Source: an uncultured Bacteroidota bacterium | Lineage (GTDB): Bacteria > Bacteroidota > Bacteroidia > Bacteroidales > VadinHA17 | Assembly (NCBI GenBank): GCA_903844815.1 | Contig: CAIMVD010000375.1 | Coordinates: 8,918 to 72,917, forward strand | DNA: 64,000 nt | Reading direction: 5' to 3' | Shown: positions 1 through 64,000 of the stretch, piece by piece | How positions within the stretch are numbered: position 1 is the stretch's first letter | How the letters are laid out: each line of letters opens with the position of its first letter | The notes under the pieces: generated by a model | What the model saw: the letters and a program-made list of their open reading frames with translations, nothing else | Databases searched by the model: none | Told to the model about the DNA's origin: nothing | Made by a program: the position numbers and the translations under genes

Positions 1-896
1 ATAAAGTCGAAAGCATAACCAAAATAGAACCTGTCTACTTTAAGTCCTGCCATCACAATGATTGCATCGCTTGTCCTGTACGACACTCCCAGCCAATAGT
101 CGTTCCTGAAATATGTTCTCAGCGTAAGATCGGCCTGTATGGCCTTGAAAAACAGATCGGACGATTTAATAAGCGTCGAGGGTTCAAGCATCCATTCACT
201 GCTAAGAGGAATTCTATATCCTCCTGTAATAAAATAATGGCCTAGTTCCGCCCGTTTTGTTCCTGAAGTATCAGCAATTGTTATGGATCCCCTGGAAAGA
301 TTTGTCATTGCAAAGCCGGCATAGTACTTTGAAGCAGAAAGACTAACCCCGAAATTAAAATCGGGTATAAAAATTGATCTGTCGTAAGAATTCAGCACAT
401 CATCATTAGGATCGTATATAAGTCCCAGTGTGTTTACCGAAAACTGATAGGCAGTCAATGCAAGTCCGAATGAAAGATTTTTTATATCCTCTCCCCCTGA
501 ATTAAGCGGAATATGATAAGCGTAGGCGGCCTGAAAGCCCGTACGCTTCATTATACCGTTATTATCATTGAAAACATAACCTCCCATACCAACTTTTCCG
601 CCTTTTGTAGGTTTTACAAGTTTCCTTCGCACCGAAGTGGACTTTGAGATGTAGCTGTCCTTCAGTACCCTTGTCTGAAAACTTGCAGCATAAGTGGTTG
701 GTGCTCCTTCCAAACCCACCCATTGTTCCCTTACAGTCAGATTTATAGCGGTATAACCGTCGTGTCCGGCAAGGGATGGATTTATCAGAAACCCGTTCAT
801 AATATATTGACTGTACATCGGTACCTGCTGGGCCTGGGTTGTAATACATAACAGGCTCAGAACTACTGCCGGGAAAATTTTCTTTGAATATCTCAT
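1..896 (-). CDS. PorP/SprF family type IX secretion system membrane protein (3' end runs off the window)
   Basis: Absent from the ORF track because it has no in-window stop. Manual translation from the ATG at 896..894 gives MRYSKKIFPAVVLSLLCITTQAQQVPMYSQYIMNGFLINPSLAGHDGYTAINLTVREQWVGLEGAPTTY... This is a signal peptide followed by the Q.P.YSQY..N....NP(A/S).AG opening typical of PorP/SprF. It lies 23 bp downstream of a type B CTD cargo gene, as in sprB-sprF. Confidence 0.85.
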   Translation of the reverse strand, partial: MRYSKKIFPAVVLSLLCITTQAQQVPMYSQYIMNGFLINPSLAGHDGYTAINLTVREQWVGLEGAPTTYAASFQTRVLKDSYISKSTSVRRKLVKPTKGGKVGMGGYVFNDNNGIMKRTGFQAAYAYHIPLNSGGEDIKNLSFGLALTAYQFSVNTLGLIYDPNDDVLNSYDRSIFIPDFNFGVSLSASKYYAGFAMTNLSRGSITIADTSGTKRAELGHYFITGGYRIPLSSEWMLEPSTLIKSSDLFFKAIQADLTLRTYFRNDYWLGVSYRTSDAIIVMAGLKVDRFYFGYAFDF

Positions 897-919
897 ATTT
901 GATACTAATAATATGCTGT

Positions 920-3900
920 TTATTTCCTGATAATGCTTATGACCCCTGATTTCGGATCTGTTCCGTCGTGCAGGTAAAGTACATAGTGATAAGAGTCCGT
1001 GGCAAGCTGTTTTCCTTTATAGGTTCCATCCCATGGATCAGAAAGAAGATTCTTTGAAGTATAAACAAGTTCTCCCCACCTGTTGTATACAAAGACCTCA
1101 GCCTTCGGGAACAGATCAATATTCCTGATCTTCCAGGTATCATTGACCCCGTCGTTATTTGGAGTAATGACTTCGAGTACCTCGAGGCAATTCTGGGTGC
1201 CCGTTACTCCGACCTCTGCTACTGCCGATCCTGCACATCCGTTTTTATCGGTAACTACTGCACTGTAAGTTCCTTCACCAATTCCGGTTCTGGTAAGACC
1301 TGTTAAACCATCGGACCAGATTGCATTATAAGGTACAGTACCTCCGGTGACACTAAGGGTAATACTTCCGTCCTTGTCACCCGGACATGTTGCTGATTCT
1401 TCAGTATGAGAAACCGATATTGCATCAGGCTGCCCTATTGTAACGGAAATATTTGCAGTACAGAGTGATGCATCAGTAACTGTAACAGTATAGACTGAGG
1501 CTGCTAGCCCGGTGAATGTTCCATCCGCCTGTAAAGCTCCTCCGTTCACACTATAAGAATATGGTGATGCTCCTCCGCTTCCGGCAACAGTAACTGTCCC
1601 GTTGGACGAACCAAAACAGGCCGCATTTGCCTGAGAAGTGATCGATCCTGCAAGTTTTGCTGCCGGCTGGGTTACTGTAAGGTCAATTGTCGAGGTGCAA
1701 AGGTTCGAATCCTGAATAGTTACAGTATATACACCTGCTGAAAGTTTCGAGAATGTGGACGAAACCTGGTACTCACCGCCTCCTGTCCTGTATTTGTAAG
1801 GAGGCATTCCTCCTGCACCCTCAACAGTAATACTCCCTGTGGAACTCCCAAAGCAAAGTACATTGACCTGAGATACAAGGGCAACTGAAACAGCATTGTC
1901 CGGCTGAGATATATCAACAGTAACATCTGTAGCGCTGAAGACTGCATCCATAACTGTAATAACATACGATCCTGCGGCAAGACCGGAAAAAGTACCCGAC
2001 AACTGATAATTTCCCGTTCCAAGCTTATACTTGTAAGGAATTACTCCACCGCTTCCTGCTATGGTAACACTTCCTGTAGCTGTACCAAAGCACTGTGCTT
2101 CGTTCTTGGAAACAATAGCTGCAATCAGGGAAACATCAGGTTGTGTAATATTAACGTCAATCAACGAGGTACACAGATTGTTATCCTGAACAGTGATTGT
2201 ATAATTGCCCGCCTTGAGCGATCCAAAAACGCCCGATGACTGGTAGGCTTCACTGCCGATCTTATAAAGATATGCCGGAACTCCACCGGAACCGGAAACT
2301 GTAACGCTGCCATCATTATTCCCAAAGATCGACGCATTAGTCTGCGACACAATCGTTCCCGTCAGGAGAGCTGGTTCTGAAACAGTTATTGATGCAATCG
2401 AAACTTTACAGCTATTAGCATCGGTCACTGTTACACCGTAAACACCTGCCCTCAGACCGGTTTGATCACCTGCATCCGGAACGGTACCTGCACCGGTCCA
2501 AGTGTAAGTATAAGGAGTTGTCCCTCCGGTTAAAGTAATATCAATCGCGCCGGTAGCGAGTCCGTTGCAAAGTATATCGGTTTTGGTATAGGCAGCAACA
2601 GGATTCTGGTGGAAGATAACGTTCATCTCATCAACCGATGGTGTACAATATGAATTGCTGATTGTCCACCGGAGTGTATACAACACCCCGGTTGTTCCTG
2701 TAAACACCGAAGCCGGATTTAAAGGAGCGGTAATTGCCCCCCCTGATCCCGATACAATTGTCCATAAACCATTGCCCGTTACCGCAATATTGGCGGCTAG
2801 TGTTGCAGAAGTTATCCCGCACATTTCCGAACCGGTCTGATCAGGACCAGCATTAGCAACAGTGGTTGTTTCTCCGAATATTACATTAATATCCGCCGTT
2901 GATGCTGAACATGAACCGTTGCTGATTGTCCACCGCAGAAAATAGGACCCGTAGGCATCGGCAGTAAATGTAGAATTTCCGCTGACCGAAGAACTGAAAG
3001 TCCCTGTGCCACCACTAAAAATACTCCAGGTCCCTGTCCCACTGACTGGTGAATTGCCTCCAAGAGGCTCGCTGACCTTCGTTCCGCAGAAACTTAATGG
3101 AGTAGTATTAATAACCGCTGTGGTGGGTGTCTCATAATAATTTACGGCAACCTGGGCAGAACTTGCTGTACATGTGCCACTGCTAATAGTCCAACTGTAA
3201 ACATAAGCTCCATAAACTGAAGCGGTAGCCGTTGAAGAGCCTGAAGCAGGTTCACTGAAAACTGTTGTGCCGGGACCCGAAATCTTGCTCCAGGTTCCGG
3301 TTCCTGTGACAGGATTATTACCTCCTAATGATCCGCTAACCAGGGTTCCGCATTGATTTAAAACCGTTGCTGCTACACTTGCCGTGGTAGGCAGTTCATA
3401 GTAGTTGACCGTCACCTGAGCTGATGATGGAGAACAGGTTCCGCTGGTAATCGTCCATTCATAAACATACGTGCCGTATAATGAAGCAGTTGCAGTGGAC
3501 GCGCCTGAAACAGACGAACTATATATAGTTGTTCCCGGGCCTGATACCTGACTCCATGATCCGCTGCCTGCAACCGGAGTGTTACCCCCAAGTGAACCGG
3601 AGACAAGCGTGCCGCAATTATTAAGTAATGCACTTGTCACTGATGCCGTTGAAGGCGTTTCAGAATAATTAACAGTGACCTGGGAAGATGATGGGGAACA
3701 GGTACCATTTGTAATAGTCCATTGGTATACATATGTGCCATAAACTGTTGCGATGGCAGTTGAACTTCCTGAAGTTTGAGCGCTGAACGATGTCGTTCCC
3801 GGGCCTGAAACCTGACTCCACAAACCTGTACCCACAGAAGGATTATTGCCTCCAAGCGGTCCGCTGGAAAGTGTTCCGCAATAGTTAAGCGGAGAAACAG

Positions 3901-6900
3901 CAACCACTGAAGCTGTTGGTGAAGCAATAAACTCCATTGTAACCTGGGCGGAACCTGGTGTGCAGATTCCGTTTGAAATGGTCCACTGGTAAACATAGGT
4001 GCCATAGACTGAAGCTGTAGCTGTTGCTGTTCCAACAGAAGGCAGACTGAAAACTGTAGTTCCGGGGCCTGATACCTGAGTCCATAATCCCGATCCGGTG
4101 ACTGGCGAATTTCCTCCCAGAGAAGAACTGATGAGCGTTCCGCATGATGACAGGGATGAGAAAGCAACAGAAGCGGGTGTCGGAGTATCCGAATAATTAA
4201 CTGTAACCTCTGCTGTTCCGGGAACACAATCACCGGTAGTTATCGTCCACCTGTATATATAAGTCCCGTATTGTGATGCCGTGGCTGTTGAACTGCCCGA
4301 TGAAGGAGTACTGAATATTGTAGTTCCCGGTCCTGAAACCTGGCTCCATATTCCGGTTCCTGTAGCAGGTGTATTTCCTCCGAGAGAACCGCTGGTGAGT
4401 GTTGCACAGAAGTTGAGAGGAAAAACAGCAATAGTCGCATCAGTTGTTGCCGGATTAAATTCCACTGCCACTTCTGCATTCGTAGAAGTACATGTCCCGC
4501 CGGATACTGTCCACTGATAAACATAAGTACCATAAACTGTTGCTGTGGCTGTCGAAGAACCTGACGCGGGGTCACTGAACACGGTTGTCCCCGGCCCTGA
4601 TACCTGGCTCCACAATCCGGCTCCTGGTCCGGGCGAGTTGCCGCCAAGCGAAAGGCTCGTAAGCGTACCGCAGAAACTGAGAGTTGGATCTGCAACAGCT
4701 GCGGAAGGATAATAATTTACCGTCACATCAGATACAGATGGCGCACAGGTACTGTAAGTTACAGTCCACCTGAAAATATATGTCCCCGGCTGGGTCACTG
4801 TGGCAGTTGAATTGCCTGAAGCCTGATCGCTGAAAGATGAAGTACCGGGTCCTGAAACCTGGCTCCAGATTCCTGCTCCCATAGCAGGCGTATTTCCTCC
4901 CAACGGTCCGGATATCAGGACATTACAGTAATTTAAGGGGCTAACTGCAATTGTTGAAACCGGTGCAGCCGTAACAGTAACGGAAGTGAAGGCAGAAGCC
5001 GCCAGGCATCCGCCGGCTGCAGGTATGAAATATGTTACCACATATACCCCGGGAGTACTTGTTGACGGTGTGATATCTCCCGTCAACGGACTAACAGACA
5101 ATCCGGGATCTGAGGTAAAACTACCGCCGAAATAGGTTCCGGTACCGCTTATGTTTACATGCTGTATATTGCTGTCGGTTGAACAGAACGGAGATCCGGA
5201 ATATGATATTGTGACCGTCGGCGCAGAGGTAACCGTAAGAATAACACTGTTCGATTTACTGCAACCCGAAACCGTATTTGTTTCAACCAGGGTATAGGTA
5301 GTAGTTACCAAAGGCGACACTTCCGGATTCGATAGTGCTGAAGTGAAGCCTGCAGGCACTGAAGTCCATGAGTAGGTGCTTCCCGCAACAGCCGCCGTGC
5401 CCAGGGTTGCCGGAGATCCTGCACATACCGATCTGTCTGTACCGGCTGCAGCAGCAGGCAAAGTATTAACTGTAATGGCTATTGTTCTTGCAGCGCTTGT
5501 GCCACAGGCATTTGAAGCAGTTACTGAAAGAACCCCGCTTGTAGCGGCAGGTCCAAAATCAATAGTCACGGAATTTCCTGTACCATTAATAGTGTGCCCT
5601 GTCCCTGTGTAATTCCAGTTATAAGTGCTGCCTCCCACTGCAGGAACAGTATATACATTACCCGATGAACCCTGGCAAACCTGAGTCGGAGCCGACATGA
5701 AATTCGAAGGCATGGCCGCCTCAACCGGGAATGAAATAACTACATCGTCTGAAGAATTGCAGGTAACATTACTTATAGTCCAGCGAAGGGTATAGGATTT
5801 GCCAAGTATTCCCGTGAAGTAGGTGTTATACCTGGTATTGTCGATGAATGTGCCTCCGGGGCCACTGACCTTGGTCCAGAGTCCAGAATACGGAGCGGCG
5901 GAATTTCCTGAAAGGGTAAGGCCCGATACGCCGCAGATAGACCTGTCGGCACCTGCATTGGCTACTGTCGGTAATGCATAAGCATTAACTACCCTACTGT
6001 CAACTACTCCGGCATGTGTACCGTTATTATAGGCAAACCCTGTAAGCTTATAAGCTCCCGGAACAGGTGTTGGTAATATATACAAAGGCGAAGTCACTGT
6101 AATTTGAGCCTGAGGAACTCCGTCGATTGAATAATTGAGGGTATAATTCAGACTTATATCCATGAATGAAGTGAACGATACCGGAATTCCGGCTGTTCCG
6201 CATACAGGTTTTGGTGAGGTGAACGAAGCCCGTGCTTCCGGAATTGTCACAGTAGCTGTTGTGAAATTTGAAGGAGTACTTGAAATTGCTACTCCGGTGG
6301 TAGAGGATACATAACCATTATCCAGATCACCTGTTGCCAGAGAAGGAAGTTCGTTCCATGCTCCGGAAATAAACTCTGCCACTCTCATGTCGTCGAGACC
6401 GTTTGGAACCATAAGAGGTGTCAGGGCACTGAGAGGATCCCATCCGATTTTCACTCTGCCTGAAGCTGCAACAGGAGTACTGACGCTCCAGAATTCCTGG
6501 GTGTTCGAGGCCTTGAGAGGGGATGCAAGCAATTTTGCGGTCGGGTTCGGGATGAAACATTCAACTGTCCATGCCATGGTGCTTCCCGCCGATGAAATTA
6601 CCGAGAAATCATGACCCTTGATAATTCCGTTTCCAACCGGAAATACAAAACTGCCTCCATTAATAATGTTTTTTACCAATGGCCCGTCAACGAACGAATC
6701 CTCGCTACCGCCCGCCGGTAAAACTGCCGAGGAAGATGTACTTAACATAACCAGCCTGTTGGTTGCAGTTGTATGTATTATACCACTGGTTAACAGGAGT
6801 TGCCCGTTTACTTCCACGAATCCGTTGGTTCCGATATTCAATCCTGAAGGATTCTTTATCTCAAGGTTGTTTAACTTGTTTGTTCCCGAAAAATCACCCG

Positions 6901-9900
6901 TTGCACCTCCAATAACCTGAGTTGTTGTTCCTGCAAAAATGACAGTCGATGCCGGACTAAATCCCAATCCGCTGTTAAACTCACCTGTGTTATAACGCTC
7001 CATTGTTCCGAGTATTATCAGGCTGCTCCTGTTTACACTGTTGTCAAGCAAAGGCCCGTCTATTACAAGCCGTTTGCATACTGTCAGCAGCTTGTTGGGA
7101 AGTATTCTTGTTCCTGTTCCCGTAAACAAAATGTTGGGTACGCTGTTGAAAAGAGATTCAATTATTGTATACGTTCCTGATCCTCCGTATTCAATTGTTC
7201 CGTTACCAGAACAATCCGTGAAGGCAGAATAGTTACCACCCGGGAGATTTCCTCCTATCAGGTATATCGTTCCATCGCCGTCGACAACACCAAGGTTGTG
7301 ACTGAAATTCGAGGGGTCAACTACAAGCCTGTTATTAATAGTAGTTCCCAGTGAATAGATATTATTGATGTCTGTTGTAACTATATGATTAATTATAACA
7401 TTTGCGCCATTCGGGCCGCCGTCAGGGCAGGGAGGCGATGATCCGACAGGAATCCAAACTGTTTTATCCGACCAGTTGCCGTCTTTGATCGTAGTATAAG
7501 CAGGAACCTCTTCAGGTATTGCAGATCCCTTCCCGGCTGTATAATCACCGGTCAGGTTACTGACAGCTGAATTATTAAAGAGTATCTGGTGTGAAGTCTC
7601 ATTGACATTATCTGTTGCAGGTCCGGCAGGTGCTTCATACCAATAACTTCCCGGAAGGGCAAGTTTAGCGGCCACATAATCGGATTCAGTCCCTACTACA
7701 TCACCTGCCAGGTATTGCAACTGGATATCGCCATAGAATCCTGTTATGCCCGAACTTCTTATCTGCCAGTAATAGTTCAGTGCATTAAGCGGATCGGTTA
7801 TGCTTGAGTGCCTGCTATTTATTGGATTAACACCTATTGATCCTACTTCGTCACTTGCCAGAATATTGAAGCTGGCAGGTGTGTATTTACCTGATACGCC
7901 AATAGGGAAAACAAACGTCTGCGGCTCTGCTGTGAAGAATTTCACGAGGCCCAATCCGCTGATTACGCCATCGGACTTAATCATCTTCGAAACACTGAAT
8001 GGAGTACCTGTAATAAAACTCTTAGGACTGAGGGTCAATTGGAATTTGCCAATATCCAGAACGCCCAGGTTCATTGCCAGATCGCCCTGCAGACTTATGT
8101 CGCTGTTTACCCTTGCTCCGAATCCGTTATTTAGTTCAAGACGGCCAAATGCTCCCGAACCTGTTACCTGCTGCTGAGCAGAAGCACCGGAAAGGGATAT
8201 CCCGCTGCTTCCGGTATTAATATCGGTGCAGGAACCCTCATTTACCAGGTTGCCAAGGAGAGTTACCCTGTTCGAGCCAAGAACAAAGTTTCCCTGGCTG
8301 ACGGTAAGATTCCGGTTAACAGTGAAACTACCCTCCGTTGTCAGTGAATTGACCGGGGAGACGTTCAGATCAAAGAAGTTGGTTACCGAAGTTCCCTTTA
8401 TCGACTGGAATCCTCCGTTGAAAGTTGTAAGATTCGTACCGTAATTATATGATCCATAGTTTGTAAGATCCCCTTTGAGTGAGACATTCAGATTATTCGA
8501 ATTGAAGATACTGTTTATATTGCTCAGGGTAAGAGAACCATCGAGTACCAGAGGGCTAACCATCAGATTAACTGTAGCATCGCGTGTGGCAGCAGCTGTT
8601 TTACCAGTAATTGTAATATTATTCAGATTAATATTAGCATCGAGCGAATAGGTCTGAGGGGCATCAACTACAGCTTCACCTGCCGGAACGGGAGTGAAGA
8701 AAATTGTTCCTCCAGTGACCAGAGAGCTTGCAGGTCGCAGGTAAAGGTCACCGAAAGTTGTTCCTCCTCCCCTTACGATGGTTAGTGTACCTCCCGACAT
8801 ATTGAATGAGCTACCTGGGTTAAGTATTTCAAGCTTCGCCTTTGCAGGAAGATAATTATTACCGTTAATGATAACATTACCAGCCGACTGGATGTAGCTA
8901 AGAACTCCATTTGTGGTTGCTGCAGGCCTCCTGATCTGGCCGTTTACCATCAGTTTCCCTCCTCTTACTTCAATAGAAGAAGCGCCGCTACCGGTGTATT
9001 CAATGTCATTGTCATTGGCATTTGTACCTGATACCGCCCCGACATAAACGTTTCCGTTAACCAGGGTAAGCTTGCCTCCCAGGATCAGGTCGCCGTTATT
9101 ATTCGCCGAATTTCCTATCAGAATGTTTCTGTTGCCCGTATTGGACGGAAGATCGACATAGAGCCCTGCAGTTGCCGGAATTGTGAACGGAGTAATGGTT
9201 GATATTGTAAAATCCGTGCCAGGATTGACTCTCGTATACTTCAGTGTACCATTTTGAAGGGTCAGCCAGTTGTCAGCAGGAGTTGTAATTACACCAGACA
9301 TGTCAATAGTAAGAGTTGATGCCTGAGATGATCCCTTGTTAACGGTCAGCTTACTGAAGATGATAGAAGGATTGCCTCCGGTATTTGTAACAGAGGCGTT
9401 ATTCGGCCCGAAGAATGTTACCGGGATTACAGAGAAATCGCACTGCGCAATTATCTGATAGGCTGGAGGATTCAACAAACCATTCGAATTATTTATCAGA
9501 CTTCCGCCAATTGAGATCTGCTGATTAAAGGAATTGGAATTAAAAGTTCCTATTCCGGAGAAGGTCCCTACTACAAGGTTACCAAATACAACTATATCCT
9601 CGGCAAGAGTACCATTTCCTACCCAGATTAGCGAACCGCCCTGCATCAGAAGGTCTCCTTTTATTGTAATTGTTTTTGCAATAACTGTGCTCGGTATTGT
9701 AGGATAGTCATTTTCCCAGGTAGGACAGAACCAGGAGTCTGTATTCTGGCCCCTGATAACGAGGTTACCATAAATAGTAAGATTATGATTGGGGAAAATA
9801 ATGTTTGATCCTCCCAATGGAGAAAGAATCAGATTACCATAAGTCATTACCCCGTTCGGCAGCCAGTAGGTTGTGCCGTACTCTGTATTAGTTGAATAAA

Positions 9901-12900
9901 GTTCTGTTGTACCCAGATTTATATTGAAATCAGAGAAGTCGCCTGAGGGGAACTGGAAAGTACTTCCTGTAGTCCACGAAGTAGCAACCCTGAAGTTCCC
10001 GTTTCCGTTTGGATGAGTGAGTACCATTCCAAAGTTTGAACCCGGGTTAAAACCTGCATCCAGCACGGAACCTTTTTCAATCTGAAGGCTAGCACAACTG
10101 CGGGCATCGGTATTTGCTACTGTATTTGCAGTGGCAAGGTAGACAGAATCCCTTCCTCCTATTATCACAATATCGCTGGCACCCGGAATAGTTAAAGCAG
10201 CTGCTCCTGAATGTTTATTAACAGCATCGGTCGACCAGGTTGCAGGGCTGCTCCAAAGCCCGCTTCCCACTCCAGTGCCATTAATCCTGCTATAATAAAT
10301 TGAAGGTACCCCAAACGGACTTAGAGGGGTGTCGTCACCGGCAGTATAGTCGCCATCAATCACCAGAGAGTTTTCAAGAAATGTACCTGCACCCGGTTCG
10401 CCGATGATCTTATTTACCTCATCAACATCGTTAATGGTTCCTTTAGCCCAGGTATTGGTAGGAATATCAAACCTGGCTGCCACATATCCATCCTCGGTAA
10501 TGTTGGCACCTGTAACCACATTCGACTGGGAAAAAGTATAACCATGGGTTACTGTTGCCGTTCCAAGGCTGAAGCCTGAGGATTTTGTCCTCCAGAAATA
10601 GGTGAGCGATCTGCCTGGTTGTGTTACATTGGGATGTCCGAAATTTACAGGGATAACGGTTATTGAACCATAAGAAGCAGGTACTCCGTTAAGGCCAACC
10701 GAAGCAGGAGTGTAATTGACAACCCCAACAGGAAAATTGAATGCACCCGGAGCAGCATACACTTTGGTAAGTCCTCCGTCTCCCGTGTTTCCTGAAGTCT
10801 GAAGATATCTCGAGGCAAAGAGACCATTACTGCTTGCTATTGAAGCATCCTGGCTGAGTTTTAAATTAAAAGTTCCGATATTGAAAAGCTTATCGGTCAG
10901 AAATGTGAGTGCTCCGTTTAAGGTCATGTTTGCGGCCAGTGATACGGGAGCAGCACCTGCAGATGTATTGTTCAGATCAACATTTCCGAATGATCCTTCA
11001 CCGCTGATCTGCTGGGGTACTATGCCGTTTAAGGATATTTTTCCTGTTCCGCTGTGTATGCCGGAGTTAAAAACGTCTCTTAAAACATTTATAGTATTCC
11101 CGTTATCTTTCAGATTACCAAGCACAAGCCGGAAATTATCATTAACCGTTATTGTTTTCTGTGTCCCGGCAAATTCAAGGCTTTTTCCTGCCGGTTTGTC
11201 GATAGTAAATTTGTTAAGTGCAAGCGGGGCAGCAAGATTTACTGTAAAGATCTGATCGAGCTTACCGTTCAGAATAGTTGTATTGGTTCCTGTATTGTAA
11301 CTTGTCCCGGCTGCAATTGTAAAATTACCACCGACACTCAGGTCAAGGTTATTGCAGGTCAGCACACCTGATGTCAGGTTAAGGTTTTTGAGAACTATTA
11401 ATGGGTTAGTGCTGAGCTGAACGGTTCTTGTTCCGCTAAGCCTGCTGATCAGCAGGTTGCCAAGAGGAGAAGTACTGTTTACAAGGTAATCGCCATCGGT
11501 AGCAGGTACTGAACCTGTTACAGGAATAATCTCAATTGTACCACCTGTAACATTTATATTGGCAGCTGAAGATTTTACGTCGAAAGCTTTCTGTTCGCCG
11601 GCAGCCGATCCGCAGACATCAAATATGCGGATTGTTCCGCCTGACATTGCAAAAATATTTGTTGTATTTTCAAGGTTGAATGTCCCGAAAGCAGGATTTA
11701 CGCCATTGGCAGCACGAAGAGTATTAAGTGTGGCAATTGATATATCCCTCAGGCTTGGAATCGAACTATAATCCGTCGGCGTTCTCTGGAAACGTCCTCG
11801 AAGTACCAGCGTCCCGTCTGTTTGGGTGTACTGGGCTGCAGAACCTGAAGTCGAAAGGAATTGCTTGGTATCGATGGTTCCTCCGTCAACGAGAATCTGT
11901 CCCGATCCAACACTGGAGGTTATTATTCCTGCCGACTCGCGGGTTGAAAAATAGCCATCGATTATATGCAATTTCCCATATACTTCTATAGCACTGCTTC
12001 CTCCAAGGGTAATTCCCATTGAAGCATTATCAGGAGCTGTAACTGTGTAAGCGGTATTTACCTCCCTGAAATCGTCCGATGTAGAGAATACAATGGCATC
12101 TACCCCATTTAGCATAAGGGCTCCGTTTGAAGGAATATAGTAATCAGAATTTGGCGATCCTGCCGTAACTCCCTCCGAAAGTGAAGGAATAATGACCGAG
12201 CCTTCAAGAATCAGGCTCCCGGTGCGTATCCACAAGGCCTTCCTCAGGTTGGCATTACTGCCTGCTACTTCACCGGTCAGGGTATTTGCTCCAAACAGCC
12301 TGAAATTCTTATAGTCGGTTGAATAAACCGTAAGTTTGTAGGTCTGGTCAAGTCCCTTATCGAGAACAAGATTATAAAAATCAGTAATCCCGTTACAGGT
12401 TATCGTATTGTCAGTTTCACCCTGGAAGTACACTGATGCCGCCCCGGAGGTTGCACCGTTTAGCACAGGAGGGAAGGCACTATAAACAGGGTATTGAAGA
12501 TTTGTAAATCTAACTGTGCCGTTATTTGTAAAATCTCCTTTTATGATAACCGTATGAAAATAAGTGTAGTAGTTGATAAAAGGAGCCGTTCCTCCTGCAG
12601 TAACTCCTCCTATTGCAGGATTAGTAACTCCTGTTCCGACAGAAACGGAAGCACCTGCATCAACAGTAACTCCTCCGCTTATGGTAAGGCTGAGTTTCGC
12701 AGTTGAAGCATTGTCATTTATACGGAATGATCCCGATTTGACGTAGAGATCACCATTCAGCAAAAGGTTTCCAAGCTGTGTAGCAATAGCGGTATTTGTA
12801 TTGATTTTAAGATTATTATATACCGTTTGGCTCACAGGAAGTACAAACGCAGATGCGTTGTAATACTCGGTTGTGCCACCTCCCGGATTTATGAATGTAT

Positions 12901-15334
12901 TTACCGTAATAGCCGGGAAATTAACAGAAGCAAGCTGCAAAGTACCTTGTCCGCGCAATGCCGCCAGCGTATTTGTAAACCTGTTTACGACCTGGTTCAG
13001 AAAACCTCCGGATTCAATTGTAATATCGAGCCCGTCGGAAGTAATGTCACTTGAAAGCGAGACAGTGCGTCCTGAAAGAATGACAACCTTATCATTCAAA
13101 CCTGGAACAGTGTTACCAATCTGAAGGGTTCCGCTCGGGTCCGAAGTCCAGGTATTCGGCGTATTCCAGTCACCTGTCTGGTATGAATAAAATGTGACCG
13201 AAGCCGCAGCTGTCCAGTAAGTACTGCCTGTAGTAATATTCGTTGTCCCGGCAATAGTGAAGGAGTTCCCCCCGAAGCTGGCTGTCCCTGATGGAACCAG
13301 CCAGTTTCCTGTCACCGGCTTGTACCAGATATTTGCCGGAGCATTGCTTATCTCTGCCGGATCATAGTTGAAGGTTGCTGTAATTGTTTTACCCGCAACC
13401 GAGGTGCTGACATCCCAGTATTTCTGCACAAAATTCGATGCTGCTGACACATCCCTGACTGAAAGTACCTTAATGGTTCCTGTTGTTCCACCAGAGATGG
13501 CAGTGATACTTACGGGAGAATAGTAACTTCCACCTCCGACAGGGAATAAAATTGGCAGTGTAGCGGCAGCATTACGAACAAGACCTCCGGTTCCGTCGGT
13601 TTCAATCATGGCGTTTGCGCTGAAGGCTCCCTGTATTGCATTAGAAGCGTTATTGCTGATTGTCAGAGCCGATGAACCCAGACGAAAGGAACCGGCATTA
13701 AGAGTAAGGATATTGCTAACCGTCGAATTCCCCTGTAGTGACTTAGCGCCTCCGCCTGAAAATGCAAGGTTCTGATACGCTGCGGAACCGAAGACCTGCT
13801 GGTCTCCGCTCCTGTTATAGTTAACTGTACTTAAAGCGCCGGTCGTGTTAAAAGTTGAAATTGCATTGGCAACTCCGCCCAGATTAAGCAGGTGAGCCCT
13901 GCCCGCATCACTGTTCATTGTGATGGTGCCGGTTACGTTTATCAGGTCGCCAGTGAGATTAAGTATCTTAGGGGTTAATGTGCCGAAATCCAGAATGCCA
14001 TCAACCGTTGTGTTGCCTGCAATGTTTATTGTCGTTGCGAAATTTCCCAGGCTCAGGGTTGTAGCATCGTTGATAACAAGATTATTGATGACACTAAAAT
14101 TTTTATGTATTGTTTTTGTAAAATTGCCGTCGGTTGTAAGGTTATAAAATGTTACCAACCCGGTCCCTGCTATATTGGATACTGATTGTACCGACCCTGT
14201 AAATGCAAAAGTCCCTGAAGTCGCCTTGAACGGATCAGCTGTTGTACTTGTAATCTGAAAAGTAATTCCGCTGAAGCTGATATCAGCGGAGGCCAGAACA
14301 GAGGCTGGAGTTGTAATAAACAGATCTCCGCTTAGTAGGAAGGGTGAGGTTCCGCTTAATGGCTGGCCCGGATTTGTTGAGAATGTGATCGATCCCGTAC
14401 CTGTCTTTGAAAATGTTCCGTTGTTTACTATACCTCCCCTGAATTCGTAGACAGGATTGGCGCTGTTAATAAATTGTCCGTTGCTGTTTACGGTAATAAG
14501 CTGGTCGAACCGGTTCAGTCCGGCATCGTTATCGTCGTTTAGAGTGCCGAAGGCGTTTAAGTTTGTTGTTCCGTTGACGGTAAGGTTAAAACCGGCCGGA
14601 TTAATTGTGTATAAATTCGTTGCAGTGGAACCTGCAACTGATAAATTACCCTGAACAGTAACGGCGCCTGTAAAGGAAGAAGTTACAGGTACAGTTAACA
14701 GCGGACAGTTTATTGTAAGGTTTCCGAAAGCCTGATTGAAACCCGTTGGTGCTATTCCTGTAACCCCGGTAATAATACAATTCGACGTTGCAGCCCATGT
14801 TGCAGAAGGGACGACACCACCGTCCATGTAATGAATATAAGACGAACCGGCTAGGAAAGATAGTGCAGCAGGTGAAGTAATGATTCCGTTATTTACTATT
14901 GTACCGCTAGTTGCGAAAGCAGCAGACACTGTAATAGTATGACCTGTCAAGATCACAAGGTAATCTCCTGCTGATGGAGCTGCAGCAGCATCAGCGGTTC
15001 CCTGTTTGCTGAACGACGAACCAGTAGCTGAGATCAATGCACCATTCTGAAGGGTAAAGGAATTTGCATCAGTAACAGCAGCAACAATTCCGATGAAGCC
15101 ATTTGCAGAATCAAAAACAGCATCATTAACTGATATTGCTCCCGCGCCGGAATTTGTTCCTGTAGTACTTCCTGCGGAAATGGTTATGGTTCCTGTTCCC
15201 GGGACAAGATCGGTCCAGGTACTTGTTGCATTGAGGAAGCCCGAGGCCTTGCTAACCTTTTGTGCCAGGGAACTGGTTTCGGAAAAACAAAAAAACAACA
15301 CCATTAATGCTGATATTGTTATTGTTTTCATCAT
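920..15334 (-). CDS. Giant (~4800 aa) T9SS-secreted surface adhesin, SprB-like
   Basis: One uninterrupted ORF, 920..15490 (4856 aa). I moved the start to the ATGATG at 15334 because MMKTITISALMVLFFCFSETSSLAQK is a signal peptide and the 52 upstream codons do not look like protein. The body is G/T/S/N-rich and beta-helix-like. The C-terminal part has PKD/Ig-like domains, SprB repeats and a type B CTD. Confidence 0.92.
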   Translation of the reverse strand: MMKTITISALMVLFFCFSETSSLAQKVSKASGFLNATSTWTDLVPGTGTITISAGSTTGTNSGAGAISVNDAVFDSANGFIGIVAAVTDANSFTLQNGALISATGSSFSKQGTADAAAAPSAGDYLVILTGHTITVSAAFATSGTIVNNGIITSPAALSFLAGSSYIHYMDGGVVPSATWAATSNCIITGVTGIAPTGFNQAFGNLTINCPLLTVPVTSSFTGAVTVQGNLSVAGSTATNLYTINPAGFNLTVNGTTNLNAFGTLNDDNDAGLNRFDQLITVNSNGQFINSANPVYEFRGGIVNNGTFSKTGTGSITFSTNPGQPLSGTSPFLLSGDLFITTPASVLASADISFSGITFQITSTTADPFKATSGTFAFTGSVQSVSNIAGTGLVTFYNLTTDGNFTKTIHKNFSVINNLVINDATTLSLGNFATTINIAGNTTVDGILDFGTLTPKILNLTGDLINVTGTITMNSDAGRAHLLNLGGVANAISTFNTTGALSTVNYNRSGDQQVFGSAAYQNLAFSGGGAKSLQGNSTVSNILTLNAGSFRLGSSALTISNNASNAIQGAFSANAMIETDGTGGLVRNAAATLPILFPVGGGSYYSPVSITAISGGTTGTIKVLSVRDVSAASNFVQKYWDVSTSVAGKTITATFNYDPAEISNAPANIWYKPVTGNWLVPSGTASFGGNSFTIAGTTNITTGSTYWTAAASVTFYSYQTGDWNTPNTWTSDPSGTLQIGNTVPGLNDKVVILSGRTVSLSSDITSDGLDITIESGGFLNQVVNRFTNTLAALRGQGTLQLASVNFPAITVNTFINPGGGTTEYYNASAFVLPVSQTVYNNLKINTNTAIATQLGNLLLNGDLYVKSGSFRINDNASTAKLSLTISGGVTVDAGASVSVGTGVTNPAIGGVTAGGTAPFINYYTYFHTVIIKGDFTNNGTVRFTNLQYPVYSAFPPVLNGATSGAASVYFQGETDNTITCNGITDFYNLVLDKGLDQTYKLTVYSTDYKNFRLFGANTLTGEVAGSNANLRKALWIRTGSLILEGSVIIPSLSEGVTAGSPNSDYYIPSNGALMLNGVDAIVFSTSDDFREVNTAYTVTAPDNASMGITLGGSSAIEVYGKLHIIDGYFSTRESAGIITSSVGSGQILVDGGTIDTKQFLSTSGSAAQYTQTDGTLVLRGRFQRTPTDYSSIPSLRDISIATLNTLRAANGVNPAFGTFNLENTTNIFAMSGGTIRIFDVCGSAAGEQKAFDVKSSAANINVTGGTIEIIPVTGSVPATDGDYLVNSTSPLGNLLISRLSGTRTVQLSTNPLIVLKNLNLTSGVLTCNNLDLSVGGNFTIAAGTSYNTGTNTTILNGKLDQIFTVNLAAPLALNKFTIDKPAGKSLEFAGTQKTITVNDNFRLVLGNLKDNGNTINVLRDVFNSGIHSGTGKISLNGIVPQQISGEGSFGNVDLNNTSAGAAPVSLAANMTLNGALTFLTDKLFNIGTFNLKLSQDASIASSNGLFASRYLQTSGNTGDGGLTKVYAAPGAFNFPVGVVNYTPASVGLNGVPASYGSITVIPVNFGHPNVTQPGRSLTYFWRTKSSGFSLGTATVTHGYTFSQSNVVTGANITEDGYVAARFDIPTNTWAKGTINDVDEVNKIIGEPGAGTFLENSLVIDGDYTAGDDTPLSPFGVPSIYYSRINGTGVGSGLWSSPATWSTDAVNKHSGAAALTIPGASDIVIIGGRDSVYLATANTVANTDARSCASLQIEKGSVLDAGFNPGSNFGMVLTHPNGNGNFRVATSWTTGSTFQFPSGDFSDFNINLGTTELYSTNTEYGTTYWLPNGVMTYGNLILSPLGGSNIIFPNHNLTIYGNLVIRGQNTDSWFCPTWENDYPTIPSTVIAKTITIKGDLLMQGGSLIWVGNGTLAEDIVVFGNLVVGTFSGIGTFNSNSFNQQISIGGSLINNSNGLLNPPAYQIIAQCDFSVIPVTFFGPNNASVTNTGGNPSIIFSKLTVNKGSSQASTLTIDMSGVITTPADNWLTLQNGTLKYTRVNPGTDFTISTITPFTIPATAGLYVDLPSNTGNRNILIGNSANNNGDLILGGKLTLVNGNVYVGAVSGTNANDNDIEYTGSGASSIEVRGGKLMVNGQIRRPAATTNGVLSYIQSAGNVIINGNNYLPAKAKLEILNPGSSFNMSGGTLTIVRGGGTTFGDLYLRPASSLVTGGTIFFTPVPAGEAVVDAPQTYSLDANINLNNITITGKTAAATRDATVNLMVSPLVLDGSLTLSNINSIFNSNNLNVSLKGDLTNYGSYNYGTNLTTFNGGFQSIKGTSVTNFFDLNVSPVNSLTTEGSFTVNRNLTVSQGNFVLGSNRVTLLGNLVNEGSCTDINTGSSGISLSGASAQQQVTGSGAFGRLELNNGFGARVNSDISLQGDLAMNLGVLDIGKFQLTLSPKSFITGTPFSVSKMIKSDGVISGLGLVKFFTAEPQTFVFPIGVSGKYTPASFNILASDEVGSIGVNPINSRHSSITDPLNALNYYWQIRSSGITGFYGDIQLQYLAGDVVGTESDYVAAKLALPGSYWYEAPAGPATDNVNETSHQILFNNSAVSNLTGDYTAGKGSAIPEEVPAYTTIKDGNWSDKTVWIPVGSSPPCPDGGPNGANVIINHIVTTDINNIYSLGTTINNRLVVDPSNFSHNLGVVDGDGTIYLIGGNLPGGNYSAFTDCSGNGTIEYGGSGTYTIIESLFNSVPNILFTGTGTRILPNKLLTVCKRLVIDGPLLDNSVNRSSLIILGTMERYNTGEFNSGLGFSPASTVIFAGTTTQVIGGATGDFSGTNKLNNLEIKNPSGLNIGTNGFVEVNGQLLLTSGIIHTTATNRLVMLSTSSSAVLPAGGSEDSFVDGPLVKNIINGGSFVFPVGNGIIKGHDFSVISSAGSTMAWTVECFIPNPTAKLLASPLKASNTQEFWSVSTPVAASGRVKIGWDPLSALTPLMVPNGLDDMRVAEFISGAWNELPSLATGDLDNGYVSSTTGVAISSTPSNFTTATVTIPEARASFTSPKPVCGTAGIPVSFTSFMDISLNYTLNYSIDGVPQAQITVTSPLYILPTPVPGAYKLTGFAYNNGTHAGVVDSRVVNAYALPTVANAGADRSICGVSGLTLSGNSAAPYSGLWTKVSGPGGTFIDNTRYNTYFTGILGKSYTLRWTISNVTCNSSDDVVISFPVEAAMPSNFMSAPTQVCQGSSGNVYTVPAVGGSTYNWNYTGTGHTINGTGNSVTIDFGPAATSGVLSVTASNACGTSAARTIAITVNTLPAAAAGTDRSVCAGSPATLGTAAVAGSTYSWTSVPAGFTSALSNPEVSPLVTTTYTLVETNTVSGCSKSNSVILTVTSAPTVTISYSGSPFCSTDSNIQHVNISGTGTYFGGSFTSDPGLSVSPLTGDITPSTSTPGVYVVTYFIPAAGGCLAASAFTSVTVTAAPVSTIAVSPLNYCNVLISGPLGGNTPAMGAGIWSQVSGPGTSSFSDQASGNSTATVTQPGTYIFRWTVTYSTCAPSVSDVTVNYYPSAAVADPTLSFCGTLTSLSLGGNSPGPGAGLWSQVSGPGTTVFSDPASGSSTATATVYGTYVYQWTVSGGTCTSTNAEVAVEFNPATTDATIAVFPLNFCATLTSGSLGGNTPATGTGIWSQVSGPGTTIFSTPSSGSSTATASQYGTYIYRWTITTGDCVPGTAEVTVNYSDTPTPASVAFSSLSSCGTLISSSLGGNSPVTGSGLWTQVSGPGTTVFSLPSVGTATATASVYGTYVYQWTISNGICTPGSAQVTMEFIASPTASVVAVSPLNYCGTLSSGPLGGNNPSVGTGLWSQVSGPGTTSFSAQTSGSSTAIATVYGTYVYQWTITNGTCSPSSSQVTVNYSETPSTASVTSALLNNCGTLVSGSLGGNTPVAGSGSWSQVSGPGTTIYSSSVSGASTATASLYGTYVYEWTITSGTCSPSSAQVTVNYYELPTTASVAATVLNQCGTLVSGSLGGNNPVTGTGTWSKISGPGTTVFSEPASGSSTATASVYGAYVYSWTISSGTCTASSAQVAVNYYETPTTAVINTTPLSFCGTKVSEPLGGNSPVSGTGTWSIFSGGTGTFSSSVSGNSTFTADAYGSYFLRWTISNGSCSASTADINVIFGETTTVANAGPDQTGSEMCGITSATLAANIAVTGNGLWTIVSGSGGAITAPLNPASVFTGTTGVLYTLRWTISNSYCTPSVDEMNVIFHQNPVAAYTKTDILCNGLATGAIDITLTGGTTPYTYTWTGAGTVPDAGDQTGLRAGVYGVTVTDANSCKVSIASITVSEPALLTGTIVSQTNASIFGNNDGSVTVSGSGGVPAYLYKIGSEAYQSSGVFGSLKAGNYTITVQDNNLCTSLIDVNITQPDVSLIAAIVSKNEAQCFGTATGSVTIAGSGGVIPYKYKLGTGNYQLSGTFSGLAAGSYVITVMDAVFSATDVTVDISQPDNAVSVALVSQVNVLCFGSSTGSITVEGAGGMPPYKYRTGGGEYQVSSTFSKLSAGVYTVTIQDSNLCTSTIDLTVTQPAAKLAGSITSQANAACFGSSNGTVTVAGSGGASPYSYSVNGGALQADGTFTGLAASVYTVTVTDASLCTANISVTIGQPDAISVSHTEESATCPGDKDGSITLSVTGGTVPYNAIWSDGLTGLTRTGIGEGTYSAVVTDKNGCAGSAVAEVGVTGTQNCLEVLEVITPNNDGVNDTWKIRNIDLFPKAEVFVYNRWGELVYTSKNLLSDPWDGTYKGKQLATDSYHYVLYLHDGTDPKSGVISIIRK
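923..1189 (-). other. Type B (gliding-motility-associated) T9SS C-terminal sorting domain of the giant adhesin
   Basis: The last 89 aa read CLEVLEVITPNNDGVNDTWKIRNIDLFPKAEVFVYNRWGELVYTSKNLLSDPWDGTYKGKQLATDSYHYVLYLHDGTDPKSGVISIIRK. The (I/F)TPNGDG.ND...I, V.I.NRWG..V and W.G hallmarks are present. Confidence 0.85.
1190..2608 (-). repeat. Six tandem SprB repeats (~72-80 aa each) inside the adhesin gene
   Basis: A recurring block C(N/F)G...G(S/A)(I/V)T(V/I)..(S/T)GG..PY.Y......Q.S..F..L.AG.Y.(V/I)TV.D.N.C appears six times between QNPVAAYTKTDILCNGL and GVTGTQN. Coordinates come from counting 473 aa back from the CTD. Confidence 0.8.
2609..4963 (-). repeat. Nine tandem ~88-aa PKD/Ig-like domain repeats (264-bp DNA period) inside the adhesin gene
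   Basis: Protein consensus: ..L..CGTL.SG.LGGN.P..G.G.WSQVSGPGTT.FS...SGSSTATA..YGTY.Y.WTI..G.C......V.VNY. The DNA core cc.gg.cctga.acctg.ctcca recurs near 3270, 3534, 3797, 4061, 4325, 4588 and 4845. Confidence 0.85.
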
Positions 15335-15790
15335 TGGGAAGATGACAGTTTTCCTTAGTTTCGCTATTCTGATACCGGGAAATGAAAAACGCTTCGCTTT
15401 GAAGAATAAAATCAAACTTAAGTCTGATTCCGGGTTAATATGTTCCATCTTGGTCAGGTTCGTTTCGTTAAAAAAAATGCAATCATTCAAAAATCAAACA
15501 TGAGAACAACAAATACCTGAAAGGATTTGCTGAAACTCATAGCTAAAAAAATAAGTTGTTATGCGAATTTAATAAATAAACATATATGTAACACAATAAT
15601 TATCATGAGTTTTCTCTATATTTTGACGACTTATAAACATTTGTCGGCTAACCATTCCCCTGCTTTGGTAAAAATAATCTTTTTTTATCGCATAATGAAA
15701 CAGGATGGCATTTAAGTTTAAACTTAAGCCCGGACACAGCAAGGGACTATCCTTTCTAAAGAGATTTTAAATAAATAATAAACGTTTTTT

Positions 15791-15820
15791 TTGCATAAAT
15801 GAAAATGTAGGTTATATTTG
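15791..15820 (+). promoter_or_regulatory. Candidate Bacteroidota-type promoter for tRNA-Val
   Basis: TTG at 15791..15793 and TATATTTG (TAnnTTTG -7 box) at 15813..15820, separated by 19 nt. The box ends 12 nt before the tRNA 5' end. Confidence 0.45.
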
Positions 15821-15831
15821 CACTCGCTTTC

Positions 15832-15906
15832 GGGGGTTTAGCTCAGCTGGTTCAGAGCATCTGCCTTACAAGCAGAGGGTCGGCGGTTCGAACCCGTCAA
15901 CCCCCA
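15832..15906 (+). tRNA. tRNA-Val (anticodon TAC), 75 nt, CCA not encoded
   Basis: Hand-folded cloverleaf: acceptor GGGGGTT/AACCCCC, D stem GCTC/GAGC, anticodon stem TCTGC/GCAGA with loop CTTACAA, T stem GGCGG/CCGTC with loop TTCGAAC, discriminator A. Confidence 0.92.
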
Positions 15907-15909
15907 CAA
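15860..15909 (+). repeat. Direct repeat copy 1 (attL-like): 3' 47 nt of tRNA-Val plus 3 nt
   Basis: tctgccttacaagcagagggtcggcggttcgaacccgtcaacccccacaa is identical (50/50) to 17647..17696. Confidence 0.9.
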
Positions 15910-15918
15910 ATGAATATC

Positions 15919-15960
15919 AAGCACTTACAATGGTAACACAGAGTAAGTGCTTTTTTATTT
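15919..15960 (+). terminator. Rho-independent terminator after the reconstituted tRNA-Val
   Basis: 10-bp stem aagcacttac / gtaagtgctt (15919..15928 and 15943..15952), followed by ttttttattt. Confidence 0.7.
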
Positions 15961-16007
15961 GCACACAATTTTCACACTAACCTTATAAAAACCGTTTCGC
16001 AACAGCA

Positions 16008-16469
16008 TTAAGCAATACTGTTATCTTGACCATCTTGAGAAATAGCATAAGCTATTTTAAGTTTTAATTCCTCAGAAAAATCATCTTCAGTCAGAATAGA
16101 TGTGATTATTTCATGAAGCAATTCCTTATCAATATTATTAGCAGCTACATGGTAACTGATAATTTCCATTCTATATAGAAACTCTTTGGCAGCATTGAGA
16201 TAACCATTTTTAAGCAGGAAAATGCTCCCCAGAGTAATGGCAATTCTTTTGTTGCCATCCTGAAAACAATGACTTTTATTAGCAACATAGAATAAGTGAG
16301 TTAGCTTATCTTCAAAGGCAGGGTAATAATCATCGTTCTGAATGTGATCAAGAGCTGCATTTAAGGAGTGTAGGTTTAGTATGCCAATGGTACCCCCTCC
16401 GCTTACCTCAATGGTTTTTTGATGCAGAGTAACTACCTCATTGATATCGTCTATGTACACTATTGGCAT
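16008..16469 (-). CDS. doc: Death-on-curing (Doc) family toxin, Fic-fold kinase
   Basis: 153 aa. The motif HCFQDGNKRIAI matches the Doc signature H.F.D(A/G)NKR (P1 Doc has HIFNDANKRTAL). The upstream stop and this start overlap by 1 nt (TAATG). Confidence 0.8.
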   Translation of the reverse strand: MPIVYIDDINEVVTLHQKTIEVSGGGTIGILNLHSLNAALDHIQNDDYYPAFEDKLTHLFYVANKSHCFQDGNKRIAITLGSIFLLKNGYLNAAKEFLYRMEIISYHVAANNIDKELLHEIITSILTEDDFSEELKLKIAYAISQDGQDNSIA

Positions 16470-17479
16470 TATTCACTCTCCTTTAATCGTTTGAAGACAT
16501 CCTCTGCTTCCTTTAATTGTTTTTCAAAGTCGACACTTCGATCTCCAATGAATTTATCAAAATCAGCAGGACGAACTGATGTGACGTATTCTTTTAACTT
16601 ATGGTGAAAAGCATCTCTGAAAAAATTATCCCTCGAAGCCATTTTTATTCGTGCATCTTCAATATGAGGTAACTGCGCGGGATGGTCTGTAAAGTCTTTA
16701 ACAATCTGGTCAACTTCAATAGGTAATAATTTGCGACCTAAGGCTTTTGATTTTTTTTCAATTTCGTAGGCAATGCCGGCCTCAAAAGAAGCTATAAGCT
16801 TCAAAACCTCTGCATACATTGTATCTCTTGCATTTTCATTATCTGCCAGTTTCAGGATTTGCTTGTACTCTTTGGCATTTTCACGGAAAATTGCCTGATA
16901 AATCTTGTCGGTATATAGAGAGTACTTATAATTACCGAGGTCAACATATTGATTAAGAGAATTCGTGAAATCTTTTCTGTATTTATGTTCCCTTATGGCG
17001 TTTATTAAATAATCCTCATCCCTGCGATTAATATATTTTGTGCCTCCTCCGGTTTTTTCGTTTATACTATGAATTACTATGTCGAGGATTTTACTTCTTA
17101 AATGACGAGCCTTTTCACTTTCGCTAAGTAACATGGATAAATTTAGTAAAGCCCTGAAATTGAATAACCCAAGCTGACGGGTTTTGCTCGCCTTATCAAT
17201 GAGGTGAGCAAATTGTAATTTAAAGTTTGTCAGCTGCTTACCTTTGGTTAAAACATATCCATTATGTTTTAATTCAGCTTCGTGTTTTGCAAGATACCGG
17301 TCAATGGTAGAGGTATCTATCTCAAAGAAATTGGCAACCATCTCTTTGGTAAAACGAAATTCACCTTCAAATAACATACCCGGCAAACCTATATACTCCT
17401 GAATTTGTGTTAGTGCGTAACGATTATTAAGTATGTTTTGCCGATCAATATCTGAGTTTGTCAGGTCTTTCATGGTCAT
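16469..17479 (-). CDS. 336-aa putative DNA-binding protein, candidate antitoxin/regulator partner of Doc
   Basis: It lies immediately upstream of doc and is translationally coupled to it. The N-terminal segment FTKEMVANFFEIDTSTIDRYLAKH looks like a helix-turn-helix. The rest is predicted to be helical. No catalytic motif was recognised. Confidence 0.55.
   Translation of the reverse strand: MTMKDLTNSDIDRQNILNNRYALTQIQEYIGLPGMLFEGEFRFTKEMVANFFEIDTSTIDRYLAKHEAELKHNGYVLTKGKQLTNFKLQFAHLIDKASKTRQLGLFNFRALLNLSMLLSESEKARHLRSKILDIVIHSINEKTGGGTKYINRRDEDYLINAIREHKYRKDFTNSLNQYVDLGNYKYSLYTDKIYQAIFRENAKEYKQILKLADNENARDTMYAEVLKLIASFEAGIAYEIEKKSKALGRKLLPIEVDQIVKDFTDHPAQLPHIEDARIKMASRDNFFRDAFHHKLKEYVTSVRPADFDKFIGDRSVDFEKQLKEAEDVFKRLKESE
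17184..17211. repeat. 28-bp imperfect palindrome, copy A (inside the 336-aa gene)
   Basis: ttgctcgccttatcaatgaggtgagcaa matches 17485..17512 at 24/28 positions. The outer arms TTGCTCgCC / GGtGAGCAA are inverted. Confidence 0.6.
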
Positions 17480-17484
17480 ATGAT

Positions 17485-17512
17485 TTTGTTCGCCTCACCG
17501 ATGAGGTGAGCA
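17485..17512. promoter_or_regulatory. 28-bp imperfect palindrome, copy B: candidate operator in the 5' leader of the Doc operon
   Basis: ttgttcgcctcaccgatgaggtgagcaa lies 6-33 nt upstream of the ATG at 17479. It contains the inner inverted repeat CTCACC-n5-GGTGAG. Confidence 0.4.
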
Positions 17513-17646
17513 AATTTTAAGTTTGTATATCAATTTAGTTGACTTAAGCTACAATGGTTTGTAATTCATGTAGTTTTATATTTCTGATTTACAACATCCT
17601 TACAAGATAATAAAATTTAAGTATAAATTATCAAAAGATGGCTAAT

Positions 17647-17696
17647 TCTGCCTTACAAGCAGAGGGTCGGCGGTTCGAACCCGTCAACCCCCACAA
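17647..17696 (+). repeat. Direct repeat copy 2 (attR-like): displaced 3' fragment of tRNA-Val
   Basis: 50/50 identity to 15860..15909. The preceding sequence (..aaaagatggctaat) has no acceptor or D-arm, so this is not a functional tRNA. Confidence 0.9.
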
Positions 17697-17701
17697 TAAA
17701 A

Positions 17702-17736
17702 AACCGGTCATCCCAAGTGGCCGGTTTTATTTTTTG
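17702..17736 (+). terminator. Rho-independent terminator, probably the ancestral tRNA-Val terminator
   Basis: 9-bp stem aaccggtca / tggccggtt (one G-T pair), 7-nt loop tcccaag, followed by ttattttttg. Confidence 0.7.
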
Positions 17737-17827
17737 CTTATCCCGGGAAAATTACTAATTTGCCGAAAGAATGGGTCAGTCAAAACTTCTTATCAAAATA
17801 ACCACATTAGAATATTAATTCTGCCAC

Positions 17828-19741
17828 ATGGAAAGAATGATTCGCCGTATTAAAACTTTTCTGCTGATATATTCAACCATATCATGTTCACTTATCGCCC
17901 TGGGCCAGCCTTCCGTAAAAACTGATTCTTTGTTGATACTGCTTGATAAAACAGAATCTGACACATCTAAAGTTAGTTTGCTTATCCAGCTCTCAGATTC
18001 ATGGATCTCAGATGACATAAAACTCTCTTTGGAATATATCCAGCGTGCCTTATCATTGGCTGAAAAAACCGGTAACACGAAAGTTATAGCGTCAACCCTG
18101 AACAGTATGGCGAAAGTTAGCTTAAGGGCAGGCCTTATCGATATCTCCGCCGATTATTTCAACCGTTACCTTGAAATGATCACAGATAATGGCTCAAAAA
18201 TGGAAATCGGCTATACTATGTTCAATCTGGGTTCAGTAAGGATGGTACTAAATGACTATGACAAGGCAGAGGAGATGTTCCTGAAATCATTTCAGATGAT
18301 AAAAGAATTCTATGCAGAAGCAAACGACTCCGTACCACCAACAGTTATTATAAATTTGTACAACAATCTTGGAATTATTCACAGGGAAAAGAGCCAGCTG
18401 GATGAATCTGTGCAATACCTCAACAACGGGATAAAAAGTGCACGAACAGGTATCGGGTTCGAGCCCGACCTGATTAGGTTGCTGATCAACCTGGGGGAAA
18501 CCCTGATCAAACAGAAAAAACTAAATGAGGCCACTCTGGCACTGAATGAAGCTCTGAGTATCGCCCGAAAAAACAATAACAAGGCGACAGAATCGGCTGT
18601 TTATCTGAGCCTTGGCAATCTGTCAGAAGAAAATGAAAACACAAAAGCAGCATTTGAGTATTACAGAACGGGGTACAGGCTGGCAATACAATTTGGTGAC
18701 GTATCTATGTTACAGGTGATTTCTTATCCCCTTGCTAAACTGTACAAAAAGACCGGGCAGGCTGATTCTTCTTTGAAGTATCTAACCCTGTCAAACGAAT
18801 ATCAGGAAAAACTGAATCTTGAAAAAGCAAAGGACAATCTTTTACGACAGGAGCTAAACGCACAATTCAGAGAGAGGGAACAAGTACTGGAGGCGCGGGA
18901 TAAAAACAGAAAGATATGGGAAATTCTCATATTGTTAATGATAATTGCAATTGCCCTGATATCATTCTATTTTACTTTTAAAAAACTAAGGAAAATCCAG
19001 GCTGATAAGGCCTATATTAAACAGAAGGCGCAGGAACTGAAAGAAATCATCGAGACTAAGGACAAGCTTTTTTCAATAATCGCGCATGATCTGAGGGGAC
19101 CAATAGGCAATTTCATCCCTGCACTGGAACTACTCACGAGTAACAACGCAATAGATGAGAACCTGAAAAAAAGGCTGCTCGCGGAGATGAAAAAAGACTC
19201 TAAAAACACATATAGCCTCCTTGATGATCTTTTAACCTGGGCAGGAATACACGGTAATTCTATTCAGATAACTCCCCAGAACTTTGTACTGAATGAGGCT
19301 CTGATTCAGAATGTTGTACTCCTAACACCAGGTGCCGATCAAAAATCAATCAGTATAAGCATTGAAACTACCGGAATAATAACAGTCTTTGCCGACAAAA
19401 ATACAATAAGTACTGTAGTCAGGAATTTATTGAGTAATGCGATCAAATTTACTCCCATGAATGGCAGCATAACTGTTTCTGCAAAACATAACAGCAGGTA
19501 TTGTGAAGTAACAATTGCTGACAGCGGAGTGGGAATGTCTAAGGAAATTGCTGATAACCTTCTGATATCCCGATCATATTATACCACTTTCGGCACGAAT
19601 GGTGAAAAAGGTTCCGGCCTTGGATTAGCAATATGCAGGGAATTTGTTGAAAAAAACGGAGGTGAGATCTGGCTTGAAAGTGAACAGGGAAAAGGCAGTA
19701 AATTTATCTTCACAATTCCGCTTGAAAAACAGAATATTTAA
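17828..19741 (+). CDS. TPR-repeat sensor histidine kinase
   Basis: 637 aa. Signal peptide (LLIYSTISCSLIALGQP), ~300 aa of TPR-like helical repeats, TM segment IWEILILLMIIAIALISFYFTF, HisKA box FSIIAHDLRGPIGN, and HATPase_c with G-box EKGSGLGLAICREFVEKNGGEIWLESEQGKGSKFIFTIP. Confidence 0.85.
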   Translation: MERMIRRIKTFLLIYSTISCSLIALGQPSVKTDSLLILLDKTESDTSKVSLLIQLSDSWISDDIKLSLEYIQRALSLAEKTGNTKVIASTLNSMAKVSLRAGLIDISADYFNRYLEMITDNGSKMEIGYTMFNLGSVRMVLNDYDKAEEMFLKSFQMIKEFYAEANDSVPPTVIINLYNNLGIIHREKSQLDESVQYLNNGIKSARTGIGFEPDLIRLLINLGETLIKQKKLNEATLALNEALSIARKNNNKATESAVYLSLGNLSEENENTKAAFEYYRTGYRLAIQFGDVSMLQVISYPLAKLYKKTGQADSSLKYLTLSNEYQEKLNLEKAKDNLLRQELNAQFREREQVLEARDKNRKIWEILILLMIIAIALISFYFTFKKLRKIQADKAYIKQKAQELKEIIETKDKLFSIIAHDLRGPIGNFIPALELLTSNNAIDENLKKRLLAEMKKDSKNTYSLLDDLLTWAGIHGNSIQITPQNFVLNEALIQNVVLLTPGADQKSISISIETTGIITVFADKNTISTVVRNLLSNAIKFTPMNGSITVSAKHNSRYCEVTIADSGVGMSKEIADNLLISRSYYTTFGTNGEKGSGLGLAICREFVEKNGGEIWLESEQGKGSKFIFTIPLEKQNI

Positions 19742-19920
19742 TCAGGGGTTCAGAAGGGCTTTGAATAATCGGATAAAAATACGCCAGGACCAATAATAAC
19801 CGGAATTTTACGTCTTGCGGACAGCACTCCGCATTAGGTACTTAATATGCCAATTACAAACCAAAAAACTTGATTTTACGGAATAATTTATGCAAATTGG
19901 CAGGCACTAATCCGGGAACC

Positions 19921-21813
19921 ATGTTAAAGTTAATTAATAGGTTCAGTCTTTCATTCCTGCTTGCAGGTATGATCCTTAGTTCAAACCTGGCTTTCTGCCA
20001 GAATGGATTCAATAATTCAACAAGGTCTCTTTTCATTTTTGACCTGGCAAAGTATATTGATTATGGTCCGGAATTTGCCGATTCCTCCTACTTCAAAATA
20101 GGTTTTATGGTTGGAGAATACGATCTTATTCACGAAATGGACCTTATTGCCAGAACCAGAAATCTTATCCAGAATAAGCCTGTAATGGTTGCCGGATTCA
20201 GCCAGATTGAAAGCATAAAACATGTGCAGGTACTCTATGTCAGCAAAAAAGCCGGATTCAGCCTCGACAGGATAAAGGAAAAGATCTCAGGAAAACATAC
20301 AATGCTTATTACTGAAGGTTATGAGTTCCGTGAATCTATGATAAATTTTATTGTAGTCGACGGCAAACCACGCTTTGACATTAATGAGGATTATATTAAA
20401 AAGGAAGGAATGTCAATTCCTGAAAATCTTCTATATACGGCGGTAAAGACGAAAGAAGACTGGCAGGGGCTTTTTGATAATGCCAGCAAGGAAATTGAAA
20501 TCCAGAAGGAAACGATCAACCAGCAGCTTGAGTCAATTGAAAGACAGAAAAATGAGATCCTTGATCAACGATTTCTTCTGCGGAGCCTTGACCTGGAGAT
20601 TGAATTGAAGGAGAAAACCCTTAATGAAAAGCAACTGGAACTCGAAAGCCAGTTAAGTCAGATAACCCTGCAGCAGACAGATATCGCTTCGCAGAAACAA
20701 CTTATTGATTCCCAGCAAAAAGAAGTTTTGATACAAAAGGACACTCTGGCAAAACAGAGAGGTAAAATTAACATCCAGTTAATCAGGATAAACAGTCAGC
20801 TTTCGGAAATATCAAAACAGGATCAGAAGATAAAGATGCAACTTGAGGCCATCGAAAAACAAAAGCTTATTCTATTGCTTGTCCTGGTGGCACTATTGCT
20901 TGTAAGCGTATTGGGATATTTCATCTACAGGAGCTATATTATTAAAAAAGAAGCAAATATAAAGCTTGAAGAAAAAAACAGGACCATCTCCCTGCAAAAG
21001 GACGAAATTGAAAAACAGAGGGATCTTGCTGCTGCCCAGAGAGACCAGATTACATACCAGAAAAAACATATCGAGGACAGCATAATGTATGCTAAGAGAA
21101 TACAAACCGCTCTAATACCTTCTCTCGAACTATTCAGTGAAAAACTTGAACATTTTGTGCTTTACAAACCATTAGCCATCGTAAGCGGCGACTTCTACTG
21201 GGTCAGTACTGTCGACAGCCTTCAGGTTATAATAGCGGCTGACTGCACAGGCCATGGAGTACCAGGTGCTTTTATGAGCATGCTCGGAGTAACATTGCTG
21301 AACGATATCGTAAACAGTCAGCATATCTTAATGCCCGAAATGATACTTGATGAACTCAGAAGGGGGATAATCAAGGCTTTAAAGCAGCATCCGGAACAGG
21401 ACAGCGTGAAAGACGGGATGGATATAGCCATTTGCGTTATCGACTTTGAGAAAAACATTCTCTGGTTCGCCGGTGCAAATAATCCGCTATACCTTGTGCG
21501 GGAAAGAGAACTCTTTCATTATAAAGAGGATAATATGCCTGTAGCAATACATTACAGGATGGACCCGTTCACACGTCAGCATATTGATCTTAATAAAGGA
21601 GATTCATTTTATATCTTTTCCGACGGGTACTGCGACCAGTTCGGAGGACCGAAACAGAAGAAATTCATGACGGCACGCCTGAAGGAAGCCCTCGTCGCCA
21701 TGGCCGGGGAATCCATGTTGCTGCAGGGAGAAAAACTTAATGACCTTTTCGAACAGTGGAAGGGCGATCAGCCACAGGTTGACGATGTCCTAATGATAGG
21801 CATAAGATATTAG
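19921..21813 (+). CDS. YfiR-like (DUF4154) periplasmic domain - coiled coil - TM - SpoIIE/PP2C-type serine phosphatase
   Basis: The track ORF starts at 19870; the ATG at 19921 gives signal peptide MLKLINRFSLSFLLAGMILSSNLAFCQ. The N-terminal domain resembles YfiR (SLFIFDLAKYIDYGPEF...VLYVSKK...MLITEG...INFIVVDGKPRFDIN). A Q/E/K-rich coiled coil follows, then TM LILLLVLVALLLVSVLGYFIY. The C-terminus has SGDFYWV..AADCTGHGVPGAFMS...DGMDIAICVID...FSDGYCDQFGG...DDVLMIGIRY. Confidence 0.8.
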   Translation: MLKLINRFSLSFLLAGMILSSNLAFCQNGFNNSTRSLFIFDLAKYIDYGPEFADSSYFKIGFMVGEYDLIHEMDLIARTRNLIQNKPVMVAGFSQIESIKHVQVLYVSKKAGFSLDRIKEKISGKHTMLITEGYEFRESMINFIVVDGKPRFDINEDYIKKEGMSIPENLLYTAVKTKEDWQGLFDNASKEIEIQKETINQQLESIERQKNEILDQRFLLRSLDLEIELKEKTLNEKQLELESQLSQITLQQTDIASQKQLIDSQQKEVLIQKDTLAKQRGKINIQLIRINSQLSEISKQDQKIKMQLEAIEKQKLILLLVLVALLLVSVLGYFIYRSYIIKKEANIKLEEKNRTISLQKDEIEKQRDLAAAQRDQITYQKKHIEDSIMYAKRIQTALIPSLELFSEKLEHFVLYKPLAIVSGDFYWVSTVDSLQVIIAADCTGHGVPGAFMSMLGVTLLNDIVNSQHILMPEMILDELRRGIIKALKQHPEQDSVKDGMDIAICVIDFEKNILWFAGANNPLYLVRERELFHYKEDNMPVAIHYRMDPFTRQHIDLNKGDSFYIFSDGYCDQFGGPKQKKFMTARLKEALVAMAGESMLLQGEKLNDLFEQWKGDQPQVDDVLMIGIRY

Positions 21814-22040
21814 CGGCACTCAACCTTGGTAGTCAGCGAGCCGACAGTAATATCAGGAATTGCCTTTTTTGCGATAAGATCCGACCCGCAATACTCGGTT
21901 TCGGATGATGAACTGATTGCCAATCCGTTCTCGTAGGTAACGTTTTTGCATCTTTCACATCCACTCAGCTTTTCACAAGAAGTGACAAAACATACCATAA
22001 ACAGTAAAACTGCCCCGAATAAGAATTTAACTTTCTTCAT
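21810..22040 (-). CDS. Small Cys-rich lipoprotein, unknown function
   Basis: 76 aa. Lipobox FVTSC after MKKVKFLFGAVLLFMVC, with further cysteines in the mature part. Its stop overlaps the stop of the convergent phosphatase gene (ttag at 21810..21813). Confidence 0.5.
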   Translation of the reverse strand: MKKVKFLFGAVLLFMVCFVTSCEKLSGCERCKNVTYENGLAISSSSETEYCGSDLIAKKAIPDITVGSLTTKVECR

Positions 22041-22307
22041 CTATTTTAGTTTTTGTTTATTTTGCCGCGGTTTTATCCGGATGTTACTTATCACAATGAC
22101 CTTTTCCCCTAAGTCTTTCTGATACTTATACAACAAAATTAAATATTTAATTGACATTACAATAGAAACTTATCTTCCGGAGGCTCTGTTGTTACTCAAT
22201 ATTTCTTCCTTTCCAAAATTATCATCGAAAATGCGCCATAAGATTCCACTAATGGTATTAAATTCTACTAACAATTTATAATATACCCTGGTTTTTCAGA
22301 TTTAAAC

Positions 22308-22337
22308 AAAAAAGAAGGTGCCCTGTTAAGGCACCCT
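22308..22337 (-). terminator. Rho-independent terminator downstream of the LruC-domain gene
   Basis: On the minus strand: agggtgcc ttaaca ggcacctt followed by cttttttg. The plus-strand stem arms are 22315..22322 and 22330..22337. Confidence 0.6.
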
Positions 22338-22370
22338 CCAAAATATGTTATTTCCTATCGATTCCAACTA

Positions 22371-24431
22371 TCAGTGGGTATAGATATTCGTGCCGTTTCG
22401 ATATCCTGTAAGCGGTTTAAACCAGTCATAAAATTGAGTTCCGCCAGATTGACCCCAGTTAAAGAATTTAAGGTGGGCCTTTGTAACCATTGTTTTTTCA
22501 ACCGGATGATCGAACGGACCAGCTATGTCAATTGCATAAGGCTGACCGGGAAGAGTAACATAGTATTTGCCTGAAGATGGGATGCTGTTATCCTGAGCGG
22601 AACCAAGCAGTGATTTGTCTGCCAGGTCGGTCGGGAGATTATCAATCAGATGTACTTCGCGTCCCCGTGTCTGGTCAATAAAGATAAAAGGATTGTACGG
22701 AGGTGTGCCTATTGCAGCAAGGGTTACCGGAGAAGTCAGGTTTATTGTTATCTCAATTGTTTTCGGCTGCACCCAGGGCTCGCCAATAGTAGTGTTTACA
22801 CCAATTGCTTTTCCACCGGGATAAGGAAGTTCGTTGAAAGCATCATCGAAAAAGATTATAGTAGCTTTCGACTGGCCTGCTTCAGTCCCATTCGGATTTT
22901 TTGCAATAACCTGTTTCCTGACATCCGTTCCGGTTACACTTGCAATCAGACCGGGTGCAATGGGCAGTTGTATTCCGAAACCGCTGTGATAACTTGCCCC
23001 GATGGCTTTAACTGTAATACTGGCAATTATCCTCACAACCTGATTAGCAGCATTTGTTATCTGGTTGAAGTTATAGTCTATAACCATATCGTTCAAATCA
23101 TAATCGCCTTTGTATGGCCACTGATCCTCAAATGACAATGTTCCCACAGTGCCCCTGGCAGGATAATAATTATTAAAGGCTTTTGCCGCATCGGAAGGGT
23201 AAGCGTCAAAATTATCGGAGACGCCATCCTTATCAGCATCAGCCGCTGTATAAGATGGAACAATAATGTTGGCAGGGTTCACTGAAGAAACCGGGTTGGC
23301 TGAAACATGGAACACTACATCATTGAAATCATGGTCGCTTCCCCTACCCGGAGTTCTGTCATCATCCTCTATTGAAAGAAGGAATTTCGACCTTGCTACG
23401 TCATTAAATAAAACAGTATGTTTTTTAAATTCTGCCCCTGATTCGGAATTTAATTCTTTGTCAGAGTAAAATATTCCCTTTCCGCTGGTGATTGTGGTCC
23501 CGTTGTATCCGTCTTTAATCAGGGCCCATCCGATTATTGTCTTTGGCGCAAATGTACCTATCTTAACACGGCTGCCCGAAGTAAGCCCACCTCCGCTGCC
23601 GGAGAAAGAGGTATTCGGGAAAATAATAAACAGGGTGTCAATATCGGTAGCCGTCTTTGGAACTTTCCCGGCAGTATACTTGTAAAATGCAAGGGTGTTT
23701 TTCGTTTTTGAACCTTCTGAGATAAAGGAGACATAGACATCTGAAGCTTCTTCAATAAGAAGATTGTCCCTATTTGAACTGTTTAAATACTCGGGATGTT
23801 TAACTGATTCATCTGTTCCCTCCGGAAGAGTGGCGTTCAGGTCGTTTAAAAGGTCAGCATCTGCCTTATCATCAGGAGAAGACAGGTAATTGGGCACTCC
23901 CTGTGAATCATAAGTTCCCAGTCCTTCATAAGATGAATTAGTAGTACTGAAAAAAGCCTCCACTGACCTTTTTGCTCCTGTGGCTTGCTTCTTGCCACCA
24001 AGTACAACATTCAGGGAACCTGAAGTAACCTTCACTTTTTGCATATTAACAAATCCGATTGCTTCTGTTCCGACGGCAAGAGAATCTATCCATGCAGGAA
24101 TTTTATATGCTACGGCAAAAACACCGTTATCATCAGTTACACCGCTAAGAATCAGGGAGCCTCCTTTTTCCGGAAGGTTAGAATATACATTTACAAGAAT
24201 ATTTTTTACCGGAGCGCCGCTATTGTCGAGAGTTGCTATCGTAACATCCACATTTTTTGTGGTTATGAATTTGAAATTGGGGCTTATATCCATGTTTTCA
24301 ATCGATGTTTCATCAACCGGGATATCGCCCGGTGATTTCATGCAGGAAGTAACCAATAAGGCAACTCCGATTATAACGGAAAAAATAAGACACACAGGTC
24401 TTACATACTTGGGTTTATTCATTGTATCCAT
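22371..24431 (-). CDS. LruC domain-containing lipoprotein
   Basis: The track ORF runs to 24473. The ATG at 24431 (or 24422) gives MDTMNKPKYVRPVCLIFSVIIGVALLVTSC with a lipobox. The motifs DHDFNDVVFHV and FEDQWPYKGDYDLNDMVIDY are, as I recall them, the LruC/DUF4842 signature. Confidence 0.7.
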   Translation of the reverse strand: MDTMNKPKYVRPVCLIFSVIIGVALLVTSCMKSPGDIPVDETSIENMDISPNFKFITTKNVDVTIATLDNSGAPVKNILVNVYSNLPEKGGSLILSGVTDDNGVFAVAYKIPAWIDSLAVGTEAIGFVNMQKVKVTSGSLNVVLGGKKQATGAKRSVEAFFSTTNSSYEGLGTYDSQGVPNYLSSPDDKADADLLNDLNATLPEGTDESVKHPEYLNSSNRDNLLIEEASDVYVSFISEGSKTKNTLAFYKYTAGKVPKTATDIDTLFIIFPNTSFSGSGGGLTSGSRVKIGTFAPKTIIGWALIKDGYNGTTITSGKGIFYSDKELNSESGAEFKKHTVLFNDVARSKFLLSIEDDDRTPGRGSDHDFNDVVFHVSANPVSSVNPANIIVPSYTAADADKDGVSDNFDAYPSDAAKAFNNYYPARGTVGTLSFEDQWPYKGDYDLNDMVIDYNFNQITNAANQVVRIIASITVKAIGASYHSGFGIQLPIAPGLIASVTGTDVRKQVIAKNPNGTEAGQSKATIIFFDDAFNELPYPGGKAIGVNTTIGEPWVQPKTIEITINLTSPVTLAAIGTPPYNPFIFIDQTRGREVHLIDNLPTDLADKSLLGSAQDNSIPSSGKYYVTLPGQPYAIDIAGPFDHPVEKTMVTKAHLKFFNWGQSGGTQFYDWFKPLTGYRNGTNIYTH

Positions 24432-24807
24432 TTCTTGGTTTTTTATTTGTTTCAAATCCTGCATTAAAACCAATCTTCCCGGAAGAAATGTGGTTTAAAA
24501 TATTCAGGGTTAAAATGTCGTTCATTAATTAGTTTCTTATGCCAGATATATCTACAACCATGCCAAAACCACAACAGGTTCAATTTGAGCTATTTATTGA
24601 ACTATGAAAATAATGAAAGTGTATTATTTTGAGACGGCAGTGTCAATTTTTGACAGGGCAATTCCTTTCCTGACGAGCACACCAACAGATCATCTTTGAA
24701 TTTGTGGATATTTCCAAAGAGTGAATATGAAATAAAATTAAATTGGTCAGCAAAAATGAAGAATTACTATGGGATGGCTTTGTGGGAGGATATTAAACTA
24801 AAGTGAG

Positions 24808-26682
24808 TTAGACTGCAACCGGAAAATTCAGATAAAATGACGAACCCTTTCCTTTAACCGAATTCATTCTGATGCTGCCGCCCATCAATTCAACCAGTCC
24901 TTTTGCAATAGTCAAACCCAATCCGCTTCCTTCAAATCCGCGCGTATTGGCGAGATCCTCCTGCATGAAAAACTTAAATACGTTACTCTGAGCCTCTGCA
25001 TCAATTCCCAAACCAGTATCCTTGACAAATAACTCATATTCTTTGTCAGTGATATTTGCACCAAGGATAATACTCCCTTCCACGGTGAACTTTATGGCAT
25101 TATCGACTAAATGGGATATAGCTTTTTCGAGTAACCCTTCATCGCAAATAAAATAATTATTAATACCGGTGGGAAGCAGGTTTACAAATTCCAGCTTTTT
25201 TCCAATAGATTTTGAAAGAAATTTTTGGTAAATCTTATCCAGGAGTGCAGTCAGATTGACCGGTTTAATTTTCGCCGAAATATTCCCTGAAAACAAAAGG
25301 GACATATCCATATAGTTAGTAATAGTATTTACCAGACGATCAGAGCTTTCATTCATAACTTCAAAACATGCCTCTTTTTCATCCTGTTGAAGGTCTGGTT
25401 TAAGCAGAAATCCACCTAAACTCAGAATTCCGTTTAAGGGTGTTCGCAATTCGTGAGAAATATTATTAAGAAAAGCAGTTTTAAGCCTGTCACTGGCTTC
25501 TGCCCTGACTTTTGCTTCAATCAGATCGGATGTTAATTTCTTTCTTTCTGTAATATCTTCTTTTATTGCAAGGAAGTGGGTCATCCTTCCTTTCTCGTCA
25601 AGGATTGGAGATATTGATGCTGATTCCCAGTACAGTTCCCCCCTTTTATTCCTGTTATGAAACTCACCTTTCCACTCTTTTCCTGAATTTAGCGTATTCC
25701 ACAAATCTTCATACTCTTCATTGGAATTTTCTTCTGAGCTGAATATCTTGGGGTTTCCCCCGATCAATTCTTCAAGTGAGTACCCTGTCAATCTTACAAC
25801 TGACTGATTTGCATAGGTTATTCTACCATTAAGATCTGTAATCAAGACAGAGACAGGGCTTTGCTCAGTAGCTCTGGAGAGTTTGCGGATTTCTTCTTCA
25901 GCCAGCTTCCTTTGCGTAATATCTTTATCTACTCCTCTGTATCCTGTTAATTCTCCGGCACTGTTAATTATCGGGAACCCGTTTGTCAAGAGACATACCC
26001 TATGACCATCTTTGTGAAGATTCCAGTTTTCAAGATCTTTGATTATTCCCCTCTCTCCCGCAATTTTAGAAAAAGATGATCCGACTTTTTCTTTATCCTC
26101 TTCAGGCATAAAATCGAAGGGTGATTTTCCAATTATTTCTTCCTGTGAATACCCCAGAACATTTTCAATTGTACCTGATGTGTAACAGTATTTCCATTCC
26201 TTGTCAATTTCCCAGATCAAGTCGTATGAACTCATTATTATGTCACGAAAACGGGCCTCCGATTCCCGTAATGAAACCTCTGCCCTTATTCTGGTCTGAT
26301 GTTCATGTTCCACCTGAATGGCCCTTTTAACGGCAACCGGCAACTTCGAAAGGTGATCTTTCATAATATAGTCTGAAGCTCCCAGATGCATTAACTCGAC
26401 TGCCAGATTTTCTCCTATGGTTCCTGAAATACATATAAAAGGAACGTCCGGACAAATCTTCTTTGCAAGCACAAGTGATGCTATTCCGCTAAATCCGGGC
26501 AAATTGTAATCTGAAAGAATTATGTCATACTTTACTTTTGAAAGCTTATCGGAATATTCAGCCTCATTAGTAACATGATCAAACTGAAATTTCAAACCTT
26601 CTCCGCTTAGTTGTTCCCTGATTATAATTGAATCTGCCTCAAGATCTTCAAAACACAGGATTTTCAACTCATGATTATTCAT
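24808..26682 (-). CDS. Hybrid sensor kinase: N-terminal receiver - PAS - PAS - HisKA - HATPase_c
   Basis: 624 aa. REC (ILCFEDLEADS...DIILSDYNLPGFSG...ICISGT...DYIMKD), two PAS modules (ITQRKLAEEEI and ITERKKL linkers), H-box NNISHELRTPLNG, G-box GFEGSGLGLTIAKGLVELMGG. Confidence 0.85.
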   Translation of the reverse strand: MNNHELKILCFEDLEADSIIIREQLSGEGLKFQFDHVTNEAEYSDKLSKVKYDIILSDYNLPGFSGIASLVLAKKICPDVPFICISGTIGENLAVELMHLGASDYIMKDHLSKLPVAVKRAIQVEHEHQTRIRAEVSLRESEARFRDIIMSSYDLIWEIDKEWKYCYTSGTIENVLGYSQEEIIGKSPFDFMPEEDKEKVGSSFSKIAGERGIIKDLENWNLHKDGHRVCLLTNGFPIINSAGELTGYRGVDKDITQRKLAEEEIRKLSRATEQSPVSVLITDLNGRITYANQSVVRLTGYSLEELIGGNPKIFSSEENSNEEYEDLWNTLNSGKEWKGEFHNRNKRGELYWESASISPILDEKGRMTHFLAIKEDITERKKLTSDLIEAKVRAEASDRLKTAFLNNISHELRTPLNGILSLGGFLLKPDLQQDEKEACFEVMNESSDRLVNTITNYMDMSLLFSGNISAKIKPVNLTALLDKIYQKFLSKSIGKKLEFVNLLPTGINNYFICDEGLLEKAISHLVDNAIKFTVEGSIILGANITDKEYELFVKDTGLGIDAEAQSNVFKFFMQEDLANTRGFEGSGLGLTIAKGLVELMGGSIRMNSVKGKGSSFYLNFPVAV

Positions 26683-26713
26683 AGAGTACTACTGTTTTTA
26701 ACATTAGGGAATT

Positions 26714-28756
26714 TCATTGGTTGTCCTCCATTTTTTTTGGAATCGAAAAATAGAAAACTGCACCCCGGTCAGGTTCTGCCTCTGCCCATATTCTTCCGCC
26801 ATGACGTTGAATAATTCTCTGCACATTTGCAAGTCCTATTCCGGTTCCTTCAAACTGGGTCGAAGAATGTAAGCGCTGAAATACCCCAAAAAGCTTATCA
26901 GCATATTTCATATCGAATCCAACTCCGTTATCCTTAATAAAAAAAATATATTCTCTTTTTTCTTCCGTATAACCGATCTGAATAACTGCAACTTCCCTGG
27001 TTCTGGAATATTTAACGGCATTATCAAGCAGGTTTACAAAAGCCTGACGGAGAAGATTGTAATCGCCTTCAACAACAGGTAATTTCGAAATTTCCCATTT
27101 TATCTTACGGTCGGCCAAAGAGTCTTTTATATGGGTTAGAGCATCCTCAATTACCTGATCCATTTTTAACCGTGATTTCTTCAGTTCAGAACGACCTGTT
27201 CTTGAGAAACTTAACAGATCGTCAATAAGTGTACCCATTTTCCGGGCTGAACTAACAATAGTGTTCAGGTACTTTCTGGCTTCTTCAGGTACTTGTTCAG
27301 AATACTTACTGGTGAGTATTTCTGCAAACCCATTAATATGCCTTAAGGGAGATCTCAAATCGTGGGATACGGAATAAGAAAAGGCTTCAAGTTCCTTGTT
27401 GGCAGCCTCCAGCTGTGAAGTTCGGTCGATAACCCGTTGTTCAAGTTCTGAGTTCAGGAATCTGATTGCTTCCTCTGCTTCTTTGCGATAAGTAATGTCC
27501 GTATTAAATCCAAACCAGGTGATGCTTCCATCCGGCAGTTTTTCGGGCGATGATCTGGAAAATAACCATTGTATCGGTTTGCCTGGAATCTGCACTCTGA
27601 ATTCACATGTAAAATAAGTGAGATGACTGGCTGAATATTCAATGTCGGCAATGACTCTTTCCGCATCATCAGGATATAATACTCTTGCGATTGGTGCGAA
27701 ATCATTTGCAACATCTTCCGGAGAACATCCGAAAATATTTTTTATGCCCTCAGAAGCCACAGGAACAAAATAGGTCCCGTCGGGTCTCCTTGTAAATTGA
27801 TAAATCAGGTCAGGGACATTTTCAGAGAGTTTTCTGAACTGAAGATCTTTTTCGCGGATTTTTGCCTCTTCAATCTTCTTTTCCGTGATATCCTGAAAAG
27901 CTCCATGTACTTTAAAAATTTTCCCGTTATCATCTCTTACCGCCTCTCCAATTGTTCTGACCCAAACTCTTTTACCGGTTGCTGTAATAATTTCCATTTC
28001 CTCATCATAAGGAATTCCTTTCACTGCGCAGTCGGTAAACACTTTCCTGATTTTTTCATGCCATTCAGGGGCATAAAAACTTATGCTCTCCTCAATAAGA
28101 GGCGAATAGCCGGGAGGCATTTCATGAATTGCTGCAACCTCGTCGGACCAGTAAGATCTGCTCTCGCCCAGAATGACATTCCATCCTCCGAATTTTGCCT
28201 TTTCCCCTGCAATCTTAAGAAGGGAAATTCGCTCCGCCTGCTCATCCCTCTGTAATGTGGTTTCAGTGATAAGATTAACCATATTTAACAAAAAATCCAT
28301 TACCGCCAGAACCTTTTCCTTTGAAACAACCGGGACATTATTAAGTGCTTTCAGGTATTCTTTTTCATTGAATCCATACATCATGGCCTGTTTTCTGAAA
28401 AAGGAGATATCGGGCTTTTCGAAAAAAAACTGCCCTGAAAACAGGTTTGCTATATGCTCCCCGCGGATTACTATAGGGGCGGCTACATCGATCAAACCAT
28501 TTAAACATTCATAGAAATGATATTTTTCTCCTTCGGCCATCTTTCCTGCCAATACAGTATCACTTAAGATACATTTTTTGGAAGTTTCAGGATTCAGACG
28601 GTGAAATTCAGTGCAAATTTGTCTCCATCCCGATTTAGTCAGGATATTCCCATCGAGATCTAAAATAGCAGTTACAAATCCTGTGGAAACATTGAAACCT
28701 TCAAGTAAGGTGCTCACTTTGTCAAAATCGATATAATCTAAAATTCTGGTTTTCAT
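26714..28756 (-). CDS. PocR-domain / PAS / PAS sensor histidine kinase
   Basis: 680 aa. The N-terminus (LLEGFNVSTGFVTAILDLDGNILTKSGWRQICTEFHR...CILSD...YECLNGLIDVAAPI) resembles the PocR ligand-binding domain. Two PAS modules follow, then H-box YSVSHDLRSPLRH and G-box FEGTGIGLANVQRIIQRHGGRIW. Confidence 0.8.
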   Translation of the reverse strand: MKTRILDYIDFDKVSTLLEGFNVSTGFVTAILDLDGNILTKSGWRQICTEFHRLNPETSKKCILSDTVLAGKMAEGEKYHFYECLNGLIDVAAPIVIRGEHIANLFSGQFFFEKPDISFFRKQAMMYGFNEKEYLKALNNVPVVSKEKVLAVMDFLLNMVNLITETTLQRDEQAERISLLKIAGEKAKFGGWNVILGESRSYWSDEVAAIHEMPPGYSPLIEESISFYAPEWHEKIRKVFTDCAVKGIPYDEEMEIITATGKRVWVRTIGEAVRDDNGKIFKVHGAFQDITEKKIEEAKIREKDLQFRKLSENVPDLIYQFTRRPDGTYFVPVASEGIKNIFGCSPEDVANDFAPIARVLYPDDAERVIADIEYSASHLTYFTCEFRVQIPGKPIQWLFSRSSPEKLPDGSITWFGFNTDITYRKEAEEAIRFLNSELEQRVIDRTSQLEAANKELEAFSYSVSHDLRSPLRHINGFAEILTSKYSEQVPEEARKYLNTIVSSARKMGTLIDDLLSFSRTGRSELKKSRLKMDQVIEDALTHIKDSLADRKIKWEISKLPVVEGDYNLLRQAFVNLLDNAVKYSRTREVAVIQIGYTEEKREYIFFIKDNGVGFDMKYADKLFGVFQRLHSSTQFEGTGIGLANVQRIIQRHGGRIWAEAEPDRGAVFYFSIPKKMEDNQ

Positions 28757-29049
28757 TAATAGCCATTTAAAATTTTACGATTAAACCCTGATTGAAGATT
28801 AATATCTATCTGCCTGTTTAATTAGGAATTTTAGAACAACGGCAATGTACAATATTATAATTTATATGAATCAATAAATCATATTTATACTTTTTTAACA
28901 GATCTGTCATAACCAAATATATTGCAATCTGTTAAAAAGCGATAGTTTACTGGTTGATATTAAATAATAAAGCAGGCTAAACTGAGTATTCAATTCACCC
29001 GTCTGAAGTACCGTTACAAAGTTATGGGTAAATCCATGAATCAATACAA

Positions 29050-30288
29050 TTACTCATGCCTTATTGACTCTATGGGTTTCAAATCAGCCGCTCTTTTGGC
29101 GGGCAGATATCCAAATGTGATTCCTACAACAACCGAAAAACCAAATGCGATAAAAATCGAGTAGAGGGCAAGCCAGGTCCTGACGGCTGTTACAAGCCCT
29201 ATTCCCAGTGAAAGGAAGACCCCAAGGAACACTCCTATCAAACCTCCTGTGATACTTATGGTCATAGCCTCAGTGACAAACTGACTCATAATATCGGATT
29301 TTTTCCCTCCTATTGCACGCCTGATACCAATCTCCTGTGTTCTTTCGAGTACCGAGGCAAGCATAATATTCATAATTCCTATCCCTCCGACTATGAGAGA
29401 GATGGCTGCTATTGACGCCAGTAAAAGATTGTAAATACGGCTTTCACGTTTCTCCTGCTCCATCAGCTCATAGGGAATAATTATGCTGAAATCGTCATTG
29501 TTGAAGTGACGGCGCGAGATAATACTCCGGATAACAGCCGCTGACTCTATTAGTCTTTCGGAATTTTCAAGTTTTATGGTCACCTGCTTCAACTCGCTCG
29601 ATAACGGATTCTGTTTCTGGATTCTGTTGCCAAAGGTTGAAATTGGTATATAGACATCATTATTCAGATCCCGCGCAGCCAGTTCACCAACGGTTTCAGT
29701 GAAGAGTGCCTTTGTCTGAAGCACCCCCGAAACCTCAAACCACTGATCGCCGAGCTTAACATTCTTACTTATCGGATCCTCAAAGGTAAAAAGCTCACGT
29801 GCAATATTTGCCCCTAAAACGCAAACCTTCAGATGCCTGTCGTATTGATCCTTATCAATGAAAGATCCCTTATCCATGCGGTAATTAAGGATCTGTGTCA
29901 CTTCGGGAGTAACGCCGATAACAGTTGCTTTCGATGATTTATCCCCGTACATAGCATCAACTTTAGCCTCCGACTGTGGTGCTATTCCCTTCACCCCCGG
30001 AACTATTTCGGTTATTGCCTTAGTATCGCTTAATGTCAATCCCTGTGAGAATTTCGTTCTGACCTCTTCCATATCTGTATCGGTCAGATCCTTGTCGCGT
30101 ACAATAATATTGCTTACACCAAGATCCTGGTATTTCGCCATGGCCTGTTTTTTCGCACCTTCTCCGATAGATATCATCGTTATTACCGACGCCGTGCCGA
30201 AAATTATGCCGAGCATTGTCAGAAACGATCTGAATTTATGGTCGCGAAGCCCATACACCGCAACCCTTATATTCTCTTTTATCTGCAT
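29050..30288 (-). CDS. MacB-type ABC transporter permease (MacB periplasmic core + FtsX domain), no fused ATPase
   Basis: 412 aa. TM1 FLTMLGIIFGTASVITMISIG, a ~250-aa periplasmic domain, then three C-terminal TMs with ERTQEIGIRRAIGGKKSDIMSQFVTEA and YLPAKRAADLKPIESIR, typical of FtsX/MacB permeases. Confidence 0.85.
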   Translation of the reverse strand: MQIKENIRVAVYGLRDHKFRSFLTMLGIIFGTASVITMISIGEGAKKQAMAKYQDLGVSNIIVRDKDLTDTDMEEVRTKFSQGLTLSDTKAITEIVPGVKGIAPQSEAKVDAMYGDKSSKATVIGVTPEVTQILNYRMDKGSFIDKDQYDRHLKVCVLGANIARELFTFEDPISKNVKLGDQWFEVSGVLQTKALFTETVGELAARDLNNDVYIPISTFGNRIQKQNPLSSELKQVTIKLENSERLIESAAVIRSIISRRHFNNDDFSIIIPYELMEQEKRESRIYNLLLASIAAISLIVGGIGIMNIMLASVLERTQEIGIRRAIGGKKSDIMSQFVTEAMTISITGGLIGVFLGVFLSLGIGLVTAVRTWLALYSIFIAFGFSVVVGITFGYLPAKRAADLKPIESIRHE

Positions 30289-30295
30289 TACCTGC

Positions 30296-31522
30296 CTATT
30301 TACTGGTTACTATATTTTCAGGAAGCACAAGTGCCTGGCCTGGCCTCAGCTCACCTGATACAACTGTATAGATATTATTTGAGGGTCCGGTCCTGATTTC
30401 TGTCTTCTTTAGTTTTCCTCTTTTTTTTGTAATAAGGTAATAGTGCCTGTTCTCCTCCAGAATACAATTATTGGGAACGTAAATCTCATCATCTCTTTCA
30501 TAGGTGATGTATTCGCAGCTGACCGTCATCCCTGGCTTAAGCCTAAGGTCCGATTCTGAAATCAGCACCTCAGTCGGGAAGACTTTCTTTTCGTCCTTTT
30601 CTATACAGACTGTGCCTATAGTACTTGTTTTTCCATGGAAGGGAACTAAGGGAAGAGCATCAAGCCTTACAATCACATCCAGTCCCGGCCTGATTTTGCT
30701 TATGTCATTTTCCATTACGAAACCCTTTACCTTCATGGTTCTGATATCGGGAATCTGTGCAACCGGGTTACCAAGATAAACAGCATCACCTACTTTGATC
30801 GTCTGCCCGGTGTTCCAGTTCTGTTCAACCACAAAAATTCCGTCGAGGGGACTCTTAACTACCATTTTGGAAAGTGTTTCCTGTGCAGCTTTAAGCTCGT
30901 TTTCTTTCTGAACTATCTTAATCTGCTGAATCCTAAGGTCAAGACTATCGAGTTTTGGTTTTAGTTCAAGATTTCGCTTAACTTTTTTGAGTTTTATTTC
31001 GGCTTGCCTGTATTCAAATTCTATCACCCTTCTTAAACTGACCGATTCAAAAGCCGATCGTTCGAGCAGTAGCTTTTTTATCTCGAAAGAAGCCTGTTCA
31101 TTTCGCAGCTGTGCCCTGAGATCCTGAAGGTTGTTATTGATCTGTGCCCTGAGTTTATTGGCCGAAGCGATTTCATTTTCAAGCGACTCACTCTTTTCTA
31201 TAATGAATTTCTGAACCGAGGAAGGATCTACTGTAATGACAGCCTCGCCTGTATGAACATTTTTACCATGCTCAGCAAGTCCTATGATCTTGAAATTATA
31301 TCCGTATGTTGAGTTTATTCTGGGCATGCCAAGGTAAGAGGCATTAACAGCCCTGAGCTCACCGGTCTCAATGACCGATTGTCTGAAGGGTCCTTTCATC
31401 ACGGAGTAGCCTGTACTCTGGCTTCTGTCGCATGATACCTGCAAACAAAACAGGACCCCGGTTAACAGAGATGTTATGCACTTCACTTTCAGAACTTTAA
31501 AACATAAGTATTTTATTTTCAT
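30296..31522 (-). CDS. HlyD-family periplasmic adaptor (membrane fusion) lipoprotein, paralog 3
   Basis: 408 aa. Lipobox LQVSC, lipoyl-like hairpin (GEAVITVDPS), a long coiled coil, beta-barrel and membrane-proximal regions (LKPGMTVSCEY). Confidence 0.8.
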   Translation of the reverse strand: MKIKYLCFKVLKVKCITSLLTGVLFCLQVSCDRSQSTGYSVMKGPFRQSVIETGELRAVNASYLGMPRINSTYGYNFKIIGLAEHGKNVHTGEAVITVDPSSVQKFIIEKSESLENEIASANKLRAQINNNLQDLRAQLRNEQASFEIKKLLLERSAFESVSLRRVIEFEYRQAEIKLKKVKRNLELKPKLDSLDLRIQQIKIVQKENELKAAQETLSKMVVKSPLDGIFVVEQNWNTGQTIKVGDAVYLGNPVAQIPDIRTMKVKGFVMENDISKIRPGLDVIVRLDALPLVPFHGKTSTIGTVCIEKDEKKVFPTEVLISESDLRLKPGMTVSCEYITYERDDEIYVPNNCILEENRHYYLITKKRGKLKKTEIRTGPSNNIYTVVSGELRPGQALVLPENIVTSK

Positions 31523-31546
31523 TTTCTGATTTCTGATAATTTTCCT

Positions 31547-32794
31547 CTATGATGGTCCTGAAGCCTTACTGTTTCCGTTCCCTTTTTTCTCCAATAACTC
31601 TTCCTTGTTTAGGAAGGGATTGGATAGGGCAATTGCATCATTCTCTTCAAGACCCTCAGTTATAATGGCAAAATCGGTATTGATGGCTCCGGTTTTCACG
31701 TCACGTCTTTTGAAGCCTGATCCTGACTTTAACCATACATACTCGAGTCCCTGCTCCCTGAAAAGTGATTCAAGAGGGATAAAAAGCACATTGGGAATTT
31801 CATTCACAATTATCTTACAGCTTACCGATAGCCCCGGAAGTAGTTTTTTGCTTTGCCCTGAAATCCTGATCTGTACAGGAAAAATCTTAATCCTTGATTT
31901 GTAGTCCTTATTTTGGGCCAGATTCGCGACCGATTCAACCTTAGCTGTATAGAGTGAATCAGAATAAGCATCGGGGCGGATCTCAACTCTCTGACCGGGG
32001 AGAATTTTTGAGACATCCACTTCGTTTATTTTAACCTCAGCCCTCATCTCCGCCAGATCGGGAAGCTCAATCAGCTTCGATCCGGAATAAGGCTGGTCGC
32101 CTATCGCCCATTTCTGTCCGGTGTTCCAGTTTTCCTCTTTAATGGCGATGCCCCTGGCAGGACTAACAACAAAGAGATTATTCATTGAGCTGTTTGCTTC
32201 GGCAAGGGTAGCTGTCAGCTGCTTCATTGTAAGCGATTTCTGAATGAGGTCTTCCCTGTGGATTATCTTCTTGTTTTCGATTTGCTCCTTTGCCCTGTTC
32301 AGGGCAATTGTAGCAGATTCCAGTTTTAAGGCGATCTCCTGTTTCGTTACTGAAGGTTCATAAATTGATGTTTCGAAATTTATCCTTGAGATCTCCTGCG
32401 AGATACGGGCCAGTTCCAGGTCAGCCTCAAGGTCTTCGATCTCAGATTGCTGCGTCGATTTAAGCTTTTCATATTCCGCTTTCGCTATTTCAAGCTGCTG
32501 TTCAGCCTGAATTATTGATCTTTTAATCTCGGAGGGATCGAAAACCATAACAGTGTCGCCTTTTTCAACCTCCTCCCCGTCATCAACGATTTTGGCTATT
32601 TTCAGAGAACCGTACCTGTATGAGATTACAGGAGCTGAAACTGAAATCGAATTTACAGCTTCAACGGTTCCCTGTTCCGTAAGCTCCTCAAGGAAGGTTC
32701 CTGCTTTAACTGTTGTTACCTGAACGTCAGAGACCTCCTTTCCCCTGCAGGATGACAGGATAATAAGAATCAGGAAAATAATTTTTCTGAACAT
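31547..32794 (-). CDS. HlyD-family periplasmic adaptor lipoprotein, paralog 2
   Basis: 415 aa. Lipobox ILSSC, GDTVMVFDPSE, coiled coil, LLPGLSVSCKI. Same architecture as its neighbours. Confidence 0.8.
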   Translation of the reverse strand: MFRKIIFLILIILSSCRGKEVSDVQVTTVKAGTFLEELTEQGTVEAVNSISVSAPVISYRYGSLKIAKIVDDGEEVEKGDTVMVFDPSEIKRSIIQAEQQLEIAKAEYEKLKSTQQSEIEDLEADLELARISQEISRINFETSIYEPSVTKQEIALKLESATIALNRAKEQIENKKIIHREDLIQKSLTMKQLTATLAEANSSMNNLFVVSPARGIAIKEENWNTGQKWAIGDQPYSGSKLIELPDLAEMRAEVKINEVDVSKILPGQRVEIRPDAYSDSLYTAKVESVANLAQNKDYKSRIKIFPVQIRISGQSKKLLPGLSVSCKIIVNEIPNVLFIPLESLFREQGLEYVWLKSGSGFKRRDVKTGAINTDFAIITEGLEENDAIALSNPFLNKEELLEKKGNGNSKASGPS

Positions 32795-32805
32795 TGGATA
32801 TGATT

Positions 32806-34098
32806 CTATTTAGGATTATGTAACTTAATTGAACCGGATTTAACTTTTACCTGTTTTCCATTGGCAATCAGACTATTTGGAGGTTCCGACAAGGCAATAA
32901 CCTCATCGCCTTTCAATCCGTATGTTATTAAAGTGTATGAACTGCCTGACGACCCTGTCCCGACTTTTACCTGGCTGAAGTTTTCTTTTTCCATCACATA
33001 AACAACTTTGGCGCTGTCCCTTTCAAAAATAGCTTGTGTCGGGATAAAAATTGTATCCCTGGCTTCACTCAGTATGATCTCGCAACCGGCGCTCAGACCT
33101 GGTTTCATTTTTGAATGACAGCTGTCAACATCAATTATTACTTCGTAAAATTTCACTTTGGAATCTGAATATTTCTCGGCAGTATGCCCCATCAGGCTTT
33201 TCCTGTTTACAATGCCGGTAGTGATAAGCCTTTTTGCGGCATCAACAACAATATTAACTTTCTGGCCTTTTTCTATCGTTTTAAAGTCGGCTTCAGCCAC
33301 TTCGGCTGAGACCTCCATCAGGCTGAGGTCGGGAAACTGAAGCACGGGCCGTCCCGGAAACATAACGCTTCCTTCTTTAACCGGCCCGCCAAAGGCTCCC
33401 ATTCCCGAAGAAGTAAAAAAATAGACTTTTGAGGATTCTGCCCGTGTGACTAAACCATCGCGCTGGGCAATGATAGTCAATGAATTAATCTGATCGGCCA
33501 TGGTCTGGGCCTTGGATTTCTCCTGGGCAATTCTGGCCTTAATTTGCCTGATGTCAGTCTCTCCGATCAGTTTAGTTGAAACCAGCTTTTTCTCTGTCTT
33601 CTGTTTTTCTATAAGAGATTTTTTCATCTCTAGTTCAAGCAATCTCCTTTCTACCTCCGAAGCAAATTTCATCTTAAGAGTATCAAGAGAAGAAATTTTC
33701 AACTGTGCTTCACAAGTCGCAAGCTGAGCCTCGAGAAGTGCAATGTTAAGCCGGTTGTCGGCTTCAGTTCTTTTCAGCCCTGCCTCCAGTGTTTCAACGG
33801 AAGTATTAGCTTCCAGATACATAGATTCCACCTCGGGTACAGTCAGGACACATATAGTGTCTCCTTTTTTCACGAAAGCTCCATCTTCAGCGAGTCGTAA
33901 GACAGTCATCTGGTAAAACATCGGGTTGGGAGGTATTACCGGGAAATTAACTACAGCCTGAACTGTACCCTGAACACTTATCTTTTCAGTATAATCTGAT
34001 TTGGTTAGCCTGAAGGTTATTACCCGGTTGTCTTTTTTCCCCGAACAGGAAAAAAGCAATATTGCAACCGGGAAGAAAATATAGAATATAACTCTCAT
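32806..34098 (-). CDS. HlyD-family periplasmic adaptor lipoprotein, paralog 1
   Basis: 430 aa. Lipobox LLFSC, GDTICVLTVPE, coiled coil, MKPGLSAGCEI. Confidence 0.8.
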   Translation of the reverse strand: MRVIFYIFFPVAILLFSCSGKKDNRVITFRLTKSDYTEKISVQGTVQAVVNFPVIPPNPMFYQMTVLRLAEDGAFVKKGDTICVLTVPEVESMYLEANTSVETLEAGLKRTEADNRLNIALLEAQLATCEAQLKISSLDTLKMKFASEVERRLLELEMKKSLIEKQKTEKKLVSTKLIGETDIRQIKARIAQEKSKAQTMADQINSLTIIAQRDGLVTRAESSKVYFFTSSGMGAFGGPVKEGSVMFPGRPVLQFPDLSLMEVSAEVAEADFKTIEKGQKVNIVVDAAKRLITTGIVNRKSLMGHTAEKYSDSKVKFYEVIIDVDSCHSKMKPGLSAGCEIILSEARDTIFIPTQAIFERDSAKVVYVMEKENFSQVKVGTGSSGSSYTLITYGLKGDEVIALSEPPNSLIANGKQVKVKSGSIKLHNPK

Positions 34099-34225
34099 CT
34101 AAAAAGATTCAGAAAGATCCCGTAAGTTTTTCTAAAACGCAGCTGGAAGAAAATTGTTGTTAATAAAATAACAGAAAGTATTGCATCAGTTAAAAAGAAA
34201 AAGCAATTTAATTCTCTGTATCCTC

Positions 34226-35557
34226 TTACATCTTCAAAAACTCCACTCTCCGGTTCAAGGCCTTATTCGAAGGAGAGTCATTGGGGGCCACAGGCTGACC
34301 TTCACCCATTCCGTCGGTTTCAATCCGGGAACCATCAACGTTGAAACTCTTTGCAAGTTCTGCCTTAACAGCAGCAGCACGCCGTTTTGACAGGTCAAGA
34401 TTGGCAGCATCGTTGCCATCCGAATCGGTAAATCCGACTATCTTTACTTTACCTGCTGGGTTTTCGTTTAATACTGCTGCAATATCCTTCAGGGTTCCGT
34501 ATGATTCCGGCTTGACAACATCCTTGTTAACATCGAAATAGATACCATAGGTAACAAGTTTCCCTTCTGTCAGAAGCTTGTTTCGGGTATCGGGCGCTCC
34601 AACTGCAATACGGATATTTGTTACCATTAAGGAGCCGTCCTCGAACCGCAGCCTGTCCATCTTCACTCCCTCAAGGTTAAATGCCTTGGGAAGGTCGAAA
34701 AGTTTGTTCTCATTCTGATAAAGCCTGACTCTGGCTTTCTGAACCCAGATTGCGATATGATATTTCTGATCCACCAACTGTTTATAATTGTCTCCTTCCT
34801 TATAACCTGTCAAACCGAGATTCTCTCCTCCGTCAAGATTTATATATGACTTGTAACTTGGTCTTCCGAAATACTCGACCTCATAATGGAATCCGGCGTC
34901 GCCGGGAACCCCTCCTGCATCATACGATTTCGGATTCTTGCTCTGCAACAATCGTACAGAGTACCCTGTCATGTTGTTTTCTTCACCTTTGATGGGAACG
35001 ATGTCAAATTCAACAGTATAGTTATCGGGAAGCGTAAGCAATCCGTCAGTCCATACCGCATCCCTTCCAATAAAACGCAACCAGTTACCAGGAAATAAGT
35101 TAGTAGTTACAACTTCAGCCGATCCGTTTGTATTCCAGAGAGCAGGAAAATCGCCCACCGCATCCTGGGTAAAATCTTCGTAAAAGATAACCTTCTGACC
35201 GGGAATGAAATCGTATTTCGAATAAACCTGAAGGGAAGGTGCTTCTTGCTCTTTAGCCTTCGTATCTCCGCTCTCCTTGTCTACCTCCTCTTTTTGTTCT
35301 TCAACCTGAACTGCCTGTTCTGCCTGCTCAGTTTTCTGATCTTCCTCAGCACCGGCTTTAGTCTCTTTATTCGCCCCTTCCTTAACGTCTTTTTCAGTTG
35401 CGTCCAAACCTTTATCTAAGCCCTGGTCGATGTTTTGGTTCACTTTGTTGACTGACTTGTTCTTTACCGATCTCAAAATGTTGTTTATCTGAGCATTACT
35501 ATTTCCTGATGATAAAAACATCAACGAAACTACGAGCAGAAAAATAAATTTTTTCAT
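34226..35557 (-). CDS. OmpA-family protein (signal peptide, E/K/Q-rich linker, jelly-roll-like domain, C-terminal OmpA peptidoglycan-binding domain)
   Basis: 443 aa. Signal peptide MKKFIFLLVVSLMFLSSGNSNAQ. C-terminus VKIVGFTDSDGNDAANLDLSKRRAAAVKAEL...NRRVEFLKM is a canonical OmpA_C domain. Confidence 0.85.
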   Translation of the reverse strand: MKKFIFLLVVSLMFLSSGNSNAQINNILRSVKNKSVNKVNQNIDQGLDKGLDATEKDVKEGANKETKAGAEEDQKTEQAEQAVQVEEQKEEVDKESGDTKAKEQEAPSLQVYSKYDFIPGQKVIFYEDFTQDAVGDFPALWNTNGSAEVVTTNLFPGNWLRFIGRDAVWTDGLLTLPDNYTVEFDIVPIKGEENNMTGYSVRLLQSKNPKSYDAGGVPGDAGFHYEVEYFGRPSYKSYINLDGGENLGLTGYKEGDNYKQLVDQKYHIAIWVQKARVRLYQNENKLFDLPKAFNLEGVKMDRLRFEDGSLMVTNIRIAVGAPDTRNKLLTEGKLVTYGIYFDVNKDVVKPESYGTLKDIAAVLNENPAGKVKIVGFTDSDGNDAANLDLSKRRAAAVKAELAKSFNVDGSRIETDGMGEGQPVAPNDSPSNKALNRRVEFLKM

Positions 35558-36016
35558 GAGCTTGTTTTATTAGGTTATTCACTTAAGTTGTATTATTATC
35601 TCATTGATTACTACATACTTAACTAAGATGCCGGTAAGGAATTGGCGATTTAGCAAAGGATTTTTCTAAATGGTAAGTGTAAAACACTTCACAAAACTAC
35701 TAAATACGTTCCTGTATTTTAGGTCTTTCCGGATCATGATATATATACCAACAGAAGTATATTACTGAATTTAAATATATTAAATTTTTGACTGATTAAT
35801 ATTATCTACTTTAAAGATACTATTTATTATAAAATTAAAATGGGAATAGACCTAAATAATTTCATTAAGCATTCAATGCATTTTAGCAAAAGGGAATTAT
35901 TACTAAACTTTGATGGAGTATTTTACCACCGAATCCACTCAATAATCCATGTGTGTTCACTCCCACACCCAATTGGATGGATTTAAGAACACTCTTCCCG
36001 GGCAAAAAGGGGGAAT

Positions 36017-36051
36017 AAAAAAAAGGCCTCCTCACTTATCATGAGAAAGCC
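36017..36051 (-). terminator. Rho-independent terminator downstream of the T9SS type A cargo gene
   Basis: On the minus strand: ggctttctca tgataag tgaggaggcc (10-bp stem with two G-U pairs) followed by T8. The plus-strand arms are 36025..36034 and 36042..36051. Confidence 0.7.
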
Positions 36052-36105
36052 TTTTTGCTAAAATATATTTTTAAAAGCCTATATCAGGTTATAAAGGTCT
36101 GAGTA

Positions 36106-36909
36106 TTACTTAACGAGTATCACGTTGAATACTACATCCTTTCCGGGGAAATGAAGTACACACAGATAGTTTCCGGCATTCAGGCTTGTAAGGTTAAGTG
36201 TACGGGTACCTGCTTCTATATCAGTTAGTTTTTCTGAGTAAGCAACCTGCCCTGAATTGTTTATTATCTTCACAGTACAATCAGCTGCAGGTTGTTTAAA
36301 GTCTATCTTCAGAAAACCTGTTGAAGGATTTGGATAAACATTAAAGTCTTTTGTCTCAAGTGTCCCTTCGACGCCAGAAATTAGCGGTTTCCATTCAACC
36401 GAAATAGTATTTAAGTATGCAGTGTTTGCAGGACTTGATGTAAAGGTAGTTACACCTTTTGTGAAGGTGAATGATGTTGTAATTTTATCGGTTCCTTCCA
36501 CCTTGTTTCTACCCCATTCATTCTCAAGCCATACCTTATAATCGCCGTCAGCAACATTTGTTCCCGAAGTGTTGGTTCCGTTCCATAACACGGTTAATGT
36601 CAGGCCTCCTGGAAGAGTGGCTCCTGAAACTGCATCGGCTCCGACACCATTCCTTGCCGATTTGCCAACCCAGTTTGTCAGATGGTCGGTCTCGCCGCCA
36701 GTATATTTCCACTTAGTCATAATAAATGTTCCTGCAGTGTTTTCAATCCAGATTGCAAGCAGATTTTCGCCGAAATAACTTCCTGTCGGAGGAGTTGTAA
36801 CAACTGAAAAAGTTAATGTCCCTGCAGTTTGCGAATAGGCTTTGCCCGATGACAGTAATAAAACGAAGAAAAGAACAATGCTTGATAATACTGGTAATTT
36901 TTTTCTCAT
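36106..36909 (-). CDS. Secreted protein with T9SS type A (Por) C-terminal sorting domain
   Basis: The track ORF extends to 37074. The ATG at 36909 gives signal peptide MRKKLPVLSSIVLFFVLLLSSGKAYSQ. The C-terminus FNVYPNPSTGFLKIDFKQPAADCTVKIINNSGQVAYSEKL...LNAGNYLCVLHF is a type A CTD. The N-terminal domain (LLAIWIENTAGTFIMT...) may be DUF2271-like; that is a tentative call. Confidence 0.8.
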   Translation of the reverse strand: MRKKLPVLSSIVLFFVLLLSSGKAYSQTAGTLTFSVVTTPPTGSYFGENLLAIWIENTAGTFIMTKWKYTGGETDHLTNWVGKSARNGVGADAVSGATLPGGLTLTVLWNGTNTSGTNVADGDYKVWLENEWGRNKVEGTDKITTSFTFTKGVTTFTSSPANTAYLNTISVEWKPLISGVEGTLETKDFNVYPNPSTGFLKIDFKQPAADCTVKIINNSGQVAYSEKLTDIEAGTRTLNLTSLNAGNYLCVLHFPGKDVVFNVILVK

Positions 36910-37019
36910 AATGTAGGGAGTTTGATTAATGTTTTGTGCAAAATAGGTAATTTTAATTAATGTAACATTTATTAAGATATTTTGTTCATGATAATATAAA
37001 ATATTCTCAAAAATCCTGC

Positions 37020-37071
37020 AAAAAAAAATGACCTCTGTGCTCCTTCTAAAGAAAGAACTTACACAGAGGTC
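37020..37071 (-). terminator. Rho-independent terminator downstream of uxs
   Basis: 10-bp stem gacctctgtg / cacagaggtc (37030..37039 and 37062..37071), followed on the minus strand by a T9 run (37020..37028). Confidence 0.65.
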
Positions 37072-37108
37072 CATAAAATAACCCAGATTTCAGATCTGGT
37101 ATGAGTTG

Positions 37109-38047
37109 CTAAATTATTGAACGGAAATAATCAATGGTTTTCACAAGCCCTTCTTCAAGCTGAATCACAGGGGCCCAGTCGAGCTCCTTCTTAGCCAGGG
37201 TTATGTCGGGTTGACGCTGAGTCGGATCATCGGGAGGCAAAGGCATCCTTATGATCTCCGACTTTGAACCCGTGAGCTTAATAACCTTCTCAGCAAGTTC
37301 CAGAATAGTGAATTCATTCGGATTCCCGATGTTTACGGGTCCTGTAAACTCATTGCGTGAGGCCATCATACGTATCATACCTTCCACAAGATCATCGACA
37401 TACTGAAAGCTCCGGGTCTGATGACCGTCACCATAAATGGTTATGTCGCGGTTCTGAAGGGCCTGAACTATGAAATTGGATACAACCCTGCCATCATTGG
37501 GATGCATTCGCGGACCGTAGGTATTAAATATTCTTATGATCTTTATTTTTACATTGTTCTGTTTATGATAATTTACAAAAAGTGTCTCAGCCGATCTTTT
37601 GCCTTCATCATAGCACGACCGCTCCCCTATTGGATTTACGTGTCCCCAGTAAGTTTCGGGTTGCGGGTGAACATGAGGATCGCCATATACCTCACTTGTC
37701 GATGCCTGAAGTATCTTTGCCCTTATGCGCTTTGCAAGACCAAGCATGTTTATTGCTCCCATTACCGAGGTCTTGATGGTCTTTATTGCATTATACTGGT
37801 AGTGGATGGGCGAAGCAGGACAGGCAAGATTGTAGATCTCATCAACTTCGATGAAAAAGGGCATTGTCACATCGTGACGGATAAGTTCAAAATAAGGATT
37901 ATTTAGCAGGTGTACTACATTCTGCTTCTGACCTGTAAAATAATTATCAAGACAGACCACTTCGTTTCCGTCCTTCAGAAGCCTGTCGCACAAATGTGAA
38001 CCAACAAACCCGGCCCCGCCGGTTACAAGTACTTTCTTTTTAATCAT
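37109..38047 (-). CDS. uxs: UDP-glucuronate decarboxylase (UDP-xylose synthase)
   Basis: 312 aa SDR. Motifs [104 protein letters not shown] are all UXS hallmarks. Confidence 0.88.
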
Positions 38048-38108
38048 CTGATCAGGTTTTATGAGTTTTAAGTCTATAGCCTTTTGTCAAGCCTCGTGAG
38101 TCAATAAA

Positions 38109-39434
38109 TTATTTCTTAGTATCAATTCCTATACAGAAATAATCAAAGCCGTACTTATTCATCTCAACCCTGTCATAGATATTTCTCCCATCCACAATCA
38201 CAGCATTATTTAACAGCTTCTTCATTATCTTGAAGTTAGGAAACCTGAACTCAGGCCATTCAGTTACAAGTGCCAGGCAGTCTGCATCAATAAGGGCTTC
38301 ATACTGGTCTTCAACATAAGTTATAGTGTCGCCAAAGTGATGTTTAGCCTCCTTCATAGCCACAGGATCATAGACTTTTACCTTAGCCCCTGCTTCGAGA
38401 AGTTTTTTGATTATAACAAGTGCCGGCGCCTCACGCATGTCATCGGTCTGTGGCTTAAATGAAAGTCCCCATACGGCTATGGATTTGCCTTTAATGTCAC
38501 CATTAAAATAGTTCATGATTTTATTATACAGCACCATTTTCTGGTCCTTGTTTACTGCCTCAACAGCTTTAAGAACCCTTAGTTCATATTTAAAGCTGCC
38601 TGCTGTCCTGATGAGTGCCTGGACATCCTTTGGGAAGCAGGAACCACCGTATCCGATTCCGGGGTAAATGAATTTATTGCCAATACGAGAGTCGGAACCT
38701 ATCCCCTTACGCACCATATTTATATCTGCACCAACAATTTCGCAAAGATTTGCGATGTCGTTCATGAAGCTGATCTTTGTAGCAAGCATTGAGTTGGCAG
38801 CATATTTTGTCATCTCGGCGGAAGTAATATCCATGAAAATAATAGGATGACCGTTGAGGGTAAACGGCTTGTAAAGACTTCTCATCAGATCTTCAGCCTT
38901 TGGACTTTCTAAACCTATAACAATACGGTCAGGCTTAAGGAAGTCATCGATAGCTGCCCCTTCCTTCAGGAACTCAGGATTCGACGCAACATCGAACTCA
39001 ACCGATACTCCCCGCTTTTCAAGCTCCTCCTGAACTGCGGCCTTCACCCTGGTAGCAGTCCCGACAGGAACAGTGCTCTTGGTTACGATTAACAGATAGT
39101 CATTAATGTTTTTTCCGCATTCACTGGCAACAGCCAGAACATATTTTAAATCAGCACTGCCATCTTCGTCAGGAGGAGTACCAACTGCAATAAAAAGGAC
39201 CTCACAGTCGACAAGAGCCTCTGCAATATCGGTAGTGAAACTCAGACGGCCTTTTTTAGCGTTACGGGTCAGCATTTCCTCCAGGCCCGGTTCAAAGATT
39301 GGAATGATCCCATTCTTGAGGTTTTCAATTTTCTTTTTATCAATATCAACACAAACGACATCGATACCTACTTCTGAAAAACATGTTCCTGTTACCAGGC
39401 CAACATATCCGCTTCCTACTATGGCAATTTTCAT
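38109..39434 (-). CDS. ugd: UDP-glucose 6-dehydrogenase
   Basis: 441 aa. MKIAIVGSGYVGLVTGTCFSEVG (NAD fold), GGSCFPKD catalytic-Cys motif, and overall UDPGDH layout. Confidence 0.9.
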   Translation of the reverse strand: MKIAIVGSGYVGLVTGTCFSEVGIDVVCVDIDKKKIENLKNGIIPIFEPGLEEMLTRNAKKGRLSFTTDIAEALVDCEVLFIAVGTPPDEDGSADLKYVLAVASECGKNINDYLLIVTKSTVPVGTATRVKAAVQEELEKRGVSVEFDVASNPEFLKEGAAIDDFLKPDRIVIGLESPKAEDLMRSLYKPFTLNGHPIIFMDITSAEMTKYAANSMLATKISFMNDIANLCEIVGADINMVRKGIGSDSRIGNKFIYPGIGYGGSCFPKDVQALIRTAGSFKYELRVLKAVEAVNKDQKMVLYNKIMNYFNGDIKGKSIAVWGLSFKPQTDDMREAPALVIIKKLLEAGAKVKVYDPVAMKEAKHHFGDTITYVEDQYEALIDADCLALVTEWPEFRFPNFKIMKKLLNNAVIVDGRNIYDRVEMNKYGFDYFCIGIDTKK

Positions 39435-39464
39435 AAAATGTGATGTTAAGTATTAAATTGGCTT

Positions 39465-39472
39465 CAAATATA
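39465..39472 (-). promoter_or_regulatory. Candidate -7 box (TATATTTG) for ugd
   Basis: The plus strand reads caaatata, which is TATATTTG on the minus strand, 31 nt upstream of the ugd ATG. It matches the Bacteroidota TAnnTTTG consensus. No clear -33 element was seen. Confidence 0.35.
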
Positions 39473-39558
39473 TAAAATGTAAATTTCACACCCTGATATT
39501 AATAGAAGTTATTTGCATTTTTACTTTCTTTCGATTTGTTTTTAAGTAAAATTCTAAA

Positions 39559-39752
39559 TCAATGGCGTTTAGTTAAGGAATATTATTACAAACATGAAAA
39601 GAATATTTTACCACAGGGACCACTCTGCTATTCTTGTGTTTTTACCCCCCAACCCCCCAAGGGGGGTGTTCTTAAATCCCCCCTTGGGGGGCAGGGGGGT
39701 AAGAATATGGGAGTAAGAAACTGATTACCCGGGCTTAACTAAACGACATTGA
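39559..39752. repeat. ~194-bp MITE-like / long-hairpin element with a C6/G6 palindromic core
   Basis: Terminal inverted repeats tcaatggcgtttagttaag (39559..39577) and cttaactaaacgacattga (39734..39752) match at 18/19 positions. The core (39645..39699) is C6-AA-C6-AA-G6-tgttcttaaat-C6-TT-G6-CA-G6, a near-perfect dyad with about 20 possible base pairs, 18 of them G:C. Confidence 0.55.
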
Positions 39753-40316
39753 ATCCTAAATTATTAAATATTACGGTAATAAAACATAAGATACCGCAAA
39801 TACCGAAAGCAAATAATATCAGATCCCGATTCCCCTGATTAACAATTACTGGCAGAGTAGGAACTCATGCAAAACGAGGAGAAGTACAGCAAACCTGTAA
39901 GGACGGAACTATTATTAGGGTCGGAATTAGTTCGGGCATTCAACTGAACTGCGGTACAAAACGTGCGAAAGTACTACTGACAAGGTGAGCTGATTCATTC
40001 TTCCCTTGCATAAAGCTCAAATGTCATGATTATTAAACTAATAGTATAATTACTTTATTTATTGCAGGTTATTATGCAGCTCCTCAAATAGTTTGTACTG
40101 TCTTATTAAGAATATATTTTCTTATCTTAGGCACCTAATATGGCAATGTTGTTTTGGGCGGAAAATTGACAGGGGAAAGATCAGGTGAAAAGAAACCACC
40201 GTCTCCTGTGTGCAGGGGGCATCATGGAAGACAGTATGTGATTTGTTCTTAAAAAGACTGAATACCAACGATTTATTACCAGGAACATAAAAAAGTTTGA
40301 CAGAATAATCAAGAAC

Positions 40317-43300
40317 GTGGAAACATTGAGTGAATTCCCAAAAGACGGTATCGGTGCTGAAGACCTTTCACTAACAGCTTCCAAAGCCCTGGATGCTGTC
40401 AGGCGCAAGGAAAACATGCTGAAAGCCATTGCTCTCTCAAGCAGTGAATTAATTTCCAATCCTGATATTTTTGATGCCATTGACAAATCGTTGCCAATCA
40501 TTGGGAAATCAGTCGATGTAGACAGGGTTTACCTTTTCCGGAACAGATTCAGCGAAGATGACAAAGCTGTCTCTTCACAGATTTTGGAATGGAACTCCGG
40601 AAGTTCCTTGCCTCAGATAGATAATCCGGAACTTCAGAATATGCAGTTGGAACACATAGAAGGCTTTCTGGATGAATTACTGCAAAAGCGATCTTTTATT
40701 GCCAAATTATCCGACTTGCCAGCAGGTTCAATTCTGAAAAACATTTTTGAAACAGAAGATGTAAAATCAATTCTTATCATCCCCATTTTCATCAGGGATT
40801 TATTCTGGGGTTACCTTGGATTTGATGATTGCAAATATGAACGGGCATGGGCCGATGATGAAATATCCATACTCAAGAACTTCAGTAACACTATTTCACT
40901 TGCTATTGACCGGGCTGGAATAACTGTTGATCTGGAAAACATGGCGCTTTTCCCCCAGGAGAACCCTGATCCTTTGTTCAGGTTGGATCTCAAGGGTAAC
41001 CTGATTCTCATGAATAAGGCGGCTGAAGCAATAAACATTTTCAGGTATAAAGGAATAGAATATTCATTCGAAGGATTTGCCGGAAAAATAGCATCGACTA
41101 TCTCAGATGATTGCACTCAGAAGGATTTTGAAGTAGAAGCGAATGGGAAATTTTACATGATCAGTTCGTTGCTTTCCCGTAATAAAATCCATATAAACAA
41201 TTATGCAAATAATATAACTGTTTTAAAAAGAACTCAGGCCCAGCTTGAACGGCTTTCGCTTGTTGCCAGCAATAACAGGCAAGGTGTTTATTTTAACGGC
41301 CCCGATTTTAAAATAAATTATGTCAACAGTGCATTGCTTGAATTAACAGGTTATGAAGAGGCGGAGATTCTGGGAAAAACCTCCCGGGAATTATTTTATG
41401 GTCCGTCTACTCATCCTGACAGCATCAAAAAGCTTGAATACAAATCCTTAATATCTGGCCAGACCAACGCAGATCTTATATTATACAGGAAGGACAGAAC
41501 GACCTTCTGGGCAAATGTCAAAGAACAACCCATTCTCAATAAAGACAACGAAACTGAGGAATTTTTTTCCATAATTGAAGATATCAGCGAGAAGAAACTA
41601 TCGGAGGAGAACCTGAAAAACTCCGAGAGCATGCTCGCCTCTCTTGTCGATAATCTGAAAGCAGGCATTCTCCTGGAAGCCGGAAACGGACAGCTTCTGA
41701 TCACTAACAATAGTTTCTGTTCCATGTTCAATATACCCAACAGTCCTTCCGCAATGGTGGGGTCAGATTGCCGGGAGCTTTTAGGAAGAATGGAATACCT
41801 TTTCAGTAATCCATTTGATGCTATAAGAAGGATCGACAAACTCACTTCCGAGAAAAAAATGGTACTCTCCGAAGAGGTCATTCTTGTTAACGGTCAGTAT
41901 TTCGAACGCGATTATATTCCACTTTCTCTTGGTGACACCTTTAAAGGCCATCTGTGGAAATATACCGATATAACTGAACGAATCTACCAGGAAAAGACAT
42001 TAAAGCAACAGGAGGAGAAATACAGGAACATCATTGCCAACATGAAGATGGCTTTGATTGAAACAGATAATGACGACATAATACACTATGTCAATCAGCA
42101 ATTCTGCGAAATGTCAGGTTACTCGGCTGAAGAGATTATAGGTAAAAAATCTGTTGACCTGCTACAGGCCGACGAGTCGAAGCTAATACTGACAGATAAA
42201 AATAAACTAAGGCTGGAAGGGATCTCAGATACCTACCTGATACAATTAAAAACAAAAAGCGGGGAAAAAAGGTGGTGGCTCACAAGCGGCGGGCCGAACT
42301 TCAATGACAAGGGAAAACTCATCGGAACGGTAGGCATTTCGGTCGACATTACTGAACAGAAGATACTGGAAGAGGAACTGCTTATTGCACGGGAAAAAGC
42401 GGAGCAGTCATCAAATGCAAAAGAAGCCTTCCTCTCGAACATGAGCCATGAAATCCGTACCCCCCTGAATGCAATTATTGGCATGATCAGGGAGATATCC
42501 CGGGAATCGCTTTCTGCAAAACAAAATGTATACGTTCAAAATGCGAGTCTGGCAAGCCACCATCTGCTCTCAATTGTAAACAACATTCTTGACATAACGA
42601 AGATTGAATCGGGCCAGATAAACCTCGATATGAGACCTTTCAACCTGAGCAGCCTGATTAAAGATGCTATTTCAATACTATCCGTATCAGCGCAGGAGAA
42701 AATGCTTAAACTTACCGCAGGTATTTCCCACATGCTGGCCCCTGCATATATCGGCGATTCAAACCGGATAAGCCAGATCCTTCTGAACACACTTTCAAAC
42801 GCAATAAAATTTACCGATCAGGGTTCAATAGTCCTTGAATGCATGGTGACAGGAACCGGAAATAATTTTCATGATCTCAGGCTGCAAGTTACCGATACGG
42901 GAATAGGTATTGATGAATCATTTTTAAGAAGTATTTTCGAGAAATTCTCAATGGGTGATTTCACCCCGGCAAGGAAACATGGGGGATCAGGTCTTGGAAT
43001 GTCAATAACCTACCAGCTTGTTCAATTGATGAACGGCACTATTGACGTAAAAAGCACTAAGGGCTCCGGAACGACATTTGTAATTGACCTCAGGCTTGAA
43101 ATAGGCAACGAGAAGGAGATTGACATCACAACCAATACTGAAATCTTCGATGGCCTGAGCAATAAAAAAATATTGCTGGTTGAAGATAATGACCTGAACC
43201 GCCTGGTAGCTACCAATTCGCTAAGCTATCACCATATGAAAGTTACTGAAGCGAAAAACGGAATTGAGGCTATTGAACGGTTAAAGGAAAACAGTTTCGA

Positions 43301-43913
43301 CCTGATCCTGATGGATCTGCAGATGCCTGAAATGGGGGGCCTCGATGCCACCAGGATTATCCGTGAGGAGATGAAACTTCTCACACCCATAATCGCTTTA
43401 ACGGCCAATGCCTTTAAAGCCGAAATTGAACGATGCATTAGTGCCGGAATGAACGATTATATTATCAAACCATTTGAAGAAAACACATTGGTTGGTGCTA
43501 TTCTTAAAAACATAATTATGTCAGAAAAAACATCCGGTGCCGGAAATAGCACAGAAATCCCTGAAGCAGCCCCAAAACTTTACGACCTTGAAGCGATCAT
43601 AAAGATGAGCAGGGGCAATAAGGAATTCATCAGTAAGATAGTAAGAATCTTTGTAGACGATACACCAATTGCTGTTGCCCAGATAAGAAAAGCCATGGAT
43701 GAAGGTGACTTTAATACACTCCGGTCGGTAGCCCACCGGATTAAACCTAACATTGAAAATTTCGGGGTAACCACTCTAAGTCAGGATATAAGATCCATTG
43801 AAACCCTTGCTGCTGAAGGAATAGCAACAAGTGAACTCGAAAGCAGGATCGTCAATCTGGAAAAAATCATAAAAACAGTTGTTGAAAGTCTTGCTGCCGA
43901 ATATTTTTCATGA
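40317..43913 (+). CDS. Hybrid sensor histidine kinase: GAF - multiple PAS - HisKA - HATPase_c - REC - HPt
   Basis: 1198 aa. GAF-like N-terminus (VDRVYLFRN...ILIIPIFIRDLFWGYLGFDD), several PAS modules, H-box SNMSHEIRTPLNAIIGM, G-box HGGSGLGMSITYQLVQLMNG, REC (ILLVEDNDLN...DLILMDLQMPEMGG...ALTANA...DYIIKPF), HPt (SVAHRIKPNIENFG). Start uncertain: GTG at 40317 or ATG at 40416. Confidence 0.88.
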   Translation: METLSEFPKDGIGAEDLSLTASKALDAVRRKENMLKAIALSSSELISNPDIFDAIDKSLPIIGKSVDVDRVYLFRNRFSEDDKAVSSQILEWNSGSSLPQIDNPELQNMQLEHIEGFLDELLQKRSFIAKLSDLPAGSILKNIFETEDVKSILIIPIFIRDLFWGYLGFDDCKYERAWADDEISILKNFSNTISLAIDRAGITVDLENMALFPQENPDPLFRLDLKGNLILMNKAAEAINIFRYKGIEYSFEGFAGKIASTISDDCTQKDFEVEANGKFYMISSLLSRNKIHINNYANNITVLKRTQAQLERLSLVASNNRQGVYFNGPDFKINYVNSALLELTGYEEAEILGKTSRELFYGPSTHPDSIKKLEYKSLISGQTNADLILYRKDRTTFWANVKEQPILNKDNETEEFFSIIEDISEKKLSEENLKNSESMLASLVDNLKAGILLEAGNGQLLITNNSFCSMFNIPNSPSAMVGSDCRELLGRMEYLFSNPFDAIRRIDKLTSEKKMVLSEEVILVNGQYFERDYIPLSLGDTFKGHLWKYTDITERIYQEKTLKQQEEKYRNIIANMKMALIETDNDDIIHYVNQQFCEMSGYSAEEIIGKKSVDLLQADESKLILTDKNKLRLEGISDTYLIQLKTKSGEKRWWLTSGGPNFNDKGKLIGTVGISVDITEQKILEEELLIAREKAEQSSNAKEAFLSNMSHEIRTPLNAIIGMIREISRESLSAKQNVYVQNASLASHHLLSIVNNILDITKIESGQINLDMRPFNLSSLIKDAISILSVSAQEKMLKLTAGISHMLAPAYIGDSNRISQILLNTLSNAIKFTDQGSIVLECMVTGTGNNFHDLRLQVTDTGIGIDESFLRSIFEKFSMGDFTPARKHGGSGLGMSITYQLVQLMNGTIDVKSTKGSGTTFVIDLRLEIGNEKEIDITTNTEIFDGLSNKKILLVEDNDLNRLVATNSLSYHHMKVTEAKNGIEAIERLKENSFDLILMDLQMPEMGGLDATRIIREEMKLLTPIIALTANAFKAEIERCISAGMNDYIIKPFEENTLVGAILKNIIMSEKTSGAGNSTEIPEAAPKLYDLEAIIKMSRGNKEFISKIVRIFVDDTPIAVAQIRKAMDEGDFNTLRSVAHRIKPNIENFGVTTLSQDIRSIETLAAEGIATSELESRIVNLEKIIKTVVESLAAEYFS

Positions 43914-44178
43914 CAATTAAATCCGGTTGGATATTATTATAGACCGTCCATGATACTTTATTTAAAATATTTTTAATGTCGAATATATCCATTAGACGAC
44001 AGATGAATCATTAGTAACGGGAATTTTATTAAATTTGCTGTGGTATATTTTTATTAATGAATGAATTAATTAATAATAGAAGTGGAACAAGGGGAACTGC
44101 TTTTGCTATTAACCTGAAAATTCTGATCTTTAAGTAACAAACATGATTTACAACACATAACTTAATTTAATTACGATT

Positions 44179-44565
44179 ATGAGGCATAAAATACTGGTCA
44201 TCGATGATGAACTGAGCATTCGCCTTCTTCTTGAAAATTTCCTTTCACAGGACTATGATGTAGTATGCGTAAGCGATGGTGTTCAGGCGCTTGAATGGCT
44301 CGAAGGAAACCTTCCCGATCTTATAATATGTGACATCCAGATGCCTAACATGGACGGGTACCAGTGTCTTGAAATGATTCGTCAGCGCGGTTATACAAAA
44401 CACACGCCAATTGTGATGCTTTCGGGCACTGAAGCCAGCAAGGAAAGAATTAAATGCTACAAGCTGGGGGCTCAGGATTACCTCACCAAACCATTTAACC
44501 CTGAAGAACTTGAAGAGATAATCAGGAAGAACCTTTTCCCTGTTCACTATGCTGTAAAATGGTGA
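44179..44565 (+). CDS. Stand-alone response-regulator receiver (CheY-like)
   Basis: 128 aa with all catalytic positions present: VIDDE, ICDIQMPNMDG, VMLSG, LTKPF. Confidence 0.88.
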   Translation: MRHKILVIDDELSIRLLLENFLSQDYDVVCVSDGVQALEWLEGNLPDLIICDIQMPNMDGYQCLEMIRQRGYTKHTPIVMLSGTEASKERIKCYKLGAQDYLTKPFNPEELEEIIRKNLFPVHYAVKW

Positions 44566-44620
44566 CCATCGCAGAAACCTGATAAAAACCAGTTCTATTC
44601 ATTCCGACAAAACGCCATTT

Positions 44621-45820
44621 ATGGAAGAATCAATAAAATTACTGTATATAGGCAGCTCATCCTTAAACAGGGAAATACTGAAAACCAGTTCAGGCATTTC
44701 GATGACTATTGCAGAGAATACCATGGATGCTGTAAATATTCTGATGTCAGCACAAATCATTGGGGCAATAATTTGCGAAGTTTACATCCCGGGGGGCAAT
44801 GGTTTCAGTATGCACGAGTGGCTACGCGAACGCTCCCGTTTCAATTCGATCCCTTTTATACTTGTTTCTGAAGAGTTTAAGGATGATCTGTTCAGAAAAT
44901 CATTTCTGTCCCGGATCGATGACTTTTTCGTAACCCCTTTGCCACCGGCCGGAAATCTTGAAGTAAGATTGAGATTCCTGCGTGATTTCAGGAAGAAGGC
45001 TGAAACGCATTCGTTAAAAGATGTCAGGGATCCTGTTTACCTCATGCCCCTATCAAAACGCATATTCGATGTAGCAGTCTCACTTGGAGCGATACTTGTC
45101 TTATCTCCCATAATGCTGCTGGTTATGCTTGCCATAAGGATGGAATCAAAAGGCAAAGTTTATTATATCTCGAAAAGAGTTGGAAGAAAACCTTTCGACT
45201 TTTACAAGCTGCGTTCTATGCGCACTGGTTCTGACATCGAATTAAATAAACTGGCTAAGGAAAAAAACCAGTACAGCGCATCAAAAAAAGCATCGGAAAT
45301 TGATTTTACCCTTCCCTGCCCTCGTTGCGCCGAATTGCCTGAGAGCGTTAATTGCTCTCCTGTTTTGCACATTGGTGATTACAATATCTGCGACTACTGG
45401 TATAATCATCAGAAGAAGGAAGTTGCAAAGTCAAAGTCGGCTTTCGTAAAGATCTCGAACGATCCCCGGATTACAAGGGTTGGAAAAATCATCAGGAATA
45501 CGAGTATTGATGAACTGCCTCAACTAATAAATGTCCTTAAGGGTGATATGTCGATCGTAGGCAACAGGCCGCTGCCGGTTTATGAGGCAGAACTCCTGAC
45601 TATTGACACAATGTCGAAGAGATTTCTGGCCCCTGCCGGAATAACCGGCCTGTGGCAGGTCGAATTAAGAGGACGGGGAGGAAACATGTCTGAAGAAGAA
45701 CGCAAAAGACTCGATAACGAATATGCCGACCACTTTGCGGGCGACAGTTATTCGTTCTGGTACGACATAAAGCTCATTTTAAGAACAGTACCTGCTCTCT
45801 TTCAAAAAGATTCCGTCTGA
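44621..45820 (+). CDS. Priming phosphoglycosyl transferase (bacterial sugar transferase family) fused to a degenerate receiver-like N-terminal domain
   Basis: 399 aa. C-terminal half: KRIFDVAVSLGAILVLSPIMLLVMLAI (re-entrant helix), YKLRSM, NDPRITRVGKIIRNTSIDELPQLINVLKGDMSIVGNRPLP, GITGLWQV. N-terminal ~125 aa is REC-shaped, but the acidic pair is absent (YIGSSS), the phospho-acceptor is E53 (IICEVYIPGGNG) and the conserved K is T (FFVTPL). Confidence 0.8.
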   Translation: MEESIKLLYIGSSSLNREILKTSSGISMTIAENTMDAVNILMSAQIIGAIICEVYIPGGNGFSMHEWLRERSRFNSIPFILVSEEFKDDLFRKSFLSRIDDFFVTPLPPAGNLEVRLRFLRDFRKKAETHSLKDVRDPVYLMPLSKRIFDVAVSLGAILVLSPIMLLVMLAIRMESKGKVYYISKRVGRKPFDFYKLRSMRTGSDIELNKLAKEKNQYSASKKASEIDFTLPCPRCAELPESVNCSPVLHIGDYNICDYWYNHQKKEVAKSKSAFVKISNDPRITRVGKIIRNTSIDELPQLINVLKGDMSIVGNRPLPVYEAELLTIDTMSKRFLAPAGITGLWQVELRGRGGNMSEEERKRLDNEYADHFAGDSYSFWYDIKLILRTVPALFQKDSV

Positions 45821-45848
45821 TGGTTTTTAAAAGTAAATATGGTTTTAA

Positions 45849-46604
45849 ATGAGATATTTCTTTGCCATTTCCCTGTTAGTCTGCCTGGAAGCCTGCTTCC
45901 CTAAAACGGCATACTCCCAGGAGAATAAAACAACTAATGTTCAGGCAGCCGATACAACATTCTTCCTTCCCCCGCTTGCTGTCCTTATTGACTCTGCCAT
46001 AGAAAACAGTGCAATGTTCAGGTATTACGAACAGGGAGCTCAGGCTAAAAAATACAATCTTTCGAATGAAAAGAGATCCTGGACCAGGAATTTCGGATTA
46101 CAGGCTGACGTGCGTTACGGAACATTCGATAACTTCTCTACCAACACTTCCGAGGGCCAGAGCCCTGCACTTTATGCCACCAGCACCACCCAGGCAAACT
46201 ATGGAATAGGAGCATATGTAAAACTTCCTATCTCCGATTTCCTGGGCCGAAAGAATAAGGTTATGCTCGCTAAAACAGAGGTGGATCAAGCCGAAACTAT
46301 GGCTGAAGTACAGCGCGACCAGATAAGGCAAACGGTAATAAAGCAATACAATGACCTTCTGATGAAACGTACCCTACTGAAGATAAAAGCCCGAAACCTT
46401 GAATCTTCCAGGACAAATTTACTTCTTGCAGATAAGGAATTCAAAAACGGCGTTATCTCACTTGGAACTTATTCCGGGTTGTCAGAGGCTGCCAGCAATT
46501 CTGAAATAAATTTCGAACAGGCTAAAGTCGATTTCAAAACAGCATACATGCTTCTTGAAGAATTGGCAGGGTTCATTTTCAGTTCAACAGAGAGTAACAG
46601 ATAA
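45849..46604 (+). CDS. Half-size TolC/OEP-like outer membrane protein (single repeat)
   Basis: 251 aa. Signal peptide, then one OEP-type unit: LAVLIDSAIENSAMFR..., a beta-hairpin region (GLQADVRYGTF...NYGIGAYVKLPI), long helices, and the typical ending F..G.IS...Y......S.INFEQAKVDFKTAYMLLEELAG. The next gene starts 2 nt after the stop, so there is no room for a second repeat. Confidence 0.5.
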   Translation: MRYFFAISLLVCLEACFPKTAYSQENKTTNVQAADTTFFLPPLAVLIDSAIENSAMFRYYEQGAQAKKYNLSNEKRSWTRNFGLQADVRYGTFDNFSTNTSEGQSPALYATSTTQANYGIGAYVKLPISDFLGRKNKVMLAKTEVDQAETMAEVQRDQIRQTVIKQYNDLLMKRTLLKIKARNLESSRTNLLLADKEFKNGVISLGTYSGLSEAASNSEINFEQAKVDFKTAYMLLEELAGFIFSSTESNR

Positions 46605-46606
46605 GA

Positions 46607-49114
46607 ATGAATATAATAGATTTTATAAGGATGCTTCGCAATAATCTGGTTTTACTGATTATTGTACCACTTATTATTGCCGGAATGGTAGCATATATGA
46701 CAAGGAAGCCGGACCTGAAGTTTTCATCTGAAACTACGCTTTATACCGGCATTGCAACAGGTTCCAGCGTCGATATGCAAAAATCGGTAAATTCCCTCAT
46801 ATCAAATACTGCCTTCGATAATCTGATCAATGTTATAAAGTCGCGTGCCACGCAGCAGGAAGTTGCCATCAGACTTCTTGCACAGCACCTCTTGCTTGAG
46901 AAGCCCTACCGGAGATATATTCTGCCTTCCTCATTCGCGGAATTGAAAAGGATAACACCGCAAAATATAAGAAATCTTGTGGTAAAAGACAGTACCTCAA
47001 GGATAAGTATCTCAGAAAAGACTGAAATTATCCCGGGAAATGCCGCCGATTCTACTCTGGAGAATGAAACCTTTTCCTTCAGGTCCTTCGCAGACTCAAC
47101 CATGCCTGCTTGGCTGCCTCCTGCAATAAATATGGAAGCATACGAACTGACTGTTAAGAACTTAACTGAATACATGCATAGCAGCGACACAAATTTCGTT
47201 TACAAACTTCTTAACTACTCAAATCCTCACTACTCCCTAAAGGCAATATCATCGCTGAAGGTACAAAGGATCGCTTTCAGCGACCTTGTGAAGCTATCCT
47301 ACGAATCAAACGACCCGGGTATTTGTCAGCAGACCCTTGCTTTGTTTACCGATGCCTGCATTGAGAACTACAGGATATTAAAGGAAAACCGATCAGATGT
47401 TGTGATAAAGTATTTTGAGTTCCAGCTGAAGCAGGCTGCTGAACGGCTCGACCACGCAGAAGACAAGCTGCTCAAATTCAACCTCGACAATAACATTATC
47501 AACTATTATGAGCAGAGTAAGGCTATTGCAGGTGTGAAAGAGCAATTGGACCTTGATTATAATAACAAGAAAGTAAGCCTGGCTGGTATTCTGGCAGCCA
47601 TTATCAGGCTCGAGGAAAAACTTAAAAACCAGGAACAGATTCAGCTTAAAAGCTCAACGATTATCGAACTCCGCGATCAGTTGGGTGCATTGAGTTATAG
47701 TATTGCATATGCTGAAAACAGAGATACCATCGGCGAAAAAGGTATAAAGAATCTTGCGGAACTGAAGAACCAGTCTGAAATTATTAAGAAAGAGATCACT
47801 GATGCTGTAGGCGAATTATATAAATTCGGAAATACTACCGACGGTCTGCCCATGAGTTCAGTCCTCAACGATTGGATAAGCAATGTTATTGCTGCTGAAA
47901 ACCTGAAGGCAGGTCTGGTGGTAATGGCCGAAAAAATAAAGGACTTTCAGAAACAATATGGAATTTATGCTCCGGCTGGTGCCAACCTCAAAAGAATAGA
48001 AAGGGAAATATCGGTTTCGGAACAGGAGTATCTTGAACTTCTTCACGAACTGAATCAGGCGAAACTGAAAATGCAGGACAATGAACTCTCGTCAAATATT
48101 AAGACTATTGATCCTCCCTATTACCCGCTCTCGCCCATGCCCAACAATCGCAAACTTCTGATAATGGTTGGAGCTGTCGTGGGGTTCGTTATAGTAATGT
48201 TTGCAGTTCTGTTCCTCGAATACTTTGATGAAACACTTAAAAGTCAGAAAAAAGCCGCGAGAATACTTAAATTACCTTCTCTCGGAATTGTCCCCAAGAT
48301 CCTGTTTGACATCCAGGGCACGAATTTCGTCTTCATTACCAATCGCTTGATTGAGATAATAATACAAAATACAGAACTTATTTTCAAATCAAACAAGGTT
48401 GATAAAGTACCAAAAATCCTGTTGTTCTTCAGCTGCCTCAGAGGTGAAGGAAAATCAGTAGTTATTGGCAACCTGGCTCAAAAGCTGAAGAATCAGGGAA
48501 AGCGAATTCTGGTTCTGAACTACTCACGTGAATCACTCCTTCTGAATGAGAAATCACAAATCGGATACGATGATTCCGCATCTCCTTCAAAGCATGACGA
48601 GACAGTCAGGAAAAAACCAAGGAAGTCAATGGTTCGATTGCTGCTGGGATATCCCGATACCCGGGTTGATAACGATAGTCCCTTCCTTGAAAAACATTCA
48701 AGCTATCTTGGAAGTGAAGAATATATCGTTTACGATGTCAATAAGCAATTTCAATCACTGAAAAGCTATCAGGGAATACTGCAACAAAACGGAAAAGAAC
48801 TAAGTAACAATCCTGATTTTGTTTTAATTGAATTGCCTCCGATTCTTAGCTGTCCCTATCCTGTTTCCCTGCTTTCAGAGGCTGATATTCCGGTAATGGT
48901 TTGCCGCTCAAACAGGAATTGGACCGAAGCTGATCAGCTGGCTCTCGATATTTTTGCAAAATTAACCGATAAAGAAGTGCATTTCATCCTGAACGGTGTA
49001 CAGCTGCAGGTTATTGAATCGGTACTGGGCGACCTGCCGAAAAAAAGAAGCAGGATCCGGCGTCTCATAAAGAAATTATTCCGTTTTCATTTCGCTTCAC
49101 GATACGAAATATAG
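46607..49114 (+). CDS. Polysaccharide co-polymerase (Wzz/GumC-type) with C-terminal P-loop, Wzc-like
   Basis: 835 aa. N-terminal TM + Wzz-like motif (LVLLIIVPLIIAGMVAYMTRKPDLKFSSETTLY), a ~450-aa coiled-coil periplasmic region, a second TM (LLIMVGAVVGFVIVMFAVLFLEYF), and a cytoplasmic domain with P-loop SCLRGEGKSVVIGNLA. Confidence 0.75.
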   Translation: MNIIDFIRMLRNNLVLLIIVPLIIAGMVAYMTRKPDLKFSSETTLYTGIATGSSVDMQKSVNSLISNTAFDNLINVIKSRATQQEVAIRLLAQHLLLEKPYRRYILPSSFAELKRITPQNIRNLVVKDSTSRISISEKTEIIPGNAADSTLENETFSFRSFADSTMPAWLPPAINMEAYELTVKNLTEYMHSSDTNFVYKLLNYSNPHYSLKAISSLKVQRIAFSDLVKLSYESNDPGICQQTLALFTDACIENYRILKENRSDVVIKYFEFQLKQAAERLDHAEDKLLKFNLDNNIINYYEQSKAIAGVKEQLDLDYNNKKVSLAGILAAIIRLEEKLKNQEQIQLKSSTIIELRDQLGALSYSIAYAENRDTIGEKGIKNLAELKNQSEIIKKEITDAVGELYKFGNTTDGLPMSSVLNDWISNVIAAENLKAGLVVMAEKIKDFQKQYGIYAPAGANLKRIEREISVSEQEYLELLHELNQAKLKMQDNELSSNIKTIDPPYYPLSPMPNNRKLLIMVGAVVGFVIVMFAVLFLEYFDETLKSQKKAARILKLPSLGIVPKILFDIQGTNFVFITNRLIEIIIQNTELIFKSNKVDKVPKILLFFSCLRGEGKSVVIGNLAQKLKNQGKRILVLNYSRESLLLNEKSQIGYDDSASPSKHDETVRKKPRKSMVRLLLGYPDTRVDNDSPFLEKHSSYLGSEEYIVYDVNKQFQSLKSYQGILQQNGKELSNNPDFVLIELPPILSCPYPVSLLSEADIPVMVCRSNRNWTEADQLALDIFAKLTDKEVHFILNGVQLQVIESVLGDLPKKRSRIRRLIKKLFRFHFASRYEI

Positions 49115-49150
49115 TCGATATTAGTAAAGAAACAAATAACCTCTGTTTTA

Positions 49151-50647
49151 ATGCTTACCAGGCAAAACCCTTTCGAAGTCGTAACAGGATCCGATAAACT
49201 GACAAGGACAGTTTACCTGCTGCTACTACTTTGCCTGATTGTCATTTCCTCCTGGGTAATCAGCAATCTGGAAATACTTGGAGCATTTGCATTAATAATT
49301 CTGCCCTTTGTATTTATTTATCTCTATTATCTTTTTGTTTACCCGATTATAGGGATCTATACTGCAATGGCACTCGGATTCACCTTGCTGGGACTGGCAA
49401 GGTATGCACCCATACCAATGCTTGCAGTCGTTCTTGACGTCATGCTTATCCTGACCTTTATAGCTCTCTTCTTTAACAGGTTCAGGGAACGAATCGATTT
49501 CAGGCCTGCCGGGCGAGACGTTACCCTGCTTGCAGTTATCTGGGCCTGCTACTTCATATTCGAGTTTTTCAACCCCGAAGTTGTAAGCAAGGGGGCCTGG
49601 TTTGCCGGCAGAGGTGTTGCCCTGTACATGCTCATGCTGGTTCCGTTGACACTCCTTCTGATAGACACAAACAAAAAACTTGACATTTTTTTCCTCATCT
49701 GGGGAAGCTTTTCAATACTGGTCACCCTTAAGGGCTTAATGCAACATTTCTGGGGTGTTGATTCGGCTGAGAGACAATGGCTCAATGAAGGCAATGCAGC
49801 TACCCATATAATTTTTGGAAAACTCAGGGTCTTTTCGTTCCTGAGCGATGCGGGACAGTTCGGTGCGAATCAGGGATTTTCGGCTGTAGTGGCCATAATC
49901 ATTTCATCAGTGCAGAAAAGCCGCCGGATGAAATACTTCTATTATCTCGTGGCCATTTTGGGACTTTACGGAATTATTATTTCGGGTACCAGAGGAGCCA
50001 TTAGTATCCCGTTCGCCGGGCTTGCGGCTTTTTTCGTCCTCAGAAAAGACAAGATGGTGCTTATTAGCGGATTTGTTATGATAGCCCTCTTTTTTGTTTT
50101 CTTCAAGTACACTTTCATCGGACAGGGGATTTCAGAAATAAGGAGGATGCGATCGGCATTTGACCCTGACAATCCATCGCTTCAGGTCAGGCTCGAGAAT
50201 CAAAAAAAACTTAAAACCTACCTGGCTACGCGTCCTTTCGGTGGTGGAATTGCACATGCAGGCGGCAAAGCAAAAAAATTTGCGCCTAAGGCTTTTTTGT
50301 CTAGTGTCCCTCCCGACAGCTGGTATGTAGTGATTTGGGCGGAACAGGGGATTGTAGGTCTGACACTGCATTTGCTGATTCTTTTTTACATTGTCATAAA
50401 AGGCTCATTCCTTGTTATGTTCAGGATAAGTGATCCTATAGTGAAAACGAAGATGTCGGCCCTGGTTGGAGGAATGTTTGGGATAATGGTGGCCTCATAT
50501 GGCAACATGGTTCTGGGGCAAATGCCCACCGGGGTACTTATGTACATGTCGATGGCTCTGATGCTCAGCTCGGATGTATTTGATGCTGATGCTTTAAAGG
50601 AAAAAATGGAACTGTCACCAGTCAGGGAAACTCATATAATTATATGA
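49151..50647 (+). CDS. O-antigen polymerase/ligase family membrane protein (Wzy-like)
   Basis: 498 aa and polytopic (more than 10 hydrophobic segments). Contains the ISGTRGAISIPFAG-type motif of the Wzy_C/O-antigen ligase family, and a periplasmic loop with RPFGGGIAHAGG. Confidence 0.7.
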   Translation: MLTRQNPFEVVTGSDKLTRTVYLLLLLCLIVISSWVISNLEILGAFALIILPFVFIYLYYLFVYPIIGIYTAMALGFTLLGLARYAPIPMLAVVLDVMLILTFIALFFNRFRERIDFRPAGRDVTLLAVIWACYFIFEFFNPEVVSKGAWFAGRGVALYMLMLVPLTLLLIDTNKKLDIFFLIWGSFSILVTLKGLMQHFWGVDSAERQWLNEGNAATHIIFGKLRVFSFLSDAGQFGANQGFSAVVAIIISSVQKSRRMKYFYYLVAILGLYGIIISGTRGAISIPFAGLAAFFVLRKDKMVLISGFVMIALFFVFFKYTFIGQGISEIRRMRSAFDPDNPSLQVRLENQKKLKTYLATRPFGGGIAHAGGKAKKFAPKAFLSSVPPDSWYVVIWAEQGIVGLTLHLLILFYIVIKGSFLVMFRISDPIVKTKMSALVGGMFGIMVASYGNMVLGQMPTGVLMYMSMALMLSSDVFDADALKEKMELSPVRETHIII

Positions 50648-52182
50648 AAATAAATCAGTTGAAGGCAGGAGCCGTATTGTCTTACGCAATTTTGGGACTG
50701 AATAATGTGATAGGGTTGCTTTATACCCCATATATGCTCAGAATGATGGGACAGAGCGAATATGGACTGTATTCTCTTGTTGCCTCGGTTGTGGCATACC
50801 TAACAATTTTGGACTTGGGATTCGGTAATGCAATAATAAGATATACTGCGAAATTCAGGGCAGAGGGAAAAACGGAGGAACAGTATTCCATGTTCGGGAT
50901 GTTCATTGCACTCTACTCAGTGATAGCCCTTGTAGCTTTCGCCGCCGGTATGGCACTGTACATGAACGTTGAAACTATATTTGGCCATACAATGTCGGCT
51001 GACGAACTGGCAAAAGCCCACGTTTTAATGCTGCTGATGGTTTTTAACCTGGCATTTACCTTCCCCTTCAGCATTTTTGGCTCAATTATTTCGGCTTATG
51101 AAGATTTCGTTTTCCAAAAGGTGGTACAGATAGTGAGGATCCTACTCAATACCGTCATAATGGTAGTGCTCCTTAAACTTGGTTACAGGGCTATCGGGAT
51201 GGTTGTACTGATCACTATATTTAATGTGGTTACCCAATTAATAAACTTCTGGTACTGCAAATACAGGATCAGGATAAAGATTCACTTCAACAAATTCAAC
51301 TGGGGCTTTCTTAAGGAGATATTTATGTATTCTTTCTACATATTCCTGAATGCAATCATTGACCGTATTTACTGGAGTACAGGACAACTTGTACTCGGAG
51401 CATTCGTCAGCACCGTAGCTGTTGCAGTTTTCGCCGTGGCGATCCAGCTTGAGCAGATGTACATGGCCTTTTCCACAGCCATTTCCGGGGTCTTCCTTCC
51501 CAGGGTTACTGCCATGACAACAAACTCCCAGTCCGACAGGGCCATATCCGACCTTTTCATCCGTACCGGCCGGCTGCAGTTCATAGTAATGGCTTTCATA
51601 CTTACCGGCTTCATCGTCTTTGGAAAGCAATTCATAATAATTTGGGCCGGTAAAAATTATTCCGATGTCTACCTGATTGCCCTGCTTTTCTTTATCCCGC
51701 TTACTATTCCATTGATCCAGAATCTTGGAATAACCATTCTTCAGGCACGTAATAAGGTGAAATTCAGGGCACTTCTTTACCTTGGCATAGCCCTGCTGAG
51801 CCTGGGATTACAGCTGCTGCTTGTCAAAAAATACCAGGGCATCGGTTGTGCCATCGCAATCTGCATAGCATTGGTAATAGGACATATAATAATAATGAAC
51901 ATTTACTATTTTAAATATCAGGCGATAAACATTCCTATATTCTGGAAGGAGATCGGGAAGATGTCAGTTACTCCCCTGATACTGGGAAGTGCTGCATATT
52001 TCGCACTGAAATTCATCCCTATTGACAATATCTTAAAACTCGGGGCCGGGGTTATCCTGTTTTCGCTTGTTTATATACCCGTTTTCTGGTTTGCAGGTAT
52101 GAATCAATCGGAACGTGACCTGGTAAATGAGCCTGTCAGACACCTTCTGACTAAATTTAAAAAGAACCCTAACGCAATTTAA
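50644..52182 (+). CDS. Oligosaccharide flippase (Wzx, MOP superfamily)
   Basis: 512 aa and polytopic. The N-terminus has the typical LKAGAVLSYAILGLNNVIGLLYTPYMLRMMGQSEYGLYSLV. ATGA overlap with the upstream gene. Confidence 0.8.
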   Translation: MKINQLKAGAVLSYAILGLNNVIGLLYTPYMLRMMGQSEYGLYSLVASVVAYLTILDLGFGNAIIRYTAKFRAEGKTEEQYSMFGMFIALYSVIALVAFAAGMALYMNVETIFGHTMSADELAKAHVLMLLMVFNLAFTFPFSIFGSIISAYEDFVFQKVVQIVRILLNTVIMVVLLKLGYRAIGMVVLITIFNVVTQLINFWYCKYRIRIKIHFNKFNWGFLKEIFMYSFYIFLNAIIDRIYWSTGQLVLGAFVSTVAVAVFAVAIQLEQMYMAFSTAISGVFLPRVTAMTTNSQSDRAISDLFIRTGRLQFIVMAFILTGFIVFGKQFIIIWAGKNYSDVYLIALLFFIPLTIPLIQNLGITILQARNKVKFRALLYLGIALLSLGLQLLLVKKYQGIGCAIAICIALVIGHIIIMNIYYFKYQAINIPIFWKEIGKMSVTPLILGSAAYFALKFIPIDNILKLGAGVILFSLVYIPVFWFAGMNQSERDLVNEPVRHLLTKFKKNPNAI

Positions 52183-52202
52183 AACGACTAATTACTGAAG
52201 GA

Positions 52203-53198
52203 GTGAAAAGCAAACTAAAAAAACTTATACCAAGGAGAATACTCTTCCTCTATTATCTCCACAGTGCAAAAAAAGCTGTTTTGCCAGATATCAGCAGAAG
52301 GGTTCATGACAAGGTTTACAACGACTCTGAAGCGGAAAAGGTAAAGCGTGACCTGACACTGGCCTATCACATAGTTGAAAAGGGTTTGACAATGCCAGTC
52401 CCGCGCCCCGGTTTCGGTAAAAATGTGGTTTTGGGCCTGGCTGATACAATATTCCGCTATAGGAATCTCAACCTTCCGCATGATGATCTTGAGTTTCGGC
52501 AGTCAGTTTCAGTATTGAGGGAGTACTTGTCATTTCACAAGGACCTTAATTTCAATCTCGACAGCGATGTTTTGGAAAAACTGAATCATGTTATGAAGGG
52601 ATTGGGCCCTATTGAAGGCCAGAGCCAGATCATGTTTACCAGGGAGGAGTATTTCAGGGATAAGCACGAGCCCTTTGATAAATTCTGCATGTCGAGGTAT
52701 TCGGTAAGAAATTATACCGATCAGGAGGTCCCTCTTCAGGTCCTTTACGACTGCATCGACCTTGCACAAAAGTCACCCTCATTTTGCAACAGGCAACCAA
52801 CGCGCGTTCATATTGTCAAATCACCAGGGAAGAAAAACAAGATACTTGAAATACAAAATGGAAACAGGGGATTTGGACATCTTGCCGAAACATTGCTGGT
52901 AATAAGTTCTGTAATCTCTACTACAAAGGATATACATGAGAGGAACGAAAACCACCTTAACGGGGGAATTTTCATAATGTCATTGCTGAATGCTCTCCAT
53001 TTTCACGGGATTGGAGCCTGCTCCCTGAACTGGGGAGTATCGAACGACAAGGACGTTAAGATGCGCGAGATTCTGAATATTCCCGAAAATGAGGTGATAC
53101 TTATGATAATCTCATGCGGTTATATTCCCGAACAGATATCTGTGGCTGCTTCACCAAGGAAGAAAGCACGGGAGATAACCACTGAACACTTGAGTTGA
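52203..53198 (+). CDS. Nitroreductase-family protein with a ~150-aa N-terminal extension
   Basis: 331 aa. The C-terminal ~180 aa read MSRYSVRNYTDQEVPLQVLYDCIDLAQKSPSFCNRQPTRVHIV...GACSLNW, typical of the nitroreductase fold. GTG start at 52203; there is no upstream ATG in frame. Confidence 0.7.
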   Translation: MKSKLKKLIPRRILFLYYLHSAKKAVLPDISRRVHDKVYNDSEAEKVKRDLTLAYHIVEKGLTMPVPRPGFGKNVVLGLADTIFRYRNLNLPHDDLEFRQSVSVLREYLSFHKDLNFNLDSDVLEKLNHVMKGLGPIEGQSQIMFTREEYFRDKHEPFDKFCMSRYSVRNYTDQEVPLQVLYDCIDLAQKSPSFCNRQPTRVHIVKSPGKKNKILEIQNGNRGFGHLAETLLVISSVISTTKDIHERNENHLNGGIFIMSLLNALHFHGIGACSLNWGVSNDKDVKMREILNIPENEVILMIISCGYIPEQISVAASPRKKAREITTEHLS

Positions 53199-53245
53199 TT
53201 TATTTGTTTGGAAATTAAACGCTGACTAAACCCGCGACTGATGTT

Positions 53246-54388
53246 ATGAAAATAGGTATTGTAACCCTGCCATTCAATTCAAACTACGGAGGATTGCTTC
53301 AGGCATTTGCACTGCAATCGTCTTTGCGCAATATGGGCCATGAACCAACAACTGTCTATCGCCGGAATCCAATAATGCCCCTGCATATTCAAATTATCTC
53401 GTCGGCAAACAGGCTTGCTAAAAGCATCCTCAACCATAAGATGGGGGTCATCCGGTCATGGGCGACGGCTGAAGAAGAACTCATTATTGACCAGCATACC
53501 AACCGTTTCATCAGTGAAAATATCAGCACAACCGAAATGCTGAAATCCGAAAGAGACTTTTCAGGTATGAATGACAAGGGGTTTGAAGCCTGGGTTGTCG
53601 GTAGCGACCAGGTTTGGAGGCCAAAGTACGCCCCTTCCCTCTCAAATCACTTCCTGGGCTTTGTAACCGACTCTTTTAAAGCAAAGCGCGTCTCTTACGC
53701 AGCCTCTTTCGGTGTGGATCAGTGGGAATTTTCTCCTGTCCAAACGGGAAAATGCAGGAAATTGCTCTTAAAGTTTGATGCCGTTTCGGTTCGTGAAGAT
53801 TCGGGAGTAAAACTGTGCGGGGAAAATCTCGGAGTCGAAGCAAAACAGGTCCTCGACCCTACTATGCTGCTGCCAAAGGAAGAATACATCAGGCTGGTCG
53901 AAAAGGACAGCATCGCTGCATGCGACGGAACTCTTCTCACATACGTTCTCGATAAGGCTCCTGACAAAATTGATTTTATAAGAAAAGTGGCAGAAGAAAA
54001 AGGACTTAGAGTGATATCAATAATGCCTAAGTCGCTCTTCAGGGATGCAGGCAGAAAAAGGATTGATGATTGTATTTACCCGCCTGTTACAGCATGGCTG
54101 AGAGGCTTCATGGATGCAGAGTGCGTAATTACAGATTCTTATCACGGGATGGTGTTTGCCATAATATTCAACAAACCCTTTCTGGCACTTGGTAACTCTA
54201 AACGCGGAATGGCAAGGTTCTCCTCATTGCTGAAACTATTCGGCCTGGAAGAGCGCATGGCTCTTTCTACAGAAGAAAACCTTATGGAAAAACTCAATGC
54301 GCCGATCGATTTCAGCAAAGTAAATGAGATTTTAATTGTAAAAAGGCATGAATCATTGGCATTTTTGGAAAACTCTTTAAAAACTTAA
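53246..54388 (+). CDS. Polysaccharide pyruvyl transferase family protein
   Basis: 380 aa. MKIGIVTLPFNSNYGGLLQAFALQ..., VGSDQVWRP, SVRE.SG, VITDSYHGMVFAIIFNKPF are typical of the PS_pyruv_trans (CsaB/WcaK-like) family. Confidence 0.75.
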   Translation: MKIGIVTLPFNSNYGGLLQAFALQSSLRNMGHEPTTVYRRNPIMPLHIQIISSANRLAKSILNHKMGVIRSWATAEEELIIDQHTNRFISENISTTEMLKSERDFSGMNDKGFEAWVVGSDQVWRPKYAPSLSNHFLGFVTDSFKAKRVSYAASFGVDQWEFSPVQTGKCRKLLLKFDAVSVREDSGVKLCGENLGVEAKQVLDPTMLLPKEEYIRLVEKDSIAACDGTLLTYVLDKAPDKIDFIRKVAEEKGLRVISIMPKSLFRDAGRKRIDDCIYPPVTAWLRGFMDAECVITDSYHGMVFAIIFNKPFLALGNSKRGMARFSSLLKLFGLEERMALSTEENLMEKLNAPIDFSKVNEILIVKRHESLAFLENSLKT

Positions 54389-54414
54389 ATTGCAATTTAA
54401 TATAAAACAATTAT

Positions 54415-55359
54415 ATGTATTACAGGAATATCTCCGATCTGAATGAGATTATACTCAGGCGACTGAGTATCCTTCCCCGCGATTTCGACCTTATTGTTGG
54501 AGTCCCCCGAAGCGGTATGCTCCCGGCCAATCTGTTGGCTCTCTACCTTAACAAGCCTTATACTGATATCCATTCGTTTATCAACGGGCATATATATAAA
54601 GCGGGAGCCAGAAGCCAGTTCTTCGAATCAGATGAATTTAAAAAGGTGCTTATTGTCGACGACAGTATCGCCTCAGGATCGGCAATGGCAGAGGTAAAGG
54701 AAAGCCTTTTGCCTATGGCTGAAAAATTTTCATTCAGTTTCTGCGCAATTTATGTTATTCCGGGGAAAGAAAAAATGGTTGACTATTTTTTCGAGACAGT
54801 ACCCCTGCCCAGGTATTTCCAGTGGAACATAATGAACCATACTTCACTGGAAAAGGCCTGCTTCGACATCGACGGGGTATTATGCGTTGATCCTACAGAA
54901 GAACAGAATGATGACGGCCCCATTTATCTTGATTTTATTAAGAATGTGCCCCCGCTATTTATACCCGGGGCCAAAATCGGGACAATCGTCAGCTCAAGGC
55001 TTGAGAAATACCGGAAAGAGACCGAAGAGTGGCTACAGGCAAATAATGTCAGATACAACGACCTCATCCTGCTCGATCTTCCCGACAAGGAAGCCCGTCA
55101 AAAAGCCAACAGTCATGCTTCGCACAAGGCAAAAACGTACCTGTCGAAAGCTTATGTTCTTTTTGTTGAAAGTTCCCTTTCACAGGCTATTGAGATTAAC
55201 AGGATAACCGGCAAACCAGTATTGTGTACCGGGAATTTCCAAATGATTTTCGACTCCGAGTCGGTTATTTACAATATCAGAAGCGGTAAGCATTTCCCTT
55301 TCCTGCGGAAATTCGCCCTGAAGGTAAGAGACAGGATAAGAGCCGGAAAGAAAGCTTAA
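54415..55359 (+). CDS. Phosphoribosyltransferase-domain protein fused to a HAD-like domain
   Basis: 314 aa. N-terminus: LIVGVPRSGMLPANLLA and PRPP-loop VLIVDDSIASGSAM. C-terminus: CFDIDGVLC (D.DG HAD motif I) followed by a Rossmann-like segment. Confidence 0.6.
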   Translation: MYYRNISDLNEIILRRLSILPRDFDLIVGVPRSGMLPANLLALYLNKPYTDIHSFINGHIYKAGARSQFFESDEFKKVLIVDDSIASGSAMAEVKESLLPMAEKFSFSFCAIYVIPGKEKMVDYFFETVPLPRYFQWNIMNHTSLEKACFDIDGVLCVDPTEEQNDDGPIYLDFIKNVPPLFIPGAKIGTIVSSRLEKYRKETEEWLQANNVRYNDLILLDLPDKEARQKANSHASHKAKTYLSKAYVLFVESSLSQAIEINRITGKPVLCTGNFQMIFDSESVIYNIRSGKHFPFLRKFALKVRDRIRAGKKA

Positions 55360-55368
55360 AAAATAAAA

Positions 55369-56577
55369 ATGAGCATAGACAAAAACATACTTTGCATTTC
55401 AAACACAGCCTGGGAAGGGTTTTATACTAAATCTACCGTCCAGTTAATGTCTCTTCTTGCCAGGCAGAATAAGATCTTGTTCGTCGAATATCCGTATACT
55501 ATAAAGGATCTTTTCTTTGCCATCCTTGGAAAAGCAAGAGCCCCTGTGATGCGGATGACTGGTCTTGCCCGGAGGCTTGAAGTGAAGGAGCCTTCGCCCG
55601 GCGTATTGGTTCATCATCTGGTGGTTCCTCCGGTTTTGCCGGTTGAATTCATAAAGAATGAAAAGCTGTACGATCTTCTTATGAAAATAAATGCCTCCAT
55701 TTATTCCCGATCGGTAAAACGTGCCCTCAGGAAGCTGAAAATGGATGACCTTGTATGCATAAATGCCTATAATTCAATTTACGGCAACAACCTCAAGGGA
55801 ATGTTCGGAGAAAAGCTTCTTATCTTTTACTGTTATGATGGGCCCAACATAGGACGGTACGGGAAAAAGGCAGTAACTTCCGACCAGGATTTTGCCTGCA
55901 AAGCCGACAGCGTAATTGTAACATCGGAGTTCCTGTCAGGCACTTTGCGCCAATATAATACGAATATTAATGTGGTTAAGAACGGAGTCGATTTCGAAAA
56001 CTTCCACAAACATGCTAAAAAGGATACAGGCGACGTCTCGCGAAGAAAGAAGGCTGGCTACATAGGAAGCCTTGACCAAAGGTTCGATATAGATACCGTT
56101 GAATATGCCGTCAGTAAATTGCCGCACTATGATTTCGAGTTTACAGGGGAACTGATGAACAAAACAGTTGAACAGCGTCTCTCAAAATATAACAATGTCA
56201 GATTCTGTCCACCCGTTCAGGCAGGAGAGGTTCCTGCTTTGCTCAATAAATGCGACGCAGGACTGATTCCCTACCTGTGCACAGAGTATACCAGGAATGT
56301 TTATCCACTTAAAATAAATGAATACCTGTCGGTGGGGGTTCCTGTTGTCCTGACCTCCTTTGCCGATCTTCCGGAATTTAAGCAGATTGTGAGTTTTACT
56401 TCGGGAAAGGAAGATTTTTGCCAAGCCATAGTAAATGAGATCGAATCTGATTCGCCGGAAAGGATCGGTCAGAGAATACTGTTTGCAGAAAAAAACTCAT
56501 GGGAAAGTCGCGCTGAACAATTAAATAAGATTATTGAAGAACAACTTGGAAAAAAATTGAATAGTACCCGAAATTAA
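55369..56577 (+). CDS. GT-B fold glycosyltransferase (GT4-like)
   Basis: 402 aa. The C-terminal half (GYIGSLDQRFDIDTV...LIPYLCTEYTRNVYPLKINEYLSVGVPVVLT) has the GT-B nucleotide-sugar binding layout. Confidence 0.65.
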   Translation: MSIDKNILCISNTAWEGFYTKSTVQLMSLLARQNKILFVEYPYTIKDLFFAILGKARAPVMRMTGLARRLEVKEPSPGVLVHHLVVPPVLPVEFIKNEKLYDLLMKINASIYSRSVKRALRKLKMDDLVCINAYNSIYGNNLKGMFGEKLLIFYCYDGPNIGRYGKKAVTSDQDFACKADSVIVTSEFLSGTLRQYNTNINVVKNGVDFENFHKHAKKDTGDVSRRKKAGYIGSLDQRFDIDTVEYAVSKLPHYDFEFTGELMNKTVEQRLSKYNNVRFCPPVQAGEVPALLNKCDAGLIPYLCTEYTRNVYPLKINEYLSVGVPVVLTSFADLPEFKQIVSFTSGKEDFCQAIVNEIESDSPERIGQRILFAEKNSWESRAEQLNKIIEEQLGKKLNSTRN

Positions 56578-56656
56578 ATACCTGACAGAAACACGACAAT
56601 CAAGAAAAAAGATATAATTTACAGTACAAACCAACTTTAAGCATACCAACTTATAT

Positions 56657-57850
56657 ATGGCAGTAATCAACTTCATACAAATTATCCTGCTTCTCCTGCT
56701 CGGAATAGCCACACTTTATTTTTTTATCTTCGCCCTTGCAGGTTTATTCTACCGTCAGCCCGCCTACTCCGCCAACCCTCGGATGAACCGGATTGCGGTC
56801 CTGATTCCTGGCTATAAGGAAGATGAGGTGATAATGGAAGTTGCCTCTGACGCGCTTTTGCAGAATTATCCGCACGACCTTTTCGATGTTGTAATTATTG
56901 CTGATTCCTTCATGCCAGAGACCATAACCCAGCTCAGGGAATTACCTGTTAAGCTGGTAGAAGTAAGCTTCGACAAAAGCACAAAGTCAAAAGCACTTAA
57001 CAAGGCCATGGAATATCTTCCTGATACCTATGACATCGCGGTTGTACTTGATGCCGACAATGTGATGGCACGCGATTTTCTTCTGAAGGTGAACGCAGCA
57101 ATTGAAAACGGGTTTATGGTTGTGCAGGGCCATCGTACGGCAAAGAACATGAACAACTCAATGGCCGTTCTCGATGCAGCCAGCGAGGAGATCAATAACA
57201 ATATTTTCAGGAAAGGGCACAGAGTGCTGGGGTTCTCATCGGCGCTCATCGGCTCAGGTATGGCATTCCGTTATGGCTTCTTCAAGGATCTTATGTCGAC
57301 GGTAAAAGCGGTTGGCGGATTTGATAAGGAAATCGAACTTAAACTGTTAAAAGCCCGGCACAAGATTGAATACCTTGATGACGCCCTTGTTTATGACGAG
57401 AAGGTTCAGAAGGAAGAGGTTTTCAGCAATCAGCGCCGCCGTTGGCTGGCAGCCCAGATCATTTATTTCAGGCAGGAATTCTTTAAGGCACTTGGCGACC
57501 TGATAACAAAGGGCAATTTCGACTATTTCGACAAGGCAATGCAATTCATTCAGCCACCAAGGGTTCTCCTGCTGGGAGCCGTGGTCCTCTTCACAGCCTT
57601 ATTCTCTGTTGTCAATATGTTCATCTGGGAAAACAGTTTTTTGCTTTTCTCATGGCTTGGTCTTTTCATCGCCTGCATCATGGTCTTCCTTTTTTCAATT
57701 CCGGTCTCCTTTTATAACCTGTCTACTCTCAAAGCAATGGCCAGTCTTCCCAAAGGAATGGTTCTCATGTTTTTATCCCTTATGAGGATAAGAGGGGCCA
57801 ACAAGCAGTTTATTCATACAAAGCACACATCCACAGGATTAGAAAAGTAA
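56657..57850 (+). CDS. Membrane-embedded family 2 glycosyltransferase, processive-synthase-like
   Basis: 397 aa. N-terminal TM, IAVLIPGYKEDEVI, VVLDADN, QGHRTAKN, Q..RW motif NQRRRWLAAQ, then 3-4 C-terminal TMs. Confidence 0.75.
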   Translation: MAVINFIQIILLLLLGIATLYFFIFALAGLFYRQPAYSANPRMNRIAVLIPGYKEDEVIMEVASDALLQNYPHDLFDVVIIADSFMPETITQLRELPVKLVEVSFDKSTKSKALNKAMEYLPDTYDIAVVLDADNVMARDFLLKVNAAIENGFMVVQGHRTAKNMNNSMAVLDAASEEINNNIFRKGHRVLGFSSALIGSGMAFRYGFFKDLMSTVKAVGGFDKEIELKLLKARHKIEYLDDALVYDEKVQKEEVFSNQRRRWLAAQIIYFRQEFFKALGDLITKGNFDYFDKAMQFIQPPRVLLLGAVVLFTALFSVVNMFIWENSFLLFSWLGLFIACIMVFLFSIPVSFYNLSTLKAMASLPKGMVLMFLSLMRIRGANKQFIHTKHTSTGLEK

Positions 57851-57852
57851 CA

Positions 57853-58854
57853 ATGAACAGAAATAATGCAATCGATATCTCCAAAGGAATAGGAATATTC
57901 CTGGTAATTTGGGCTCATACCATTTGCCCTTTCAGAGCCCAGATCTATATTTTCCATATGCCCCTTTTCTTTCTTGTCTCGGGTTTTCTCTTCAACAATC
58001 GTGACACAGTAAAGACAACCTTTATTAAGAAGATAAAGTCATTGCTCATCCCGTTTGTGTTTTTTGTAATATTGCAGAGGGTCGGATTCATTCTGGTCTA
58101 TCTCATTGGAGGTACATTTAAATCCTCCTACCTCCTGCTGTGGAATCCGGTTCCTGTAAGAGGTGTTCTGGGAGTGCTGTGGTTCATCCTGGCACTTTTC
58201 CTCGTAACAATTATTTATAGCTTAATAAACAGGCTGCGCTCATATTTCCTGATTTTTCTGGCAAGTTTTCTGGCATCGCTCGCAGGGTATTTACTTTACC
58301 GCTACAAGATCAGCCTGCCTATGCACATCGATGCATCATTGAGTATGATGCTATTCTTTTTTGTCGGCAACTTCCTGGCCAGAACTGATACTGAAAGGGT
58401 TGGACCGGTGCGTAACTGGGCTCTGCTAAGTGCGGCCTCAGTTATTATATTCATCGTTGTGACAAAATTCTATTTACCTGATATCAACATCGTCAACAAT
58501 GTAATAGAAGGCAATTTCCTGCTAAGTACCGGATTAATATTGCTGGGCTGTCTTATGGTGCTGATAAACAGCAAACTACTTAACTACGTGCCAATTATTA
58601 ACAATGCACTTGCTTATTTAGGAAGAAATTCCCTGACAATATACGCAACACACACTTTTATCCTTGAAGCAGTTTATCTTGTATACCCCAGGAAAAGTGT
58701 AACAACGTGGGGTGGCGTGATTATCAGCCTGCTTATTCTGGGCTTATGCCTGCTCCTGAATATTGGATTACAAAAGTATTTTCCCTTTGTTTTTGGAAAA
58801 AAAGACATTCTGGCGGGAATATTCAAACCACGTGAAATCAAAGTTAAAGGATAA
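57853..58854 (+). CDS. Acyltransferase family 3 membrane protein (O-acyltransferase), paralog A
   Basis: 333 aa and polytopic. MNRNNAIDISKGIGIFLVIWAHT...FHMPLFFLVSGF is the acyltransferase_3 signature. Confidence 0.8.
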   Translation: MNRNNAIDISKGIGIFLVIWAHTICPFRAQIYIFHMPLFFLVSGFLFNNRDTVKTTFIKKIKSLLIPFVFFVILQRVGFILVYLIGGTFKSSYLLLWNPVPVRGVLGVLWFILALFLVTIIYSLINRLRSYFLIFLASFLASLAGYLLYRYKISLPMHIDASLSMMLFFFVGNFLARTDTERVGPVRNWALLSAASVIIFIVVTKFYLPDINIVNNVIEGNFLLSTGLILLGCLMVLINSKLLNYVPIINNALAYLGRNSLTIYATHTFILEAVYLVYPRKSVTTWGGVIISLLILGLCLLLNIGLQKYFPFVFGKKDILAGIFKPREIKVKG

Positions 58855-58865
58855 CAGAAATACAA

Positions 58866-59867
58866 ATGAACAGGAACAATTCCGTAGATATCGCAAAGGG
58901 CATAGGCATATTCCTTGTTATCTGGTCGCACACAGTGTGTCCGGTAATACCCCAGCTCTGTCTTTTTCACATGCCGGTATTCTTCATGCTTTCCGGTTAT
59001 GTCTTTAACAGGAAGGAGAGCTTCGAAAACACGTTAAGAAAGAAGATAAGGTCTTTAATTGTTCCGCTCTTATTCTTCTTCGCATTCCAGCGGATCAGTT
59101 TCATACTTATTGCAATGGCCGGAGGTACCTTCAAAACAGCTTATCTGCTTCCATGGACTTCAATACCGCCATGGCAGGTTATGGGCGTACTCTGGTTTAT
59201 TATTTCTCTCTTCACCGTTATAATGATTTACTCTCTTATAAACTTGATCCGGTCTGATATCCTGAAATTTGCAGCGAGCCTTCTTCTGACATTCAGCGGT
59301 CACCTCCTCGACAATTTCAATATCCATCTGCCCTTGTACCTAGGTTCGTCGCTCAGCATGATTTTTTTCTTCCACACCGGGGTAATGCTTGCGGCAGCCG
59401 ATCTGAAGAAAATTGGTCCTGCAAGGAACTGGGCAGTTCTGGGAGTTCTCTCCGTCGGTCTCTTTATTGTCTGGGTCCATTTTTACCAGCCTAATGTTGT
59501 TATGGCATATAATTATTTCGGCGGCAACTTTTTTCTTACACTTGGAATAATGCTCCTCGGATGCTTCATGCTTCTCATAAACAGCAAGTTAATAGATTAC
59601 GTCCCCCGCATTAATAAGGCCCTGGCATATATCGGAATGAACTCTCTCACTGTTTTTGCTGTGCACCCGGTCGTCCTGCAGGCAATCTATCTTGCCTTCC
59701 CGAAAAGAACGGTGACAGTTCCCGGAGGTATGATCATTAGTGTTATTGTCCTTGGCCTATGTCTGGTTATTAATATTTTGCTCCAGAAATACTTTCCGTT
59801 TGTATTCGGGAAGAAGGTACTTTCGCTGCCGGGCATTTTCCGTACCAGGCCCGGGGCTCAGGTATAA
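58866..59867 (+). CDS. Acyltransferase family 3 membrane protein (O-acyltransferase), paralog B
   Basis: 333 aa. MNRNNSVDIAKGIGIFLVIWSHT...FHMPVFFMLSGY. Collinear with paralog A through to ...LQKYFPFVFGKK. Confidence 0.8.
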   Translation: MNRNNSVDIAKGIGIFLVIWSHTVCPVIPQLCLFHMPVFFMLSGYVFNRKESFENTLRKKIRSLIVPLLFFFAFQRISFILIAMAGGTFKTAYLLPWTSIPPWQVMGVLWFIISLFTVIMIYSLINLIRSDILKFAASLLLTFSGHLLDNFNIHLPLYLGSSLSMIFFFHTGVMLAAADLKKIGPARNWAVLGVLSVGLFIVWVHFYQPNVVMAYNYFGGNFFLTLGIMLLGCFMLLINSKLIDYVPRINKALAYIGMNSLTVFAVHPVVLQAIYLAFPKRTVTVPGGMIISVIVLGLCLVINILLQKYFPFVFGKKVLSLPGIFRTRPGAQV

Positions 59868-59901
59868 AAAAACTGAAAAGATTAAACTACCAGTGATACA
59901 A

Positions 59902-61026
59902 ATGAAAAAGATCAGGATACTTGAAGCCATAAGGCAGGGCAAGATAGGCGGCGGCGAAACACATGTGCTTGAACTCGTTTCCACCATCGACAAGTCGGTA
60001 TTTGAACCCATAGTGCTCAGCTTCACGCCAGGGCCTATGGTGGATGAGCTTAAAAGAATTGGCATAGAGGTACATGTGATTGAAACCGAAAGAGGATTCG
60101 ACAGGAAAGTCTGGAAAAAGGTCAGGCATCTGGCTCAGGAACTGAAGATTGACATAATCCACGCTCATGGTACCAGGGCAAATTCAAATGTTTTCATGGC
60201 AGCACGGAGTCTTGGGGTGCCTCTGATATATACGATACATGGATGGTCGTTCCACCGCGATCAGAGTCTGCCCGTAAGGATGGTCAGGGAGATGTCGGAA
60301 AGGTTCCTTACTTCGGTTTCTGCATCGAATATTTGTGTCTCATTCAGTAATCAGCAGGATGGAATAACCGGATGGAAAATGAAACGATCGTCGGTCATCT
60401 ACAACGGAATCAATACCAGCAAATTCAATCCTGCAGGAACTTACCGGGATGTCAGGAAGGAACTTGGCATTCCCGGGGGGAAGACTGTAGCAGGCTTTAT
60501 CGTGAGAATGACAATTCAGAAAGATCCCTTTACCCTGATCAGGGCTATGAAAATTGTTAAGGAGAAATGCAGCGAAATCGTTCTCCTTATGATCGGTGAG
60601 GGAGATCTTAAGGATGAAGCAGTAACTATGGCAAAAAAACTGGACCTTACCGACACTGTCATTTTTGAGAATTTCAGGCAGGATGTGCCTGATGTTTTAA
60701 ACGCGATCGACATTTACTGTCTCCCATCATTGTGGGAAGGTCTTCCGATAGGCATTCTGGAGGCAATGTCGATGGGCAAGCCTGTGGTTGCAACTCCTGT
60801 TGACGGCACCAGAGAAATCATTACCAATGGCGAAAATGGAATATTGATTCCGGTTGGAGACGAAAAGACACTGGCAGAAGCAATATTAACTCTGCATTAC
60901 GACCCTGAAATGAGGAAAAGAATAAGTGAAAAGGCCATTGTAACTATCCGGGAAAGATTTTCTGTGGATCATATGGTGAGGCAGATAGAAGATCATTATG
61001 GAATGATTGTAAATAAAAGAAAATAA
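59902..61026 (+). CDS. Family 4 (GT-B) glycosyltransferase
   Basis: The track ORF begins at 59740 inside the previous gene. The ATG at 59902 gives MKKIRILEAIRQGKIGGGETHVLEL. The C-terminus LPSLWEGLPIGILEAMSMGKPVVATPVDGTREII.NGENG is the GT4 E.7E region. Confidence 0.82.
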   Translation: MKKIRILEAIRQGKIGGGETHVLELVSTIDKSVFEPIVLSFTPGPMVDELKRIGIEVHVIETERGFDRKVWKKVRHLAQELKIDIIHAHGTRANSNVFMAARSLGVPLIYTIHGWSFHRDQSLPVRMVREMSERFLTSVSASNICVSFSNQQDGITGWKMKRSSVIYNGINTSKFNPAGTYRDVRKELGIPGGKTVAGFIVRMTIQKDPFTLIRAMKIVKEKCSEIVLLMIGEGDLKDEAVTMAKKLDLTDTVIFENFRQDVPDVLNAIDIYCLPSLWEGLPIGILEAMSMGKPVVATPVDGTREIITNGENGILIPVGDEKTLAEAILTLHYDPEMRKRISEKAIVTIRERFSVDHMVRQIEDHYGMIVNKRK

Positions 61027-61092
61027 ATCTGGGGCAGGTGCCTCTGGATTGAACAAACCAGTAAGAGATTAAAAAAGTATAAAATTATAATA

Positions 61093-61923
61093 ATGTTTCG
61101 CCCTAAAGTACCATCTGACATCAGAATTCATGAACTTGAATACATCAGGCTTGAAGAAATACCGGAAGAAGTCTTTAACCGGATAAGGGCAGGTTTTGAT
61201 GCCCAGCGTACCGGTGAGGCCCTGGTTTCGGTAAATATTATCGCATGGAATGAGGAAGCAAACATACTCAGGAACATATCGTCGCTCAGCGCAATGAAAA
61301 GTTCGTATCCTGTCGAATACATCTATGTTGACAATAACTCCCGTGACAAAACTTCAGAAATAATCCGCCGGTGCGGAATAATACCCGTTCCTGAAACAAA
61401 ACAGGGCTATGGATTTGCGCGACAGGCGGCTATGGAAAATTCGCACGGGAAATTTATTCTCACAGGAGATGCAGATACCATCTATCCTCCTACCTGGATC
61501 GACACCATGCTAAAGCCTGTACTATCAGGTAATTACATTGCCACTTCTGGTACGTATTCCTTTATTCCGGCGAAGGGGGAGTCACGTCTGAGGTACGCTT
61601 TTTATGAATTTTTCCGCGACATCATTCACAATCTGAGAACCATTAACCGGCCCTATCTTGCGGTTGGGGGCGTTAATTTCTGTTTCCCTCGCGAAAAGGC
61701 GTTGAAGATTGGCTTTATAAAGAATAACTCGAGGTCAGAAGACGGCTCGATGGCCCTGGCACTTATGAAAGAGGGAAAACTGAAAAGAGTCACCAACATA
61801 AAGGCTGCTGCATGGACTGTAACCCGCTCCATCGAGAGAACAGGGACTTTCAGCGAAGCAGTAAGTCTCAGAATCACAAAGGAGTTGAAAAGAATTAAAA
61901 TATATTTTTCAAAGCATGAATAA
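61093..61923 (+). CDS. Family 2 glycosyltransferase (soluble GT-A)
   Basis: 276 aa. VSVNIIAWNEEANILRNISSL, YVDNNSRDKTSEII, GDADTIYPP (D.D). Confidence 0.75.
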   Translation: MFRPKVPSDIRIHELEYIRLEEIPEEVFNRIRAGFDAQRTGEALVSVNIIAWNEEANILRNISSLSAMKSSYPVEYIYVDNNSRDKTSEIIRRCGIIPVPETKQGYGFARQAAMENSHGKFILTGDADTIYPPTWIDTMLKPVLSGNYIATSGTYSFIPAKGESRLRYAFYEFFRDIIHNLRTINRPYLAVGGVNFCFPREKALKIGFIKNNSRSEDGSMALALMKEGKLKRVTNIKAAAWTVTRSIERTGTFSEAVSLRITKELKRIKIYFSKHE

Positions 61924-61977
61924 TATAACCATGCTTTAAAATAAACTGAATTGCTTTTATAAATTAAATTTTACTAT

Positions 61978-62877
61978 ATGGAATCAGGTTCCCCTATTTC
62001 AGTGATTGTGGCTTGCGACAATCACTATTTCATTCTCCTCGCCGCACTGTTGAAGTCAATAGAATTCAATCATAAAACCGAGGAAAGAATTGAAGTCTTT
62101 ATCGTTGACGATGGCATCCGGGCTGCTAACAGGAAAAAACTAGCTGCCTCGCTCGACTCTGCAAAGATCGGTCTGAACTGGATTCCGATGGATAAAGCCA
62201 TCCCCGACAATATGAAGATACCCTTCGACCGTACTTCCTATCCCAAAAACATACACACCAGGATATTTATCCCTCATTTTATCCCTGAACAATACGATAA
62301 GATCATCTACCTTGATGTAGACATGATAATGATGCATGATATATCAGAGCTTTGGAACATTGACCTTAACGACAATATGCTTGCTGCTGTCATGGACCCG
62401 AGGCTTAAGGTTTTCAGTAATTCCTGGGGAGGAATACTTAATTATAAGGAACTTGGCTTCGACCCCGATACAAGGTATTTCAATACTGGTATTCTTTTGA
62501 TCAACATTAAGAAGTGGAGGGAGGAAGGGAGCGCTGCGAAGGTTGTCAAATGCATTTCCGACAATGAGAAATACGCTAACTATCCCGATCAGTACGGGCT
62601 GAATATAGTAATGGCAAACCGCTGGCTCGAGCTCGATCCGAAGTGGAACTCTTTTGCCGATACCCAATGCGACGATCCATTCATTATCCATTTCATTGGC
62701 CGCAAACCCATGTATAAAACCTATGACAACCTGCCGGAATTCAAAACTATATTCTATGAACACCTCAACCGTACCAGGTGGAAAAATTTTAAGCCGATAG
62801 GAGAATCAAAGCGTTATGTAAAGAAACTCGGTAATGTAATCCGTAAAATACCAGAGTTCCTGCGACGGAGAGTATAA
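61978..62877 (+). CDS. Family 8 glycosyltransferase
   Basis: 299 aa. ISVIVACDNHYFILLAALLKSI, YLDVDMIMMHDISELW (D.D), YFNTGILLINIKKWRE, DQYGLN are the GT8 (RfaI/J-like) pattern. Confidence 0.78.
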   Translation: MESGSPISVIVACDNHYFILLAALLKSIEFNHKTEERIEVFIVDDGIRAANRKKLAASLDSAKIGLNWIPMDKAIPDNMKIPFDRTSYPKNIHTRIFIPHFIPEQYDKIIYLDVDMIMMHDISELWNIDLNDNMLAAVMDPRLKVFSNSWGGILNYKELGFDPDTRYFNTGILLINIKKWREEGSAAKVVKCISDNEKYANYPDQYGLNIVMANRWLELDPKWNSFADTQCDDPFIIHFIGRKPMYKTYDNLPEFKTIFYEHLNRTRWKNFKPIGESKRYVKKLGNVIRKIPEFLRRRV

Positions 62878-62946
62878 TCCTTCCCAATCACGCTGCAGGC
62901 AGCGAAAACCATGATACTATTTTAGGCAGATAATTAATAAATTACT

Positions 62947-64000
62947 ATGACAATTATGCTTTCCCTGAAGATTTTTTTTTGGCTTATGCTTTTCATTATA
63001 TTCTATTCGTATGTCGGCTATGGAATACTGTTATTCGCGATAATCAAAATCAGAAGGCTGCTTGGCTTAAACAGGCGAAAGAAATCTGATGAAGTATATG
63101 AGCCTGAGGTAACTCTGTTCATTGCAGCCTATAACGAAAGTGATTTCGTCGATCAAAAAATGAAAAACTGCAGGGAACTGGACTATCCCGCCGATAGGGT
63201 CCGAATAGTTTGGGTCACCGACGGATCGAACGACGGCACCCCGGATCTGCTGAGAAAATATTCAGGAGTTGATGTGCACCATATTCCCGAACGCAACGGT
63301 AAAATAGGCGCTATGAACAGGGGAATGAAACTCGTAAAAAGCCCCATCGTGATATTCAGTGATGCTAACACCCTCTTAGGAAAGGAATCCGTACGCCGCA
63401 TAGTGAAACTTTTCAGCGACCCGGTTGTAGGATGTGTTTCAGGGGAAAAAAGGATATTCAGCCGAGAGAAGGATACTGCGGCAGGTGCCGGCGAAGGTCT
63501 GTACTGGAAATATGAATCAGCACTTAAAAAATGGGATGCCGAACTCTATTCCGTCGTTGGTGCCGCAGGCGAATTATTTGCAATAAGGACCGGGCTTTAT
63601 CGTGAAGTCGAACCCGATACTATTCTTGATGATTTCATAATTTCACTTCGGGTTGCCCAGGAAGGCTACACAATTCAATACGATCCGGAAGCATATGCCA
63701 TAGAGACGGCTTCGGCTGACATAAAAGAAGAACTGAAAAGGAAGGTAAGGATTTCTGCTGGCGGCATTCAGTCGGTTGTGAGGCTTAGTTCGTTAATCAA
63801 TATCTTCAAATATGGTACCCTTTCGTTTCAGTATATCTCTCACAGGGTTCTTCGTTGGACACTGGCTCCTCTCTCTCTTCTGCTGTTGATACCCGCAAAT
63901 CTGGCTTTAGCCTTAGGCGAAGGCTTTCTCCGGTTTGGAATGTATGACTCGCTTTTCTGGCTTCAGCTCCTTTTTTATGTTGCGGCACTTGCAGGATGGT
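62947..64000 (+). CDS. Membrane-anchored family 2 glycosyltransferase, synthase-like (3' end runs off the window)
   Basis: Not in the track because it has no in-window stop. Manual translation from the ATG at 62947: MTIMLSLKIFFWLMLFIIFYSYVGYGILLFAI...VTLFIAAYNESDFV...TDGSNDGT...FSDANT...GAAGELFAIR...LDDF...RKVRISAGGIQ..., then C-terminal TMs. Confidence 0.75.
   Translation, partial: MTIMLSLKIFFWLMLFIIFYSYVGYGILLFAIIKIRRLLGLNRRKKSDEVYEPEVTLFIAAYNESDFVDQKMKNCRELDYPADRVRIVWVTDGSNDGTPDLLRKYSGVDVHHIPERNGKIGAMNRGMKLVKSPIVIFSDANTLLGKESVRRIVKLFSDPVVGCVSGEKRIFSREKDTAAGAGEGLYWKYESALKKWDAELYSVVGAAGELFAIRTGLYREVEPDTILDDFIISLRVAQEGYTIQYDPEAYAIETASADIKEELKRKVRISAGGIQSVVRLSSLINIFKYGTLSFQYISHRVLRWTLAPLSLLLLIPANLALALGEGFLRFGMYDSLFWLQLLFYVAALAGW

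Follow-up and report, generated by a model that had tools for sequence, protein, structure and literature searches.

A 1.8-kb integrase-less islet with a Doc-family toxin operon between direct repeats of a tRNA-Val 3' end

Organization of the tRNA-Val locus

The window analysed here, a 64-kb stretch of DNA, contains a single tRNA gene called by ARAGORN, tRNA-Val(tac), on the plus strand at 15832–15907. The gene is complete, as the original prediction had it, and its anticodon stem-loop occupies 15860–15876 (TCTGC/CTTACAA/GCAGA, with the anticodon at 15867–15869). The last 47 nt of tRNA-Val and 3 further nt are repeated downstream. The repeat begins precisely with base 1 of the anticodon stem, which refines the earlier description of the left edge. 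The two 50-nt copies (15860–15909 and 17647–17696, both on the plus strand) are 50/50 identical in a repeat search, and their starts are 1,787 bp apart, corresponding to one repeat plus a 1,737-bp insert. A perfect match of this length cannot have arisen by chance. The second copy is a displaced tRNA-Val 3' fragment without a 5' half: ARAGORN calls no second tRNA in the window, and the 28 nt to the left of 17647 are unlike a tRNA 5' half. Homology is lost at once beyond both repeat edges, which rules out the longer segmental duplication that had been considered as another source of the repeat.

Each repeat copy is followed by its own hairpin, and the folding energies are in line with the terminators originally proposed. 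The first (15919–15960), which we assign to the inserted element, folds on both strands. The hairpin at 15919–15952 and its U-run give −19.8 kcal/mol (z = −5.8) on the plus strand; on the minus strand the fold has −16.9 kcal/mol (z = −3.1). It ends the transcript of the regenerated tRNA on the plus strand and probably also that of the convergent operon on the minus strand. The second, a terminator-like site on the plus strand at 17700–17736, folds as a hairpin with a U-run (17700–17728; −16.4 kcal/mol, z = −3.9) and would be the host's original tRNA terminator, now positioned behind the displaced fragment. A terminator consensus scan flagged the hairpin at 17700 and not that at 15919. Beyond the second terminator lies a TPR histidine-kinase gene (17828–19741), recognized by its kinase domains.

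A Doc-family toxin and its PDC-M59A partner

The region between the repeats, referred to here as the islet, holds two minus-strand ORFs that overlap by 1 nt. Neither matches a recombinase in Pfam, NCBIfam, PADLOC or phrog searches, so the original reading of two co-oriented genes with no recombinase between the repeats stands; the islet also holds no traces of an integrase pseudogene. The downstream gene (16008–16469) encodes a 153-residue Doc-family toxin with the kinase-type Fic motif HCFQDGNKR. It matches Pfam Fic (3.6e-8) and TIGR01550 DOC_P1 (3.7e-12), both above cut-offs, as well as PADLOC PDC-M59B (4.8e-42) and phrog_577, a Doc-like toxin.

The upstream gene (16469–17479) encodes a 336-residue protein, PDC-M59A (hereafter M59A), for which the family start is probably at 17473 (334 residues). 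Its PADLOC match is essentially full length (1.7e-139; residues 3–336 on profile positions 1–336 of 338). M59A has no Pfam match even at E = 10, no NCBIfam match and no sequence match in the PDB, and an identical-protein look-up of either the 336- or the 334-residue form returned no record. The only other family match is to phrog_2657, a transcriptional regulator (1.3e-5). The AF2 model has a pLDDT of 60, and its Foldseek matches are weak and limited to DdrC/MarR. From these data, an N-terminal winged-helix DNA-binding region followed by a helical C-terminal half is predicted, and M59A is presumed to be the regulator or antitoxin of Doc.

Both components of the PADLOC PDC-M59 system are thus matched over their full lengths, adjacent and in the order A then B. 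The PDC labels denote PADLOC 'phage defence candidates', and anti-phage activity of the pair is a prediction. We found no mention of PDC-M59 in the literature searched; Payne et al. (bioRxiv 10.1101/2024.01.29.577857) describe a related guilt-by-embedding approach in which PDC-M is unmentioned. Typical PDC-M59 cassettes lie inside a defence operon, whereas the one described here stands alone in a repeat-flanked islet with its own promoter, operator and terminator.

The pair also resembles Phd/Doc of phage P1, with a downstream Doc-family Fic-fold protein carrying the motif H-x-F-x-D-G-N-K-R, overlapping genes and a palindromic operator. The partner differs: the upstream gene encodes 334–336 residues, modelled as a winged-helix protein, in place of a small Phd/YefM-type antitoxin of roughly 70 residues, to which it has no similarity. 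Toxicity and its neutralization are putative.

Regulatory sites and the element-specific arm

A palindrome (O1, 17484–17523) lies 5–44 nt before the M59A start and is presumed to be an autoregulatory operator. A second copy of the same repeat (D2), 85% identical to O1, forms a hairpin-like site within the M59A coding region (O2, 17185–17210; TGCTCACCTCATTGATAAGGCGAGCA on the gene strand). The gene overlap and the upstream palindrome together point, indirectly, to autoregulation of the operon by M59A. Palindromes of the O1 type occur upstream of gene A in 8 of 75 related loci, as opposed to 0 of 6650 control windows, and the motif is internal to M59A in 12 of 80 loci.

O1 is also the last stretch shared with the nearest related cassettes: homology to three of them (L001, L004 and L007) stops at about 17520. 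The remaining 123 nt (17524–17646) form an element-specific arm that would be the P arm of a phage-type attachment site. It contains a promoter-like site on the minus strand (17634–17607; score 10/12) and has no homologue among loci L001–L177 except in contigs of the same lineage. A comparison of the islet DNA with plasmid and phage collections, which addresses the earlier suggestion that the insert might be found in other genomic contexts, returned only tRNA-Val matches and one 66% match to a 'DNA-binding protein'.

Similarity of the repeats to integrase attachment sites

The original prediction interpreted the repeats as the attL/attR footprint of a tyrosine recombinase. Searching IMG/VR with a 32-mer from the conserved part of the repeat identified 16 tRNA-Val(TAC) fragments in five families with unrelated left arms, all with their start 0–5 nt from anticodon-stem base 1. 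A tyrosine integrase ORF adjoins the viral fragment in three of the four cases tested (L201, L205 and L213), and two of the contigs (L191 and L213) are opposite ends of a single 75.8-kb provirus bracketed by tRNA-Val fragments. The L205 fragment is identical to the window repeat at 46 of 47 positions. The islet boundary is the boundary of these integrase-bearing elements. This common edge, together with the neighbouring tyrosine integrases, identifies the repeats as probable genuine attL (15860–15909) and attR (17647–17696) sites of an anticodon-centred integrase; sequence comparison thus supports a tyrosine-integrase event at tRNA-Val(TAC), as originally proposed. Used as candidate attP sequences, neither the exact 50-mer nor a 29-mer taken from the repeat had a match in IMG/VR.

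The arrangement also carries the signature used by the Islander method, in which an intact tDNA is followed downstream by a co-oriented 3' fragment (PMC4383910). As in Islander class 'A' islands, the block of identity extends from the anticodon stem to the tRNA 3' end, and the 3' half of the intact gene would be supplied by the element (PMC4383910). The islet has the tDNA/fragment orientation and the crossover sublocation of such islands; it has no integrase and falls below their 2–200 kb length range, so that Islander would reject it by design.

An attP site is about 250 bp in size (PMC4383910). The non-coding parts of the islet (98 + 50 + 167 nt, about 315 bp) would jointly form a region of that order. 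The crossover heptamer CTTACAA has additional copies near both islet ends, 15 and 42 nt inwards, one of them within the first hairpin (15924–15930), and the 9-mer CCTTACAAG recurs at 17598–17606 inside the 123-nt arm. The empty site would have the attB junction ...GGTTCAGAGCA/TCTGCC...CCCACAA/TAAAAAACCGGTCATCCC, and an excised circle would carry the attP junction ...AAAAGATGGCTAAT/TCTGCC...CCCACAA/ATGAATATCAAGCACTTAC.

A second strain with the islet at the same site

In a second strain (Logan SRR26784071) the islet occupies the equivalent position, and both junctions are present. The locus is also carried by samples ERZ1426769 and ERZ27313536 and by the runs underlying a 108-kb contig. We infer that the two contigs concerned (L161 and L167) come from one genome; both assemblies break at the 50-nt repeat, as do the short contigs that were the only hits in identical-protein look-ups of Doc and the kinase. 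Over the 974 nt compared, from the part of the islet outside 16854–17646, the two strains differ at one position (99.90% identity), whereas the flank beyond the second repeat differs at 38 of 3456 nt (98.90%). Divergence is therefore about 10-fold lower in the islet than in the flank, and the boundary in divergence coincides with the repeat edge: flank differences begin 2 nt past the repeat. The contrast has P = 3e-4 for all sites, 0.006 for synonymous sites and 0.03 when two mismatch clusters are removed.

Low divergence of the islet hints at recent transfer and, with modest statistics, speaks against a dead remnant that is old and was passed on vertically. The original prediction drew a similar conclusion from the undecayed repeats. 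That argument is weak, since at about 1% divergence a 50-nt stretch should have collected no more than about 0.5 substitutions; the favoured direction, recent mobility, draws its modest support from the cross-strain comparison instead.

The earlier proposal had also pointed to a cognate integrase, an empty site and an attP sequence as means of verification, and no integrase, empty-site allele or circular junction was found in the sequences searched. A tblastn search of the 64-kb window with three tRNA-Val-specific integrases gave noise only, and a Pfam survey of its 28 large ORFs matched 55 families, of which the 25 listed include none of integrases. Searching metagenome contigs for an empty site by way of the TPR kinase yielded only relatives at 45% identity or less. 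The kinase homologue search gave one close strain (P0122, 98%) and otherwise nothing of use; the sole close strain has its site filled as well, and a homologue at 42% (L162) is not syntenic. For the N-terminus of the giant protein encoded in the left flank, no orthologues were found.

PDC-M59 cassettes in other loci

M59A has 6412 homologues. Across 80 fetched loci, in records labelled with several phyla, its identity ranges from about 60 to 93%, and gene A is paired with gene B in 79 (the remaining contig, L040, stops 73 nt past A). The pair is widespread, and its usual setting is a type I R-M or BREX locus, with BREX/pAgo contexts also represented. Most M59 cassettes do not lie beside tRNAs or integrases, so carriage on an island is not their usual state. 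A general association with tRNA genes was considered and rejected: a tRNA directly follows Doc only in L074, and there without a repeat.

At two loci, the M59 cassette lies in an integrative island that is undergoing decay. In L054, an integrase-bearing island is followed by a tRNA-Met fragment, a 6.8-kb integrase-less segment carrying M59A–B and DUF3987, a degraded second fragment and sufB. In L026, 154-nt repeats bracket M59A–B together with a 97-residue remnant of a tyrosine recombinase. A third locus, L032, has a repeat of 59 nt through which the DUF2130 gene downstream regains its 5' end; past this near-identical 59-nt block, homology continues in diverged form for about 45 nt.

Tight locus-specific direct repeats (within 300 nt) were detected at 6 of 58 M59 loci and at 6 of 820 control positions (Fisher P = 4e-5), and 4 of 56 M59 loci lie above the 99th control percentile for bracketing repeats. 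Within 1.5 kb there is no clear excess of bracketing repeats (17 of 58 M59 loci against 12 of 76 in the background). The bracketing repeats at other M59 loci are heterogeneous, comprising a gene 5' end, intergenic repeats, cassette arrays and IS copies, and are found at about 7–10% of loci. Cassettes that are about 90% identical occupy wholly different contexts.

Origin of the islet

With a probability of roughly 0.6, we consider the islet a non-autonomous element of the CIME type that most likely represents the final stage in the decay of a small Bacteroidota integrative island; its non-autonomy follows from the lack of a recombinase. The 1,787-bp unit would be the footprint of a tyrosine integrase acting at the anticodon-centred site of tRNA-Val(TAC). 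The incoming element would have provided the tRNA gene with a new 3' part and terminator (attL), while the original 3' part and the host terminator were shifted 1.8 kb downstream (attR). What remains appears to be a single self-contained operon equipped with a promoter, palindromic operator and terminator of its own, and the toxin/regulator module may have resisted deletion because its loss is harmful. The islet itself contains no pseudogene traces, and its decay is therefore suggested by the analogous loci L054 and L026. With attL and attR both intact, a tRNA-Val-specific integrase arriving with a phage, ICE or IME could still excise the islet or carry it along. The decay history, the toxin and antitoxin functions and any present-day mobilization are inferred, whereas the anatomy, the att-type boundary, the matching integrase families and the occupancy of the same site in a second strain are directly evident.

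Familiar examples of CIMEs are several kb in size, lie at the 3' ends of protein genes or at tRNA genes in Firmicutes, and have been mobilized experimentally. Decay of ICEs or IMEs is the presumed origin of the class, and a related element that integrates alongside can set its members in motion. The class was first described beside ICESt1/ICESt3 of Streptococcus thermophilus and is defined as integrase-less, att-flanked and cis-mobilizable (PMC5704250). Like them, the islet retains intact attL and attR sites and has no integration or transfer genes; it differs in its 1.8-kb size, its Bacteroidota-like genome and its single toxin operon, and its ancestry and mobilization are putative. The islet is an extreme small example of CIMEs and not a new kind of element, so the original description of an 'unusually minimal mobile unit' holds for its size and overstates its novelty.

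The original prediction named a remnant and a cassette moved in trans as its two options, and both are reasonable. A possible but unlikely alternative to decay is that the islet is an active minimal element, consisting of the Doc operon and an attP of about 315 bp, that is under selection as a functional satellite and is moved repeatedly in trans by the integrases of tRNA-Val phages and ICEs. Its clean composition would fit this view, with a promoter/operator, two genes, a terminator shared with the tRNA, intact arms and no pseudogene debris, as would the extra CTTACAA heptamers and the low divergence up to the repeat edge, although that statistic is modest. The excess of tight bracketing repeats at M59 loci, the rebuilt DUF2130 5' end and the unrelated contexts of closely similar cassettes point the same way, but the repeats elsewhere are of mixed kinds and confined to a small fraction of loci. 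An attP circle, an empty site and a helper integrase were not observed, and the arms have no homologue elsewhere in our searches, so no second copy of such an element is known. A broader version of this idea, that PDC-M59 Doc cassettes include a lineage of minimal integrase-pirating satellites (a two-gene operon plus about 300 bp of attP) inserting into gene ends such as tRNA-Val 3' and the DUF2130 5' end with phage or ICE integrases, seems rather improbable. If true, it would explain the excess of tight repeats, the low islet divergence relative to the flank and cassette hopping between defence loci.

There is a small chance that the second repeat copy is the residue of a broken tandem gene. 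Two tRNA-Val(TAC) genes would once have stood here, and the cassette, through illegitimate or homologous recombination, would have replaced the spacer and the second 5' half. Full tandem tRNA-Val(TAC) genes about 100–235 nt apart do occur in related genomes (L198 and L211), and the repeat stops very close to the tRNA 3' end, which tandem copies would also do. Such a deletion would have had to end, by chance, precisely where the anticodon stem begins, roughly a 1-in-40 event, and at the same boundary as five element families; in addition, the element's own terminator lies directly behind the first tRNA, as in integrative elements. Slimmer still is the prospect of a Campbell-type insertion, in which RecA drove a crossover within the 50-nt identity between the chromosome and a circle that bore the cassette together with a captured 3' fragment of tRNA-Val, and no site-specific recombinase took part. 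This would produce the same order of target, insert and target fragment, and the 59-nt block and diverged homology of L032 are compatible with homology-driven capture. However, 50 nt is close to the minimum that RecA needs for efficient recombination, and the circle would need a tRNA fragment with an integrase-type boundary, which presupposes an att-bearing ancestor.

The notion that M59A is itself a novel recombinase and the islet autonomous can be set aside as highly improbable: M59A is unusually conserved, predicted to bind DNA and outside any assigned family, and its cassettes shift between contexts, but the predicted winged helix and helical bundle, the DdrC/MarR-type Foldseek matches to a poor model with no PDB or Pfam counterpart, and the sole family match to a phage transcriptional regulator speak against it, most cassettes are packed in operons with no room for att sites, and the conserved palindromes fit an autoregulator.

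If the CIME-type reading is correct, the locus illustrates how far an integrative island can shrink and yet keep both attachment sites, the survivors being attP-sized non-coding DNA and one toxin/regulator operon, a cargo expected to resist deletion. Because island finders demand an integrase and at least 2 kb, such islets are invisible to them and may be under-counted. Integrase-less att-flanked islets may let toxin–antitoxin or candidate defence pairs persist at tRNA hotspots, where they may be recaptured by incoming elements. The locus also offers a free-standing, naturally insulated PDC-M59 candidate pair that is convenient for cloning and assay. In phages M59 is rare, with three contigs in IMG/VR; in one of these (L166), the sizes of the flanking ORFs suggest a type I R-M context.

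tRNA-Val and the borders of the islet

The only tRNA that ARAGORN called in the window is tRNA-Val(tac), at 15832–15907 on the plus strand. A repeat search of the window recovered a perfect 50-nt direct repeat (15860–15909 and 17647–17696) that extends to the tRNA 3′ end plus 3 nt. Manual reading against the ARAGORN anticodon position places the anticodon stem-loop (TCTGC/CTTACAA/GCAGA) at 15860–15876, so the first base of this stem is also the first of the repeat. There is no tRNA 5′ half at the second copy, and a broken tandem tRNA gene is an unlikely origin for it. Because the sequences beside the two copies are unrelated, the repeat does not belong to any longer duplication. Behind each copy lies a strongly folding hairpin with a U-run (15919–15952, −19.8 kcal/mol, z = −5.8; 17700–17728, −16.4 kcal/mol, z = −3.9). 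Two minus-strand ORFs, overlapping by one base, are the only genes between the repeats: Doc (153 aa, 16008–16469) and M59A (336 aa, 16469–17479). The architecture in the original prediction, with a 50/50 repeat of the tRNA 3′ end, a hairpin behind each copy and two co-oriented genes, is thus confirmed.

CTTACAA, the heptamer of the anticodon loop and presumably the crossover segment, has two further plus-strand copies within the islet, at 15924–15930 (15 nt past attL, in the terminator stem) and at 17599–17605 (42 nt ahead of attR, within the 9-mer CCTTACAAG). The heptamer occurs 16 times per 128 kb of the window (both strands), and the chance of two extra copies within ~60 nt of the islet ends is ~1e-4 to 4e-4 by a post hoc estimate; they could be additional integrase sites or a coincidence. 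A 71-aa ORF annotated as a gene in a public assembly (17638–17853, plus strand) starts just ahead of the displaced tRNA fragment, crosses the fragment and its terminator, and is almost certainly spurious.

The repeats as probable attachment sites

Integrative islands have been mapped by a signature of two parts, an intact tDNA and, downstream of it, a terminal 3′ fragment in the same orientation; about half of the mapped islands have an anticodon-centred site (PMC4383910). The islet shares this signature, having a complete tDNA and a 3′ fragment downstream in the same direction. A scan of IMG/VR with a 32-nt query spanning the anticodon stem to the T-loop gave 41 contigs. Sixteen of the matches are tRNA fragments without a 5′ half, in five unrelated left-arm families, and in all 16 the tRNA similarity ends 0–5 nt from the first anticodon-stem base, the same boundary as in the window. 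In three of the four cases tested (L201, L205 and L213) the ORF beside the fragment is a tyrosine integrase; that of L213 has Arm-DNA-bind_5, SAM_5 and Phage_integrase domains. The remaining case, L208, spans a provirus/host junction. L191 and L213 come from opposite ends of one 75.8-kb provirus: one end has the complete tRNA-Val, the other both the fragment and the integrase. The shared boundary supports the earlier proposal that the duplicated tRNA 3′ end is the footprint of a tyrosine integrase: the repeats are very probably (roughly 0.85) the attL and attR of an anticodon-centred event, and homology-driven integration is an unlikely route to them.

In L213 the integrase gene adjoins the fragment and reads away from it, and the M59 operon of the window occupies the same position and orientation. 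If the islet were circular, its non-coding parts (98 nt, the 50-nt repeat and 167 nt) would form a region of ~315 bp, the size of a typical attP; this region also contains the operon promoter/operator and the terminator now serving the regenerated tRNA.

Recombinase genes

The original prediction had no recombinase in the islet, and this is borne out: neither ORF encodes one, and a tblastn search of all 64 kb of the window with the three tRNA-Val integrases returned noise only. The 28 large ORFs of the window matched 55 Pfam families, and the 25 of these that were listed include no integrase family; the summary is of kinases, transporters and glycosyltransferases. The L205 fragment, which adjoins an integrase gene, is identical to the window repeat at 46 of 47 positions. 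This degree of identity indicates that integrases able to use the window's own site plausibly exist.

To the left of the islet lies a single ORF of 4,856 aa with many internal repeats (920–15490, minus strand), whose product resembles a giant protein of the cell-surface or adhesin type. Among 5.8 billion proteins, the N-terminal 347 aa of this product have two weak matches.

The predicted toxin/regulator cargo

The 153-aa protein is, from its sequence, a Doc-family toxin: it passes the cut-offs of Pfam Fic (3.6e-8) and TIGR01550 (3.7e-12), matches phrog_577 (‘Doc-like toxin’) and contains the kinase-type motif HCFQDGNKR. M59A matches no Pfam or NCBIfam family, even at E = 10; its single, weak family match is to a phage transcriptional-regulator family. 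An AlphaFold model, for which 16 sequences were aligned, is of poor quality (pLDDT 60), with a winged-helix-like N-terminal region and a helical C-terminal half. Foldseek against the PDB gave no match below E = 0.01, and the top matches are DdrC/MarR-type DNA binders only. M59A is unlikely to be a recombinase that moves the islet, with nothing in the family, AlphaFold or Foldseek matches pointing to one.

Together the two proteins match both components of the PADLOC candidate system PDC-M59 over their full length (1.7e-139 for the 336-aa and 4.8e-42 for the 153-aa protein). No paper in the literature searched mentions PDC-M59. M59A has 6412 homologues at E ≤ 1e-5, the best 120 all at least 68% identical, and 1308 matches among 50%-identity cluster representatives at E ≤ 0.001. 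The Doc gene directly follows the A gene in 79 of 80 GTDB loci; in the remaining one, L040, the contig stops 73 nt past A.

Some M59 cassettes are accompanied by a 26-nt palindrome, TGCTCRCCTYA...TRAGGYGAGCA. It lies 30–55 nt upstream of A in 8/75 loci, compared with 0/6650 control windows, and a second copy lies within the A gene in 12/80 loci. The islet has both, O1 (17484–17523) just upstream of M59A and O2 (about 17182–17221, core 17185–17210) inside its coding region, and they probably form an autoregulatory operator pair. The anatomy is that of an autoregulated toxin/regulator operon, for which toxicity, neutralisation and an anti-phage role are predictions only. O1 and O2 are 302 nt apart, and the motif is kept in other free-standing M59 cassettes.

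A second strain

For the TPR histidine kinase to the right of attR a single close relative was found, P0122 (98% aa), encoded on a Logan contig of SRR26784071. This contig, L161, starts 31 nt inside the right-hand repeat and extends into the kinase and SpoIIE genes. A second contig from the same sample, L167, reaches from the 3′ part of M59A through Doc and the terminator 30 nt into the left-hand repeat. Both end within the 50-nt repeat, as an assembly at k = 31 would be expected to, and we infer that they come from one genome. Both junctions are present in this related strain, so its site is filled. An ENA contig (L163) is identical to the window across attL. The empty-site strain proposed as a check was not found: the sole close relative is filled, a metagenome scan with the kinase gave distant kinases only, and further routes yielded no such strain either. 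attB or attP across the 50-nt repeat would be resolvable by reads, not by assemblies.

L161 is 98.90% identical to the window flank (38 differences in 3456 nt), the mismatches closest to the repeat lying 2 and 3 nt past it, whereas L167 is 99.90% identical to the islet (1 difference in 974 nt), a divergence ~10 times lower (Poisson, all sites, P ≈ 3e-4). At synonymous sites the counts are 0/174 in the islet and 20/672 in the flank (P ≈ 0.006), and P ≈ 0.03 after removal of two mismatch clusters in the kinase gene. From this small sample there is a hint that sharing of the islet postdates the split of the strains, the boundary lying at the att site. The clusters, 8 differences in 44 nt (18913–18956) and 12 in 55 nt (19444–19498), resemble short imports by recombination or a hypervariable patch.

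Origin of the islet

Being att-flanked and devoid of a recombinase, the islet fits the structural definition of a cis-mobilisable element (CIME) and belongs to this known class. We favour the view that a small integrative island has decayed to this end-point: the toxin/regulator module would have outlived all other content, and a tRNA-Val-specific integrase arriving from outside would still be able to use the att sites. On the main rival reading the islet would be a selected minimal hitchhiker, as is hinted at by its clean architecture and by the divergence between the strains. The original prediction of a remnant or an element mobilised in trans holds for the probable att origin and the missing recombinase; no empty site was found to go with them. 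With its small size, intact att sites and PDC-M59 cargo, the islet is a tidy example rather than a surprise.

M59 cassettes elsewhere

Tight repeats, defined as locus-specific direct repeats with both copies ≤300 nt from the cassette, are enriched, occurring at 6/58 loci compared with 6/820 pseudo-cassette control positions (Fisher P = 4e-5); by Smith–Waterman scoring, 4/56 loci exceed the 99th control percentile. The tightly bracketed cases L032, L065, L049 and L017 are heterogeneous. In L032, a 59-nt repeat (98% identical, 9846–9904 and 11462–11520) overlaps the Doc stop codon and contains the ribosome-binding region and first 17 codons of the intact gene directly behind Doc, restoring its 5′ end. 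The upstream copy runs on as a diverged (~65%) piece of this gene, a putative DUF2130 gene as read from its sequence. L065, from a Cloacimonadota MAG, is another cassette array: three promoter-like repeats of 116–181 nt (7898–8078, 9651–9766 and 10351–10531), with a hairpin and a ~35-aa ORF start, separate two small cassettes, parting M59 from a putative truncated DUF1016-type gene and that from the next gene.

In L049 (Ancylomarina longa T3-2), direct repeats of ~720 nt (6363–7086 and 9231–9955) each precede a cassette, namely a 304-aa gene without family assignment and M59A-B. Each repeat contains ~12 CCTGYTR motifs at 20-nt spacing, a central palindrome and ~7 inverted copies (YAGCAGGAC), followed by a 300-nt stretch, 92% identical between the two, that ends with the last ~30 codons of a tyrosine recombinase (…LRFIQEGLGKGSSKTTEIYTHV*). 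The locus looks like a cassette array joined at a recombinase-associated site. The L017 cassette lies between identical 1,694-nt IS copies (8258–9951 and 11587–13280) with a transposase that is putatively IS110-like by eye, a layout that looks like a composite transposon.

Two further loci, both with recombinase sequences, speak directly to the origin of the islet. Direct repeats of 154 nt in L026 (24–2366) bracket M59A-B and a 97-aa tyrosine-recombinase remnant (1928–2221); a putative DUF262-type defence gene, assigned by eye, comes next. The island region of L054 (Salinivirgaceae MAG, 5739–14000) has two tRNA-Met 3′ fragments 6.8 kb apart, the second degraded and abutting host sufB. The segment between them contains a SecB-like gene, M59A-B and a DUF3987 gene, and the integrase adjoins the first fragment outside it, a textbook case of tandem accretion with a decayed CIME beside a live element (PMC5704250).

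The immediate neighbours in the 80 loci are mostly type I R-M subunits (HsdS 7, HsdM 5), then AAA_21/RloB, RhuM and DprA, and integrase families are absent from the top 25 neighbour families. A cassette ~90% identical to that of the window lies between BREX genes (BrxC/PglY, PglX, PglZ) and a Piwi-domain pAgo gene in 24 contigs from many samples, with intergenic gaps of 3–7 nt (L168–L177, e.g. L168 5119–9518). This packing and the neighbour survey indicate that most cassettes are operon-embedded, without room for att sites; tRNA adjacency is rare. Strikingly many M59 metagenome contigs stop 0–300 nt from the cassette (e.g. L001, L002, L009, L052, L057, L062, L063, L066 and L080), which suggests that repeats, or variation in the presence of the cassette, broke the assemblies at its borders.

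Follow-up and report, generated by a model that had tools for sequence, protein, structure and literature searches.

The A–Doc gene pair described here is a member of a widespread, catalogued family rather than an oddity of the genome that carries it. It is probably a two-gene cassette of the type II toxin–antitoxin-like kind, in which a Doc-family toxin is accompanied by protein A, a large partner that would act as a modular antitoxin and regulator. The pair lies on the minus strand of a 64,000-nucleotide stretch of DNA, referred to here as the window, from an uncultured Bacteroidota bacterium (Table 1). Its layout follows the type II pattern, being bicistronic and overlapping, with the gene in the antitoxin position first. 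At the junction, GAA-TAATG-CCA, the final A of the TAA stop codon of A also opens the ATG of Doc, and this 1-nt overlap would couple translation of the two genes. The first-pass annotation had reported a 153-aa Doc reading frame with an HCFQDGNKR motif, joined through TAATG to a 336-aa upstream partner that carries an HTH-like N-terminal segment and is not a small Phd, and the present analysis bears out each of these points. It implied more novelty for the pair than there is, because PADLOC models for both proteins (PDC-M59A and PDC-M59B), RefSeq names for such pairs ("DNA-binding protein" and "death-on-curing family toxin") and 414 instances of the two-gene cassette in Payne et al. (bioRxiv 10.1101/2024.01.29.577857) already exist.

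Table 1. Features of the A–Doc locus and its surroundings, in window coordinates
Feature	Position	Strand	Source
Intact tRNA-Val (anticodon TAC), insertion target of the islet	15832..15907	+	ARAGORN
Direct repeat copy 1 (tRNA-Val 3' half plus 2 nt), attL-like end	15860..15909	+
Hairpin AGCACTTAC...GTAAGTGCT followed by TTTTTATTT, between the tRNA and the Doc stop	15920..15958		Read directly from the sequence
Doc-family toxin, 153 aa	16008..16469	-	TIGR01550, Pfam Fic, PADLOC PDC-M59B, PHROG 577
Protein A, 336 aa, PDC-M59A family, named "DNA-binding protein" by the sources	16469..17479	-	PADLOC
Conserved tail of A (PADFDKFIGDRS…EDVFKRLKESE), residues ~300-336	16472..16582	-	Invariant residues, shared motif
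Helical middle of A (…TDKIYQAIFRENAKEYKQILKL..NARDTMYAEVL…), residues ~150-245	16745..17032	-	hhalign, PDC-S13, PHROG 2657
Bro-N/ORF6N-like (winged-HTH-like) putative DNA-binding domain of A, residues ~35-142	17054..17377	-	AF2, ORF6N matches, hhalign
Intragenic palindrome TTTGCTCGCCTTATCAATGAGGTGAGCAAA, A codons F90-K99	17183..17212	.	Repeat search
Second palindrome copy, 5-40 nt upstream of the annotated A start	17485..17514	.	Repeat search
Direct repeat copy 2 (displaced partial tRNA-Val 3' half), attR-like end	17647..17696	+
Terminator-like hairpin followed by a T-run, outside the islet	17700..17728	+	Consensus scan

The toxin matches TIGR01550 DOC_P1 with 46.5 bits (curated cut-off 38.65; E 3.7e-12) and Pfam Fic with 34.6 bits (curated cut-off 24), together with PDC-M59B (E 4.8e-42) and PHROG 577, "Doc-like toxin". 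Its matches in the PDB are 3K33 and 9VZC, and the alignment to P1 Doc (3K33) runs through the HIFNDANKR motif of that protein. The corresponding HCFQDGNKR motif occupies residues 67-75 (window positions 16245-16271) and fits the kinase-type pattern HxFx(D/N)(A/G)NKR, in which a lysine replaces the second glycine of the Fic motif. Across the 14 Doc partners compared, H67, F69, D71, G72, N73, K74 and R75 are invariant. Canonical Doc toxins phosphorylate EF-Tu and are neutralised by Phd-type antitoxins of ~70 aa. By analogy with P1 Doc, the window protein, which has the Fic fold and the kinase-type motif HxFxDGNKR, would phosphorylate EF-Tu and thereby halt translation. It is longer than P1 Doc (153 versus 126 aa), with a C-terminal surplus of ~30 aa over the P1 core. 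This extension is acidic and conserved, and within it S124 and K136 are invariant among the same 14 partners.

Protein A is annotated with 336 residues. Homologues begin at MKDL, so the start is probably M3 (position 17473), which gives 334 aa. The protein matches PDC-M59A over its full length (E 1.7e-139) and has 6,412 homologues at E ≤ 1e-3, falling into 1,308 clusters at 50% identity. Against Pfam and NCBIfam, the Phd/YefM domain included, it has no match at E ≤ 1. The N-terminal domain is modelled by AF2 at a pLDDT of 80-90 with the order beta-alpha-alpha-beta-alpha-beta-alpha. ORF6N is matched by 9 of 26 distant A homologues (best E 1.2e-5), the window protein itself giving no match, and distant homologues also match Pfam HTH families. 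Aligned by hhalign with a Bro-N protein, the A profile reaches 84% probability (E 7.6e-6) over residues 39-230. The helical middle matches PDC-S13 (E 4.3e-6) and PHROG 2657 (E 1.3e-5) and is shared, according to hhalign, with Bro-N-domain proteins whose genes lie close to the pair in genomes other than this one. These neighbours, whose architecture may be that of E. coli DinD, are homologous to A in both the N-terminal domain and the helical middle, but they have no Doc-linked tail and no Doc partner. The model of A as a whole is mediocre (pLDDT 63.5). A fold search of this model against the PDB gave no match at E ≤ 0.001 and only weak MarR/GntR/DdrC-like winged-HTH similarities, and sequence and profile searches of the PDB returned nothing useful. 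Homology suggests that A is a DNA-binding protein, with the Bro-N/ORF6N-like domain as the part that would contact DNA.

The association of the two genes recurs in other genomes. Doc lies directly downstream of A at 78 of 80 genome loci, and the same order is found at 24 of 26 IMG/VR loci, counting those with upstream sequence. The pairing is thus far beyond chance. At loci L036, L057 and L081-86, Doc has decayed and A is intact, as expected if Doc is a toxin. A literature search found PDC-M59 by name in no paper and no experimental study of the A–Doc family.

The last ~35 residues of A appear to be the element that neutralises Doc, as Phd-C does. Within this tail, D306, F307, F310, G312 and R331 are invariant and pLDDT is below 50, a combination of conservation and low model confidence that is expected if the tail folds on binding. 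The terminal motif [DE]V[FL]xRLK also ends 42-70-aa ORFs that occupy the position of A upstream of sister Doc genes lacking A. Four such mini-ORFs (loci L115, L116, L122 and L124) lie directly upstream of a sister Doc. When a tail HMM was searched against 1,445 ORFs, they ranked first, second, fourth and seventh among distinct non-A ORFs, each matching at its extreme C-terminus, with single-match E values that are weak (0.0074, 0.046, 0.17 and 2.5). Comparison of the short motif by hhalign gave E values of 0.0074 and 0.27. Because A and the mini-ORFs that precede sister Doc genes have this motif in common, we infer that the tail of A neutralises Doc. Unstructured on its own, the tail would dock on Doc and block it in the manner of the C-terminal helices of Phd.

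This arrangement can be set beside two described systems. The pair resembles P1 Phd-Doc in the toxin family and motif (HCFQDGNKR versus HIFNDANKR) and in having the antitoxin gene upstream and tightly coupled. Classical Phd-type ORFs upstream of more distant Doc genes also have C-termini (…TIKALADR) that resemble the tail of A (…RLKD[KRS]). It differs from P1 Phd-Doc in that A has 334 aa against about 73 aa for Phd, lacks a Phd/YefM domain and carries a Bro-N/ORF6N-like putative DNA-binding domain, and in the ~30-aa extension of Doc. A parallel in modular logic would be PanA_Phd-C:Doc of Corynebacterium doosanense, in which the Phd-C tail of a large multi-domain antitoxin neutralises Doc on its own, and the globular part plays an accessory, or perhaps a sensory, role (Ernits et al. 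2023, PMC10440598). Doc antitoxins that are large and end in Phd-C have been described before. The globular part of A is not Panacea/SocA, and the role suggested for its tail comes from motifs only.

The A gene carries a palindrome within its coding sequence, and a second copy lies just upstream (Table 1). The two copies are 85% identical over 40 nt, and the pattern TTGSTC-N16-GASCAA matches nowhere else in the window. About 18 other loci likewise carry a similar copy upstream, and subfamilies without the TTGCTC type have other palindromes at the same upstream position. In Bacteroidota, Firmicutes, Fusobacteriota and others, including Streptococcus, Ilyobacter and IMG/VR homologues, compensatory as well as synonymous changes have kept the intragenic palindrome, 28-30 nt long, at the same codon position. 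Family-wide, 80.7% of cells are paired versus 70.6% in shuffled data, and none of 500 shuffles is as high; under synonymous resampling, the comparison is 10.8 versus 6.75 pairs of 14. The arms are wholly different between subfamilies (for example, ATGGTACCGACATCGATGTCGGTACCAT versus TTGTTCAGGAAGTTAACTTCCCTAACAA), so that symmetry is kept and sequence is not. After compensatory changes, the encoded peptides include FAHLIDKASK, FGHLINKTTK, FAPDINVGSK and VQEVNFPNK. The simplest hypothesis is that the palindrome is the operator of A itself, in which case the intragenic copy would give the cassette a form of self-regulation that is portable into any context.

It is also quite possible, if short of probable, that the palindrome is not a protein operator but a nucleic-acid hairpin or a recombination site for cassette movement. 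As a hairpin, it could be an antisense terminator or insulator, an mRNA processing or stability element, or an ssDNA structure. Conserved symmetry with unconserved arms is consistent with this, although a co-evolving dimeric regulator likewise predicts kept symmetry and changing sequence. Mismatches on the sense strand are mostly A·C (99, versus 31 G·T), and the antisense strand therefore folds better, through G·U pairs; however, most of the bias stems from two positions that are tied to His and Ala/Thr codons, and it is correlated with phylogeny. Predicted folding energies are -18 kcal/mol for the antisense strand versus -11 to -12.6 kcal/mol for the sense strand, with z about -5 for the -18 folds, and the consensus scan finds both window copies terminator-like antisense to A, with U-rich tails. 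The Leu codon that precedes the palindrome is TTR in 74 of 74 cases, versus 55% over the whole gene, so that the antisense tail stays rich in U. Against a hairpin stands the failure to find a conserved antisense promoter. A canonical -7 box (TACCTTTG) can be picked out by eye on the plus strand at ~17240-17247, but it is not conserved in the family, leaving the idea of an antisense RNA without promoter support. As for recombination, the upstream copy also repeats the preceding TTAnAATTTG, a duplication of flanking bases that resembles a recombination product, yet a 28-nt site would be odd inside an essential antitoxin gene. A Xer/dif-like site, raised by the 28-nt size, is unlikely given that subfamilies do not share the sequence. 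The A·C bias, the better antisense fold and the terminator-like character of both copies fit an RNA or ssDNA hairpin no less well than a protein operator.

As a toxin–antitoxin-like cassette, the pair likely serves to stabilise mobile or defence DNA, and it possibly takes part in abortive-infection defence. A primary role in anti-phage abortive infection, in which A, as a sensor, would keep Doc inactive until a signal from the phage (one of its proteins, its DNA or host shut-off) released it, is rather doubtful. Such a role is compatible with toxin–antitoxin mechanics and differs in the biological role that is claimed. Bro-N/KilA-N-type domains are frequent in phage–host conflict proteins. Both genes match PADLOC candidate models, and about 21 of 80 loci have the pair within or beside a restriction–modification (R-M) operon, in line with the statement of the first-pass annotation that similar pairs occur inside type I R-M operons. 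One pair follows a type III R-M system, genes immediately 3' of Doc match HsdS, AbiU, AbiLi/ii and pAgo models, and one A homologue is fused to a Dcm methylase. On the other hand, in ~75% of loci no gene within 6 kb can be recognised as R-M. The neighbours of the pair in the window are a tRNA, an adhesin-like giant surface-protein gene and histidine kinase/signalling genes, with no defence island. Elsewhere, the pair is also carried on Streptococcus satellite prophages, which makes addiction or superinfection roles equally plausible. The published candidate system, PDC-M59, is a three-gene cassette with 46 instances embedded in R-M/BREX/DISARM loci, defined in Table S8 with FAM_00939 as its third gene, and the two-gene cassette was classed as "Reject" in the guilt-by-embedding curation of the same study (Payne et al., bioRxiv 10.1101/2024.01.29.577857). 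The window has genes A and B of PDC-M59 but lacks FAM_00939, and its pair is not embedded in R-M, BREX or DISARM. In related loci, no match to PDC-M59C or to any PDC-M59 model was found in ten ORFs downstream of or beside Doc. The first-pass annotation had proposed that A combines antitoxin, DNA-binding and sensing functions as in abortive-infection-type modules. The antitoxin part gains support from the tail motif and the DNA-binding part from homology, and the sensing and abortive-infection parts found none.

The pair stands alone on a mobile islet, as had been suggested, with 50-nt direct repeats of tRNA-Val at both ends. A repeat search of the window shows that the two copies are 100% identical at a spacing of 1787, indicating a recent event. 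The ORFs inside the 1,787-bp islet are A and Doc and nothing else, and the ORF list contains no integrase there. In the closest relatives, homology with the window is limited to 17521..16021. The hairpin at 15920..15958, which separates the tRNA from the Doc stop codon, could terminate transcription of the tRNA and, on the opposite strand, of doc; the consensus terminator scan does not flag it because its loop is too long. The hairpin beyond the right-hand repeat is probably the original terminator of tRNA-Val, displaced past the islet. An empty site, with tRNA-Val joined to the right flank, was sought in metagenome contigs with no match. When the neighbouring histidine kinase was looked up by its exact protein sequence, the only contig found breaks off inside A. 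Among the 80 related genome loci, none has the pair adjoining tRNA-Val. The islet either survives from a larger integrated element as its addictive remnant or is a mini-element moved by an integrase in trans. It is improbable that the pair in this genome has lost its function and is what remains of an island that integrated at a tRNA and then decayed. The att-like repeats around an islet without an integrase would suit a relic, as would the integrase that adjoins the pair in satellite prophages and the integrase fragment beside it in locus L025. However, both ORFs are full length, no family-invariant residue and no part of the Doc motif has been lost, the genes still overlap, the two palindromes persist, and the islet repeats are still identical.

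Class III Fic proteins have an intramolecular inhibitory helix, a role that, by analogy, the ~30-aa extension of Doc could play if, for example, Doc were controlled otherwise than by A. RhuM proteins have been proposed as toxins in Doc-like positions (Anantharaman et al., PMC3710099), and both RhuM-Doc fusions and RhuM/Doc genes inside R-M loci are described (PMC1626090, PMC3710099). RhuM-Doc and the present pair are alike in having a large protein joined to or placed before Doc, no small antitoxin and, often, an R-M operon as setting. They differ in that A lies outside the RhuM family and that A and Doc are separate genes. RhuM was considered as an identity for A and rejected: A has no PF13310 match and reaches only E 0.07 over 40 N-terminal columns in hhalign, whereas a true RhuM neighbour scores 8.7e-108 against PF13310. 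The one RhuM neighbour that was compared shows a weak, sub-threshold N-terminal Bro-N match. That A is no antitoxin but a DNA-binding effector or regulator in its own right, the role suggested for RhuM-like proteins beside Doc in R-M loci, is very unlikely: the length of Doc and the conserved residues of its acidic extension would allow it, but the S-x-x-x-E spacing is not kept in all of the 14 Doc partners, A is outside RhuM, its tail motif is common to mini-ORFs in the antitoxin position, and A is kept where Doc decays.

Taken as a toxin–antitoxin-like cassette, the pair indicates that a Doc lineage which is among the commonest in Bacteroidota and elsewhere is partnered by a 334-aa DNA-binding protein and not by a tiny Phd. 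The A family comprises more than 6,000 proteins and recurs in R-M/defence loci and satellite prophages. The tail motif suggests a testable building rule for Doc antitoxins, a short neutralising tail attached to an interchangeable body, and this rule predicts which ~35 residues of A should be removed or grafted elsewhere. In the intragenic palindrome, nucleic-acid structure visibly dictates protein sequence, which is rare, and the palindrome could explain how the cassette regulates itself in any genomic context. More tentatively, the palindrome may act as an operator or RNA switch that closes a promoter-independent feedback loop. If so, this loop would let the Doc cassette work in R-M operons, satellite prophages and tRNA islets alike, and, were A also a phage sensor, PDC-M59A/B would be a real, portable abortive-infection module.

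The window's Doc protein (153 aa) scores above curated cut-offs (TIGR01550, E 3.7e-12; Pfam Fic, E 3.6e-8), matches the PHROG entry 'Doc-like toxin' and aligns with P1 Doc (3K33) through HCFQDGNKR/HIFNDANKR. By sequence it is a Doc-type Fic protein. The ORF pair, the Doc signature HCFQDGNKR and the TAATG coupling described in the first-pass annotation are all confirmed, with both ORFs on the minus strand; the junction between the partner protein, A, and Doc reads …GAA TAATG CCA…, with a 1-nt stop/start overlap. Because A homologues start with MKDL, the true start of A is likely M3 (17473). Doc residues ~124–153 (window 16008–16100) form a conserved, acidic C-terminal extension of ~30 aa (…SILTEDDFSEELKLKI…) in which S124 and K136 are invariant, and which is not known from P1 Doc (126 aa in 3K33_A). 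The extension calls to mind the inhibitory helix at the C-terminus of class III Fic proteins, but its S-x-x-x-E spacing is not universal among partners.

Features of the cassette, repeats around homologous cassettes and C-termini of the mini-ORFs upstream of sister Doc genes
Feature	Position	Strand	Remarks
tRNA-Val(TAC)	15832-15907		
Direct repeat, copy 1	15860-15909		tRNA-Val 3' half + 2 nt; repeat search
Direct repeat, copy 2	17647-17696		perfect; 1,787 bp from copy 1
A ORF	16469..17479	minus	336 aa; ORF call
Doc ORF	16008..16469	minus	153 aa; ORF call
Palindrome within A coding sequence	17183-17212		28-30 nt
Palindrome upstream of A	17485-17514		28-30 nt
Repeat at L031	5846/7462		5' part of downstream gene
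Repeat at L066	~5750/7500		intergenic/promoter region
Repeat at L025	~1-190/2190-2380		tyrosine-recombinase gene end + flank
Repeat at L008	5380/7620		REP-like hairpin element
Repeat at L016			1,373-nt repeat
Mini-ORF L115			C-terminus …NVFIRLRDK
Mini-ORF L116			C-terminus …EVFIRLKDK
Mini-ORF L122			C-terminus …GVFDRLKDK
Mini-ORF L124			C-terminus …DVLKRLSDK

A has no Pfam or NCBIfam match, and no significant fold or sequence match in the PDB. The AF2 prediction for A is of middling quality (mean pLDDT 63.5), with residues about 40–140 confidently modelled as a winged-HTH-like alpha/beta unit and residues 143–166, 268–286 and 298–336 poorly modelled. Of 26 diverse homologues, nine hit ORF6N in Pfam, the best at E 1.2e-5, and several match HTH families. 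The A profile aligns over A residues 39–230 with a Bro-N-domain protein encoded near the pair elsewhere (84% probability, E 7.6e-6), an architecture presumably like that of E. coli DinD. By these matches A is probably a distant Bro-N/ORF6N-type DNA-binding protein, in line with the DNA-binding role first proposed for the large partner. RhuM is rejected, a genuine RhuM neighbour matching A at E 0.07 over 40 N-terminal columns, and so is Phd/YefM, for which A has no Pfam match. One of the 26 homologues (P0127, 639 aa) carries a C-5 cytosine DNA methyltransferase (Dcm, Pfam E 3.7e-31) fused N-terminally to a full-length A domain, a domain-level link of the family with DNA modification.

A Doc gene directly follows A in 78 of the 80 genome loci retrieved with an A profile, and IMG/VR holds at least 24 further A–Doc pairs. 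R-M genes lie alongside in about 21 of the 80, often as HsdM/HsdS > A > Doc > HsdR, which bears out the R-M operon association suggested earlier. On an Ilyobacter megaplasmid, A and then Doc follow a type III mod-res pair; RefSeq labels A 'DNA-binding protein' and Doc 'type II toxin-antitoxin system death-on-curing family toxin'. Genes immediately 3' of Doc at related loci match HsdS, AbiU and AbiLi/AbiLii. At L001, whose pair is the one most closely related to the window's (A identity 93%), a full-length prokaryotic Argonaute (1525–3570; PADLOC pAgo, E 4e-268) starts 7 nt after Doc. Streptococcus satellite prophages (Javan742 and relatives, pneumococcal and S. mitis) have the order A > Doc > integrase at one element end (L093, Javan742, 4001–6719); there A is annotated 'CiaB protein', a misleading name, and Doc 'hypothetical protein'. 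A is intact where Doc has decayed or been lost at L036, L057 and L081–L086. The L081–L086 loci (P0020 loci) keep a 53-aa Doc remnant within a cluster of other toxin-antitoxin/Abi genes (two SocA/Panacea-domain genes, HTH_3 and AbiEii).

The family is large, with 6,412 A homologues at E <= 1e-3, most unnamed or labelled 'DNA-binding protein'; clustering at 50% identity sorts them into 1,308 groups. A matches the PADLOC model PDC-M59A over its full length (E 1.7e-139) and Doc matches PDC-M59B (E 4.8e-42); by these matches the pair is an instance of an already catalogued candidate family. Payne et al. (bioRxiv 10.1101/2024.01.29.577857) drew the PDC systems from genes lying inside R-M, BREX and DISARM loci. 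In their Table S8, FAM_01085>>FAM_00079>>FAM_00939, a cassette of three genes with 46 instances, was made PDC-M59, and the two-gene FAM_01085>>FAM_00079 (414 instances) was marked 'Reject'. In the literature searched, no paper mentions PDC-M59 by name and no experimental work on the A–Doc family was found.

The C-terminal tail of A suggests how Doc may be neutralised. When IMG/VR was scanned with a Doc profile, 27 loci had a Doc sharing at least 38% identity with that of the window. Upstream sequence is available for 26, and A precedes Doc in 24 of these. In the two exceptions, and in two more distant loci, a 42–70-aa ORF ends right before Doc. The motif with which A proteins end (…EDVFKRLKESE in the window; …DVFKRLKDR or …DVLKRLKDK elsewhere) recurs at the C-termini of these four mini-ORFs, and L115 additionally has DFDNLLSDSS, a counterpart of DFDKFIGDRS in A. 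Docs that are further removed are partnered by classical Phd/YefM proteins, which end in …TIKALADR. When an HMM of the last 45 A residues was searched against all 1,445 ORFs of the IMG/VR Doc loci, the mini-ORFs ranked 1st, 2nd, 4th and 7th among distinct ORFs after the A proteins, each aligning at its very C-terminal end (E 0.0071, 0.046, 0.17 and 2.5). With so short a motif each hit is statistically weak by itself, but the rank enrichment would not plausibly arise by chance. The tail is strongly conserved, with D306, F307, F310, G312 and R331 invariant, yet its pLDDT is low, as expected if it folds on a partner. In PanA_Phd-C:Doc, the C-terminal Phd-C element placed on SUMO suffices for Doc neutralisation (PMC10440598). 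From the shared motif, and by analogy with that system, the A tail is probably the element that would neutralise Doc.

The pair was also said to occupy a mobile islet, and perfect 50-nt repeats of the tRNA-Val 3' half plus 2 nt indeed bracket Doc, A and short flanks only. No integrase is present among the ORFs between them. Homology with the closest relatives is confined to 17521–16021 (the two genes and about 40 nt upstream), and tRNA-Val adjoins the pair in 0 of 80 other loci. On these grounds the islet is an insertion specific to this lineage and made by an integrase-type event, its integrase either lost or acting in trans. A terminator-like hairpin after the displaced tRNA-Val copy is probably the original tRNA terminator. 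No empty site was found: tRNA-Val joined to the right flank had no hit in metagenome contigs, and an exact look-up of the neighbouring histidine kinase led only to a contig broken within A. A 71-aa ORF (17638–17853) overlapping the displaced copy, also called in a public assembly, is almost certainly spurious. One minus-strand ORF of 4,856 aa (920–15490), with many repeated Ig-like segments, ends about 340 nt before tRNA-Val; its C-terminal segment presumably resembles the sorting domain of type IX secretion in Bacteroidota. Direct repeats (40–200 nt) of local sequence bracket A–Doc in several other genomes, suggesting either recurrent insertion that duplicates its target or recombination of one repeat with another. 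At L087–L092, contigs with the identical protein P0118, one and the same A–Doc cassette occurs in differing contexts (beside SusD, ABC ATPase or HU genes), flanked by ~220-nt dispersed repeat copies at which assemblies break shortly after Doc.

A repeat search found 17182–17221, within A, to be 85% identical to 17484–17523, just upstream. Both contain palindromes fitting TTTGSTC-N16-GASCAAA, the sole two matches in the window. In essentially every homologue (L001–L121) the intragenic copy occupies one fixed position, nt 262 counted from the start at MKDL; this includes Streptococcus (TTGCTACCGACACAAATGTCGGTAGCAA), Ilyobacter and IMG/VR members of 44–60% identity. Arm sequences in the IMG/VR members are quite different (e.g. 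ATGGTACCGACATCGATGTCGGTACCAT, 14/14 pairs, and TTGTTCAGGAAGTTAACTTCCCTAACAA). Across 48 distinct intragenic sequences, 80.7% of cells pair vs 70.6% in shuffles (0/500 as high), double-sided changes number 60 vs 29 (0/500), and slid controls reach at most 59%. Synonymous-codon resampling with the peptide fixed gives 6.75 expected pairs vs 10.8 observed (p <= 0.05 for 93% of sequences). All flanking Phe codons are TTT, 78/79 Lys codons are AAA and every preceding Leu codon is TTR. FA…SK (GCTC/GAGC) alternates with FG…TK (GGTC/GACC); since this compensation crosses the genetic code, the symmetry is selected at the nucleic-acid level and shapes a protein loop of A.

One candidate role for the palindrome is an operator for A. 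A TTGCTC-type palindrome lies 40–55 nt upstream of the start in about 18 loci, and other subfamilies have different palindromes there. The other candidate is a hairpin. Sense-strand mismatches are chiefly A·C (99 vs 31 G·T), so the more stable fold is that of the antisense strand (-18 to -18.8 vs -11 to -12.6 kcal/mol), and both window copies score as terminator-like for antisense transcription, but no conserved antisense promoter was found in the family.

The association of Doc with a large partner is real, and the first reading (a large DNA-binding antitoxin in place of a small Phd, an association with R-M, and a mobile islet) was largely right; sensing and abortive infection, which it also raised, are candidate functions. 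The concept of Doc antitoxins that are large and end in a Phd-C tail already exists, and no description of a cross-phylum intragenic palindrome in A genes was found in the literature. New here are the tail-motif link between A and the mini-antitoxins, the probable placement of A in the Bro-N/ORF6N class and an intragenic palindrome conserved across phyla. If the palindrome is an operator, its intragenic position would mean that regulation moves along with the cassette.

Follow-up and report, generated by a model that had tools for sequence, protein, structure and literature searches.

In MacAB-TolC, a MacB dimer and a TolC trimer are bridged by a hexamer of the adaptor MacA (PMC5985334). How six identical adaptors are accommodated between the two-fold MacB dimer and the three-fold channel constitutes a structural puzzle of ABC-type tripartite pumps. 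In TriABC-OpmH, the adaptor hexamer is filled by TriA and TriB at three positions each (PMC13328181, PMC8277102). We found no three-adaptor pump in the literature, and reviews to 2026 described only the two-adaptor arrangement (TriABC), an absence that does not amount to proof. The hgdBC cluster encodes an adaptor and a DevC-type permease without an ATPase or channel gene, and borrowing is thought likely (PMC6161253). Among ABC importers, 'multitask' ATPases are known to be shared (PMC7658222).

We analyzed four minus-strand genes in a 64,000-nucleotide stretch of DNA (the window) from an uncultured Bacteroidota bacterium. Three of them encode the adaptors A1 (32806-34098; 430 aa), A2 (31547-32794; 415 aa), and A3 (30296-31522; 408 aa), and the fourth encodes a MacB/FtsX-type (type VII ABC) permease (29050-30288; 412 aa). 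An OmpA_C-domain protein (443 aa) is encoded upstream on the same strand (34226-35557). On re-examination, the coordinates, strand, and lengths of these ORFs were all as given in the original prediction, as was the tight packing of the four genes, with gaps of 7 (permease/A3), 24 (A3/A2), and 11 nt (A2/A1); the gap between A1 and the OmpA_C gene was 127 nt. All four cassette ORFs were intact. Together, these genes probably make up the conserved core of a tripartite export pump of the MacAB-TolC type (type VII ABC), which would be served in trans by an ATPase and a channel and whose adaptor funnel would be of 2:2:2 composition.

The assignment of the adaptors as three paralogous membrane-fusion lipoproteins was borne out. 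A1, A2, and A3 were mutually 24-30% identical (E 1e-30 to 7e-55), and each exceeded the curated cut-offs of Pfam HlyD models (HlyD_2, HlyD_D23, and HlyD_3 for A1; HlyD_D23 and HlyD_3 for A2 and A3); matches to YknX-derived Pfam models were present in precomputed annotations. The lipobox cysteines (LFSC, Cys18 in A1; LSSC, Cys17 in A2; QVSC, Cys31 in A3) were kept among the orthologues of each paralogue. A1 was the most divergent paralogue, with 11 residues inserted behind the C-terminal lipoyl half, and A2 was the most conserved, being 81% identical to its orthologue at locus L001, with MacA as its best PDB sequence matches (4dk0, 5nik, 3fpp). A3 carries a long N-terminal helix. The tree recovered the A1 orthologues and the A3 orthologues each as monophyletic. 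Scores of 36.4, 41.6, and 22.4 bits against TIGR02971 (cut-off 129) placed the adaptors outside the DevB family.

Structures were predicted for A1 and A3. The AF2 model of A1 (mean pLDDT 81.5) contained hairpin helices of 55 and 59 residues, and that of A3 (mean pLDDT 85.7), which was built on an alignment of distant paralogues, contained two 58-residue helices; a profile search with mixed A1/A2/A3 sequences had returned only A1 orthologues. The top Foldseek matches were MacA in MacAB-TolC for A1 (9qgy_G and 5nik_D, E about 3e-20) and MacA 9qgy_G for A3 (E 9e-21, TM 0.64), with alignments to 9qgy and 5nik spanning about 375-390 columns. Taken with the Pfam and PDB sequence matches, these models showed the MacA-type architecture of MP, beta-barrel, lipoyl, and alpha-hairpin domains. 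The hairpin was exactly 115 residues long, without any indel, in 169 of 169 A1, A2, and A3 orthologues, including those of the window's clade, and the sequence of its tip was conserved within each paralogue and distinct between them. Read by eye, an RLS-type tip motif (K-x3-L-x6-S) occurred only in A3 among the three adaptors. The central 25 residues were the most conserved part of the hairpin in clades retaining the channel gene and were not so in the window's clade; that central-hairpin conservation tracks the channel gene is suggestive only, since the comparison is uncorrected for phylogeny.

The permease had been described as a MacB-periplasmic-core/FtsX protein without the N-terminal ATPase, and our annotation agreed: it matched MacB_PCD (PF12704; residues 21-253, E 9e-36) and FtsX (PF02687; residues 292-402, E 1e-17), and Pfam detected no ABC_tran domain in it. 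The protein aligned with residues 254-647 of the MacB equivalog model (NCBIfam, E 8e-65). Hydropathy revealed four TM-like segments (23-41, 288-306, about 337-369, and 373-391) with a large periplasmic domain separating TM1 from TM2, which is the topology of MacB-family permeases. Neither the RND family of trimeric transporters nor the LolC/LolE family accommodates this protein, the former given its MacB_PCD/FtsX type and the latter given its score (46.9 bits against TIGR02212, cut-off 362) and the three adaptors encoded alongside. Permease identity ranged from 65 to 88% across 79 loci.

Among related Bacteroidales loci, 65 extended 4 kb or more beyond the permease on its upstream side, and every one of them kept the order A1-A2-A3-permease; because the same four genes recur in the same order, the arrangement is not due to chance. 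Intergenic gaps in the related cassettes were short or overlapping (medians 8-29 nt). In five loci A2 at first seemed to be lost, but this was an ORF-calling artefact, as tblastn found A2 intact, or frameshifted in nanopore MAGs. In 80 clustered loci, only four protein families recurred around the cassette, namely the permease, the adaptors, the channel, and the ATPase; no linked substrate gene was found among these neighbor families, and no cultured organism with a three-adaptor system was identified in this analysis. The single adaptor species of MacB-family pumps is thus replaced here by three co-retained paralogous genes, which, as at least two distinct paralogues retained in full with one transporter, have the composition of a hetero-adaptor system.

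All genes were under purifying selection, whether or not the clade has the ATPase gene, with dN/dS values of 0.08-0.19 for A1, 0.03-0.19 for A2, 0.05-0.18 for A3, and 0.01-0.07 for the permease. Pseudogene-like rates in the adaptors were looked for and refuted by these values. We see almost no probability that the locus is left over from a decaying pump deprived of its ATPase and channel: two of six ancestral genes are missing at the locus, as such decay would entail, but none of the four ORFs is disrupted, about 30 species of the window's clade have the four-gene form, the dN/dS values (0.03-0.19) are no higher than in complete cassettes, and hairpin length is unchanged.

With a cassette-type ATPase as the tblastn query (E<1e-3), no MacB/LolD/FtsE-class ATPase was detected in the 64-kb window. 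No full-length TolC-family gene was found in it either, the sole OEP-domain gene encoding a 251-aa single-repeat protein on the opposite strand (45849-46604) inside an exopolysaccharide locus. The original prediction that no ATPase or TolC gene adjoins the cassette therefore holds at this locus. It fails, however, as a property of the machine, because a MacB/LolD-type ATPase gene and a TolC-family gene directly follow this triple-adaptor layout in more than 30 related loci, the very outcome that the prediction had set against itself. These genes lie directly downstream of the permease in the basal lineages and many others; the MacB-family NBD absent here is present in these orthologous cassettes. 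The relatives' cassette ATPase belongs to PF00005 and matched the MacB NBD best among NCBIfam models (E 4e-81), and an OEP (PF02321) gene of 494-501 aa followed the cassette in 38 related loci, one dedicated channel gene serving three adaptors in ancestral cassettes. An apparent lack of the ATPase in loci L053 and L044 was an ORF-calling artefact.

Judged from these sequence comparisons, the ancestral operon comprised six genes, for A1, A2, A3, the permease, a stand-alone MacB/LolD-type ATPase, and a TolC-family channel. In a bootstrapped concatenated tree, built by neighbor joining on MAG-derived sequences of which some were frameshifted, the ATPase gene left the operon on at least three independent occasions and the OEP gene once, in the window's clade; in the window's lineage, the ATPase gene left first and the channel gene later. 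No MacB-type ATPase was found within 10 kb at 54 loci lacking the ATPase gene (851 kb altogether). Searching with the cassette ATPase gave 7950 matches, the best 120 of which were 71-100% identical, and no relocated copy was seen, as the three match contexts sampled and all L-loci were complete cassettes. Likewise, no unlinked channel copy was seen in the sampled contexts of the channel from the closest channel-bearing relative, all of which read A1-A2-A3-permease-channel; two further channel matches came from contigs equal in length to those of A1 matches. Partners acting in trans would therefore be paralogues of the cassette ATPase and channel.

The ATPase had been predicted to be encoded elsewhere or not used, and the first option is the best reading. 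A role of the permease and adaptors in this lineage that needs no ATP hydrolysis, such as that of a signaling module or of a passive scaffold in the periplasm, would agree with the lack of an ATPase in the window and near the ATPase-less loci, with the lack of a relocated orthologue in the sampled contexts, and with the recurrence of ATPase loss. We nevertheless consider it very improbable. In ATPase-less clades, the cytoplasmic coupling loop (residues 310-335) and the C-terminal segment (residues 397-412) ranked among the best-conserved permease regions (entropy 0.27 and 0.22, respectively, vs 0.56 for the periplasmic domain), which makes disuse of an ATPase unlikely, and permease dN/dS in these clades was still 0.03-0.07. 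Furthermore, the reviews of MacB and tripartite pumps consulted here contain no MacB/FtsX-type permease that works in this way (PMC5985334, PMC8277102), and for HgdBC it is accepted that an unlinked ATPase explains the missing gene (PMC6161253). Since all genes are under purifying selection and the ATPase-coupling elements of the permease are kept, we infer an unlinked ATPase and an unlinked channel.

We next considered the adaptor ring. The original prediction of a hetero-oligomeric ring was upheld insofar as the three adaptors are ancient, co-retained, under constraint, and of fitting features; the ring itself remains a model. The hairpin length, the paralogue-specific tips, and the co-retention are compatible with such a ring, and a permease dimer presents three non-equivalent adaptor positions, which implies a 2+2+2 distribution for three paralogues. 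Alternatively, the permease dimer might carry a homo-hexamer of A1, of A2, or of A3, so that three versions of the pump would exist, with different substrate or outer-membrane-channel specificity. Every characterized MacA-type adaptor is homo-hexameric (PMC5985334), the models of A1 and A3 show a complete four-domain adaptor fold for each paralogue, and the distinct conserved tips could mean different channel partners; equal hairpin length is equally required if separate homo-hexamers dock to one channel, and a ring of 2:2:2 composition fails to match a channel of three-fold symmetry. We regard the alternative as unlikely, given that all three adaptors are kept in 65 of 65 loci across family-level divergence and loss of the ATPase and channel genes, that fixed gene order and short or overlapping gaps are as expected of equimolar subunits, that ancestral cassettes have a single dedicated channel gene for three adaptors, and that TriABC, the only studied multi-adaptor pump, is hetero-oligomeric (PMC13328181).

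The OmpA_C-domain gene lies 127 bp upstream of A1 on the same strand, as originally noted, and its product carries a Pfam OmpA domain (residues 340-436). The 127-nt gap contained neither a terminator-like site nor a TAnnTTTG motif, and upstream of the OmpA-like gene we found a terminator-like hairpin (36056-36020) and TAGTTTTG (35699-35692). On this basis, the OmpA-like gene may be co-transcribed with the cassette in this genome. TAnnTTTG was not enriched across the 64-kb window, and a sigma-70 promoter scan was uninformative (19 sites vs 15.5 expected). The position of the gene and the terminator-free gap are what could be expected if the cassette and the OmpA-like protein formed a new peptidoglycan-anchored envelope machine, a reading that is barely plausible. 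Clustering of 80 loci showed that the OmpA-like gene is not a conserved neighbor, so that peptidoglycan anchoring through its product is left without support: only two of these loci had homologues less than 10 kb from the cassette, never in the window's position, and the genes upstream of A1 vary even among the closest relatives. A MacAB-TolC-type operon, moreover, accounts fully for the cassette. The phrase 'undescribed envelope machine' overstated what is a MacAB-TolC-type pump whose adaptor complement is unusual.

In the proposed pump, an inner-membrane permease dimer would be paired with two ATPase copies whose gene lies elsewhere. Six adaptors would form a funnel whose hairpins, judging by the modeled helix lengths, measure about 80-85 A, and this funnel would lead to a TolC-family trimer encoded at an unlinked site and located in the outer membrane. 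The funnel would most likely be a 2:2:2 hetero-hexamer in which each paralogue fills one of three non-equivalent positions on the dimeric permease. ATP would cause the periplasmic domains of the permease to close and thereby drive a periplasmic or outer-leaflet substrate through funnel and channel, as has been proposed for MacB. We put at slightly less than an even chance the stronger proposition that the 2:2:2 hetero-hexamer is obligate, with position-specialized paralogues, and that the pump routinely runs on a borrowed ATPase (here also a borrowed channel), the ATPase being a shared, exchangeable module of type VII ABC exporters.

Because the missing ATPase and channel genes adjoin the cassette in related bacteria, only the triple adaptor is new; the new element is the obligate adaptor triplet, the type of pump itself being known. 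An adaptor split into three obligately co-inherited paralogues would label three non-equivalent positions, and would open position-specific roles to genetic and structural study, much as TriA and TriB have done for RND pumps. In addition, the repeated loss of the ATPase from the operon together with intact coupling elements in the permease suggests that MacB-type exporters can share ATPases, which bears on the annotation of 'orphan' FtsX-type permeases in Bacteroidota. To our knowledge, a shared ATPase has not been shown for any MacB-type exporter.

Finally, we compared the cassette with known systems. The permease of LolCDE works without an adaptor or channel. YknWXYZ of Bacillus subtilis and Spr0693-0695 of S. 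pneumoniae resemble the cassette as split MacB-type pumps of a separate ATPase, an FtsX-type permease, and a MacA-like adaptor, but they are Gram-positive systems with one adaptor and no outer-membrane channel. The type I ABC importers served by MsmX and MsiK resemble the cassette in having membrane components without their own ATPase gene, energized by a shared unlinked ATPase, although they are importers of another ABC class. HgdBC/DevBCA-HgdD of Anabaena sp. PCC 7120 shares the MacA-like adaptor, the MacB/DevC-type permease, and the separate ATPase, whereas it has one adaptor and is tied to glycolipid export. TriABC-OpmH of Pseudomonas aeruginosa combines one transporter gene with several paralogous adaptor genes in one operon, and both TriA and TriB are required, in non-equivalent positions of one hexamer (3+3); TriC, however, is a trimeric proton antiporter of the RND family and has two adaptors, in contrast to a dimeric ABC-type permease with three, and co-assembly has been shown for TriAB and is proposed for A1/A2/A3. 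Like MacAB-TolC of E. coli (PDB 5NIK), the system has a four-TM permease of MacB_PCD and FtsX domains, MacA-like four-domain adaptors with long hairpins, and, in ancestral cassettes, a TolC-family channel and an ATPase best matching the MacB NBD, and periplasmic 'bellows' export is expected in both. It differs in that the NBD is a separate polypeptide, the adaptors are lipoproteins whereas E. coli MacA is TM-anchored, the hairpin helices are of about 55-58 residues, the ATPase and channel genes would be unlinked in the window's lineage, and three paralogous adaptors take the place of one.

The cassette region comprised five successive minus-strand ORFs separated by gaps of 7, 24, 11, and 127 nt: the permease (29050-30288; 412 aa), the three adaptors A3 (30296-31522; 408 aa), A2 (31547-32794; 415 aa), and A1 (32806-34098; 430 aa), and an OmpA_C-domain protein (34226-35557; 443 aa). 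Pfam searches assigned MacB_PCD and FtsX domains to the permease, without ABC_tran, and matched A1–A3 to HlyD-type models and the gene upstream of A1 to OmpA. In NCBIfam, the permease matched the MacB model (E = 8e-65) over model residues 254-647, a stretch covering all but the nucleotide-binding domain (NBD). A tblastn search of the 64-kb window using an ATPase of the cassette type as the query gave no match at E < 1e-3, and domain scans of the other large window ORFs, which represented histidine kinases, an SprB/T9SS adhesin, and a Wzx/Wzy exopolysaccharide locus, revealed no ABC ATPase. These ORF, domain, and tblastn checks confirmed the layout described in the original prediction, including its ORFs, gaps, domains, lipoboxes, and missing ATPase.

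A search with the permease, limited to one genome per species, yielded 80 loci with permease identities of 57-88%, all from Bacteroidales-level MAGs, including Prolixibacteraceae, Paludibacter, Mariniphaga, and uncultured Rikenellaceae or Porphyromonadaceae bins; all cassette carriers identified were uncultured. ORFs were called at each locus and compared with the window proteins and among loci. Only four protein families recurred, namely the permease (79 loci), the adaptors (73 loci), a 494-501-aa TolC-family outer-membrane channel protein (OEP; PF02321; 38 loci), and an ABC ATPase of ~227-239 aa (PF00005; 32 loci), whose best NCBIfam match was the MacB NBD (E = 4e-81), followed by DarD, LolD, FtsE, and DevA. 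No candidate substrate gene was linked to the cassette among the related loci compared. By tblastn, all 65 loci with enough sequence carried A1, A2, and A3, in this order, ahead of the permease, and the gaps within cassettes were short (medians of 8-29 nt), with frequent overlaps. Five loci seemingly departing from this pattern reflected ORF-calling artefacts or frameshifts in nanopore MAGs. Further metagenomic contigs showed both a six-gene form and a five-gene form without the ATPase.

The original prediction took the lack of ATPase and TolC genes as part of the layout, and itself named the regular presence of both beside the triple adaptor elsewhere as grounds for rejecting this view. Related loci routinely carry both, which contradicts this part of the prediction, and the absence in the window is secondary. 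The order of gene loss was examined using a neighbor-joining tree of the permease and a bootstrapped tree of concatenated A1, A2, A3, and permease sequences. The full six-gene form was found in basal lineages and several others. The ATPase was missing, with the channel gene kept, at no fewer than three separately supported places in the concatenated tree: in L071, which is sister to the window's clade (bootstrap 90), in L079, and in the L027/L029/L039 group (bootstrap 96), which branched within ATPase-bearing lineages (support 92 and 100). L052 emerged as a fourth case in the tree of the permease alone. Channel-keeping cassettes without the ATPase were L027, L029, L033, L039, L052, L071, L074, L078, L079, and L084-L086, and the loss left a clean permease-channel gap of 12-153 nt. 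The window's clade, comprising ~30 species (bootstrap 99), carried neither gene. The loss of the ATPase with the channel kept, which recurred independently three or more times, suggests ATPase sharing among MacB-type permeases.

We then considered whether the reduced cassette still works. Between close pairs, dN/dS values (Nei-Gojobori) were 0.08-0.19 for A1, 0.03-0.19 for A2, 0.05-0.18 for A3, 0.01-0.07 for the permease, 0-0.05 for the ATPase, and 0.01-0.075 for the channel, and no relaxed selection was visible in ATPase-less clades by this measure. Permease residues 310-335, the cytoplasmic TM2-TM3 loop where MacB has its coupling helix, and the C-terminal residues 397-412 were among the parts of the permease that varied least in the clade without either gene, with mean column entropies of 0.27 and 0.22 bits, respectively, versus 0.56 bits for the periplasmic domain; their consensus was nearly the same as in ATPase-bearing clades. 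From this kept selection and the conserved coupling loop and C-terminus, we infer that the window-type permease still uses an ATPase encoded elsewhere. None of the 54 ATPase-less loci had a MacB-type ATPase within 10 kb, over a total of 851 kb. Since no high-identity ATPase or channel homologue occurred outside a cassette among those sampled, it is slightly more likely that a paralogous ATPase and channel took over than that the genes simply relocated. There are precedents for both missing partners. In E. coli, tolC is unlinked to the macAB and acrAB operons. The Anabaena hgdBC cluster encodes an adaptor and a DevC-type permease but no ATPase, which is presumed to come from an unlinked gene (PMC6161253), and it is established that type I importers can share "multitask" ATPases (PMC7658222).

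The three adaptors are paralogous, with pairwise identities of 24-30%, and each begins with a signal peptide that runs up to a lipobox cysteine (LFSC in A1, LSSC in A2, and QVSC in A3), which was kept among its orthologues. The closest solved relatives of A2 and A3 by sequence were MacA. AlphaFold2 models of A1 (pLDDT 81.5) and A3 (pLDDT 85.7), in which residue numbers equal protein numbering minus one as the start codon was left out, showed the full adaptor architecture, with hairpin helices of 55 and 59 residues in A1 and of 58 residues each in A3, corresponding to ~80-85 Å at 1.5 Å per residue. Their top fold matches were the MacA chains 9qgy_G and 5nik_D (MacAB-TolC cryo-EM; E = 1e-19 to 9e-21). 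Alignment of 173 adaptor sequences revealed no indels among A1, A2, and A3 across the hairpin region, which was exactly 115 residues long in all 169 covering sequences from every clade. The hairpin tips were paralogue-specific and each was conserved family-wide: IS.LDS.QMKFA in A1, ISKINFEQAVYESE in A2, and DLKKLELERSKFDSE in A3. A1 and A3 orthologues each formed a monophyletic clade, and the triplication is therefore older than all sampled lineages. In raw conservation, ignoring kinship, the 25 residues at the hairpin center (136-160 in A1 and A2; 149-173 in A3) were the most conserved hairpin part in channel-keeping clades, and in the window's clade, where the channel gene is lost, they did not exceed the flanking helices in conservation. 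This altered pattern may point to adaptation to another channel.

In MacAB-TolC, MacB is a dimer, MacA a hexamer, and TolC a trimer (PMC5985334). A transporter with two-fold symmetry presents three non-equivalent positions to six adaptors. Around the trimer of an RND pump, six adaptors have two such positions, and in TriABC, the one multi-adaptor pump studied, these are filled by TriA and TriB (3+3), whose roles differ (PMC13328181, PMC8277102). Given their obligate co-inheritance, identical hairpin length, and distinct tips, A1, A2, and A3 are best read, by analogy with TriABC, as together forming a putative 2:2:2 hetero-hexamer on a permease dimer. Three alternative homo-hexamers, the main rival arrangement, are disfavored, as no lineage had fewer than three adaptors and ancestral cassettes contained a single dedicated channel gene.

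The OmpA-like gene, proposed in the original prediction as a partner of the cassette, was not a conserved neighbor among the related loci. Its product has a signal peptide, a low-complexity stretch rich in Lys and Glu (about residues 30-105), and, before the OmpA_C domain, a central region of ~230 residues that had no Pfam match. A Bacteroidetes-type TAGTTTTG motif was located at 35692-35699 (-), ~135 nt before the start of the OmpA-like gene, and a strong terminator-like hairpin (36020-36056, minus strand; 16 pairs, then a T run) lay 3' of a gene for a T9SS-tail protein. Neither such a hairpin nor a TAGTTTTG motif was present between the OmpA-like gene and A1.

Elsewhere in the window, the sole OEP-domain gene (45849-46604, plus strand) encodes a 251-aa protein with a single OEP repeat (PF02321; E = 8e-20), equivalent to half a TolC protomer. 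It is located within the Wzx/Wzy exopolysaccharide locus, flanked by genes for a response-regulator-fused sugar transferase (44621-45820) and a Wzc-like chain-length/kinase protein (46607-49114). No Wza/Poly_export gene was seen among the window ORFs scanned, and the 251-aa protein may take the place of the polysaccharide exporter in the outer membrane. At 920-15448 (-), a 4842-aa ORF encodes a giant surface adhesin of the gliding type that has no connection with the pump; it contains SprB repeats and PKD-like domains as well as a type IX secretion signal (CHU_C). Two-component genes were unusually dense around the cassette (17828-28756 and 40317-44565), comprising four histidine kinases, a stand-alone receiver, and an SpoIIE/YfiR-like protein, and response regulators or kinases also adjoined the cassette in several relatives (L083, L089, L037, L041, L044, and L053). 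This hints at two-component control of the cassette, of which there are reports for some MacAB systems.

Neither broad reviews (latest June 2026) nor full-text literature searches yielded a description of a conserved ABC-type pump with three adaptors. The missing ATPase and TolC genes represent an already known kind of situation. NCBIfam cut-offs excluded the cassette from the DevB family and Lol systems. By predicted function, the cassette belongs with the MacB-family tripartite pumps, although it has three adaptors instead of their single adaptor and, at the window's locus, lacks their linked NBD.

Follow-up and report, generated by a model that had tools for sequence, protein, structure and literature searches.

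The spacer between the divergently transcribed ugd and hybrid kinase genes of an uncultured Bacteroidales genome contains a long hairpin-forming sequence with a core of C6 and G6 blocks, which raises the question of what such a sequence is doing there. The preliminary description of the locus, made on the stretch of DNA analysed here (64,000 nucleotides, hereafter the window), had offered two kinds of answer, (i) a non-autonomous transposable element or REP-like repeat and (ii) a structured DNA or RNA element that could influence the flanking polysaccharide genes. The evidence set out below argues strongly for mobile DNA: the element is very probably a non-autonomous transposon, an IS4-type MITE mobilised in trans by a related IS lineage, in which the palindrome is captured cargo.

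The limits of the element are fixed by the alignment of 45 full-length genomic copies, from which it can be spelled CAATGGCGTTTAGTTAAG...CTTAACTAAACGACATTG over 192 bp (Table 1). Its termini are 18-bp inverted repeats (CAATGGCGTTTAGTTAAG and CAATGTCGTTTAGTTAAG) that match at 17 of 18 positions and are conserved across copies. The terminal repeats reported earlier (19 bp, 18 of 19 matching) are thus real, but the 19th pair does not belong to the element because it is the first base of a 10-bp target-site duplication; the inverted-repeat search had indeed returned outer arms of 95% identity that include it (39559-39577 and 39734-39752). The same search found the central palindrome just as it had been described, with arms of 28 nt that are 89% complementary across an 11-nt gap. 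Neither feature is expected by chance, the C6AAC6AAG6 core being found once per strand in the window against 0.00 expected from dinucleotide shuffles and the terminal repeat once per strand against 0.02. Folding is correspondingly strong, at -96.5 kcal/mol for the RNA of the element region (z = -8.5) and -32.4 kcal/mol for the DNA of the core (z = -6.4), with no shuffle equally good in either case. As for the open reading frame that crosses the core, which had been dismissed as a mere translation of the repeat, it is an accident of the stop-free C/G core and is not conserved among copies, its length varying from fewer than 30 to about 70 codons with the frame-shifting indels of the C/G runs.

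Table 1. Features of the MITE and its immediate surroundings (window coordinates).
Feature	Coordinates	Strand	Basis or remark
Only Bacteroidetes-type -7 box in the ugd-kinase spacer, TATATTTG	39465..39472	-	Between the MITE and the ugd ATG (39434)
Left target-site duplication copy, aattctaaat	39550..39559		9/10 match to right flank
MITE, 192 bp, flipped-loop subfamily, 93.8% identity to family consensus	39560..39751	+	45-copy alignment
Left terminal inverted repeat CAATGGCGTTTAGTTAAG, IS4-type, 5'-CA	39560..39577	+	Inverted-repeat search, copy alignment
Left subterminal arm, past GGAAT unrelated to IS ends	39578..39638	+	Similarity to IS-B end A ends after ~22 nt
Hairpin unit 1, TTTTTACCCCCCAACCCCCCAAGGGGGG, A-type unit, reverse orientation	39639..39666	+	Inverted-repeat search; stand-alone copies
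11-nt loop TGTTCTTAAAT, reverse complement of majority loop ATTTAAGAACA	39667..39677	+	Copy alignment
Hairpin unit 2, CCCCCCTTGGGGGGCAGGGGGGTAAGAA, with mini-palindrome CCCCCC-TT-GGGGGG	39678..39705	+	Inverted-repeat search
Right subterminal arm, patchy similarity to IS-B end B (GTAATC, AGTTTCTTA)	39706..39733	+	Alignment
Right terminal inverted repeat CTTAACTAAACGACATTG, reverse complement CAATGTCGTTTAGTTAAG	39734..39751	+	Inverted-repeat search
Right target-site duplication copy, aatcctaaat	39752..39761		Flank comparison
62-codon TTG ORF, not a gene	39536..39724	+	Frame through core not conserved among copies

Many dispersed copies are one mark of a MITE. In the draft genome to which the window belongs (G000, 6.37 Mb in 411 contigs, with the window on contig C375), BLAST found the 45 full-length copies, which are 77-100% identical to the window copy, and about 45 further partial copies that stop at contig ends, while the left and right arm motifs occur 78 and 72 times, respectively. 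The copy number, about 70 (~60-80), is given as an estimate because overlaps between contig ends count some copies twice; single-copy occurrence, which the preliminary description had set against mobility, is clearly not what the genome displays. Target-site duplications, which it had proposed to look for, are present as direct repeats of exactly 10 bp, perfect in 21 of the 37 scorable copies and with a single mismatch in nine more (30/37 with at most one mismatch). All copies are intergenic, none lying inside an ORF of 100 aa or more, and their neighbouring genes display no orientation bias. The sites themselves are distinctive, since the duplicated 10 bp have a G+C content of 15% (vs 41% for the genome) and the target profile includes a T at position -5 in 24 of 28 copies with an A at the mirror position.

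Identity to the MITE consensus reaches at least 96% in about 24 copies and falls to 81-90% in older ones. The loop between the two hairpin units exists in two orientations, 72 copies with the majority form and 18 with a flipped one, the window copy being among the latter. Flipped copies form one subfamily because other diagnostic changes are common to them, and the simplest account is one inversion between the G6/C6 arms that was then copied by transposition. Constructs in which the flanks were joined gave only artefactual matches when compared with the genome's own assembly, in which no empty allele or insertion polymorphism of the MITE was found. The exact Ugd protein is encoded on one other contig, which begins 155 bp upstream of the gene and thus some 30 bp within the MITE; this break fits a repeat-induced one and carries no information on an empty site. 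Beyond this genome, the whole MITE was found in three of 212 genomes of the genus (G000, G271, in which it is 83% identical, and G290), having been absent from 38 of the 40 relatives first searched, and a related MITE is also present in the MAG 'Bacteroidota bacterium ELA747'. An exact 30-mer from the left arm had no match in species-representative genomes, and no description of this MITE was found in the literature searched.

Which transposase could be moving it? The best candidates are two multi-copy ISs, IS-B and IS-C, whose ends (CAATGTCGTTGACTTAAG and CAATGTCGTTTAGTTAAC, respectively) are together found at 22 contig ends in G000. Over 80-140 nt, no difference separates the copies of a given IS-B end (100% identity), perfect 10-bp duplications allow the two ends of nine IS-B copies to be matched up, and the flanks of IS-B and IS-C have the target profile of the MITE (T at -5 in 20/22, 18% G+C). 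The interiors of both ISs are missing from the MAG, where the transposase is known from its last 31-39 residues, and an exact 32-mer of IS-B end A had no match in JGI metagenome contigs. The autonomous relative that had been suggested as something to seek is, however, complete in the sister genome G271, as an IS of 1479 bp (C128:1989-3467) flanked by the duplication ATATATAAAT. Its left end, CAATGTCGTTTAGTTAAG, is identical to the reverse complement of the right repeat of the MITE (18/18) and matches the left repeat at 17 of 18 positions; the figures for IS-C and IS-B are 17/18 and 16/18. Its ORF of 451 aa scores 160.8 bits on the IS4-family model NF033592 of NCBIfam (cut-off 115), matches Pfam DDE_Tnp_1 (PF01609) and aligns with InsG of Escherichia coli IS4 (BLASTP E = 5e-13, 21% identity), and its C-terminus is matched by the IS-C fragments of G000 at 81-84% and by those of IS-B at 66%. 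There is no ATG, GTG or TTG within its first 60 codons, and it may start at ATT.

The transposase gene of this lineage was seen in 12 of 212 genomes of the genus, and all three MITE-bearing genomes have the lineage. A search for IS-B-like transposases with IS-D (on contig C200), which is a true IS4-like element, indicated that the genus holds almost none. The affiliation to the IS4 family is also visible in the MITE itself, whose left end, extended by the following GA to 20 nt, agrees at 16 of 20 positions with the IS4 end of E. coli K-12, TAATGCCGATCAGTTAAGGA; in NC_000913, the two ends of IS4 read TAATGCCGATCAGTTAAGG and TAATGCCAGTCAGTTAAGC, with a 12-bp duplication. Members of this family have 5'-CA ends and generate duplications of about 10 bp (PMC2266710). 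The MITE and IS ends are alike over only ~18-22 bp per end, which leaves ends, duplication length and target profile as the grounds for pairing them, and the MITE is not a simple deletion derivative of these ISs. Since the 10-bp duplications and the target profile are the same, the IS-B/IS-C transposase is most likely what moves the MITE in trans. The proposal in the preliminary description of a non-autonomous transposable element is thus borne out by copy number, terminal repeats, a duplication of fixed length and matching autonomous ISs.

How would such a MITE work? It consists of two 18-bp IS4-type ends, short private arms and, between them, an inverted pair of G/C-block hairpin units that would have been captured. 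Encoding nothing itself, it would depend on a transposase of the IS-B/IS-C lineage, of which the G271 IS is an intact member, to bind the common ends, excise the MITE and paste it into AT-rich intergenic DNA, where a 10-bp staggered cut at the target would give rise to the 10-bp duplication. Cut-and-paste chemistry is established for the IS4 family (Tn5/Tn10); for the MITE, both this chemistry and the acting transposase are inferred. A recent burst would have brought it to its present abundance, one copy landing upstream of ugd. The C6/G6 palindrome would be cargo and no transposase site, coming from a genus-wide family of hairpin doublets whose full-length form appears to bracket a DUF559 nuclease gene, and it would make the MITE both a long fold-back and a landing site for a second, hairpin-targeting IS of the IS4 family.

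This second IS provided the first reading of the origin of the MITE, which was subsequently ruled out by its inner ends and its hairpin-targeted homologues. The IS at C197:14505-16210 carries an IS4-family transposase gene (195 bits on NF033592), and its outer 66-105 bp are identical to the MITE arms. MITE arms are found on both sides of this gene at the assembled junctions (left in C197, C144 and C145, right in C159 and C158), with short direct repeats (CCCTTGGGGGCA and CCCTGGGGGGCA) on either side of the interior, all of which would suit a MITE that is an internal-deletion derivative of that IS. However, the interior has perfect 17-bp ends of its own (CATAGCCGTCAAGCTAA) inside the MITE arms, and in other families of the order its homologues have these termini too and lack MITE arms. 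A homologue in G122 is particularly informative, with every readable junction among its six copies lying in the loop of a CCCGGGG-N5-CCCCGGG hairpin and 11-bp duplications in the three copies that have both junctions readable. All junctions in G000 likewise lie in the CCCCCC-NN-GGGGGG mini-palindrome of MITE copies, so that the IS sits in the palindrome of at least three of them, and the repeated CCC(T)TGGGGG behaves as its own duplication (10/10 between C145 left and C158 right). C145 and C159 also have the outer MITE duplication in common (9/10). Moreover, the C197 transposase has only marginal similarity (E = 0.002) to that of the lineage whose ends match those of the MITE. Own inner ends, insertion into hairpin loops and an own duplication identify this IS as an insertion within MITE copies rather than as their parent, and we consider descent of the MITE from it highly improbable.

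A side observation concerns contigs C197 and C381, which have an identical 46-nt flank that leads into a MITE arm plus the nested IS in C197 and into a MITE without it in C381. The MITE arms of the two differ by three substitutions and one indel. It looks as if strains in the sampled population differ in whether they have the nested IS, the alternative being an assembly artefact.

What, then, is the palindrome? It is an inverted pair of the unit TTTACCCCCC-AA-CCCCCC-AA-GGGGGG, that is, a C6/G6 hairpin with an extra C-run, and it is not part of the IS ends. The MITE-type unit, including its TTTTTA head, stands alone in G000 (C161:25187 and C175:12454), where just 7 of 154 units lie outside MITE copies. 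Elsewhere in the genus it is a repeat in its own right. The core is matched in eight of the MITE-less genomes among the 40 relatives first searched, and G018 and others have units standing alone, in inverted doublets and in arrays that repeat every ~140 bp. A loose pattern for the unit finds it in 61 of 81 genomes of the genus, with 1 to ~290 occurrences per genome (the reversed control gives ~0). An exact 23-mer of the unit recurs in many uncultured Bacteroidales MAGs, several of which have the same conserved 28-nt spacer; its matches in G+C-rich phyla are probably coding sequence (encoding ..PPYPPKGG..), unrelated to the MITE. The mention of a REP-like repeat in the preliminary description therefore holds for the centre of the element, in which a REP-like hairpin unit, present by itself across the genus, is paired with an inverted copy of itself.

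It would be another matter to regard the whole element as a REPIN or BIME, that is, a REP doublet moved by a REP-associated tyrosine transposase (RAYT), with the outer inverted repeats incidental. An inverted pair of short G/C palindromes is what such a reading predicts for the centre, and Y1_Tnp genes are present in 25 of 26 genomes of the genus. It is nevertheless contradicted already by the element as a whole, with its well-defined termini of 18 bp and a duplication held strictly to 10 bp; RAYT/IS200-type single-strand transposition is not known to make such duplications. Nor do the units keep company with RAYT genes, a link that was rejected on a survey of Y1_Tnp loci: none of 19 loci in six genomes has a C/G-block unit within 1.5 kb, the Y1_Tnp genes of G000 are flanked by palindromes of other kinds, and G226 has ~55 unit matches and no Y1 gene. 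Finally, the units start with TTACCCC, end with GGGG(G)TAA and have neither of the tags, GTAG or CGTC, that mark one end of a REP (PMC3733652). Taken as an account of the whole element, we give it next to no chance.

A different partner for the units may be a nuclease gene. In eight relatives, 6 of 28 DUF559 loci are bracketed by inverted units in the form TACCCCTAAATCCCCCAAGGGGGACTT - gene - TTTAAGCCCCCCTTGGGGGGTTTGGGGGT, and the common doublets carry these two ends as well, oriented alike, on either side of a short spacer. This association with DUF559 genes is an enrichment and an architectural match, not proof of mobility. The inner flank of a DUF559-bracketing unit is similar to the 11-nt loop of the MITE. 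A possible interpretation, which we put forward tentatively and hold to be rather less than an even bet, is that the C/G-block units are the ends of an undescribed family of mobile cassettes that carry a DUF559 (Vsr-like) gene between inverted units, that the doublets and arrays are miniatures of these cassettes and that the MITE is a three-layer chimera. If so, doublets and arrays would be non-autonomous derivatives, REPIN-like but without a RAYT, and the three layers would be a doublet of the DUF559 type, the IS4-type MITE that took it up and opened a second way for it to spread, and a hairpin-specific IS4-family IS recruited by the doublet. In the literature searched, neither these units nor hairpin-ended DUF559 cassettes were found described.

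A further reading would make this particular copy a selected cis-element of the polysaccharide genes, whether as structured RNA, as insulator or terminator, or as a G4/i-motif switch. Its very stable hairpin, its three G6 runs on each strand and its place in a divergent control region, upstream of both the ugd start codon (39434, at 125 bp) and the kinase ORF (40317, at 565 bp), could all be read in this way. Essentially the same sequence, however, is found at about 70 unrelated intergenic sites without bias in the orientation of neighbours. No Rfam family reaches its gathering score for the element, for which a search run at an E-value threshold gave only sub-threshold miRNA-like hairpin matches, and 11 related loci gave nothing at the gathering score. 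A role as terminator, which the preliminary description had already discounted for both flanking genes, is at odds with their divergence from the element; moreover, there is no U-tract after the long hairpin on either strand (TAAGAA on the plus strand, TAAAAAC on the minus strand), and the terminator scan flags only a 5-bp mini-stem. There is no Bacteroidetes-type -7 box in the MITE consensus either, and the only one in the spacer (Table 1), which is a putative ugd promoter, lies between the MITE and ugd, with the MITE upstream of it.

The suggestions of G-quadruplex or i-motif formation and of an influence on the polysaccharide genes find little support in the letters themselves. The G-runs of the plus strand (G6, G6, G6 and GGG) are separated by loops of 19, 2 and 9 nt, so the element has no canonical G4 motif (four runs of three or more G, no loop longer than 7 nt), non-canonical folding being still conceivable, and the hairpin with which any G-quadruplex would have to compete is very stable. 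Considering the -7 box outside the MITE, the lack of a U-tract and the lack of an Rfam match, the MITE is expected to affect ugd and the kinase gene little, if at all, and selection of this copy as a cis-element is very unlikely.

For this locus, the identification of the element as an IS4-type MITE is of little importance, since it would be selfish DNA upstream of ugd and the polysaccharide cluster would need no special regulator. The implications lie elsewhere, in (i) annotation and assembly, the MITE and its partner ISs accounting for at least ~70 contig ends of the draft (~45 MITE pieces and 22 IS ends) and giving spurious ORFs, (ii) the biology of mobile elements, in which one repeat family would ride inside another and a hairpin-targeting IS would use the result as its landing pad, and (iii) the DUF559-bracketing units, which are a lead to a repeat or cassette family that extends across a whole uncultured genus.

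How does all this compare with known systems? The MITE is a new family of a well-known kind, IS4-type, in an uncultured Bacteroidales genome. Bacterial MITEs tied to ISs include the MIC231 cassettes of IS231, an IS4-family member (PMC2266710), MITEAba12 (PMC6382973) and the MITEs of Porphyromonas gingivalis (PMC4596501). The present element resembles them in being small (192 bp, the limit for MITEs being <~500 bp) and non-coding, in having terminal inverted repeats in common with an autonomous IS and a duplication of fixed length, in its many dispersed intergenic copies and in its capacity to fold back. It departs from them in that only ~18-22 bp per end are common with the IS, which makes it something other than a simple deletion derivative, in that its interior is a hairpin doublet captured from another repeat family and in that its host is an uncultured environmental Bacteroidales lineage.

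Within the IS4 family, the closest likeness is to the IS4 and IS4Sa subgroups (PMC2266710), as judged from the 16/20 match to the IS4 right end and the 5'-(C/T)A start. As in E. coli IS4, the duplication spans roughly one turn of the helix (10 bp here, 12 bp for K-12 IS4), and the matching IS scores above the NF033592 cut-off and aligns to InsG. Differences are the low identity of the G271 transposase to InsG (21%), its ORF without ATG, GTG or TTG in the first 60 codons and the AT-rich target with T at -5 and a mirror A.

Less ordinary is the core, which would be borrowed from a genus-wide family of DUF559-bracketing hairpin doublets and which attracts a hairpin-specific IS. Like REP, BIME and REPIN sequences (PMC3116915, PMC3333891, PMC2817692), it is an inverted doublet of short G/C-rich palindromes, and doublets and arrays of its unit are abundant, intergenic and genus-wide. 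Unlike them, the units are without a GTAG/CGTC tag and without RAYT neighbours (0/19 loci), they bracket DUF559 nuclease genes instead, and in G000 nearly all of them travel inside the MITE (7/154 outside). REP-targeting ISs are known from five families, including the IS4 family with ISRm22 (PMC1525189); other examples are IS1397 and ISKpn1 (IS3) and IS621, ISPpu9 and ISPpu10 (IS110) (PMC1525189, PMC12288879). The nested IS of C197 and its G122 homologue resemble these in entering the loops of G/C palindromes and duplicating the loop region, but they belong to a different host phylum, and the palindromes of G000 are MITE-borne, so that one mobile element has come to be nested in another.

Some copies of the MITE, the non-coding IS4-type element, carry a second IS4-family insertion sequence (IS4 family by NF033592, 195 bits), which targets hairpins and ends in CATAGCCGTCA(A/G)GCTAA. 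In both the draft genome under study (G000) and the related genome G122, insertions of this C197-type IS, named after its contig, lie in the loops of palindromes rich in G and C. The G000 insertions occupy the CCCCCC-NN-GGGGGG centre of MITE copies, and in the six G122 copies all readable junctions fall within a CCCGGGG-N5-CCCCGGG hairpin, with 11-bp duplications where both junctions can be read. Comparison of two G000 contigs (C197 and C381) reveals an identical 46-nt flank, followed by a MITE with the nested IS in one and without it in the other, the MITE arms being 3 substitutions and 1 indel apart; this looks like a polymorphism between strains of the population that was sampled.

The transposase ORF of this IS contains no ATG, GTG or TTG within its first 44 codons, nor does the IS4-family transposase ORF of the related genome G271 within its first 60. 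This absence near the start, together with the ..TATAGGGGG..ATTAAYAAGAAA (INKK) common to both ORFs, suggests that both transposases are initiated at ATT.

The C/G-block hairpin units, the REP-like units of which the MITE centre is an inverted pair, bracket in inverted orientation 6/28 loci of DUF559 (PF04480) nuclease genes in eight relatives, whereas none was found near 19 Y1-transposase loci. Abundant unit doublets have both ends as around the bracketed DUF559 genes, with a short spacer between, which suggests that they are miniature derivatives of a DUF559 cassette. Composite units of ~70-300 bp, each with C/G-block hairpins, also form tandem arrays in intergenic DNA. Three Y1_Tnp genes (RAYT or IS200-like) of G000 are surrounded by palindromes of their own, different ones (e.g. 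GCCCCGTAGGGGCG and GCCCTGAAAGGGC), and further REP-type families are therefore present in this genome.

The exact 23-mer ACCCCCCTACCCCCCAAGGGGGG also occurs in G+C-rich phyla, among them MAGs of Streptomyces, Rhodoferax, Phycisphaerales, Nesterenkonia and Terriglobales. AG-rich simple repeats stand before it there and an ORF-like stretch comes after it; the 23-mer probably encodes the ..PPYPPKGG.. of a phage- or plasmid-type protein and has no relation to the MITE.

Coordinates of the elements and loci
Feature	Genome	Location
C197-type IS	G000	C197:14505-16210; C144:22848-23032; C145:9941-10184; C159:1-206; C158:5870-6136
C197-type IS	G122	L109, L116, L119-L122
Transposase ORF, C197-type IS	G000	C197:14648-16006
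Transposase ORF, IS4 family	G271	L135 (on C128), positions 189-1541 of L135
MITE with/without nested IS	G000	C197:14459-14640 / C381:1-300
Unit-bracketed DUF559	G193	C91 (L164)
Unit-bracketed DUF559	G014	C23 (L174)
Unit-bracketed DUF559	G018	L159/L168/L183
Unit-bracketed DUF559	G194	L161
Composite-unit arrays	G018	C5:94240-95200 (L025); C5:69800-70800 (L026); C1:34800-35900 (L027)
Composite-unit array	Paludibacter MAG	L043
Y1_Tnp genes	G000	C318:26714-27058; C300:26579-26920; C257:11136-11474
23-mer, G+C-rich phyla		L029, L045, L064, L066, L067, L083, L088
IS-B end B remnant	G000	window 17531-17574
IS-D	G000	C200:96690-98063, continues on C219

A 44-nt remnant with 93% identity to end B (..TTAGTTGACTTAAGCTACAATGGTTTGTAATTCATGTAG) of IS-B, a multi-copy lineage with MITE-like ends, adjoins a tRNA-Val/Doc-toxin islet. 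IS-D, a true IS4-like element, interrupts a stretch resembling the part of a prolyl-oligopeptidase-type gene that encodes the N-terminus; its end, TAATGGCGCTAACTTAAT, is also found at several further G000 contig ends, and its transposase shares 29% identity with InsG of E. coli (E = 1e-24).
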